A stretch of 40,237 nt of DNA, taken from Macrostomum lignano. Lineage: Eukaryota. The position numbers were made by a program, and so were the translations under genes. The DNA lies in NCBI GenBank assembly GCA_002269645.1, contig NIVC01004628.1, positions 1-40,237 on the forward strand, in the 5' to 3' direction. The notes under the pieces were generated by a model, which saw nothing but the letters and a program-made list of their open reading frames with translations, did no database searches and was not told the DNA's origin. This document shows positions 1 to 40,237 of this stretch, one piece after another. Within the stretch, counting starts at the first letter, position 1, and every line of letters begins with the position of its first letter.

Positions 1-2060
1 CATGTCAAACATATACGTGACTCCATGTCAAACAAAAAGAGCCACGATGTAAACATATACTTATACTCTTTGTCGAACTAAAGAGCCACCATGTAAAGCA
101 TATACGTGACTCCATGTCAAACACATACGTGACTCCATGTCAAACATTAAAGAGCCACCAAGAAAAAAATTAAAAAGCCACTATGTCAAACATTAAAGAG
201 CCACCATGTCAAACATTAAAGAGCCACCATATCGAACACTAAAGAGCCACCATGTCAAACATATAAGTGACTCCATGTCAAATATATACGTGACTCCATG
301 TCACACATAAAAGAGCCACCATGTAAAAATATACATATGACTCCATAACAAACATTAAACAGCCACCATGTCGAACATTAAAGAGCACCATGTCAAACAT
401 AAAAGAGCCACCATGTCAAACAATAAAGAGCCACATTCAAACATATACGTGACACATGTCAAACATATACGTGACTCCATGTCAAACATAAAGAGCCACC
501 ATGTAAAACATATACTTATGACTCTTTGTCGAACATAAAGAGCCACCATGTAAAGCATTTACGTGACTCCAGGCCAAATATATACATGACTCCATGCCAA
601 ACACATACATGACTCCATGTCAAACATTAAAGAGCCACCATGTCACACATTAAAGAGCCAACATGTCAAACATTAAAGAGCCACCATGTAAAGCATATAT
701 GTGACTCCATGCCAATATATTACATGACTCCATGTCTAACACATACTGACTCCATGTCAAACATTAAGAGCCACCATTCGAACGTTAAGAGCCACCATGT
801 CGAACATTAAAGAGCCACAATGTAGAACATTAAGAGCCACAATGTAGAACATTAAAGAGCCACCATGTCGAACGTTAAAGAGCCACCATGTCGAACATTA
901 AGAGCCACAATGTAGAACATTAAAGAGCCACCATGTCGAACATTAAAGAGTCACAATATTTAGAACATTAAAGAGCCACAATGTCAAACATTAAAGAGCC
1001 ACCATGTCAAACATTAAAGAGCCACCATGTCAAACATATATGTGACTCCATGTCAAATATATACGTGACTCCATGTCAAATATATACGTGACTCCATGTC
1101 ACACATAAAAGAGCCACCATGTAAAACATATACATATGACTCAATAACAAACATTAAACAGCCACCATGTCGAACATTAAAGAGCCATCATGTCAAACAT
1201 TAAAGAGCCACTATGTCAAACATTAAAGAGCCACTATGTCAAACATTAAAGAGCCACATGTAAAGCATATATGTGACTCCATGCCAAATATATACATGAC
1301 TCCATGTCTAACACATACGTGACTCCATGTCAAACATTAAAGAGCCACCCTGTCGAACGTTAAAGAGCCACCATATCGAACATTAAAGAGCCACAATTTA
1401 GAACAATAAAGAGCCACCATGTCGAACATTAAAGAGCCACCATGTCTAACATTAAAGAGCCACCATGTCGAACATTAAAGAGCCATCATGTCAAACAATA
1501 AAGAGCCACCATGTTGAACATTAAAGAGCCACCATGTCAAATTATTAAAGAGCCACAATGTAGAACATTAAAGAACCACCATGTAGAACATTAAAAAGCC
1601 ACCATGTCAAACATTAAGGAGCAAAAATGTAGAAATTAAGAGCCACAATGTAGAACATTAAACAGCCACAATGTCGAGCATTAAAGAGCCACCATGTCGA
1701 ACATTAAAAAGCCACCATGTCAAACATTAGAGAGCCACCATGTTGAACATTAAAGAGCCACCATGTCAAACATTAAAGAGCCACCCTGTCGAACATTAAA
1801 GAGCCACCATGTCGAACATTAAAGAGCCACCATGTCGAACATTAAAGTACTGCCATGTCGAACGTTAAAGAGCCACCATGTCGAACATTAACGAGCCACG
1901 ATGTCAAACATAAATGAGCTACCAAGTTAGACATAGAAGAGCCACCATGTGAAACATATATGTGACTCCATGTCAAACATTAAAGAGCCACCGCTTCTAA
2001 CATTACTGAGCCACCATGACAAACATAAAACTGGCACGATGTCATAACACAGGAGAGACA
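1..2060. repeat. 23-bp minisatellite with two interspersed monomer variants
   Basis: Units GTC(G/A)AACATTAAAGAGCCACCAT and GTCAAACATATACGTGACTCCAT, both 23 nt, read directly. Confidence 0.95.
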
Positions 2061-2139
2061 TTTTCAAACGTAATAAGAAGCGTCATGCCAATCATAAAGC
2101 AGCCACTAGAAAGCTAAGGAAATGTTGCACTATATACTT

Positions 2140-2335
2140 TTGTCTGGTGGATGCTTGCTATTTAAGGATAGATACTTGCTATCAATTGGATGCTTGCTAT
2201 CTGGGGTTCTTTCTATCTGGGGTGCTTGCTATATGAGGGATGCTTGCTATCTGGGGGTGCTTGCTATCTGGGGTGCTTGCTATCTGAGGGTACTTGCTAT
2301 CTGGGGGGGGGGGGGGGGATGCTTGCTGTCTTGGG
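2140..2335. repeat. Short GATGCTTGCTATCTGGGG-type array
   Basis: Motif GATGCTTGCTAT plus a G-run repeated; same motif at ~4290-4500, in blocks at 9075-10090, at 10395-10740 and ~38000. Confidence 0.9.
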
Positions 2336-3163
2336 ATGTTTTATTTTTGCATTGTGCTTCATTTGAGCAGTTTTCTGTTGTCTTTGTGAAGACTCTATTT
2401 GGCTGTCTTTTTGTTACTTGTAGAGAACAGAAGTTCTATCCAGATGTCCCCCATCGGGGGGCGAAGATTGCTAGTCCAATATACTAAAAATCAAAACTAT
2501 GTACCTACCTATCTATCTATCTATAGGAACCTTCGTTTAACTTGACTTTGCGTGGTCGGAATTTTCTGGGGTTTTCTGCATTCGATGCGTATTGATGATG
2601 CGCTGGTACACAACATCTTCTTCTTCTAATATACTAAAAATGGTCTGTTTGTGTGTGCGTGTGTGTGTGATCGATTTTAGCAAAAACGGCTCAACCGATT
2701 TTCTTCGAATTTGCACCATTCGATCAGAAATTTTTCCGTGACGGTACATGCATCGTTGCTAAGAAATTGCTCGATGCTAAAGGGATTAAATATTCGAAAA
2801 ACATGATTTTTTGCAAAGGTCAAGCAAAACTTTTCGACTTGAAACGCACTGTAAAAATGCTAGAGAAAAAACTGACTGGTTGAATTCTGATTCTGAAATA
2901 GATTGCATCACAATACACTTTATTTATCGTCTGTGTACTGGCTGAATTTGACACTCAATTGAATTGCGTCACAGCTTTGAGTGTGAAAGCATAGTGCAGT
3001 ACTGAATTTATATTACGTAACCATATTGTTAGCTTTCATAGACACTGGTACTGACTTGCCTAAGAAATTGATTATGTCATAACTGCTTCGTGAGACTTTT
3101 TACTCTACCTGACTTGGTGTGAGTGTTGAATTATATAAGTGGTACAAATTCACTGATAACTTC

Positions 3164-3240
3164 GATGAGAGCTAGCCTAGAGCTGAACAGACCAGACTGC
3201 TAATGCAGCGACCTGGGTTCGAATCTAAGTAGTAGTGTAA
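3164..3240 (+). promoter_or_regulatory. tRNA-Ser(GCT)-like module with Pol III A/B boxes (copies also at ~4539-4612, ~7250-7320, ~37725-37795)
   Basis: A-box-like TAGCCTAGAG(C/G), anticodon-loop-like GACTGCTAAT, B-box GGGTTCGAATC, then a T-run. No complete cloverleaf, so not a tRNA gene. Confidence 0.55.
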
Positions 3241-3284
3241 ATTTTTTTATTAAAAGCTTTTATTAAAGGACTAAATAAAAACAC

Positions 3285-4260
3285 TTAGATTACTGCACTC
3301 GATAAGCTAAGGATTATTGCTCTTGGCAAACCAAGGAATACTGCACTCGATAAGCCAAGGATTATTGCTATTAATAAACCAAGGATTACTGCACTCAATA
3401 AACCAAGGACTATTGCTATTAATAAACCAAGGATTACTGCACTCAATAAACCAAGGACTATTGCTCTTGGCAAACCAAGGATTACTGCACTCGATAAGCC
3501 ATGGATTATTGCTATTAATAAACCTGCAAGGATTACTGCACTCGATAAGCCAAGGATTATTGCTATTAATAAACCAAGGATTACTGCACTCGATAAGCCA
3601 AGGATTATTGTAAACCAAGGATTACTGCACTCGATAAACCAAGGATTATTGCTATTAATAAACCAAGGATTATGCACTTGGCAAACCAAGGATTACTGCA
3701 CTCGATAAGCCAAGGATTATTGCTATTAATAAACCAAGGATTACTGCACTCAATAAGGCATGGATTATTGCTATTAATAAACCAAGGATTACTGCACTCG
3801 ATAAGCCAAGGATTATTGCTATTAATAAACCAAGGATTACTGCACTCGATAAGCCAAGGATTATTGCTATTAATAAACCAAGGATTACTGCACTTGGCAA
3901 ACCAAGGATTACTGCACTCGATAAGCCAAGGATTATTGCTATTAATAAACCATGAATTACTGCACTCAATAAACCAAGGACTATTGCTCTTGGCAAACAA
4001 GGATTACTGCACTTGATTTATCAAGGATTATTGCTATAAATAAACCAAGGATTACTGCACTCGATAAGCCAAGGATTATTGCTATTATTAAACCAAGGAT
4101 TACTGCACTCGATAAGCCATGGATTATTGCTATTAATAAACCAAGGATTACTTACTGCACTTGGCAAACCAAGAATTACTGCACTTGATAAGCCATGGAT
4201 TATTGCTATTAATAAACCAAGGATTACTGCACTCGATAGCCAAGGATTACTGCGCTTGAT
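3285..4260. repeat. 24-bp satellite organised as a 48-bp dimer
   Basis: Alternating AACCAAGGATTACTGCACTCGATA and AGCCAAGGATTATTGCTATTAATA monomers. Confidence 0.95.
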
Positions 4261-4659
4261 AAGCTTGGCTACATGTATAGGATTATTTCTATCCAGGGAT
4301 GCTTGCTATTTAGGGATTCTTGCTATGTGCAGGATGCTTGCTATCTGGAAGGATGCTTCTACATTATTTGGGGTATGCTTGCTATCTGCAAGATGCTTGC
4401 TATCTGCAAGATGCTTGCTATCTGCAGATGCTTGCTATCTGGGTGGATGCTTGCTAGGAGTATTAGGGGATGCTTGCTACTGGGGGATGCTTGCTGTCTT
4501 GGGAATATTTTCTATTTAGGGGTAATGACTAAAATTCATGAGAGCTAGCCTAGAGGTAAACAGACTAAACTGCTAAATGCAGGGACGATGGTTCGAATTT
4601 TTAGAGAGTAGAGTTTTTTTAATTAAAGCCTTTTTAACGCCAAGACAAAAAAAATTATG

Positions 4660-5400
4660 GAAGCGTCATGTAAACAATCATACAAGCGTCATGTAAACAA
4701 TCATAGAAGCGTCATGTAAACAATCATAGAAGCGTCATGTAAAAATCATAGAAGCGTCATGTAAACAATCATAGAAGCGTAATGTAAACAATCATAGAAG
4801 CGTCATGTTAAAATCATAAAAGCGTCATGTAAACAATCATAGAAGCGTCATGTAAACAATCATAGAAGCGTCATGTAAACAATCATAGAAGCGTCATGTT
4901 AAAATCATAAAAGCGTCATAAAAAATCATAGAAGCGTCATGTAAAAATCATAGAAGCGTAATGTAAACAATCATAGAAGCGTCATGTTAAAATCATACAA
5001 GCGTCATGTAAACAATCATACAAGCGTCATGTAAAAAATCATAGAAGCGTCATGTAAAAAAATCATAGAAGCGTCATGTTAAAATCATAAAAGCGTCATA
5101 AAAAATCATAGAAGCGTATGTAAAAATCATAGAAGCGTCATGTAAAAATCATAGAAGCGTCATGTAAACAATCATAGAAGCGTCATGTAAACAATCATAG
5201 AAGCGTCATGTAAACAATCATAGAAGCGTCATGTAAAAAATCATAGAAGCGTCATGTAAAAATCATAGAAGCGTCATGTAAAAATCATAGAAGCGTCATG
5301 TAAAAAATCATAGAAGCGTCATGTAAACAATCATACAAGCGTCATGTAAACAATCATAGAAGCGTCATGTTAACATAGAAGCGTCATGAAAAAATTATAG
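4660..5400. repeat. 23-bp minisatellite AGAAGCGTCATGTAAACAATCAT
   Basis: About 30 near-identical units with variation in the A-run. Confidence 0.95.
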
Positions 5401-6351
5401 AAGCCTCATATAAAAACTAATGGAAGTGTCATTTAAAAAATAAATAAGCATCATGGAAGAATAAAAGAAGCGTAACGTATAAATCAAAAGAAGCGTCATG
5501 TCAGACATGAAAGAAGTGTCATGTAAAATTTAAATGAACCTATTGTGCTGTGCTGGGGAGAATCACTGAGACGTCAAGGCTCACAGAGAATAACTGAGAT
5601 TACAGGGGGGTTTCTGAGATGTTAAAGCAAAAGTCAGAAGCTACTTCAAAGTACATGTACTTTACTTAAGTTTTTTTATTGCATTCTTTGTTGGCTTGCC
5701 ACGGTGGGGGGGGCGCTGATAGAAGAAGAGTCATGTAAAAATAAAAGGAGCACTATGTATACATAAAATAAAAGTCATGTCAAAGTTAAAAGATTCATTT
5801 GGGAATTGCTACGATGTCAAAGCTTGGAGGGAATCGTTATAGTGCTGTGATTCTTAAAGAAGGAATCACTTAAATGCCAAGGCTTAGGGAAGAAGAATTG
5901 CTGTGATTTCAAGGCTTTAGGTTGGGTGAAAGTTAGGTTTACGTCAGGTTTGGGTTGAGGGTTAGATTTTAGCGCGTTTCAAGGTTAACAGGGGATTTTT
6001 TAGATTTCAAGGTTTATGGGGGGCATCGCTGACATGTCAAGGCTTACGAGGGGAATCTATCTATCTATCTATCTATAGCTGAGATGTCAAGGCTCACGGG
6101 GGAATAAATGAGATGTCAAGGCTAATGTCAGAAGCTACATGTAGTTTATTGGAAAAAAGTTATTACATTATTTGTTGGCTCCTCACGGGAGGGATCGCTG
6201 ATAGAAAAAGCGTAATGTAAAAAAAGAAGCTTCATGTCAAAGTTAAGAGATTCATTTGGGAATCCCTACGATGTCGAGGCTTGCAGGGAATCGCTATAAT
6301 GCTGTAGTAGTGCTATAGACTCTTAGAGAGAATTACTGAAATTTCAATGCT

Positions 6352-6397
6352 TTAGGGTTAGGGTTAGGGTTAGGGTTAGGGTTAGGGTTAAGGTTAG
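6352..6397 (+). repeat. Interstitial telomere-type repeat (TTAGGG)6 plus degenerate units
   Basis: Six perfect TTAGGG at 6352-6387 then TTAAGG TTAG; a decayed paralogue at ~5920-5970. Confidence 0.9.
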
Positions 6398-7379
6398 AAA
6401 GTAGACAGATTTTTTAAGATTTCAAGGCTTATGGGAGCATTGCTGAGATGTCAAGGGGGGAGTTGATATGTTATGGCTTGTGGGGGGGGGGATTGCTGAC
6501 ATGTCAAGGCTTACAAGGGTACTGGTAGCGTACTGAAGCATACTGGTAGAAGTAGCTCTGAAAGAAGGCAAGTATGGTTGAATTTCAATGTCTGTTATAA
6601 AATTCTGCACAAACATGTTTTATTGGTACATAAGCCTGGAATTAAAATGAGAATTCGATTCCTAGCCCCCCTCCCTAAGAATTTTTTTTCACTTTAAAGG
6701 ATTCGTCCCTTGCTTATTGGCCACCCCGAAGGGGGGCGCTAGATTGCTAGTCCTATATACTAAAAATGAGTTGTCTGTATGTGGGTAGGTAGGTAGGTAG
6801 GTATGCGATAGATTTCAGAAAAAATGGCTCAACCGATTTTCTTCAAACTTGCACCATTCGATCAGAAATTTTCCTGGGACGGTACATGCATCTTGGCTAA
6901 GAAATTTCTCAATGTTAAAGGGATTAAATATTCGAAAAACATGCTTTTTTGCGAAGGTCAAGCAAACTTTTCGACTTGAAATGCATTGTAAGAATGCTAG
7001 ATAAAAACCTGACTGACTGAATTTCAATTCTGATAAAGATTGCATCACAACAAATTGAAAACAGTGCCGAAGAAATGCACACACAACTTGATTGAAATTG
7101 CGTAACAATATTGCTAACTTAAATTGACACTGATACTGGCTGACTGAGAAATTGATTATGTCATAATTTGCTATATTTGCTATATTGCTATTTGCTATAT
7201 TTGCTATAAGAATTTAATTATAAGGGCCACAATTCATGTTCTCCAATTGACAAGAGATAGCATAGATGCGAACAGACTGGACTGCTAATGTAGGGACCTG
7301 GGTTCGAGTCTTAGTAGTGCAAAAAGATTCTTTTATTAAAACACCTTAAAAACACGAAATGCTGAACACAAAAAAGCAT

Positions 7380-8975
7380 AAGGTCAAACATTATAGAGCC
7401 ACCATGTCGAACATATATGTGACTTCATGTCGAACATATATGTGACTCCATGTCGAACATTAAAGAGCCGTCATGTCAAACATTAAAGAGCCACCGTGTC
7501 TAACATTAAAGAGCCACCATGTCAAACAAAAAAGAGCCACCATGTCTAACATTAAAGAGCCACCATGTCGAACACTAAAGAGCCACCATGTCGAACATTA
7601 AAGAGCCATCATGTCAAACATTAAAGAGCCACGGTGTCTAAAATTAAAGAGCCACCATGTCAAACAAAAAAGGCCATCATGTCTAACATTAAAGAGCCAC
7701 CATGTCGAACATTAAAGAGCCACCATGTCGAACATTAAAGAGCCACCATGTCAAACATCAAAGAGCCACAATGTCAAACATTAAAGAGCCACAATGTCAA
7801 ACATTAAAGAGCCATCATGTCTAACATTAAAGAGCCAACATGTCAAACACTAAAGAGCCACCATGTCGTGTCTAACATTAAAGAGCCACCATGTCAAACA
7901 TTAGAGAGCCACCATGTCAAACAATAAAGAGCCACCATGTCGAACATACAAGAGCCACCATGTCAAACAAAAAAAAGCCACCATGTCGAACATTAAAGAG
8001 CCACCATGTCGAACATACAAGAGCCACCATGTCAAACATAAAAGAGCCACCACGTCAAACATAGAAGAGCCACCATGTCAAACATTAAAGAGCCACCTTG
8101 TCAAACATTAAAGAGCCACCATTTCAAACCTAAAAGAGCCACCTTATCAAACATCATAGAGCCACCATGTCGAACATTAAAGAGCCACCATGTAGAACAT
8201 AAAAGAGTCACCATGTAAAACATAAAAAAGCCACCATGTAAAACATAAAAGAGCCACCATGAAGAACTTTAAGAGCAACCATGTCGAACATTAAAGAGCC
8301 ACCATGTCGAACATTAAAAAGCCACCATGTCAAACATTAAAGAGCCACCATTTCAAATCTAAAAGAGCCACCATGTCGACCATTAAAGCCACCATGTCAA
8401 ACATAACAGAGCCACCATGTCAAACATAAAAGAGTCATCATGTCAAATATTAAAGAGCCACCTTGTCAAACATAAAAGAGCCACCATGTCAAACATATAT
8501 GTGACTCTATGTCAAACAGTAAAGAGCCACCATGTCAAACGTAAAAGAGCCACCATGTCCAACATAAAAGAACCACTATGTCGAACATAGAAGAGCCACC
8601 ATGTCGAACACTAAAGAGCCATAATGTCGAACTTTAAAGAGCCATCATGTCAAACATTAAAGAGCCACGGTGTCTAAAATTAAAGAGCCACCATGTCAAA
8701 CAAAAAACGCCATCATGTCTAACATTAAAGAGCCACCATGTCGAACATTAAAGAGACACCATGTCAGACATAAAAAACCCGAATCAAACATAAAAGAGCT
8801 ACCATGTAGAACATCAAAGAGCCACGATGTCAACATTAAAGAGCCACCATGTCAAACATTAGAGAGCCACCATGTCAAACAATAAAGAGCCACCATGTCG
8901 AACATACAAGAGCCACCATGTCAAACATAAAAGAGCCACCATGTCTAACATTAAAGAGCCACCATGTCGAACATA
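7380..8975. repeat. 23-bp minisatellite (same family as 1-2060)
   Basis: GTC(G/A)AACATTAAAGAGCCACCAT units. Confidence 0.95.
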
Positions 8976-8978
8976 AAA

Positions 8979-10400
8979 GATACACAATTTCAAACGTAAA
9001 AGTAAGCGTCATGCCAATTTTAAAGGAGTCACTACAGAGCTAAGGAAATTGTTGCACTAGCTACTTATTGTCTGGTGGATGCTTACTATTTGGGGATGCT
9101 TGCTATCTGGGGGATGCTTGCTATCTGGGGGATGCTTGCTATCTGGGGAAATATTAAAGAGCCACTATGTCGAACATTAAAGAGCCACCATGTCGAACAT
9201 AAAAGAGCCACCATGCCAAACATAAAAGAGCCACCATGTCGAACATTAAAGAGCCAGCATGCCAAACATAGAAGAGCCAGCATGCCAAACATAGAAGAGC
9301 CACCATGTCGAACATAAAAGAGCCACCATGCCAAACATAAAAGAGCCACCCTGTCGAACATAAAAGAGCCACCATGCCAAACGTAAAAGAGCCACCATGT
9401 AGAACATAAATGAGCCACCATGTCAAACATTAAAGATACACAATTTCAAATGTATAAGTAAGCGTCATGCCAATTTTAATGGAGCCACTATAGAGCTAAG
9501 GAAATTGTTGCACTAGCTACTTATTGTCTGGTGGATGCTTACTATTTGGGGATGCTTGCTATCTAGGAGTGGGGATGCTTGCTATCTGGGGGATGCTTGC
9601 TATCTGGGGGATGCTTGCTATCTGGGGGATGCTTGCTATCTGGGGAAATATTAAAGAGCCACTATGTCGAACATTAAAGAGCCACCATGTCGAACATTAA
9701 AGAGACACCATTTCAGACATAAAAAAACCCGAATCAAACATAAATTAGCTACCATGTAGAACATAAAAGAGCCACGATGTCAACATTAAAGAGCCACCAT
9801 GTCCAACATAAAAGAGCCACCATGTCAAACATTAAAGAGCCACCATGTCAAACATTAAAGAGCCACTATGTCAAACATTAAAGAGCCACCATGTCGAACA
9901 TTAAAGAGTCATCATGTCAAACATAAAAGATACACAATTTCAAACGTAAAAGTAAGCGTCATGCCAATTTTAAAGGAGCCACTATAGAGCTAAGGAAATT
10001 GTTGCACTAGCTACTTATTGTCTGGTGGATGCTTACTATTTGGGGATGCTTGCTATCTAGGAGTGGGGATGCTTGCTATCTGGGGGATGCTTGCTATCTG
10101 GGGAAATATTAAAGAGCCACTATGTCGAACATTAAAGAGCCACCATGTCGAACATAAAAGAGCCACCATGCCAAACATAAAAGAGCCACCATGTCGAACA
10201 TTAAAGAGCCACCATGCTAAACATTAAAGAGCCACCATGTGAAACATATACATGACTCCATGTCGAACATTAAAGAGCCACCATGTTAAACATAAAAGAG
10301 ACACCATTTCAAATGTAAAAAGCAGCTTCATGCGAAACATAAAGGGGCCACTATAAAGCGAAGGATATTATTGCACTAGCTACTTGTTGTCTTTTTGGAT
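8979..10400. repeat. Tandem duplication of a ~370-490 bp compound block
   Basis: Spacer GATACACAATTTCAAA...GCTAAGGAAATTGTTGCACTAGCTAC recurs at ~8979, ~9435, ~9929 and diverged at ~10299, each followed by GATGCTTGCT units; the first three then run into 23-bp units. Confidence 0.9.
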
Positions 10401-11616
10401 GCTTGCTATTTAAGGATAGATTACTGCTATCAGGGGGATGCTTGCTATTGGAAGGATGCTTGCTATCTGGGGGGGGGGATTCTTGCTATCTGGGGATGCT
10501 TGCATGCTGTCTGGGGATGCTTGATATTAGGGAGGCAAGAGGCTTGCTCTTGGGGGGGGTACTTGCTATCTTGGGGGGAGGGGTTGCCATCTGGATGATG
10601 CTTGCTATCTGGAAGATGCTTTTTGCTATTGTATTTGGGGGGAGCTTGCTATCTGGGGGATGCTTGCTATCTGGGGGGATGCTTGCTATGGGGGAGATGC
10701 TTGCATGCTGTCTGGGGATGCTTGCTGTCTTGGGATGTTTTCTTTTTAGAGGAAATGTCTGCTGTTTTTTCGTTGTCTATTTGTTACTTGTAAAGAACAA
10801 AGATTCTATCCAGATGTCCCCCATCGGGGGGCGAAGATTGCTAGTATCCACTATAAATACGAGTATTTGTTTATACCAAGATTTACTATCAATGCAAACT
10901 GACCGCACAGGCAGAAATCGTAAAACAATATTAACGGTATAGTCGCTATTTTAGTCAGCACAGCTTTATACCGACGCAAAAGTGTTAATTGTAAATTGGA
11001 AAAATAAAACTCGAGTGGGCTTACAGCAAGATGCCTCTGTTTTAGTCCAGAAGATCTGTACTGGTGGAGTTTCCTAGTCTAATTTACATTGCGGCCAGCA
11101 GTTCAAGCTCGGCAAGGATGGGGATCGAGGGGCAGCCGGGGGGGGGGGAAGGAAGTTTGGCAGACTCTACCGAGTACAATTGTACGAATTGGGATAGATG
11201 GAGCACGAGTACTTGAGAAAGAGACGATTGGGAAAGGAGGGCAGACAAGGCCACAGCCTATACTGTATGTGGCATGCAGTTCATCCGTGTACAAGCGTAG
11301 CCTAAAATGAATCTACATCCATTAAGTGCACACGCTCTGCTGCTTTGCCTCTAAAAGCAGATCAGGCATGGTACGAGTAACAGTACTGAAAAATAATATC
11401 TGATTCTGGTAGCTTGCACGGCATTTCCTGTCTTTTAGAATCGCACAGCACTGCACATACCGAATAGGACAGCAATTTAGAAAAAAAAATTACTATATTA
11501 CGCTCGCATAAACTATCAAGAAATGCCCGCTTCTAGAAGCAAAATAGGAACGAATTCGTCTCCCTCCAGCCGATTCTTCTATTCGAAGAATTGTCAGGTC
11601 GCCTCTGTTTTTCAAC

Positions 11617-11811
11617 ATGGCCATTTTAAAAGATTCGGTAAACTTAATTTTTGTCACGCTTTTTAGCATAGCAAATTTGACCAGTGGTCAAACAGTCAGT
11701 AGTGACAGCAGCGCAAACTCCTCGGCACTTTTAATCACCTGTTATAGCTGTCAGAATTGTCCAACTGTTAATCATAATTCGACACCACAGGCTACAGGAC
11801 GATACTGCGTT
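11617..11811 (+). CDS. Ly6/uPAR (three-finger, LU-domain) protein, exon 1
   Basis: ATG, hydrophobic signal peptide (LIFVTLFSIANLTSG), CYSCQNC motif, ends phase 0 at a GTAAGT donor (11812). Confidence 0.8.
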
Positions 11812-12014
11812 GTAAGTTTATTTGGAAAACTGCATGAGTTTAAAGAAGTTGAAACTAGTTTTTTATGTATTGTGTTGCTTCATTGGCTGAATAATAAATT
11901 ACATATAGGAATTGGTACAGGCTTTAATTTGAATGTCTTCTCGAGTTTGTGTCAAACAGAATAAATAACTCCTTTGTGTCGACGCCAATTGTGACGAATC
12001 TGAATTAGAAACCC

Positions 12015-12790
12015 AATATGACGTCTAAAACACCCAATGTGACGCTCTCAAGATCGACACCCAATGTAATGTCTCTCCAGTCACCCAATGTGACGTCTCT
12101 CTAGTCACCCAATGTGACATCTCTCAAGACACCCAATGTGACGTCTCTCAAGACACCCAATGTGACGTCTCTCCAGTCACCCAATATGACGTCTCTCCAG
12201 TCACCCAATGTAATGTCTCTCCAGTCACCCAATGTGACGTCTCTCTAGTCACCCAATGTGACATCTCTCAAGACACCCAATGTGACGTCTCTCAAGACAC
12301 CCAATGTGACGTCTCTCCAGTCACCCAATATGACGTCTCTCCAGTCACCCAATGTGACGTCTCTCTAGTCACCCAATGTGACATCTCTCAAGACACCCAA
12401 TGTGACGTCTCTCCAGTCACCCAATGTGACGTCTCTCAAGACACCCAATGTGACTACTCTCAAGACACCCAATATGACGTCTCTCCAGTCACCCAATGTG
12501 ACGTCTCTCAAGACACCCAATGTGACTACTCTCAAGACACCCAATATGACGTCTCTCCAGTCACCCAATGTGACGTCTCTCAAGACACCCAATATGACGT
12601 CTCTCCAGTCACCCAATGTGACGTCTCTCCAGTCACCCAATGTTACGTCTCTCAAGACACCCAATGTGACGTCTCTCAAGACACCCAATGTGACGTCTCT
12701 CAGACACCCTATGTGACGTCGCTCCAGTCATCTAATTGGACGTCTCTCTAATCACAGTGAGCCATCTCTCGAGTAAACCCAATGTAACGT
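12015..12790. repeat. Intronic 24-bp minisatellite CACCCAATGTGACGTCTCTC(AAGA/CAGT)
   Basis: About 30 units; variant order repeats with a 6-unit (144 bp) period in the 5' half. Confidence 0.95.
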
Positions 12791-12971
12791 CTCTTAAGGC
12801 ACCCATATCATGACTTTTAAGTCCCAACAGGTGTAAGGTATCCTACAGGTATCCTATAAGATGAATTCATTTATTTTAGATACATTTATGTCCATGTAGT
12901 AAGAAATGTACTCACTTATCCTACTTATGTACTTAAACCTACATGCAATTAAATTCTCAACACAAATCCAG

Positions 12972-13199
12972 AAACGAGTGTCCAAAACCGGGGACATCAT
13001 CAGACTGGCTATCAACGGTGTCTGCTATGAGAACGACTCCACATTCTGCTGTCAGGAGAGTCTCTGCAACAGTTCGTCGCCCAAAGTCTTGTCTAGTTAC
13101 CATGGTAACTGTTCCTGCAAGCTGAGGCGCTTCTTGTGGAATTTTTCCGGAATTTTGCCGCTTTCGTTGGTGTATTTTATTAAGCAGTGTGAACTCTAA
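12972..13199 (+). CDS. Ly6/uPAR protein, exon 2 (joined product ~140 aa, probably GPI-anchored)
   Basis: Acceptor ...AAATCCAG at 12971, phase 0 in frame with exon 1; CCQESLCN LU-domain hallmark; 8 domain cysteines in the joined protein; hydrophobic C-terminus. Confidence 0.8.
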   Translation, partial: KRVSKTGDIIRLAINGVCYENDSTFCCQESLCNSSSPKVLSSYHGNCSCKLRRFLWNFSGILPLSLVYFIKQCEL

Positions 13200-14709
13200 T
13201 TTTAATTCATTTTTAAGTTTGTAAGTGTTTCAGTTGACACGTTTTTTTTAAATTTCATTCAATGCTCAGCTAATGTTTATCTGCTGCAGAAAAAACTTCC
13301 AAATGCAATATACGAGCTCCGTACTACCTGCACTTTCGTAATCCTATGGGAAATTACTTTGGTACTTTGGCTGCAGGGGAGCGCCGGGAATTGGGTTGAG
13401 TTTGTCCCGACTAAATGTGGGGCCAGTAGCTGGTGAAGTGTGCTCCGCATTCTCAACACCAGAGAGGCAGAATGGGCCAGCATTTCTCACTGCGGATTTT
13501 CCCCTGAATAAGGTACAGGTAGAGCGATGACTTGAGAGAGGGGCATGGTGGTGACCGCCCTTAGATGTCTTGCGTTTGAGATCACCAAGCAGGGCCCTAC
13601 GAGACTATGGAGAGGGACTGGGGATAGACGTGCAGGACTGGCCGGAACTCCCAGTCGGGGGAAGGGGCTCTGGGAAGTCTACCCGAATATACGCGACATG
13701 CAGCAGATTAATCTGCCTGATTTATAATCTCCCGCTGCGTTTTAATAGATGTATATTGGCCTCTCCGAATAGCTGCATAAGAATGCTATTTATATATTTC
13801 GTCGTACTATTCTGAGCAGATCTCCGAAGAATAATAACTTTGTCCTGAAATTGATGTACAGTATTATGTATAGACCTCTCTCAATACAAATAATTTAATT
13901 TGTACTTCTACATTCAAATATCTTTACCAATACACCATTTAGTAGGTTTAATCTGTAGTACGTTAAAGTACTGCAGTGTGTAATAGATCATGTGAAATTT
14001 TAATTTCAATTGTGTTAGCCATGCATATGTGCATGCATCTTTGTGATTGACATGGAATTTCTCGATTATTAATCTTCAATGTACACGTTATAAAGTAGCT
14101 ATATAACTGTAGTTTAAGCACACGGATGCATCTGTCACAATCCACGAATTTGTACAGCATCCAAAGCATGTATAGGAGCTATTATTCATGAGGAGATACA
14201 CGAATGCCTGCAGAGAGATAGGACATAGACAAAAGCGAAACTTAAGGAAACGAGAGAGAGGCTTTGGCAAACAGTCAATGGGAGAATTGAATTGATAGTA
14301 GTACATCAATGCGTTGATAAGTGGTTTGTGTGTGCATTCTCTCAATGCACAACACATAGCTCGTACAGTGTACATTACAAGGGAATGTGATATATTATTG
14401 CACCTTTCTTATACAGAGAGTAGCTCTATTGGTATTCTTAAAAGCTCTTCGTTCAGAAAATTAGTGTTCTATATTATACATGATCGTGTACAAGTGGTCG
14501 TAAAGTAAAATAAAAAATTGTTATTTAATGATAAAGTTATATATAAGTTATAAATTATAATTGCTTACGATATTATCCGTAATCAGTGATATCGGTATCA
14601 TAATCAGTAACAAGGTACTGAACATAAAAAGAGCAGAAAATGAAAGATAAAAAGAATACGTAGTATGTGTATCGCAAACGTGAGGATGTACGAGCTTCAT
14701 TATTATTAT

Positions 14710-15551
14710 TATAAGACTTAGAAATCTGAACGGAATTTAAGAGTTCGCTAGCAGAAAGCTAAAAACCAAAAATAGCAACAGCAGAAAGTGCGAGCAAGCG
14801 AAAAGGAGAATGATTAGACAAAATCCGCCCCCAGAGATCAACTATTCATTTCAGCGCAGGCCCGGTTCGGCATGACAGCAGCTGTGCCGACGTGGAGCTG
14901 CCTGACACCGGATCCGCAGAGGCGCTGACGTGGAACCGCCTGAGACCGGACCCGCAGCTGTGCTGACGTGGAGCTCCCGGAATCAACCCGGCCTACCCCG
15001 ACCTGCAGCTGCCTGCATCGACCCAACCCAGCAGAAACTGGAGCCGCCCGGACCCGATCGGGAACGAGATCGAGAGGAGGCCGAGTCCGCACAAGAAGGC
15101 GGGATCGATGAAAGAAAAGGGGTTGGCGTGCCTGCCAACCAACTAGTTTAATGACAATAACGGTACTAGACTCGAGGCTGCGACCTCACTCACCCCAAAT
15201 TCCCATGCGTACTGTTGCTATGGTATTTTCTTCCCCTCGGATCGAGGGTTTTAAAGACATTATATATATCGGAGCGGAGCGCGGAAAAAGAATCGCCGCG
15301 CGAGTCAGTTAGAGATTCTATTTGAATTCCGTTACGTTAAACACATTAGAAAACTCATAGTGTTTGTGTTATTTCTTGAGTAGAATCTAAGATAAGGATC
15401 CCGAGAGATCATCACAGCCAGCCAGTATACTGAGTGTCGATAGTCGTTAGGAGTTATAGCCTTCAAGACATCCAGACTGCAATAATCCGCTAGACCAATT
15501 ATACGAAAAATATAAGTAAAGACAAGAGACATCAAAACTTGAAGCGCTATA
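14710..15551 (+). repeat. 5' LTR (842 bp)
   Basis: Direct repeat of 26478-27320; begins TATAAG, ends GCGCTATA; TATATATA box at ~15261; U3 direct repeats containing TGACGT/CGACGT at ~14877-14978. Confidence 0.95.
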
Positions 15552-15553
15552 CG

Positions 15554-15566
15554 TGGTTCCCAGACC
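15554..15566 (+). promoter_or_regulatory. Primer binding site, probably tRNA-Glu
   Basis: TGGTTCCCAGACC 2 nt after the LTR; 12/13 match to the complement of the vertebrate tRNA-Glu(CTC) 3' end (...GGTCAGGGAACCA) as recalled. Confidence 0.7.
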
Positions 15567-16761
15567 TACGAGTCATCTATCGAGCAGTCTACACTTTTCA
15601 ACCTGACGACATCGACCAGTAATGGCTGAGTAATTTCCGACGGTGGAGGAAGGAACGCGGAAGGCCAGGATGAGTGCTGTCATACAATTGTTTCTCTACT
15701 AAGTAAACTATACATCGTGTCGTAAGAGGACATGTGCGTTTCTCATTGAAAAAGCTCAAAAAAATTCGATAAAATTCTAAAAACAAACAAAAAAGTAGAA
15801 TAGTTATGTACAAAGTTACGGTATGATTTTCCTTAGAAGAGAAATATTTAGCGGCTGGTGAAGCAAATCACCAAGGCCGCACATCAATAGCGAGGGGCTA
15901 CCAGGAAGTTGTTTTAATAGGACCATGGTCGAATTATCATGAAAGGTGTACTCATTTAAAGAATTCAGGCAGCGCTGACCAGCATTATCACATATTAAAG
16001 CTTATGCTCTAAAGGAGCGTTTGCAGGAGCCGGCCGACTCATCACAGGTAAAGGACCTGTCAAGTGAATTGCAGCATTAAAAGTACACCGTATAGGGCTT
16101 TTCATTGTTATAGCGCGCTTCAATAGGCTCAGTAGGATAGTAGACCTTCTGAGGAGAGTTATACTCTTGGCACTAAGGACTGCGCGGACACAGAGGGGGG
16201 AAGAACTCACTTAGGCACTATGCATTGCGTCTATCTGACTTAGCTCCCCAGCAAACGTGACAGCCCGCCCATAGCGCTGATGATCTACTACACAGCGTGG
16301 CAGGGTAAGTATTTGTGCCCCCAACCTAGGTAGCCAGTCCATGAGACAACCTCGAGGCATTTCTTAAGGCAGATTGAAATGCATAGCCCAACTAGCCAAT
16401 AAGGCGGAAAGCGGAAAAGCAAAATGCTTGGTCGCTAAGAGTGCATGTGTATAAAATGCTGCAACCATATTATTTAGCCTCGCGCATATCTACGACAAGC
16501 GAGACAAAAATGCACTCATTTATTTGCAAAAAGCAAGAAAATTTACATATTGACTGCACCACCTGGCCGGAAACGTATCCGACACCTCTACCCCTTTTCT
16601 CATATTTGAATTCCAATTAAAACTTTGTGAGATCTTAGATAGATCAGAGCACACACTGACAAACTACTTTGTTGAAGTCAAGCTGATTAAATACGCATCA
16701 TTTACATTCATATCATTTGCGGCCAACTCCGCAAAGAACTAATAGACCGGAATATCAGCAT

Positions 16762-19700
16762 ATGAATAACGGAGATCTAAACCAAGACATTCAAACAGGT
16801 ACTAACAGAACTCCAGAACCCGGAGACGCCGATCAGCAACAACTGTCACACGACCAGTTAGATCAGCCAGAAGACCACAACGACGAGTGGGAAGACAACA
16901 ACGAGCATTCATCAGACTCGGACAACGAGGACAACACAATGGAAGATCTCCAGAACCAAGTCCGAGAACTACAGCAGCGTCTCGCCATGGTACATGGCAG
17001 GGACCTACCAGCCATTGTCCAGGCTCTCAAGTTATCGGCAGGAGACTACGAGATGGGACAGCCATTTGTCAAATGGCTGACTGAATTCGAGCTCCAGACA
17101 GCGACATATGGTCTAACGGACGAAGAGAAGTGCCGACTACTACCACTTATGTTGCGCCCTAACGCACGTAATCAATACGCAGGACTCCCACAAGCCGTCC
17201 GAGAGGATTACGGACGGGTGCGAACGCAACTCCGAGAGCTGTATGACACTAGAGCGATGGACCGACCCACGGCAGTACTCCAACTTTCCATGAGGAGGAT
17301 GCATCCAGGAGAGGATGTTAACAAGTTCATCGCCGACATCACACAACTAGTCGAGAACTCAGTGTTCCAAGAACCAGCGCCGGAGGGTGAGAATGAGAAC
17401 GACAGAGGCGCAAGAATCAACCGCAACAAACGCATAGTCCAGGACCACATTATGCTGCACGTGCAACAGAATGCCACACCGGCATTGCGACTATATCTAG
17501 CCAGAGGACGTTACCAGACAGTCCCGGAGATGGTGCGCGAAGCACTTCAATGGCAAGCATTGCGAGAGTTGGAACAGGACTCCAACGACGTACGCAAGCT
17601 GACAGCCATGGTAGCACAGATGGAGACTACAATCAGGCAAGCGGACCGGCGCACCCAAGATCGAGCTCAACAGCCACAGAAGGAAACCGCAACCAAGTAC
17701 CCAGACGGCAATCCGAGGCTGACATGCCAACTCTGTGACAAGATAGGCCACACAGCCAACAAGTGCTACCAAAGGAACGGGAACCTCGGTAAGAATACCG
17801 GGGGCCAAGTGCAGTCACAGGGCAGACAAGATCGAGGTAACATTAAGTGCAACAAATGCGGAAAGAGAGGCCACTTTGCAAAGGAGTGCAGAGGCCAGCG
17901 ATATTGCAAGAACTGTAACATGCACAACCATTGGACAACGGAATGCGGCCGACAACGCCAGGGTGATCAAGGACGGCATCAACAGCAATGGCAGCAGCCA
18001 AAGCGGATCGCTGAAGTCACGGTCCAGGACCCCAGTCCGCAGCCAGCCCAACTGGCGAGTGAGTCTAGCCAGACAGCACATATCTTGGCAGTCAGCACGT
18101 CGGAAGAGACAACGCCGACAAGGACAAGAAGCGACGTCATACAAGCAAGACGACAGAACAGGAAGAACAAGACGGCGACAATCGCCCTAGTTCAGACCGC
18201 TCCACAGCTCGAAGGACGAAAGCGAGAGCACAGGGCTAGAAAGGCTAGTGATGGCTGGAAGGCACCAGCCGGACCGATATGCGCACTCCTGCTAAAAATA
18301 CTACTCTTCGCATTGCTCTGCACCACGGCGGAGACGATAAACCCAAGACACCAGAACTGGGTGGACACACCGATGTACTGTCCGGAGCCCTCCAGGCCAC
18401 AGATCTTCAAGCTGCCACCGGACATCGAGTGCAAGATGCCTAGCAGCATACAGCAGCACCGACAGCCGATCAACCTGACAATCTTTAGACCAAACCAGGT
18501 CACTCACCGATCAACACTCAAGATCTGTTACCGAGAAACGTATGTCTTCACCAGCGTAGCACTAAAAACGATTGCCGCTAAAGTGATAAGACCAGAAATG
18601 ACTGTTACGGTGCAGAAACATCTAGTTTCAGAGGAAGATTGTGAGTCCTGGGAGGAAGGTTACCGAACTCCAGATGGCATCCTTGAAGAAGATGGGAAAG
18701 CCCCGAACAAAGCTGAACGCTTTACTACTCACATCTGGACAACAGAGGAATTCGACCCAACGGCTAGTACCCAAACTAGATATACGAAATCCGCGTCCAC
18801 GCTGATAACGAAAATTCCGTTCTTCGTGGAGAATAAGAAAATGTCATCGCTATATATCCCACTAGGACATTGCAATTACACCATAGGAAAATGTCTTCAC
18901 GAGTCCACTCTACAGGCCGAGAAGGATGCACCGTTGGAGAGACAAGTACCCAACAAACTATGGGAAGCTCTGAGATACTACGACACACAATTCAAGGTCG
19001 CTGGAGAACGCCAGTACAGATATGCCTGGACACCCAGCGCCGCAATTGACTGCCCGTACCAGGAAGACAGGCGAATTGAAGGAACCATACACACAGGATG
19101 GTTCATGTCCAAGGACGCTACCTACGCTTTGACTTTTAAACACCCACCACACTCAATGGAGCTGAAATGCGGAGGAACGACAACTAAACTATTCAGGTCA
19201 GAACAAGGAAAGTTGGTTAAACTAGAAGGATCCGAAGCAGAATTCTTATCGATAGTACAAGGTAATTTTAATAACTCGAGCACAGCAAAGAGGGCAAAGA
19301 GAGACGTGGTATCACAGGAAACTCTAGCAGTGAAATTACAGAGTGTTGAACTTACAATGGAAAATAGAATTGGTGATCTGACTCGTCATGTAATCCTTCA
19401 GCAATGCCGACTCCAACAGACCATTTTTAGATACATTAAAGACTTTATAAGGATGCAACCAACACTAGCGGTGAGGACACTGTTCAAAGACGAGCACCTC
19501 AAGGCCAGAACGATAGCTCAGCATGTTGTCATCTTCAAATGCATCCCAGTGACCGACTTCGAATTCCATCAACCATACTGGAATCAAAGCCGATGTTTCT
19601 CCAAACCTCCGCTGAAGTACAAAGTAGCGGAGACCAACCGTACAGGATTTTTGGACGTAAGAACCATGGAAATTGAGACGGAACACCCCACTTTTCAGGA

Positions 19701-20343
19701 TTGTTCGAATCGAACTGGATACCTGTTACCCAAAGAGGACAAAGTGTACAAGGTCGACTCAAATTTCACCAGCTTCGAACTTATACAGGTAAAGAAATTG
19801 AAGAACGAAGATTGGGGAATAGAGGCTATGAAATTACCTAATATCAAACGGATTATCTTTACACCAGAAACAGATATTAAAATAGAAGAAATCCGAAGGC
19901 CAATTACAGTGCACGATCTGTACACGCAGATGAAGGACCAGAGAGAATTTCTGAGAACGGTATTTAAACTACCAAAGCAGAAGACTTCACAGACGCTCGA
20001 CCTCCCACCATTGGAAGCAAACATAGCCCTCAAAACTTATGACTTCGCATCTTGGATGCCGTGGATAGGCATAAAACTCAATATTTTCAACATAGCCGTT
20101 GGAGCTGCCGCTCTCTGGGTATACTTCTGCATCATACTCAAAACCATAATAGCTTGTCACAGGCTCTATCGGAAAAAGTACGAGCGACCAGGAATTCGGG
20201 CAATTCAAAGACGGATAAAGGCGACGCGAGAACAACACGAATTGTTAGTACAGCCAAGCACGGACACTAACTACAGACACACGGGCCCACGCCGCCCAGC
20301 ACAGAGGCACCAGCCACAAATAAGGAACAGCATCAACCGATGA
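16762..20343 (+). CDS. gag-env: Gag-Env fusion polyprotein (1193 aa from first ATG): capsid, three CCHC knuckles, internal signal peptide, class III gB-like glycoprotein, TM, tail
   Basis: Gypsy-type capsid region; CQLCDKIGHTANKC, CNKCGKRGHFAKEC, CKNCNMHNHWTTEC; hydrophobic ICALLLKILLFALLCTTA (18277-18330); 12 ectodomain Cys; at least 7 N-X-S/T sequons; furin site RAKR (19291-19302); TM 20083-20139. No stop or frameshift between gag and env. The track extends the ORF to a TTG at 16717. Confidence 0.92.
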   Translation: MNNGDLNQDIQTGTNRTPEPGDADQQQLSHDQLDQPEDHNDEWEDNNEHSSDSDNEDNTMEDLQNQVRELQQRLAMVHGRDLPAIVQALKLSAGDYEMGQPFVKWLTEFELQTATYGLTDEEKCRLLPLMLRPNARNQYAGLPQAVREDYGRVRTQLRELYDTRAMDRPTAVLQLSMRRMHPGEDVNKFIADITQLVENSVFQEPAPEGENENDRGARINRNKRIVQDHIMLHVQQNATPALRLYLARGRYQTVPEMVREALQWQALRELEQDSNDVRKLTAMVAQMETTIRQADRRTQDRAQQPQKETATKYPDGNPRLTCQLCDKIGHTANKCYQRNGNLGKNTGGQVQSQGRQDRGNIKCNKCGKRGHFAKECRGQRYCKNCNMHNHWTTECGRQRQGDQGRHQQQWQQPKRIAEVTVQDPSPQPAQLASESSQTAHILAVSTSEETTPTRTRSDVIQARRQNRKNKTATIALVQTAPQLEGRKREHRARKASDGWKAPAGPICALLLKILLFALLCTTAETINPRHQNWVDTPMYCPEPSRPQIFKLPPDIECKMPSSIQQHRQPINLTIFRPNQVTHRSTLKICYRETYVFTSVALKTIAAKVIRPEMTVTVQKHLVSEEDCESWEEGYRTPDGILEEDGKAPNKAERFTTHIWTTEEFDPTASTQTRYTKSASTLITKIPFFVENKKMSSLYIPLGHCNYTIGKCLHESTLQAEKDAPLERQVPNKLWEALRYYDTQFKVAGERQYRYAWTPSAAIDCPYQEDRRIEGTIHTGWFMSKDATYALTFKHPPHSMELKCGGTTTKLFRSEQGKLVKLEGSEAEFLSIVQGNFNNSSTAKRAKRDVVSQETLAVKLQSVELTMENRIGDLTRHVILQQCRLQQTIFRYIKDFIRMQPTLAVRTLFKDEHLKARTIAQHVVIFKCIPVTDFEFHQPYWNQSRCFSKPPLKYKVAETNRTGFLDVRTMEIETEHPTFQDCSNRTGYLLPKEDKVYKVDSNFTSFELIQVKKLKNEDWGIEAMKLPNIKRIIFTPETDIKIEEIRRPITVHDLYTQMKDQREFLRTVFKLPKQKTSQTLDLPPLEANIALKTYDFASWMPWIGIKLNIFNIAVGAAALWVYFCIILKTIIACHRLYRKKYERPGIRAIQRRIKATREQHELLVQPSTDTNYRHTGPRRPAQRHQPQIRNSINR

Positions 20344-23300
20344 TTCCGTCTGCTCCACTGGCTTCATCAATTTATCCGACGATCAGCTCATGGCCACCGC
20401 CGATAGTGGCAGCAATTACGAACTGCCAGAAGTACACGGTGACGCGACTGAAGATAGGCACGCGAGTCTGCAGAGCACTGATAGACAGCGGAGCAGAGAG
20501 GTCGCTGATAGACGAAGCGACGGCGCGCCGATACAGTGACAGCTTCGAGAAGCCGACGACAGAACTGCAAGGAGTACACGGAGGAAAACTCACGCAATCC
20601 GGGATGATCACGTTACCAGTCGAAGCAGGAGACGCAATCGCCAACGTTAAGTTTCACGTCATTCCTAATCTGAGTTCTGGGAGATATCATGCACTCTTGG
20701 GAATTGATTACTTAAGTCAGTTGCAGAAGGGTATGTCTATTAATTACCAACAGCAACAGATGCAGTTAAATGGCAGATCGTATGAAATCATGACAGTCGC
20801 CGCCCAAGAAGCCACAAATAAGATCAGACTAGTCTCCGTGGTAAACCTGAATCCATGGGAAACAGCTCAAATTACAGCCAGAACCGACTCAAAGGAGGAA
20901 CTGCCTGACACGGTACTTTTCGAGCCAGATAGGCGCATCACCGAGAAGAAGGCGATAGGAATGACTCAGGAGATAGTACATCCGGACGAGAAGGGAGAAG
21001 TACAGGTTCTTATATCCAACGAATCAGCCAGACCGATCACTCTGTACCCGGATACAGCCATAGGTTCATATGAGACAGAGATAGAGACATATGAAATAGC
21101 CGCGAATCAGGAACAGGCACCGGCAATGTCAGAGACAGAATTTAGAGATGCGATTAATCTGCAGGGAGCCGAGATAACAGAGGAGCAGAAAGAACAACTA
21201 AGAGAAATCCTCTGGGAGAACAAGGAAGCATTTTGTCTCTCAGATGACGAGATAGGATTTACAGAAGTAGCGAAACACGAACTCCACATAAAACCGAATG
21301 TGGAGGTGAAGCTGAACAAGAGATATCCTATTCCACACCAGCTGACAGGAGAACTGAAGAAGGTGATAGACAGAATGGAGATGCAAGGGATTCTCATGAA
21401 AGCACCGACACCGTATATTTCACCAATTCTCCTAGTCAAGAAAAAATCGGAGTCACCGGAAGCTAAACCAGTGTATCGCCTGTGTGTGGACTTCAGGGAC
21501 TTAAACCGATTGTTGGTCCCCGAGAGGCAGTGTATGCCCAGGATTCCAGATCTGCTGGCCAAACTCAAAGGATCAAAGTACTTCACGACTCTAGACATGG
21601 CCCAGGCATTCTTTCAAGTGGCCCTACACGAGGACAGTAGAAAATACTGCGGGATTTCTACACCGGACGGAGAAACTCTAGTCTTCTTAAGGGCACCGAT
21701 GGGATTACAGTCGAGCCCAGCCGCCCTGTCTAGAGCGGCTAGCATCATCCTCAAAGACATCGAAAGAGTCTCGACATATGTGGACGATTTGCTAGTATTC
21801 ACGGAAAATTTCGAACACCACCTAAAGACACTCAAAAGTACTCTGGAAGCCTTGAAAAAGCACGGATTAAAGCTGAAACTCCAGAAATGTCGTTTTGCGC
21901 AACCCAGCATTACCTTCCTGGGACACAAGATTGACCAGAACGGCATCCAGATAGATCGTACCTTAGTGGATAAAGTACAAAAGGTATCCAAGCCGGACAA
22001 TGTGACTCAGTTAAGGGCATTCCTCGGACTATGCAATTTTTTTAGGAAGCATGTCCCACAATACGCCAAGAAAGTACAACCGCTAACGGATATGCTCAAA
22101 GGGGCACCGACCTCAAAAGGACAAGCAACGAAGACCAACCTAAAGTGGACCGAGGAAGCGAACTACACTTTCGAGGCTATGAAGAAATGGATAGCCGAGG
22201 ACCTCAGGTTAGCACACCCGGATTTCAGTAAGCAGTTCATCGTTTCGAGTGACGCCTCAACTAAGGGAATAGGAGCGATGCTTTCGCAGAAAGATGAGAT
22301 GGGACGGGAGAGACCGATAGCATTCACGAGTAGACAACTCAGAGACGCCGAAACGAGATACGGAATCACTCATCTCGAACTTTTAGCAGTCTACCATGCA
22401 TTCAGAAACTTTGAACAGTTCTTATACGCCGCTCCCATACCTACACTACTGAGAGTAGATCATGCTCCACTCAGAGGCTTACTCACAGGCAGAATACTGC
22501 AGAACAACCAAATTTTGCGATGGTTACTATACTTACAGCAGTTTCAAATACAGATCGAATATGTACCAGGAGCATCAGTCACACATGCGGTACCGGACGC
22601 ACTCTCAAGGTTATACGACGAGAAACCAATGGACCAAGTCAATTATGTCACAATATCACATCCAATCCCACACTTACAAGCACTCAAGGACGCCCAGGCG
22701 GAAGACCCGTTCTGCCAACAAATCCGAGCGATGTGGAACGGAGAATCTGCAGTGGAATCACTGGCCCCGAAGTACAGACGCCACATCGATAGACACATGG
22801 CGGACTACGCGGAGATTGGAGGAGTTTTACACAGAACAGCGGATCAGACACAACAGATCATCCTACCATTTCAGTATCGTGAGACCATTTGCCATTCACT
22901 ACACGCATTGCCATTAGCGGCACATTTGGGATTTGAGAAAACCCTAGAGAGAATCCGCAGACACTACTTCTGGATTACCATGATATCCGACATCCGAGGA
23001 TTCTGCAATAACTGCATAGAGTGCGCCAGGAACAAATCAGGAAAAACCCATAAGGGACTGATTCAGTTTTCGGAGATCCCAATGCGACCAATGGACAAAT
23101 TGTCAGTCGACATAGTGGGTCCAATGGTGCCCACTAAAGTGAGAAATGAAACAGTAACACACATTCTTACAATTCTTTGTTGCTTTTCGAAATTCGCATT
23201 CGCCATTCCGATCCCAGATCTTACAGCTGAAACGACGGCAGAGACACTATTCACAGTGTTCTGTACTTTTGGGATCCCGATTGAGATGTCCACGGACAAT

Positions 23301-24098
23301 GGAAAGAACTTCACAGCGACTCTACTAGCCGAAGCCTTAGAGATATTGGGGATCAAACATATTTTGACATCTCCATATAATCCTCGAGCGAATCATGTGG
23401 AACGGTTACACTCCACACTGCACAACATGTTACGCCACTACACAGCCGAGAATCCAGACCAGTGGCATAAGTACCTGCAGGCGACAATGTTTGCATATAA
23501 CACGGCAAAGCAAGCATCATCGACCTACTCGCCATTCGAGTTAGTTTTCGCCCGACGACCTCTGATGCCTACTCAACTTACTACTCAGTTGAACTTGGTA
23601 AAGTACATGGATGAACCATCATTTGCAGCTAGAATGAAAGAAGCTGTAACACTAGCCAGAGAGATAGCGAGGCACCACCTACAGGTCGCACAAGAAAAGA
23701 ATACCGGAAAAGCAAATGAAAACCGCAAACCGACTACATTGGAAGTAGGGAGTAGAGTTATGTTGCAAATTCCTATGAGACAGGGAAAGCACCAAGCTAA
23801 ATTTACAGGACCCTATGAGATTGTGAAGAGGAGCAGTCAGACTTCAGTCACAATCCGGAAAATCGACGATCCAAATCAGGAGTCCTTTCAAGTGCACACC
23901 GACAGGCTGAAACCAATGGCCACATCAACACCACATGTGATGCTTCCTGACCTCAGACCGAGCGACCCACAGCGCCACCAGCGACAGCCAAGGCAGCGAT
24001 TCACAAAGGAAGTGAGCGTGCAGGCAGAAGAGCTGGACGCGCAGGCCGACACAGCTCGGAAGAAATACAATCTGAGGAGCAAAGTGAAACTTCCTTGA
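20340..24098 (+). CDS. pol: Pol polyprotein: protease, RT, RNase H, integrase (1252 aa)
   Basis: LIDSGAERSLI (PR); YRLCVDFRDLN, LDMAQAF, YVDD (RT); SDAS..ELLAV..VDH (RH); H-H-C-C zinc finger, VDIVGP, TDNG, VERL and FTGPY (IN). Confidence 0.98.
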   Translation: MIPSAPLASSIYPTISSWPPPIVAAITNCQKYTVTRLKIGTRVCRALIDSGAERSLIDEATARRYSDSFEKPTTELQGVHGGKLTQSGMITLPVEAGDAIANVKFHVIPNLSSGRYHALLGIDYLSQLQKGMSINYQQQQMQLNGRSYEIMTVAAQEATNKIRLVSVVNLNPWETAQITARTDSKEELPDTVLFEPDRRITEKKAIGMTQEIVHPDEKGEVQVLISNESARPITLYPDTAIGSYETEIETYEIAANQEQAPAMSETEFRDAINLQGAEITEEQKEQLREILWENKEAFCLSDDEIGFTEVAKHELHIKPNVEVKLNKRYPIPHQLTGELKKVIDRMEMQGILMKAPTPYISPILLVKKKSESPEAKPVYRLCVDFRDLNRLLVPERQCMPRIPDLLAKLKGSKYFTTLDMAQAFFQVALHEDSRKYCGISTPDGETLVFLRAPMGLQSSPAALSRAASIILKDIERVSTYVDDLLVFTENFEHHLKTLKSTLEALKKHGLKLKLQKCRFAQPSITFLGHKIDQNGIQIDRTLVDKVQKVSKPDNVTQLRAFLGLCNFFRKHVPQYAKKVQPLTDMLKGAPTSKGQATKTNLKWTEEANYTFEAMKKWIAEDLRLAHPDFSKQFIVSSDASTKGIGAMLSQKDEMGRERPIAFTSRQLRDAETRYGITHLELLAVYHAFRNFEQFLYAAPIPTLLRVDHAPLRGLLTGRILQNNQILRWLLYLQQFQIQIEYVPGASVTHAVPDALSRLYDEKPMDQVNYVTISHPIPHLQALKDAQAEDPFCQQIRAMWNGESAVESLAPKYRRHIDRHMADYAEIGGVLHRTADQTQQIILPFQYRETICHSLHALPLAAHLGFEKTLERIRRHYFWITMISDIRGFCNNCIECARNKSGKTHKGLIQFSEIPMRPMDKLSVDIVGPMVPTKVRNETVTHILTILCCFSKFAFAIPIPDLTAETTAETLFTVFCTFGIPIEMSTDNGKNFTATLLAEALEILGIKHILTSPYNPRANHVERLHSTLHNMLRHYTAENPDQWHKYLQATMFAYNTAKQASSTYSPFELVFARRPLMPTQLTTQLNLVKYMDEPSFAARMKEAVTLAREIARHHLQVAQEKNTGKANENRKPTTLEVGSRVMLQIPMRQGKHQAKFTGPYEIVKRSSQTSVTIRKIDDPNQESFQVHTDRLKPMATSTPHVMLPDLRPSDPQRHQRQPRQRFTKEVSVQAEELDAQADTARKKYNLRSKVKLP

Positions 24099-24267
24099 CA
24101 TTTGAAGTCAAGGGAGGGAGGAAGTAGACGGACAATTTTCATTTTAAACAATATTCATTCCTCTGTTGGTGTGCGCTCTGATATTTAGAATTATATATTT
24201 TGCACTACTCGTAAGCAGCCACTATTTAATCACTCACAAATATTCAACCCACCCTTCGGATGATCAG

Positions 24268-25029
24268 ATGTATTCGACGGAGCTAGACACAGTGGATGAT
24301 TGCACCATCGATGAGCCGCTCACGACCTACACATTAGTCAAGCCACTGTTTACATCGGCAGAACCAAGCAAGGCAGTCGGGAAGGAGATGAACATTAGGA
24401 ACAGCGCCGCCACTGAACAGCAACGGCGACATCTCCAAGTCCAATGGGCGATCAGAAGATCGAGAAACGGACTGCCGCAATGCCCAGCAACACTGAGGGA
24501 GAGCTACAAACGGGGAGAAAAAGACCTTTCATTCAATGAGTTCTACAACCTTATGGACAAACAGCCCATCCAAAGCAAGCCCAATCGGCATGGTGAGATG
24601 AAACTATTCAATATTCACCTGGACATGCTGGATGCGCCACGAATTCCAGCTAATGTAGTGACGCACTTGACAACGAAGCGCATCCTGGCTGACGACAATA
24701 ACCCAATATGGCTCCTCTCAGACTACAACATTCTACGTAACCGCACAACAATCTTCTTTCACTATGGGGAACAAGACGCGTTCACCTGCGTCATAATCAA
24801 GGTTCTTTGCCGTACTCTAGCCGTCAATCTGATTCACCCTTGGGGCCCGCAACCCAATGCGATATGCACCACGTTATTTAATTACTTGTCCCACGTGCTG
24901 GCCTATCATGGAATACAGAGTAATCGCCACGAAATGACAAAACTAGTAGTCCGAACGTATTCACCGGCGCTGCTCCAGTGGCCACAACTAAAGACGGCAT
25001 TGGAAGCCTCGCTAGCGCCTACTCTTTAG
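24268..25029 (+). CDS. ORF3, accessory protein of unknown function (253 aa from ATG), possibly degenerate RNase H-like fold
   Basis: Long non-repetitive ORF inside the element; ATG directly preceded by a candidate acceptor (...CCCTTCGGATGATCAG). Track start at TTG 24166. Confidence 0.7.
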   Translation: MYSTELDTVDDCTIDEPLTTYTLVKPLFTSAEPSKAVGKEMNIRNSAATEQQRRHLQVQWAIRRSRNGLPQCPATLRESYKRGEKDLSFNEFYNLMDKQPIQSKPNRHGEMKLFNIHLDMLDAPRIPANVVTHLTTKRILADDNNPIWLLSDYNILRNRTTIFFHYGEQDAFTCVIIKVLCRTLAVNLIHPWGPQPNAICTTLFNYLSHVLAYHGIQSNRHEMTKLVVRTYSPALLQWPQLKTALEASLAPTL

Positions 25030-25093
25030 TAGGGATTTAGGGACGCGAAAGTGTAAGGGCATAAGGAGACACGAGAGCAGAGACACTGACACA

Positions 25094-25459
25094 ATGGTAG
25101 GACAGATGGGTCGTCACGACCGGAAGTCTTATCCTTGTGGCACTCTCACTCGAGGTGCAATCCTAAGGCAAGAACCAGTCTCACGGAAAGAACTTTGGGG
25201 AGCGTCTCGCTACCTGAAGATTCTGACCGGTGAACTAGGGGAAGCCAGCCCCGTCAATCAAAGCGAACCCAAACTTAGAATAACCAAGTACAAAGGCAAG
25301 GCACTACCAAATTCCATGATCCAGCACTCATTGTTTTATTGTACAAAAATAGTAACCAGCACCAATACTCACTCCTACACGTTAAGCACTGCACAACAGT
25401 CAATAGCAAAAAATTCAACAAGGGGGATAAGGATAGACAAGAAAAGCACACGATTATGA
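25094..25459 (+). CDS. Possible ORF4 (121 aa, basic, no recognised motif)
   Basis: ATG-initiated, 366 bp; no other support. Confidence 0.3.
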   Translation: MVGQMGRHDRKSYPCGTLTRGAILRQEPVSRKELWGASRYLKILTGELGEASPVNQSEPKLRITKYKGKALPNSMIQHSLFYCTKIVTSTNTHSYTLSTAQQSIAKNSTRGIRIDKKSTRL

Positions 25460-25477
25460 AGTAGCATAGGAAAATTG

Positions 25478-25735
25478 TCAAATTGTCACGACGGTGGACT
25501 CGGCTAGGGGGCTCCGACGCCGCCGGCAGCAGACGAGCAGCAGAACGAGGCCGAGGATCACGAAGACCAGGCCTCCGGCCCCCAGACCGCCAGAGAGTCC
25601 ACGAACGGTCAGGAGGCCGCTTTCAAGGGACGTCGTCCGAGCTATTTCCACGGCTAGGTGGGCCTCTAGGCGGCTGACTCGGGCCTCCAGATGAGACAGG
25701 AGCTCAATGAGCTGGGCAACCTCGTAGCGAGACAT
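25478..25735 (-). CDS. Antisense small single-pass membrane protein (85 aa)
   Basis: True ATG, high GC at third codon positions, heptad-like N-terminus, TM GLVFVILGLVLLLV, then CC-RRRR. Confidence 0.65.
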   Translation of the reverse strand: MSRYEVAQLIELLSHLEARVSRLEAHLAVEIARTTSLESGLLTVRGLSGGLGAGGLVFVILGLVLLLVCCRRRRSPLAESTVVTI

Positions 25736-26464
25736 GAATCGAAATATGCGAGTGACAAGAATGAAGCTAACGATTCGTAATAACGAAGACTAAAAGCCGA
25801 AGATAGTCGCTTTAGAAGGAGCAGGGAACCCCAGTGAGGAATTGATATAACACCGCCTCAGAAGGACGAAGAGAAAGCGAAAATTACAGCCACCCCCTCC
25901 GCCGCGGGGAGCGGACCTCAATGTACATGGCGAGAGGGACAGTAAAACCACCCGTGTCGCCCCAAACCCCCCACGAGACTAAAAATAGCAACAAAAGGCC
26001 CCACAGAAGTCACAAGTCGAGATCATGTTAGTTCAACCACGGCCCCAACAGAAGTAAGATACTGGCGACAGCGGATAACAAACACACCACACCCGAGAAT
26101 CGAGATTGATACAAGATCAGGGGAAACAGCTAAAATCAGAATACACACAATATTATAACCACATGCTATAATGATATAACCCACGCGATGCTATAATCCA
26201 AACTATGTTATCGTCCTGCGAAGTCCAGAAATGTTCAAACACTAATTAACTCAGGACTAAAAACCACGCATATCCACAACTACTTATTCACTATTTACAA
26301 CAATGCTCAAACAAATGAATTATACACACACCCCTTTAGCCTCTTAATCTAATAGTTTCAGATTTCAACGTCTTATATGTTCACATACCTACTGGCAGTA
26401 GACACATTGGCAATTCGAGTAAGACAATAGATTCCATTTCCCTTGACCAGTCAAGGATTTCTTC

Positions 26465-26474
26465 AAAAGGGGGA
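26465..26474 (+). promoter_or_regulatory. Polypurine tract
   Basis: AAAAGGGGGA 3 nt upstream of the 3' LTR. Confidence 0.85.
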
Positions 26475-26477
26475 TGA

Positions 26478-27320
26478 TATAAGACTTAGAAATCTGAACG
26501 GAATTTAAGAGTTCGCTAGCAGAAAGCTAAAAACCAAAAATAGCAACAGCAGAAAGTGCGAGCAAGCGAAAAGGAGAATGATTAGACAAAATCCGCCCCC
26601 AGAGATCAACTATTCATTTCAGCGCAGGCCCGGTTCGGCATGACAGCAGCTGTGCCGACGTGGAGCTGCCTGACACCGGATCCGCAGAGGCGCTGACGTG
26701 GAACCGCCTGAGACCGGACCCGCAGCTGTGCTGACGTGGAGCTCCCGGAATCAACCCGGCCTACCCCGACCTGCAGCTGCCTGCATCGACCCAACCCAGC
26801 AGAAACTGGAGCCGCCCGGACCCGATCGGGAACGAGATCGAGAGGAGGCCGAGTCCGCACAAGAAGGCGGGATCGATGAAAGAAAAGGGGTTGGCGTGCC
26901 TGCCAACCAACTAGTTTAATGACAATAACGGTACTAGACTCGAGGCTGCGACCTCACTCACCCCAAATTCCCATGCGTACTGTTGCTATGGTATTTTCTT
27001 CCCCTCGGATCGAGGGTTTTAAAGACATTATATATATCGGAGCGGAGCGCGGAAAAAGAATCGCCGCGCGAGTCAGTTAGAGATTCTATTTGAATTCCGT
27101 TACGTTAAACACATTAGAAAACTCATAGTGTTTGTGTTATTTCTTGAGTAGAATCTAAGATAAGGATCCCGAGAGATCATCACAGCCAGCCAGTATACTG
27201 AGTGTCGATAGTCGTTAGGGAGTTATAGCCTTCAAGACATCTAGACTGCAATAATCCGCTAGACCAATTATACGAAAAATATAAGTAAAGACAAGAACCA
27301 TCAAAACTTGAAGCGCTATA
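26478..27320 (+). repeat. 3' LTR (843 bp)
   Basis: Differs from the 5' LTR by one G insertion and three substitutions in my manual comparison. Confidence 0.95.
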
Positions 27321-28949
27321 AAAATAAATCCAAATTTCTAAATTATTATTTAGCATATATAAAGTTTAAAATATCTAAAAATCTCGATAATATAGGTATA
27401 AATAATAAATAAGTAATAATTAATGATAGTGACAAAAATTAAGTAAGGCATAAAAATATCCCTCTTTTAACAAGGTTACGCTAGCTGGACTAGGGCTGTT
27501 TTCTAGAAGTTAATTGAATATAAAATAACTTGGAATATATACAATTCCAAATTATGAAGAAACAAAGATGCAAAACAAAAACCCAACTATTCAACAATCA
27601 GAAAGTTTTTTTAAATAGGGACTCTAAAGAATGAAAAAGTAAAGCTGGACTTTTGAAAATATGATACATATTTGCATAGCAGCTAGCTATACCTATGTAT
27701 AGTAGTGTAAATAGTTTCTGTAGCCTAAAAATATAGGGTATGGTATAGCCATAGGAAGTAGCTATGAGTAATTCTATCACATTTTCAGAGCACTTTTACT
27801 GAGCACTTAGGAGTTCGATGGCAGCTTATGAAAATGATTCTTAGAAAATACAAATACCGTGACAACGATCGCAAAGTCGTAATATGAATTGCTAAACACG
27901 TGATTGGGGAATCTACCGGAAACTAGGTGAGGTGCCTTAAAATTTTTAATTGTAATGCATGTGTAAAAAGTCACGAAATAAAACGATCCATAGAAGTCCT
28001 GCAGAATAAAACAAGCTTTATTGCGCTTATACAAGTTTTGAAAAGGTCACATTATTTACTTCGATTTAAGCATTCAAACACGTGTAGATATATAGACGAT
28101 CGAGCTATATTGAGGCAAATTTTTGACCCGAGTAGTTAAATTCTAGGCCTCAAAACAGTAAAATTGTGAATATACCCCATTTTTCAGGATTTTTGCTTTG
28201 AAAAATATTTTTATTCTGCTCTATTTTATTCTATCTACACTTTGGTCCCGGACGGAAGCGTAAAAATTTGCACAGCTATACGAGTAACTCGAAGGACTTA
28301 TGACGAGCTTAATAAACTTTGGTAGCTATTATGCACGTATTTTGCAATCAGATCTTAATTCCCAAAATATTTCTAGGAAGCATGAAACGCCACGTCGCTG
28401 CATTTACAATGCATGTAGAAATATAGTTCATTAATCTGCATTGTCTTGGTGTTGTTTCTTTCAGGGTTCGACAGAACTGCAGTCTGCGGCCATACAGGAG
28501 TGCGGTCCAATGGCGTGTACTCATTTGTATACAATTGTATGTTCAGCTACCGATACAGTAGCTACATCAGCTTACCTGTACCTACTATTATAATACATGT
28601 ATAGATCAAACACGTACGTCGTTAAACTTCCCGACACCACACGGTGCCAGGCTAAGTTTTTGCCCTTGGACAACTGCATGAGTATAAACATGCAGTTAAA
28701 TTTTACTCTGTGCGTCCCAACGCCTGGCAGTATGCTATAAACTATAGTCACTATGGAGCAGGGGACCGACCCGATCGCAGGTACCACAAGACTGCATGAC
28801 AAATTCAATACAATTCTTTTGCAATTTTAATTTAAACTTGGACGTTTGTGTGAAATAATTAGGCCATAGAGATTTTCAGGGTATGCAAAATGCATAAATA
28901 CTCACGTGTACAACCGATTAACTCATACTAACTTGTCAGTATCCGCTAA

Positions 28950-29644
28950 ATGCACAGCTGGTCGGTCAAGATGATTCGCAAAGATACCAAAATGCAAGTA
29001 AGCAACGACAGAATCTACATGGTTGGCAAGTTACGATACTTCTTACTGGTAAATTGCAGCAAGAAAGCCTATTGGAAGCTAAGCATCGCAGCGGGTCGTT
29101 TTGTACAAGCGAATTACAAGGCTTTACTTGCACTGCTTTCGTCGAAATCTGCTGGATCAAGAGGTCGAGATGATGCCACGGTTGACGGCTCGGCTCAGTT
29201 GCCTTTCTACATAACAGTCAATCGCACGGAAAACAAGAAAACTCGGATGAGCGTATCAGCCACCGTTGATGAGCGCAATTTGCTGTATTTATCCTCGGCG
29301 ACAGTCGATGACAAGCTAAGAATGCGCTTGAAAAACGGTCGCAGAGACTATCGAGTCTGCGTTCAAGGCTCCATCGGCCTTGTTGAAACTGAATCCAACC
29401 TTTCAATTGACACCGTTTCGTGCACCAATGCGACAGCTGACGCTCGCACCTGCGAGGCCAATCTCGCGAGTGTTATGCACACCGACTCAGCTGACCTACT
29501 GACGGCCGCTCCGACGCCGTCTGCGCCGCGTCGACGTCTGTTGTCTGATAACTACGATGCCGAGACAATGGGCCGCCTGTTTCGAGAACGATACACCACA
29601 CTGCGCGGGGAGTACTTTATTTTCTATTCTCACGGTGAATTAAT
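28950..29644 (+). CDS. TTLL10: TTLL10-like gene, first visible coding exon (5' boundary uncertain)
   Basis: Open frame ending at phase-2 donor AT|GTGAGC (29645); spliced junction YFIFYSHGELI|CRKMLNAMGF aligns without gaps to recalled TTLL10 FYIGGSNGASIISNYCKSKGW. Confidence 0.55.
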
Positions 29645-29750
29645 GTGAGCATGCTGTGCTGTATTTTTACTATAGTATACGGTCAAACCGCAGGTAAAAT
29701 TTCATTTGAAATCAATCGTACGAGAAAACTTTTAACTCCCTTAGTCATAT

Positions 29751-31047
29751 CTCCTCTCCCTCCTCTTTCTCCTCTCCTTCCTCTCCCTCCTCTCCCTCCT
29801 CTCCCTCCTCTCCTTCCTCTCCTTCCTCTCCTTCCTCTCCCTCCTCTCCCTTCTCTCCTTCCTCTTTCTCCTCTTTCTCCTATTCCTCCTCTCCTTCCTC
29901 TCCTTCCTCTCCTTCCTCTCCTTCCTCTCCTTCCTCTCCCTCCTCTCCCTCCTCTCCTTCCTCTCCCTCCTCTCCTTCCTCTCCTTCCTCTCCTTCCTCT
30001 CCTTCCTCTCCTTCCTCTCCTTCCTCTCCTTCCTCTCACTCCTCTCCTTCCTCTCCTTCCTCTTCCTCCTCTCCCTCCTCTTCCTCCTCTCCTTCCTCTC
30101 CCTCCTCTTCCTCCTCTCTTTCCTCTCCTTCCTCTGCCTCCTCTCCTTCCTCTCCTTCCTCTCCTTCCTCTCCTCCTCTCCCTCCTCTCCTTCCTCTCCT
30201 TCCTCTCCCTCCTCTCCCTCCTCTCCTTCCTCTCCTTCCTCTCCCTCCTCTCCCTCCTCTCCTTCCTCTCCTTCCTCTCCCTCCTCTTCCTCCTCTCCTT
30301 CCTCTGCCTCCTCTCCTTCCTCTCCTTCCTCTCCTTCCTCTCCTTCCTCTCCTTCCTCTCCCTCCTCTCCTTCCTCTCCTTCCTCTCCTTCCTCTCCTTC
30401 CTCTCCCTCCTCTCCTTCCTCTCCTTCCTCTCCCTCCTCTCCCTCCTCTTCCTCCTCTCCCTCCTCTCCCTCCTCTCCCTCCTCTTCCTCCTCTCCTCCT
30501 CTCCTTCCTCTCCTTCCTCTCCTTCCTCTCCTTCCTCTCCTTCCTCTCCTTCCTCTCCTTCCTCTCCTTCCTCTCCTTCCTCTCCCTCCTCTCCTTCCTC
30601 TCCTTCCTCTCCCTCCTCTCCCTCCTCTTTCTCCTCTCCTTCCTCTCCCTCCTCTCCCTCCTCTCCCTCCTCTCCTTCCTCTCCTTCCTCTCCTTCCTCT
30701 CCCTCCTCTCCCTTCTCTCCTTCCTCTTTCTCCTCTTTCTCCTATTCCTCCTCTCCTTCCTCTCCTTCCTCTCCCTCCTCTCCCTCCTCTCCTTCCTCTC
30801 CCTCCTCTCCTTCCTCTCCTTCCTCTCCTTCCTCTCCTTCCTCTCCTTCCTCTCCTTCCTCTCCTTCCTCTCACTCCTCTCCTTCCTCTCCTTCCTCTCC
30901 CTCCTCTCCTTCCTCTCCTTCCTCTCCTTCCTCTGCTTCCTCTCCTTCTTCTCACTCCTCTTCCTCCTCTCCCTCCTCTCCCTCCTCTCCCTCCTCTCCC
31001 TCCTCTCCCTCCTCTCCTTCCTCTTTCTCCTCCCCTCCTCTTCTTTC
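29751..31047. repeat. 1.3-kb almost pure polypyrimidine/polypurine tract, (CCTCTCCTT)n-type 9-mer, intronic
   Basis: Plus strand nearly all C/T with only isolated A or G interruptions. Confidence 0.97.
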
Positions 31048-31093
31048 AGGAAGAAAGAGTTAAGGAAGATTGCCTGACCCCCTACACACCCAG

Positions 31094-31233
31094 CTGTAGG
31101 AAGATGTTAAACGCAATGGGGTTCAATGAGCGCCAGCCAGAGGCCGACACGAACGAATTCAGACCCGTGGATAAAATGGCTCTTCTCTGGTGCAACGGAA
31201 CCAACTCAGGAGCCAAGCGGAAGAGTGGCCGGG
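31094..31233 (+). CDS. TTLL10: TTLL10-like exon
   Basis: Acceptor CACCCAG, encodes CRKMLNAMGF...ALLWCNG..., donor G|GTAAGA; phases 2 and 1 match the neighbouring exons. Confidence 0.7.
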
Positions 31234-31514
31234 GTAAGATTAATGTGCCGCTTGCTGACGGGGCTTAAAAATCATGCAATTGGGGTATACATGCCTTTTA
31301 CATTTTAACATGCCTTTAAAGGACACTTCGTACTAGCTTACTGATTGACAGTTAAAAAAAATACTTTTTGCAGACAGGTTGAAGTTTTTACATCTGTTTA
31401 ACAGGTTTTTAAGGGAAATATCAAATAAACAAAAGTATACTGTAAAAGACTACCTCAACAACAAACTATGAGATCATATTCTGTAGTGTTGAGTAGTATC
31501 AGTAGAATATCAAC

Positions 31515-32466
31515 ATCAAGGACCATAATAGTATAACAGGAGGTAAAACTCTAAGGTCGTGTGATTTTTTGGAGGTCAATTTCCTGAAAAATACACTGCG
31601 GAGATAGGAGAAAACTTGGGACAAAATCAATGATTGCATTTGACCTGGGGCAATGAAGATTACCATTCTTTCAATTTAGCATTCACTGCATGTTACTCGG
31701 TTGTATTTTACAACATATGGTTGTGTAGTGAAAGTTTAACTTTCATATTGTTTTCTCGTCGTCTATCCTAGCCTAGCCTAATTCCTAGAACTGTCGAAAA
31801 GCTCCTAAGAGTACCTGCATGCAAAATTTTTATAACACATGACTTTATTCAGGAAGAAACAAAACGCGTTCAGCTAATGTCATGCACTTGTGAGCACTTA
31901 CAACTTTGGGCTTACTAAAGAGAAAGAAGAGAAAAAGATCAAAATGACACATTATACAACGATATTTTTTATTACACCTGCCCCAATTGCGCCAGATGTG
32001 CAACCGACAGCTCAGCCGCAGCTATTGCGCGGCGCATCTGAAAGCTGCGTACGGCTGTTCAGTCCAAGGACTGTGGGGTCGCCACACACAGCCTCAAATA
32101 CTCCAGCTAATGCTGGTACCCATTTTACAGCTGGGTGAACTGAAGCAATGCAGAGTAAAGTGTCTTGCTCAAAGACACAAATTGTTCTAGTGGGATCGGG
32201 AATCGAACCCCCGACTTCCAAGTCGTGAGTCCGACGCTCTGACCACTAGACTACAACTCCCTATTTCTAGCAAGATATTTGCGAGCCCCCAACATGCTTT
32301 GCATGCTAAATTAAAAGACTGCTAATCTTCACTGCCCCAGATCGAATGCAATCATTGATTTCGTTATGAAAAAATATTCCTTCCTATTTCTACAGTGTAT
32401 TTTTTCCCGGAAAAATTTACACGATCCTTGAGTTTCACGTCCTGTTATACTACAGTGGTCCTTGAT
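31515..32466. mobile_element. MITE-like element with ~145-bp imperfect terminal inverted repeats
   Basis: 31515-31660 (ATCAAGGACCA..TAGTATAACAGGA...AATCAATGATTGCATTTGACCTGGGGCAATGAAGA) is the reverse complement of ~32327-32466. Confidence 0.65.
31950..32261 (-). mobile_element. tRNA-derived CORE-type SINE
   Basis: Minus strand: tRNA-like head (A box TAGTCTAGTGG, B box GGTTCGATTCC), then CTTTGAGCAAGACACTTTACTCTGCATTGCTTCAGTTCACCCAGCTGTAAAATGGGTAC, resembling the MIR CORE, then an AT-rich tail. Confidence 0.75.
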
Positions 32467-32690
32467 TTGTAATAGTGGCTCATCCATGATGGCCAACCTC
32501 CAACTGGCCTGATGATGAGCGTGTGCCTGTGTACGTATCCGTGGGAGTGTGCGAGCTCTAGGGATATGTGGAATGGGCCTGTCTCCTTCCTGGCTTCTTG
32601 ATTTGTCCGCATGCAGCGCTCCAAGCACCCTGTAAACTGGCTAACCCATATAGTCATACGTCGTAAGCCCCGCACTGTCGCGCGTCGCAG

Positions 32691-32879
32691 GCTGCCACAT
32701 CGTGAACCGGCTGCATTTTCGCGGCCTCATCGCCAACAAGTGCAGTCTGGCCCGGCTCCTGCGCGAGTTCGAGCTTAACCACCCCGGCCTGGTGCCGACC
32801 GGGCTGCAGGCGGCTACTTTCTATCCCGACACGGTGCACCTCAACGGATCGGGCGCGCTCAGCATTCTGGACTGCATGC
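32691..32879 (+). CDS. TTLL10: TTLL10-like exon
   Basis: Acceptor GTCGCAG, encodes CHIVNRLHFRGLIANKCSLARLL...FYPDT (TTL-family VNHFP/K..L/F.P.T region), donor C|GTGAGA. Confidence 0.85.
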
Positions 32880-33382
32880 GTGAGAGGCTATACATCATTT
32901 TTTGGGGAATTCCTATTGCACCTTTACGACTTTGCTTCTGCTCTTTACTCCCGCTCTTTGTTCCACTCTTTGTACGGCTCCCTGATTCGCTCTTTTTTCC
33001 GCACATTGCAGTTCTTTCCTCCGGTCTGTGAATTTATTGGCAATGCAAAAAAATTGACTGGTTTTTAGGCGTAAATTAAGGATGTCAAAACGGTGCTGAT
33101 TCTCAAAGTGTCTGCCATCATCGCTTTGGGCGGTCGATGTGGTCGGACAGTAGAGATTTCTAGGGTTCAGTTAATGCCCTCTTGGCACCGCTCGGAAACC
33201 CAAACTATTTCTTTTGACAACTAACATACTTTAAGCTACATTTTGAGCCTCAAACTTGCTCGTACATATTTTTGAACCATAGAGCCCGACTAATTGACGT
33301 AGTATAGTAAGCATCCACGGTCAGCTCCAGAAGACAGCAATAATCATAAACCGTATAAACAATCGAGCACACGAAAATCCAG

Positions 33383-34260
33383 GCCGAAACCCCGGCGGCA
33401 TGTTCCTCATGAAGCCCGGTCACGCCGACTGCGGTGAAGGCATCGCACTGCTCCGTTCGCCGTCGCTGGAAGCCGGCCGAAGCCAATCGCTGAACAGCCT
33501 GGCTGCAGTCCTGGAATCTAAGTTCTCTGGCTACGCACACCGCGATCTGATCATGCAGCGCTACGTGCATCCGCCGCTACTACTGGAAGGTCGGAAGTTC
33601 GACCTGCGAGTCTACCTGCTACTGGTGCCGAACCTGCGCAGCGGAATTCGCCGCGGCGTGCACGCCTTCTGCCACCCCGGCTACGTTCGACTGGCCTGCC
33701 GGTCTTACCGGCCTGACAGCGACGACCCGTTGCTGCACCTCACCAATCAGGCCGTGCAGCAGCGGGACCCGTCCTACGACGCTGTTAAGGAAGACACGGT
33801 GTGGACGCCCGACCAGCTCAACGACTACATCAACCAACGATTCAAGGCGCCCTGCACTGACTGGGTACGGCGTCAGCTGTATCCTCGAATCCGCGCGATC
33901 CTGGCTCACGTGGTCTCTCTGGCCAGCAGCTCGCTATGTGATCAGCCAATGTCATTTGAGCTGTTTGGCTGCGACTTCTTAATTGGAGCGGATTTCAACG
34001 TGTGGCTACTCGAGCTCAATTCGGACCCATCATTGAGCACGCACACATCCACATTGAGCAGGATTGTCACTCAGACGGTTGAGGAGAGCATCTGCCTGGC
34101 CGTTGAGGTGCTCCAACGGGCTGCGCGCGGCCAGTCAACTAAGGGACTTGTCGGCCAGCAGGACTTCTGTCGGATTTTTAGTCACACGAACGAGTCGGTA
34201 GCTCGCCGCGTGATGGCCAGAGCTGGGTTGCGGCAGCCGAAGCCTACGGGCGACTGTTGA
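33383..34260 (+). CDS. TTLL10: TTLL10-like terminal exon, TTL catalytic domain (tubulin polyglycylase family)
   Basis: KPGHADCGEGI, QRYVHPPLLLEGRKFDLRVY, HLTNQ, FELFGCDFLI, WLLELNSDP; HLTNQAVQ..DPSY..VKEDTVW..QLN.YI matches recalled TTLL10. Acceptor AAAATCCAG in phase 1. Confidence 0.9.
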
Positions 34261-34822
34261 TTGTGAGTGCAGCGCGTGTTAGATTTACTTAAAACCAACT
34301 AACGTGGATCATCCTTGGCCACCACACGCGCCTCCCGCAATTTTCGCGGGAGATTTCCACGATATAACAATGAACACGCTGCTAACATGCCGAGCGCAAA
34401 ATAGTAATTTTTGGCAACAATTCTTTTAAAGTGCGCTTTCGCGCCTGCTGGGTTCATTTTTATTCGTTTCTTATATTGACCTTCCGCGTCTCCTGCTGCA
34501 CTTGAACTGGAAATTTACGTGGTATTATTTTTGCTGAAGCGAATAAAAGAATTAATTCATGCACTTGCACTTGTAGTAGCGTGGTCAATATATAGAGACC
34601 GGCACAATGTAATTGCGGATAAAAAATTTAATAAAAACTTTCAAATAATTATTTACTTAAAAGCAAACTATAACATAAACTGCGATTGCTTCGGTATCAG
34701 CCTCCGGTTTTCTCATTAATTCAACCACATTCTAGCTAGGAACCACGCATAACAATTAAAACTATAGACAATTTATACTTACTACATGTATAGGTTGTAG
34801 TTTTTGTAGTTTGGTCTGCTAG

Positions 34823-34966
34823 TTCCCGGCGTCCGAGAGGATCTGCTCGACGCCGCGGACTTGCCGTACACTTGGCGTTTTCTGCCTGCTGGCTGACGCC
34901 GGCGCCTCAGATTCGGTCAGTGGCGTGGCCTTTCTTCGCCAACCTGGCCCAGGAGGCCCAGCATAC
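34823..34966 (+). CDS. Possible orphan exon (48 codons)
   Basis: GC-rich island with T-rich acceptor, open phase-0/0 frame, high GC3, weak GTACAT donor; a minus-strand reading is also open. Confidence 0.25.
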
Positions 34967-37900
34967 GTACATGTACCATTACTTTAAAAGACTGACAGCT
35001 TAAATTTGTTAATTTCATTGCCGTGAGTTACTTCTATCCTTGCACAAAATAATTATCATCTTTTTGGCTATGCATCCATGCTACACTGAATTGGAGCTCT
35101 AATATTTCTCATAAAGCAGTTTTTATATTTCTAATACAGTGTGTTCATGTAAACTACAATTGGTACGTACAGTGTACGTATTATAGTTTTGCCACCAGCT
35201 TGTAAGGATGAATTTTCTTACGAGTATTTACAAACATAGCCTGATTAGAATCAAAACAAATTAGAAAATTCACGAACATAAAATACCACGGCCATTAATT
35301 GAGGTTTGGACAGTACAACTGTACAAATTATTATTTTTGGACTGCCATTCGTTATACTAAAAAGAAAAAAATATTTGAGCTAGTAGAAGCCAATTGATTG
35401 TATTCTTTGCCTAAAACTTTAATGTTTTGAATAATTTAGTTTCAATATCTATTTCTTTACCATGACTTTTTAGCCTTTACAGTTTGATTTACTGACTAAA
35501 CCTTTTCATGGAATACTTAATTTCAAAGAAACTGATATGCAAGTGCCGGATTAATCCAATATAATAATTTAGTACAGCCGTTTTCCATTTTATTATACGT
35601 AGTAATAACTATTCCAGTTAGTGTTACTCAGTTCTTTCTAAGAATTTCACTTTTTAGTTTATCATCAAATTTATTTAAGAATCGATCACATTTTTTCATT
35701 TTTCTTAGCTTAGCCACATCCGGCACTTAGGCCAAGTTAGGGGCCTACACTACATCATTACAGTTACAGGACAGCAGCACCAATCGACACGATTAGCCCT
35801 ACCATGAGTGAAGTTAAAATTGCATAAATTATGCCCTGGAGAATATTCCTAGAGTATCATTGTCCTTAACTAATGCTTCATAGTTTTACTTTGTGAAGTC
35901 AATGTCACAAAACAGTTCAGTCAGCTTGTGGTACTGTGTATGTGAAGATAGCAGTGCAAGCAAGCTGAGTGGTGCTGAAGAAACGGTAAATACCTGCCCA
36001 ACTACTTTTTATTTTTTTGCTAAAAATATTGCTTAATTTATTATAATTACTGTAATAACAACAACACTATCATCATTCATCAAATTGATTTGTATTTTGA
36101 TAGTTAATTAGTAAAAAATATATTTTTTTAAATTAAAGGCCTAACAAAAGTCTAGTCAATCAATTTAAAAAAATGGTATGGTGACCAGACAAATAGTGAT
36201 GTGGTTATTTGTCTGGTTATCAAATAAATAGCTGTTTCATTATTTGTCCAATTATTATACTAGACAAATAGCCTATTTGATATTTGTCCATTTAAATGGA
36301 TATTACTACTACTAGGCCTACTACTTATTTTAGTAAATATTTCTAGTTTTAAAAGTTTCTTATTTGTATCTTGATAAATAAAAAATATGTTGTTATACTA
36401 ACTAGTATATGTCTAGTCTACATTTAGTCTAACTGCTTCCTATCTTATACCCATACCCTTGTATGAGGCAAATTAGGAGGTATGAAAATCAAACTGAAAA
36501 ATAAGAAGTTTCAATCATGTAGTCTAGATATAGTTTGGAAGGCAACATATACATTGTGTCAAATGACAATTTTTTTATTTTGATGCATAAACCTTGCATA
36601 TAATTAAGGTCTCATCATTTTTTGGCGTTAAACCTGGCATACATTTATATATAATCCAAACTATGTCATGTAGTCAATGTACAAGTAAAATTTTAAGTGA
36701 GTTAATTGCATTCATAATTTTCATATCTTTCTAATATACTAAAATCCTATCCAATATACTAAAAGTCAAAATTATCTAGTTACCTACCTATCTACCTACC
36801 TATTTATCTATATCTATAGGAACCTTCGTTTAATTTGACTTTGCGTAGTCCAAATTTCGTGGGGTTTTCTACATTTGATATTTATTGATAGTGCACTAGT
36901 ACACAAAATTTTGCTAAGAAATTGCTTCATTTTTTGGGATTAAATATTTGAGAAACTCAATTTTTTGCCCGTTTTTTTAAATATTTGAGAAACTCAATCC
37001 CGTTTTTTAAGTTCAAACAGTTTTTTCCAATTGAGAAGTGTTCTGACTGCCCATGAAATTGTATTGCATCATAACTCAGTGCCAACTATAGCATTGGTTC
37101 TCTACATTCATGTGGAAAGCACAAGCATTGAAAGGTTGCGCAACACCTTCAAGTTATTGAAATTGGAGGGAGAGTTTTGCCATTCAATTAGTCCTAGGAA
37201 TTGCATGGTTGTTAATTTCAATGCATCAACTTGCAGGCCTGTCACTGTAGCTGGCGCTGAATGTACACCTTTTTAATTTCAATGCTTTAAAGCAGGAATG
37301 TTCAATCATTGTTTGCGCTTTGAGTTTTTCACTTTCAGAAAAGAACCTTATATTGCTGGAAAGAGATAGAAATGCTGAGTTCGGGAATATAATTTGTTTT
37401 CTGAGATTTGAAAAATTAAGAGCATAGCATTAAAAAGAAGATTCCTATGAATTTTACTTTATATAAAATTCACATTGTATGCTCTTCCATATCGCAAACC
37501 TTCATTTTATCGCAACTCCCCAATTCAAGCCAGCGCCATTGTATTTAAATTTAGATTGTGTAACCATATTGTTCACTTTAATGTTTGACTTTAATAATTG
37601 AAACTGATATTGCCTGCCTGAGAAATTGATTATGTCATAACTTGCTTCAAGTGATTTCTACTCTATGCTTAGAGTTTTCAGTGTTGAATTATATATGTGC
37701 TACAATTCATGTTATCAAAATGATAAGTTAGCCTAGAGGTGAACAGACTGAACTGCTAATGCAGCAACGTGGGTTCAAATTTTTAGAGAGTAAAAGTTTT
37801 TTTATTAAAAATTTTAACTTAAAAAAATGTCCAGTAAATCAGGTAAAAGAGAAAAGCTATGAGCGTTCATGTAGTATATTCAATTTTTTTTATTAAACTC

Positions 37901-38155
37901 TGAATTTTGAAAAGGATTATTGCACTAGATAAGAAACTAATTATTGTACTAGCTGAGTAAATTTTTTTCACTATCTTGCTTGGGTTACTTTCTATCAGGG
38001 GATGCTTGCTATCGAAAGGATGCTTGCTCTTAGGGCATGCTTGATCAGGTGAGATTGCTAAGATGTCAAGACATACTGGGGAATTATTCAGATATGTAGA
38101 CTTACTGGGGAATTACTGCGATATAAAGGCTTACTGCTGAGATGTCAAAGCTTAA

Positions 38156-39159
38156 CCTTTTCTTGACTAGTCTTCTATGCCAACATATCCGTTCCTGATG
38201 GATGGACCAAAATCGTGCCATAGACATTTTTGCGCTCCACGACGAGACTGATGGCACGGTTTCATGCCAAGCCAGCAAAACGCACCGACTGACGATTATT
38301 TAGTTTATGTTTGCACCACCTTTCGCATAGATAGCACAGCCATTGCAGACTGATATGGACCATTTTTGTGCCATGGCTTTTGTTGAAAGACAAAAATCTT
38401 TTTTTAACAGATAGAGCAGAACATAATTAGGGAATTGTGTATATATTTGATAAAAAGAACATGTGGACTGATGTGAACGTGCATTGATGGACCTGATATA
38501 CCGGTGTTGTAACAGTATTACTGTTCAAGAGTTCGAAGAATGCAATAAAGTGTGTGAAACTAATGAAAGAAATAACAACTAAAAAAACAACCTGCGAACC
38601 ATAATATAAGCTATGCATATTATCCTGAAAAATACAGAAAAAGCTTACAAAAGATTCAGGAACATAAGCATTACAACATCTGGATTCAGCTCTTCATAGT
38701 CGCTCAGAGACTCGTCATCGTAACTATTGGGACTCCGTCGCGTCGTCGGTCTCCCAATCAGACTCAGCGCTCATGATCTCGTAATTTATACTACTCGTTA
38801 CGCTCGTCCAAGAACAATGCTGCTAGCAATACAATGCTATAAAACTTAAACAAAGAACTTAAGCAAGTTTGACTGCACCGGTGGGAACACTGGAACACTA
38901 GGGCTGTGTCTCAAAATCTACTTGGCAAAGACTGCGTGAAAAGTTGCTTCAGTCTGGAAGGGGTTTGTATACAAGCTTAAAAACTTGAGCTAAAAAATTC
39001 TATGGCACGATATTGAACCAAGCCGTCGGGAACGGATGTGTTGGCATAGTAGGCTAGTCAAAAAGGGTTGACTGCTCTAATCCACCGGTCTGAGCCAGGC
39101 GTCAGTCGGGGCGGTTTTGCTGGCTTGGCACGAAATCGTGCCATCAGTCGCATTCGTGG
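38156..39159. mobile_element. TTAA-flanked non-autonomous insertion (piggyBac-like) with two interleaved inverted-repeat pairs
   Basis: TTAA at 38152-38155 and 39160-39163 interrupting a GAGATGTCAAAGCTTAA repeat unit; IR A 38156-38222 / ~39000-39067; IR B 38237-38294 / 39100-39159. Confidence 0.6.
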
Positions 39160-39299
39160 TTAAGGAAAATTTATGAGATGTCAAGTCTTGGCGGGGGAAT
39201 TCCTGAAATTTCAAGTCTTGAGAGCAAATTGCTGAGATGTCAAAGCTTAAGAGAGAATTACTGAGGTCTCAAGGCTTGGGGGGAATTGTTGAGATGACA

Positions 39300-40237
39300 A
39301 GTGTTGGGGGGAATTCTATGGATTGGGGATTCTTTCCATGAGGGCTGCTTCTAATGGATATCTTTAGATAGGTGGTTCATTGAGAAATTCCTTCGATGGG
39401 GGATTCTTTCGATGAAGGGCTCTTTGAATGTGGGGGATTCTTTAGATGAAGGAATCTTTCGATAAAGGGATCCTTTGGATTTGATGGGATTGTTTGGACG
39501 AGGATTCTTTAGATGAGGGGATTCTTTGGCCTAGGATTTTATTGATAGGGTATTATTTGGATGGGAGATTCTTTGGATTCTTTGGATGGAAATTATTTGG
39601 AGTCTGATTCTTTGGATTATTTGGACGGGGTTCTTTAGATGAGGGGACTCTGGCCAATGATTCTTTTGATGGAGGTTTATTTGGATGAGTGAATCTTTGC
39701 ATTATTTTGATTGGGATTTTGTAGATGGGGATTCTTTGGATTGGGATTTCTTTGGAGGGGGATTTTTGAATATGGATGGAGGTCGGGGATTCTTTTGATA
39801 TGGATGGATGGGGTGATTCTTTATATAGGGATGATAGGGGGATTCTTTGGATAGGGATGGATAGGGGGATAGGGATAGATAGGGGGATAGGGATATGATA
39901 GGGGGATTCTTTGGATAGGGATAGATGGGGGGATAGGGATAGAATGGGGGGATTCTTTTGAATGGGATGGATGGGGGGATTCTTTGGATAGGGATGGATG
40001 GGGGATTCTTTGGATAGGGATGGATGGGGGGATTCTTTGGATAGGGATGGATGGGGGGATTCTTTGGATAGGGGATTCTGTCGATGGGGGATTCATTGGA
40101 AGGGAATTCTTCGGATCGGGGATTCTATTGATGGGGGTTCTTTTGGATAGGGATTCCTGCATATAAGATTCTATAGATGGGCAATTATTCAGATAGGAGG
40201 ATTCATTTGAAGGGGGAATTCTTTGGATTGGGGATTC
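39300..40237. repeat. G-rich GGAT/GGGGGATTCTTT minisatellite
   Basis: Degenerate units, becoming a regular 27-mer TCTTTGGATAGGGATGGATGGGGGGAT near 39980-40075. Confidence 0.9.

Follow-up and report, generated by a model that had tools for sequence, protein, structure and literature searches.

The 40,237-nucleotide stretch of DNA analysed here as a whole (hereafter, the window) harbors a long terminal repeat (LTR) element at 14710-27320, which is very probably a young Ty3/gypsy (Metaviridae) insertion of the known GAG-ENV-POL kind, this being the best overall explanation, and whose design is one Gag-Env-Pol open reading frame (ORF) encoding a polyprotein of about 2,450 aa (Table 1). The hallmarks of Ty3/gypsy elements are present (LTRs, tRNA primer binding site (PBS), polypurine tract), and the Pol domains follow the gypsy-type order PR-RT-RNaseH-IN, with RT_RNaseH, Integrase_H2C2, rve and an aspartyl protease recognized by Pfam, which did not find the Pao-type Peptidase_A17 in the window Pol.

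Table 1. Features of the element and their positions in the window.
Feature	Position	Strand	Basis or remark
5' LTR	14710..15551	+	842 bp, TATA...TATA ends
PBS, tRNA-Glu	15554..15566	+	12/13 bases vs. host tRNA-Glu 3' end
Splice donor, subgenomic RNA	15619..15624	+	joint 15618->24268, GT..AG
Gag: presumed capsid, three CCHC knuckles, low-complexity linker	16762..18276	+	capsid assigned from position and from homologues
Internal signal sequence, aa 506-523	18277..18330	+	hydropathy
Class III fusogen ectodomain (gB / nyamivirus G like)	18331..20082	+	between signal and TM
Furin-like RAKR site, aa 844-847	about 19291-19302	+	sequence motif
Env transmembrane (TM) anchor	20083..20154	+	hydropathy, about aa 1108-1131; kept in families 2 and 3
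Cytoplasmic tail/linker to protease	20155..20438	+	contains the frameshift of the window copy
Pol frame: protease, RT, RNase H, integrase	20271..24098	+	Pfam RVP, RVT_1, RT_RNaseH, Integrase_H2C2, rve
ORF3, 253 aa	24268..25029	+	starts right after the splice acceptor
Polypurine tract	26465..26474	+	read from sequence; precedes the 3' LTR
3' LTR	26478..27320	+	843 bp

The two LTRs are identical at 839/843 positions (blastn), in agreement with the value of about 99.5% given in a preliminary description of this DNA. In family 2 the PBS matches tRNA-Glu at 13/13 bases. The LTR termini read TATA (window 14710-14713 and 27317-27320; L035-L038) and not TG...CA, and the same ends, together with 5-bp target duplications, were found at all four of the single-LTR loci fetched (L035-L038), two of which have common flanks. 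No target-site duplication was found at the window copy, a hint of recombination or misjoined flanks behind it. Folding of the leader was no better than that of shuffled sequences (z 1.31).

The ORF at 16762-20343 extends over 1193 aa without stops, and most of what had been reported in it was recovered: the CCHC knuckles (aa 322, 363, and 382; zf-CCHC by Pfam), a hydrophobic signal stretch reaching 2.2 in Kyte-Doolittle 19-mers, the glycoprotein and its TM anchor. The capsid did not receive the same support, as Pfam, with a cutoff of E<=0.1, recognized no capsid family in the window protein, and we infer its presence from its position and from Ty3_capsid/Retrotrans_gag matches in long homologues. 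Cleavage of the signal is predicted after Ala523, and an equivalent stretch occurs in families 2 and 3 and in a further family of deleted env copies. Between signal and TM, the window Env shows an ectodomain of the HSV/gB-type class III, with PF24664 Monjiviricetes_fusion at aa 858-999 (E 2e-8, Pfam), Nyavirus as the best viral fold match, and eight N-glycosylation sequons behind the signal stretch. Three families with env identity down to 26% have retained the signal stretch, the furin-like site and the TM, and two family-3 copies differ in env by a dN of 0.032 and a dS of 0.321, a ratio near 0.1 indicating that env is under purifying selection. The reading of this ORF as a functional capsid-signal-glycoprotein polyprotein rather than a product of decay is thereby strengthened.

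The location of pol in a different frame, also part of the preliminary description, holds for the window, where the two frames overlap, but it turned out not to be a feature of the element. An env query returned 66 matches in the genome, 13 of them in stop-free frames of 2,370-2,538 aa, and the best 20 of the 66 were fetched as loci (16 with env and pol, 14 with gag, four deleted forms). The frameshift in the window env tail is missing from both sister copies (L009, which is broken elsewhere and has 99.9% identity to the window, and L010, 95%), and contigs of 4/4 runs, from four studies, disagree with the window at the env/pol junction at full depth; the separate pol frame is therefore private to the window copy or its assembly (assembly error or mutation). 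Env continues into the protease in one frame at 13/16 loci with env and pol, and at the other three the frame is broken between TM and protease, in L024 and L025 at nearly the same codon immediately after the TM. Programmed frameshifting from a Gag-Env ORF into a second pol frame would account for the overlapping frames of the window and for the common break just behind the TM in two of eight family-3 loci, but it is very improbable given the in-frame sister copies and 13 loci, the disagreement of the run contigs with the window junction, and the lack, in the window as in family 2, of a slippery heptamer in the stretch from TM to protease. As to a stop between gag and env in other copies, named beforehand as an argument against the fused ORF, knuckles and signal are in one frame at 8/14 loci with gag, and the frame is broken between knuckles and Env at 6/14. 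From gag to integrase it is unbroken at 3/14, one of these without a Gag start in frame.

The env-bearing copies recovered for the window family number only three, and the identity between this family and family 3 is as low as 26% in env and 38% in RT. The deleted env family (35% identity) was seen as internally deleted copies (L017:2878-4593; L018-L020), in which, at four loci, the signal and the N-terminal half of env are fused in frame to the integrase C-terminus; gag or RT were not seen in the fetched stretch. At L016:7121-9899 an env-less gypsy element is nested behind a decayed env-bearing copy. The contig C208, considered as an env-less relative, was rejected, as it is a 5'-truncated piece, and no env-less sister emerged. 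G000:C208, C2433, and C2003 are relatives in which RNase H-integrase pieces, ORF3 (94-95%) and 3' region are shared but the LTR differs, which suggests that the 3' module has been exchanged.

Searching 1.84 billion representatives with a profile yielded 282 env homologues. Among the 61 listed homologues of at least 900 aa, to which the motif counts refer (three added cluster members excluded), CCHC knuckles precede env in 42, a protease/RT motif follows it in 34, and both are found in 26; an RT motif before env occurs in 0/61, and in one long homologue, a Bel/Pao protein, env stands last. The gag-env-pol order as a product of misassembly or nested insertion, which the missing target-site duplication and the private break of the window copy might suggest, is refuted for the family and has a negligible probability, since all 14 gag-bearing loci that were fetched show the same order, as foreseen for other genomic copies, as do independent run contigs and those 26 of 61 long homologues, and since contigs of 4/4 runs cross the gag/env junction, where a check had been called for, with no indel listed. 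The best named env homologue is a Macrostomum lignano protein (E 4e-103), other named ones belonging to Globodera, Caenorhabditis tropicalis and Meloidogyne, which makes a flatworm the probable host. In the long homologues P0015, P0062, and P0071, Env is followed by two aspartyl-protease-like motifs. In a 22-row RT tree (restricted to homologues linked to env plus a single nested element, midpoint root, no outgroup), the window and families 2 and 3 group with Macrostomum P0002 (95/94), and the window falls outside the clade holding the nematode proteins (Globodera, C. tropicalis; 99/99). Further RT relatives lie in open frames of 2,859-2,866 aa (G000:C247, C270, C1672, C4280) and are probably another single-ORF family like P0002. 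Word-index protein searches gave no match for env (longer forms) or ORF3, viral contigs no match, PDB sequence searches nothing useful, and a metagenome scan one locus, broken and uninformative.

The novelty initially attributed to the gag-env-pol order cannot be maintained, as Chary and Hayashi (eLife 2026; PMC13524379) have published GAG-ENV-POL "ancient errantiviruses" with a gB-type ENV in Platyhelminthes, Bryozoa and Nematoda, describing them as not monophyletic and crediting Sacco et al. 2022 for nematodes. The element shares with them a Ty3/gypsy pol, env between gag and pol, a class III envelope, LTRs and a tRNA PBS, and family 3 carries at 8/8 fetched loci the PBS 12-mer listed for Platyhelminthes_Rhabditophora_Mlig_errantivirus_2 (PMC13524379). 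Four env peptides and the PBS of the window family were not found in the seven supplements of that paper, a weak negative; its env table consists of gapped part-alignments, and the PBS is missing in 8/9 flatworm rows (PMC13524379). Its main text presents three ORFs, with no mention of a single or fused ORF, splicing or frameshift, the word "polyprotein" is absent from its preprint, and an accessory ORF was not found in the available text (PMC13524379). A literature search on the gag-env-pol layout retrieved nothing beyond this paper. Within the literature covered, neither the window family nor its SENP-fold accessory gene appears to have been described. In the nematode NERV elements of Sacco et al. 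2022, gag-env-pro-pol reportedly forms a continuous ORF, the glycoprotein is nyamivirus-like, and there is an extra 3' ORF. Such a continuous ORF is found in the relatives of the window, not in the window copy, and the single-ORF homologues in Globodera and C. tropicalis and the Nyavirus fold match are also NERV-like; unlike NERV, the window RT lies outside the 99/99 nematode clade and its nearest named relative is a flatworm protein.

According to the mechanism we propose, genomic RNA would be translated into one polyprotein, Gag-signal-Env-TM-PR-RT-RNaseH-IN, with Gag made in the cytosol and the internal signal threading Env co-translationally into the ER lumen. Host signal peptidase would cut the signal, freeing Gag from Env with a membrane stub, and furin would prime Env; the TM would stop the transfer, leaving Pol again cytosolic and attached to the Env tail, from which the element protease would cut it, and Pol would thus be packaged tied to Env, not to Gag. 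Flaviviruses and alphaviruses likewise make capsid-signal-glycoprotein polyproteins, with an internal signal, host signalase and membrane threading, but with class II glycoproteins and RNA replicases they are unrelated and offer an analogy only. The fixed Gag:Env ratio of 1:1 proposed earlier survives as equal synthesis of the two, but because the polyprotein continues into pol, the implied ratio is Gag:Env:Pol 1:1:1, barring an unseen isoform. Env would probably serve cell-to-cell spread.

It is possible, albeit doubtful, that the single ORF departs from 1:1:1 through minor splicing, early termination or selective decay, which would leave Gag in excess or produce a Gag-Pol without Env that serves transposition within the cell. 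Capsids usually require Gag in excess, the element does splice and has a second GT site 11 bases behind the donor used, and A-rich heptamers occur in the Gag-Env linker of family 3; on the other hand, a conserved shift signal was not found in families 1 and 2, and single-ORF gag-pol elements work with equal synthesis. A gag-to-pol joint bypassing env was not listed in three RNA-like runs, whose assembled contigs cannot prove absence. Improbable, instead, is an Env that is no longer fusogenic and acts only as a membrane anchor for assembly: fusion by Env is a prediction, and transmission is unknown for most such elements (PMC13524379), but the full ectodomain, the invariant cysteines, the furin-like site and the low dN/dS argue for a working fusogen. 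A polyprotein crossing the ER membrane twice, with Pol on the Env tail, would constitute a packaging logic unlike that of Gag-Pol and one that the available text of PMC13524379 does not treat.

ORF3 and the spliced RNA leading to it were overlooked in the preliminary description. The joint was seen in runs X2 and X4, with a short side of only 30 letters in X2, and was absent from the contigs of X13; the runs consist of assembled contigs throughout, their RNA status is a guess, and no run with the element is recorded as RNA. In family 2, a GT resembling a donor lies at the corresponding position. Canonical errantiviruses make Env from a spliced RNA; in the mechanism proposed here, the spliced RNA would make ORF3, an accessory protein without canonical catalytic triad that damps host control. 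ORF3 probably has a SUMO-protease-like fold, a SENP/Ulp1-like (CE-clan) match at aa 106-253 on a low-confidence model (mean pLDDT 47), and three structure searches and language-model features agree on the CE protease clan; the Atlas structure score was weak by the tool's own scale and a second Atlas query was blank. At the sequence level, ORF3 had no Pfam match and was absent from the 24 PF02902 matches in the genome, its profile comparison with a host SENP exon gave no link (hhalign probability 0.5), and global alignments to SENPs revealed no sequence link (z 0.62, -0.71, and -0.09). The His-Asp-Cys triad (HW, DS, QxNxxDCG as in the host SENP exon) was not found in ORF3, whose catalytic positions, read from topology and a non-significant alignment, are Ala171 and His190 with no Cys at the last helix. 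ORF3 and L030 differ by 11 synonymous and 14 non-synonymous codons.

Family 3 carries behind pol RING-like ORFs starting with Met-Gly (L027:9072-9737, + strand; L028:311-742, - strand), with 150 genome matches, often several in tandem; the Met-Gly start, which we take to be a myristoylation motif, makes it possible that they encode myristoylated E3-like accessory proteins. As to function, we tentatively suggest from the model that ORF3 may bind SUMO or a different ubiquitin-like tag without cutting it, or act as its decoy, and so ease host control, a CERV-like role in RNA export being, by analogy, nearly as likely. With a considerable chance, somewhat short of even, ORF3 is an accessory protein unrelated to SUMO, e.g., a Rev-like exporter of unspliced RNA, the fold being an old scaffold or a modelling artefact. 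Position and spliced expression are those of CERV of Cer1, a protein of 517 aa with exons common with Gag, H, M, and G domains and a role in RNA export, and the available text of that paper does not mention SUMO (PMC10309623); low model confidence, missing sequence support and absent catalytic residues point in the same direction, but structure searches and language-model features converge on one protease clan, and the RING-like ORFs of the cousin family, at the same place, are also ubiquitin-system parts. ORF3 moreover has its own ATG, whereas CERV uses Gag exons (PMC10309623). An active protease with a rearranged site formed by Cys174 and His190 is hardly to be expected: His190 is invariant in 6/6 and Cys174 kept in 5/6 aligned homologues, but Cys174 lies mid-strand, CE-clan enzymes have their Cys at the start of the last helix, and aa 201-253 are devoid of Cys.

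Ulp1 domains are known from Ginger1 and Mutator (PMC2836005) and from the non-LTR elements NeSL and Utopia (PMC4640811), which thus resemble the window element as mobile elements with a Ulp1/SENP-type fold, in ORF3 by model only. Theirs are sequence-recognized domains of a transposase or RT protein in DNA or non-LTR elements, in contrast to ORF3, which stands as its own spliced gene in an LTR element and was detected by fold alone, without triad. A Ulp1/SENP gene in an LTR element was not found in the literature covered, including the available text of PMC5408684 and PMC12801592; subscription journals, Repbase and GyDB were outside the scope. Returning to the tag-binding role, the spliced env slot may, quite tentatively, have been freed for accessory genes against the ubiquitin-like system, together with Pol packaging via the Env tail; a dead SUMO-protease mimic would then shield or sequester SUMOylated silencing factors, and the cousin lineage would encode RING proteins. 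SUMO acts in transposon silencing. If true, a SUMO-protease-fold gene would offer a direct handle on whether LTR elements counter SUMO-dependent silencing, and would represent an LTR-element anti-silencing module like the accessory genes of complex retroviruses. If the host is a macrostomid flatworm, for which RNAi and transgenics exist (PMC12801592), the questions of packaging and of ORF3 are within reach.

A divergent ORF3 homologue (L034, G000:C832:18500-19420; 38%, open frame of 248 aa) has no gag/pol similarity within 7.9 kb upstream and may belong to another element type or be a host-side copy. Around the element, the window contains a host exon of a tubulin-tyrosine-ligase family gene (33298-34260; PF03133, E 7e-35), minisatellite arrays with units of 9, 18, 23, and 24 bp (1-12800, 29625-31100, 39200-40237), and two inverted-repeat pairs resembling small DNA transposons (31515-32466 and 38246-39149).

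Follow-up and report, generated by a model that had tools for sequence, protein, structure and literature searches.

The stretch of DNA considered here (the window, 40,237 nucleotides from the flatworm Macrostomum lignano) holds a 12.6-kb gag-env-pol Ty3/gypsy LTR element. Its 5' LTR (14710..15551, plus strand) and its 3' LTR (26478..27320, plus strand, with a polypurine tract directly before it) show 4 differences in about 843 nt, and at 99.5% likeness the element appears to be young. The LTRs start and end with TATA and not with TG..CA (positions 14710 and 27320), the primer site begins 2 nt past the 5' LTR (15554), and no clear target-site duplication was seen for the window element. ORF1 (16762..20343, plus strand) consists of a gag part with a zinc knuckle, a signal-like hydrophobic stretch and then an env part (Monjiviricetes_fusion) with a TM segment. 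The env part reaches 33.7 bits against PF24664 (Monjiviricetes_fusion; cut-off 27), and its fold predicted from the single sequence has a pLDDT of 30.7, which is too low for fold comparison. ORF2 (20340..24098, plus strand) encodes protease, RT, RNase H and integrase in the Ty3/gypsy order. ORF1 and pol (ORF2) lie in different frames in the window copy, while many related loci are single frames of more than 2,400 codons, and the frame break may be a lesion or an assembly error. Tandem arrays with periods of 23, 24, 18 and 9 nt flank the element (window 1-13200 and 29600-31000), and a host ORF at 33400-34260 (plus strand) matches the tubulin-tyrosine ligase family (PF03133, E 9e-34).

Downstream of pol lies ORF3 (24268..25029, plus strand, 253 aa), which belongs to no Pfam family and is 38-81% conserved in relatives; a database search found no relatives of it outside the M. 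lignano genome. A sense intron-like GT..AG joint (15618..24268, plus strand) occurs in the contigs of two of four public runs, from two studies, and its acceptor falls exactly at the ORF3 ATG (24268). ORF3 is a sense accessory gene with a spliced RNA. ORF4 (25094-25459) was considered as a conserved gene and rejected, as no occurrence was seen beyond the subfamily of the window and a degraded version in locus L017. Most subfamilies have, adjoining the 3' LTR, a further conserved sense ORF of 105-113 aa, ORF5 (32 matches, no Pfam family; for example L017 1890-2231 on the minus strand, L007 2024-2347 and L015 2057-2374); in the subfamily of the window itself it was not detected. GAG-ENV-POL elements with an HSV/gB-type env are known in Platyhelminthes according to the available part of PMC13524379, and therefore the element type is not new. 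The window's element resembles these errantiviruses in its gag-env-pol order, its putatively class III-type env and its flatworm host; one M. lignano element listed in that part of the paper has another primer site than the window's and LTRs of another length.

Between ORF3 and the 3' LTR, in a slot of its own without overlap, sits an antisense accessory ORF (25478..25735, minus strand, ATG to TGA), which its sequence and homologues suggest to be an 85-aa single-pass membrane protein. The features for which the initial annotation had singled it out, namely an ATG start, a heptad helix, a Gly hinge, one TM segment, CC and RRRR, were all found. The ORF is a GC-rich island, its GC content being 0.64 and that of its flanks 0.46 and 0.43. 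The strong GC3 bias that had also been pointed out holds in comparison with gag-env, pol and ORF3 (0.72 vs. 0.51–0.57), but it is weak evidence alone because GC1 is equally high (GC1/GC2/GC3 = 0.74/0.47/0.72) and GC3 in divergent homologues is only 0.53-0.61. In dinucleotide shuffles of the 2.4-kb 3' region, an antisense ORF of 60-140 aa with a TM segment and a polybasic tail appeared in 2 of 1000 cases, and in none of the 1000 when CC was also required. Block shuffles that keep the local composition gave an antisense ORF with TM and polybasic tail in 4 of 500 cases, and one with CC in 1 of 500. The antisense ORF is more than a chance occurrence.

The decisive evidence for an antisense gene is codon-level conservation across divergent subfamilies. 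When the M. lignano genome was searched with the antisense protein, 16 matches were obtained among 23 candidates, 4 of them at 99-100% and 12 at 33-43% identity. Every one of the 16 retains a frame of 79-86 aa that starts with ATG (one extends further upstream), and in each case the ORF3, pol or ORF5 next to it is encoded on the other strand. The antisense frame is free of stops in all nine distinct copies, and each other frame is stopped in at least eight of the nine. The values of pS/pN for the antisense frame were 0.44/0.09, 0.33/0.05, 0.61/0.19, 0.59/0.22 and 0.66/0.42, with Fisher p from 1e-10 to 9e-4 in five of six pairs; the sixth pair is near-identical (0.03/0.01, p 0.3). Between subfamilies, pN/pS is about 0.15-0.4. 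The sole long indel of the ORF measures 7 codons, that is, one heptad. These patterns indicate purifying selection on the antisense frame as a protein, and the ORF is very probably a genuine protein gene.

A shadow ORF that is never translated, and whose apparent selection stems from an RNA element or from one of the sense frames, would agree with the loss of the antisense frame in several copies and with the unstranded nature of the RNA contigs. It is nevertheless highly improbable. The sense frame sharing the wobble positions is interrupted in 9/9 copies (8/8 in a second count), the antisense ORF's start and stop codons are kept at 33-43% identity, and changes at codon positions 1/2/3 (e.g., 8/7/29 and 8/3/21) show a third-position excess in the antisense frame. 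Close pairs have 0-1 gaps inside the ORF, as opposed to mostly 10-21 in the 250-nt flanks (one upstream flank has 1). The codon-level conservation among copies thus bears out the earlier proposal of a real, selected antisense accessory membrane gene of an LTR element, and the objection raised along with it, that the frame would be disrupted in relatives and that hydrophobic peptides arise readily by chance, failed for most relatives and in the shuffles.

The gene is not carried by every copy. Among 18 further loci, picked by a neighbouring ORF, the homologue is intact in 5, truncated at the N-terminus in 1, broken up or incomplete in 5 and missing in 7. The gene is dispensable in cis, as it is absent from L017, deleted in L018, found in two pieces at 5 loci and absent from the largest env-bearing clade. 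In L017 (G000:C1674), the pol of which is 98% identical to that of the window, the 3' segment has been replaced. The LTR of this locus is only 86% alike and its 3' accessory segment is different, a mosaic that points to module exchange by recombination.

The antisense protein can be divided into three parts. A heptad helix (residues 3-48; 25592..25729, minus strand) is predicted, from an AlphaFold2 model and a three-copy model, to form a parallel trimeric coiled coil. It is followed by a Gly-rich hinge and TM segment ending in CC (residues 50-70; 25526..25588, minus strand), which coincides with the best 21-residue hydropathy window (KD 2.64), and by a short basic tail (residues 71-85; 25481..25525, minus strand). 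The AlphaFold2 model, built on 8 sequences and with a mean pLDDT of 62, has a helix at 3-48, a Gly hinge at 49-53 and a TM helix at 54-74. Within the helix lies an RhxxhE trimerization motif, as defined in the available part of PMC5940361 (residues 19-24; 25664..25681, minus strand). This motif is present in 10/10 distinct homologues, and its frequency by chance is 2-10% per shuffled ectodomain. The 7-codon insertion of some subfamilies adds one extra heptad, often with a second RhxxhE motif. Homologues keep the start MS, the heptad core and the pattern GL..L...L.G..GGG, and their ectodomains measure 49-55 residues and their tails 9-15.

The three-copy model is an in-register parallel coil over residues 6-52 with an R19-E24' contact, in agreement with the R(g)-E(e') pairing expected of the motif in a heptad a/d core; runs share at least 88% of contacts, and the pLDDT is at least 77. 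Its score is 0.65 and that of the best control 0.00. The calibration of this score used two copies, unlike the three copies that were the sole stoichiometry modelled, and a pass may reflect likeness to solved trimer coils. The score mark was reached by 21/30 solved homo-pairs and 0/23 single chains from microbes, and by 17/29 solved homo-pairs (animals 7/16) and 0/30 single chains from eukaryotes. Judged by these models, the antisense protein probably forms a three-stranded rod.

The CC (residues 69-70) and RRRR (residues 71-74) were read directly in the window protein. As hallmarks, they stood for the window and less well for the family: CC is found in 7/10 distinct homologues, with one Cys in the other 3/10, and RRRR is limited to the window's subfamily, while homologues keep a basic patch. 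What is kept in 10/10 homologues is a Cys where the TM segment ends (1-3 cysteines in all), and all five rows of subfamilies A-D have 3-4 K/R per 15 residues after the TM segment. A YxxL/V motif is present in 9/10 homologues; the window's own subfamily keeps the Leu, without the Tyr. The net charge is +3 after the TM segment and 0 to +1 before it. The MGxxxS/T myristoylation motif occurs in 0/10 homologues, and the ectodomains hold no Cys in 10/10 aligned homologues and, hence, no cystine loop. No signal peptide was found in the antisense protein and no N-glycosylation sequon in the coil. The hydrophobic moment (0.28-0.49 across homologues) is modest and uneven, and no consistent lipid-binding helix emerges.

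Class IA viroporins have a small, single-pass, basic-tailed outline. The antisense protein shares this outline, and its conserved glycines (G46/G49/G50/G55) might allow the Gly-rich TM segment to oligomerize. The resulting ion channel would help budding or shield Env along the secretory path. However, a trimer with an all-hydrophobic TM segment offers no obvious pore, and conservation is centred on the coil and not on polar TM residues, which makes a channel quite improbable.

The expression evidence is indirect. A protein that is 99% identical is annotated in M. lignano as BOX15_Mlig017149g9. According to the available part of PMC5730564, this annotation used stranded assemblies, removed weaker antisense transcripts and then applied TransDecoder; the CDS on the minus strand is therefore a hint of minus-strand RNA, no more, as ORF calling was perhaps open to both strands. 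In the contigs of 4 public runs, every one of the 30 bins is covered; these contigs carry no strand, start or level. Among the public sequence records holding the stretch (20/24 rows), none is recorded as RNA. A candidate antisense poly(A) signal is predicted at 25335..25340 (minus strand), 138 nt past the stop codon. In eight of the nine A-D copies, a minus-strand AATAAA lies 85-303 nt past the stop, and the ninth has ATTAAA at 115; the shuffle odds of such a word are 0.03-0.27 per copy, and only one of four further homologues beyond subfamilies A-D has it. A distance of 743 nt separates the antisense ATG from the 3' LTR. Weak TATA-like words 80-115 nt upstream of it were spotted by eye, and a strict TATAWA within 300 nt upstream is absent in 9/9 A-D copies. 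In the window, ATGs at about -190 and -290 of the antisense start lie in the path of an LTR-started RNA. This upstream layout would fit an internal promoter as well as the start in the 3' LTR that the initial annotation had proposed.

The distribution of the gene was followed on an integrase tree of 29 rows, from which one short row had been dropped. The tree contains three env-bearing clades: that of the window (100/100), a second one called E/F/G (100/99) and a clade with RING-like ORFs (99/98). One filter for TM/Cys/basic ORFs was applied to the 4 kb after integrase, and four fetched loci without an integrase match were left out of the clade count. An antisense TM ORF was found in the window and in 4/9 loci of its own clade, as well as in 4/6 E/F/G loci. 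The same 4 kb gave none in the 11 loci of the RING clade, in 2 other loci and in 17 env-less Mag-type loci, where most of the screened 4 kb is flanking DNA. The filter never picked out such an ORF on the sense strand. The antisense TM ORF was found only beside env. The largest env-bearing clade has two sense Cys-rich RING-like ORFs after pol (L032 2887-4150; L033 3845-5206; L078; L086; L089), with a Sina_RING score of 28.3 bits, just under the cut-off; they are possible element-encoded E3 ligases.

In the second env-bearing clade, E/F/G, an antisense TM/Cys-rich ORF occupies the same place (L034 3638-3892, minus strand; L035 3282-3551, plus strand; L073 4948-5151, plus strand; L091). No significant similarity was found between these proteins and that of the window. 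They have 67-92 aa (one has 116), an N-part of 24-31 aa, 5-12 Cys and a tail of 22-41 aa, and their C-termini are of the S/T-x-V type, which is the PDZ-binding type, in 4/5 rows. Their frame is open in 8/9 E matches and 15/20 F matches. For the clade F antisense ORF, pS is 0.29-0.79 vs. a pN of 0.05-0.23 in an alignment from which row L050 was left out (wrong frame). Selection is less cleanly assigned here because the wobble-sharing sense frame is stop-free in 6/7 copies, without a shared start. The window's clade and E/F/G are not resolved as sisters, so that one ancient slot with turnover and two origins are both possible. Locus L075 holds, downstream of a clade-G-like integrase, a deoxynucleoside kinase ORF (4061-4741, minus strand; PF01712, E 2.5e-21), which has 45 genome matches, three of them lying 3-5.5 kb downstream of env matches.

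Database searches beyond this genome gave hardly any relatives of the antisense protein. Of 8000 scored candidates, an 8-member profile picked out the M. lignano protein alone, and a search of 1.84 billion representatives gave the M. lignano protein and two heptad-repeat proteins matched on repeats only. The search with the clade-F protein found nothing, and exact look-ups succeeded for 1/7 and 0/10. A single, weak lead in the ESM Atlas (0.76) was dropped. The best hit of a PDB profile search had E 0.036, which is not significant, and the hits were mostly trimer coils; Pfam returned only DUF7139, below the cut-off. The identifier Mlig017149 was found neither in full texts nor in the supplements of PMC12801592, PMC12896417 and PMC5816591. 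The words antisense, ORF and transmembrane are absent from the available part of PMC12801592, a recent paper on M. lignano LTR elements, and 'antisense', 'accessory' and 'small ORF' are not mentioned in that of PMC13524379. A search confined to the literature, mostly non-subscription, turned up no animal LTR retrotransposon described as having an antisense membrane ORF. What may be new is the accessory layout, an antisense membrane gene, for which we could not find a description in an animal retrotransposon.

Related arrangements are known. Plant Retand, Grande and RIRE2 elements belong to a Ty3/gypsy lineage and also carry a conserved antisense ORF downstream of pol and ahead of the 3' LTR; unlike the animal membrane protein of the window, their products are, in the available part of PMC11963269, soluble and probably DNA-binding TRP28 proteins. 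Bdelloid elements have TM ORF3s in the sense direction (available part of PMC5408684). Like HTLV-1 HBZ, the window gene lies on the minus strand close to the 3' end. The HBZ product, however, is a nuclear factor, whereas the window protein has a TM segment. The minus-strand protein ASP of HIV-1 is a Cys-rich membrane protein. Its gene overlaps env, in contrast to the window ORF, which has its own non-overlapping slot.

The initial annotation had compared the ORF with FAST fusogens and had pointed to a similar small ORF in Drosophila mdg1-group elements. Such a precedent exists in the MDG1-group sORF2 of insects, but its arrangement is different. In the available part of 10.1101/2025.03.14.642691, these FAST-like proteins have 60-110 aa, one TM segment, a juxtamembrane polybasic patch and, in most, a Tyr just after the TM segment, and 105/105 candidates are forward. 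The antisense protein shares with FAST/sORF2 proteins a length within 60-210 aa, one TM segment and at least 3 K/R in 15 juxtamembrane residues, and like sORF2, it is a small accessory product of a Metaviridae element. The sORF2 proteins, as that part of the preprint presents them, are encoded forward in env-less elements, are mostly myristoylated and have an ectodomain of about 30 aa; the window protein is antisense, lies beside env, is unmyristoylated and has a trimer coil of 49-55 aa with a tail of 9-15 aa. With reovirus p10 FAST, in the available part of PMC12945298, it shares a TM segment with glycines, membrane-proximal cysteines and a polybasic motif; it differs in having no cystine loop or hydrophobic patch, a variable CC and a very short endodomain. 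Pfam, profile and PDB searches found no sequence similarity to FAST proteins. FAST identity as first put forward is not supported. Going by sequence, the antisense protein does not appear to be a FAST/sORF2 member and would work at most partly alike, because myristoylation, the cystine loop, the proportions, the orientation and the env-less context all fail.

A looser kinship in function can still be envisaged, in which an acylated surface trimer bridges somatic cells to germ-line or stem cells as a fusogen or tether and opens a particle-free route besides Env. The size, the single TM segment, the 3-4 K/R in 15 residues, the juxtamembrane Cys and the TM glycines make up the generic FAST layout. 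Moreover, two Drosophila sORF2 are without a myristoylation motif and some lepidopteran sORF2 lie downstream of pol (available part of 10.1101/2025.03.14.642691), and the E/F/G family, with its ectodomain of 24-31 aa, Cys cluster and tail of 22-41 aa, fits FAST proportions better. Besides the features already named, a tail too short for an endodomain helix, the lack of a consistent lipid-binding helix and the env that the element already has render this role doubtful. A bolder variant is that flatworm enveloped Ty3/gypsy elements filled the antisense slot twice and that the variant with the coil acts as a trimeric fusogen or tether, minimal and class I-like but of a non-FAST kind, which needs no Env to join host cells to stem or germ cells; it must be regarded as improbable.

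The function that fits best depends on the side of the membrane on which the coil lies. The antisense protein would insert N-out/C-in, because the charge (+3 vs. 0 to +1), the Cys and the YxxL make sense only in the cytosol. The reverse orientation would make it a tail-anchored organelle protein, with a cytosolic trimeric coil on the ER, mitochondria or peroxisomes that serves as a scaffold for capsid docking, organelle shape, or anti-apoptotic or innate signalling. The lack of a signal peptide and of a sequon in the coil agrees with this, as does a TM segment ending 9-15 residues from the C-terminus, and TM hydrophobicity and tail charge govern sorting between ER, mitochondria and peroxisomes (available part of PMC5450235). 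In that orientation, however, the YxxL/V (9/10) and Cys (10/10) would be lumenal, without a known use there, and the longer tails of the E/F/G analogues with their PDZ-type ends point to C-in. A tail-anchored protein is thus rather unlikely.

The best reading, to which we assign a probability of roughly one in three, is that of a trimeric membrane adaptor modulating Env or a host surface protein, the partner and the effect being what we infer. The ORF would serve an enveloped Ty3/gypsy element as an accessory gene with a minus-strand mRNA of its own, so that the antisense gene could be on while the sense genome is off. On the outer face, the 45-residue parallel trimeric coiled coil would form a rod of roughly 7 nm, as modelled; the juxtamembrane cysteines may be S-acylated, and the basic/YxxL tail would cycle the protein between surface and endosome. 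In the tails of viral envelope proteins, a YxxL close to the membrane is what usually signals to AP-2. A rod devoid of a fusion motif on one face, paired with a sorting signal on the opposite face, reads as an adaptor that re-routes Env or a host surface protein. In a manner resembling Vpu or Nef, the rod would bind the trimeric Env of the element, a host receptor or a restriction factor, and the tail would re-route the bound partner, thereby tuning fusion or blocking re-entry. Antisense expression would uncouple the protein from the sense promoter, which would suit the exclusion of re-entry or the control of a fusogenic Env.

This adaptor reading is favoured by selection on the frame, the RhxxhE motif in 10/10 homologues, the trimer model, the C-in cues, the restriction to env-bearing clades and the annotated CDS. 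Against it stand the missing YxxL Tyr in the window's subfamily, the dispensability of the gene in cis and the tail of 9-15 residues, which has tail-anchor geometry and would put the coil in the cytosol. Among the roles put forward in the initial annotation, the second one, a superinfection or restriction modulator, comes closest to the adaptor reading, by inference only.

With a spliced sense accessory RNA and an antisense membrane gene under selection, the element brings a retrovirus-like complexity to an invertebrate Ty3/gypsy lineage, and its host is a transgenic, RNAi-tractable regeneration model. Screens limited to forward, myristoylated ORFs would miss this antisense TM class. The gene offers a test case for two questions: whether every small TM accessory protein of an LTR element is a FAST-like fusogen or some regulate Env or host proteins instead, and whether an element uses its antisense genes during its silent phase. 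If the fusogen or tether variant were true, an element that is transcriptionally quiet could, without Env, join its host cell to stem or germ cells.
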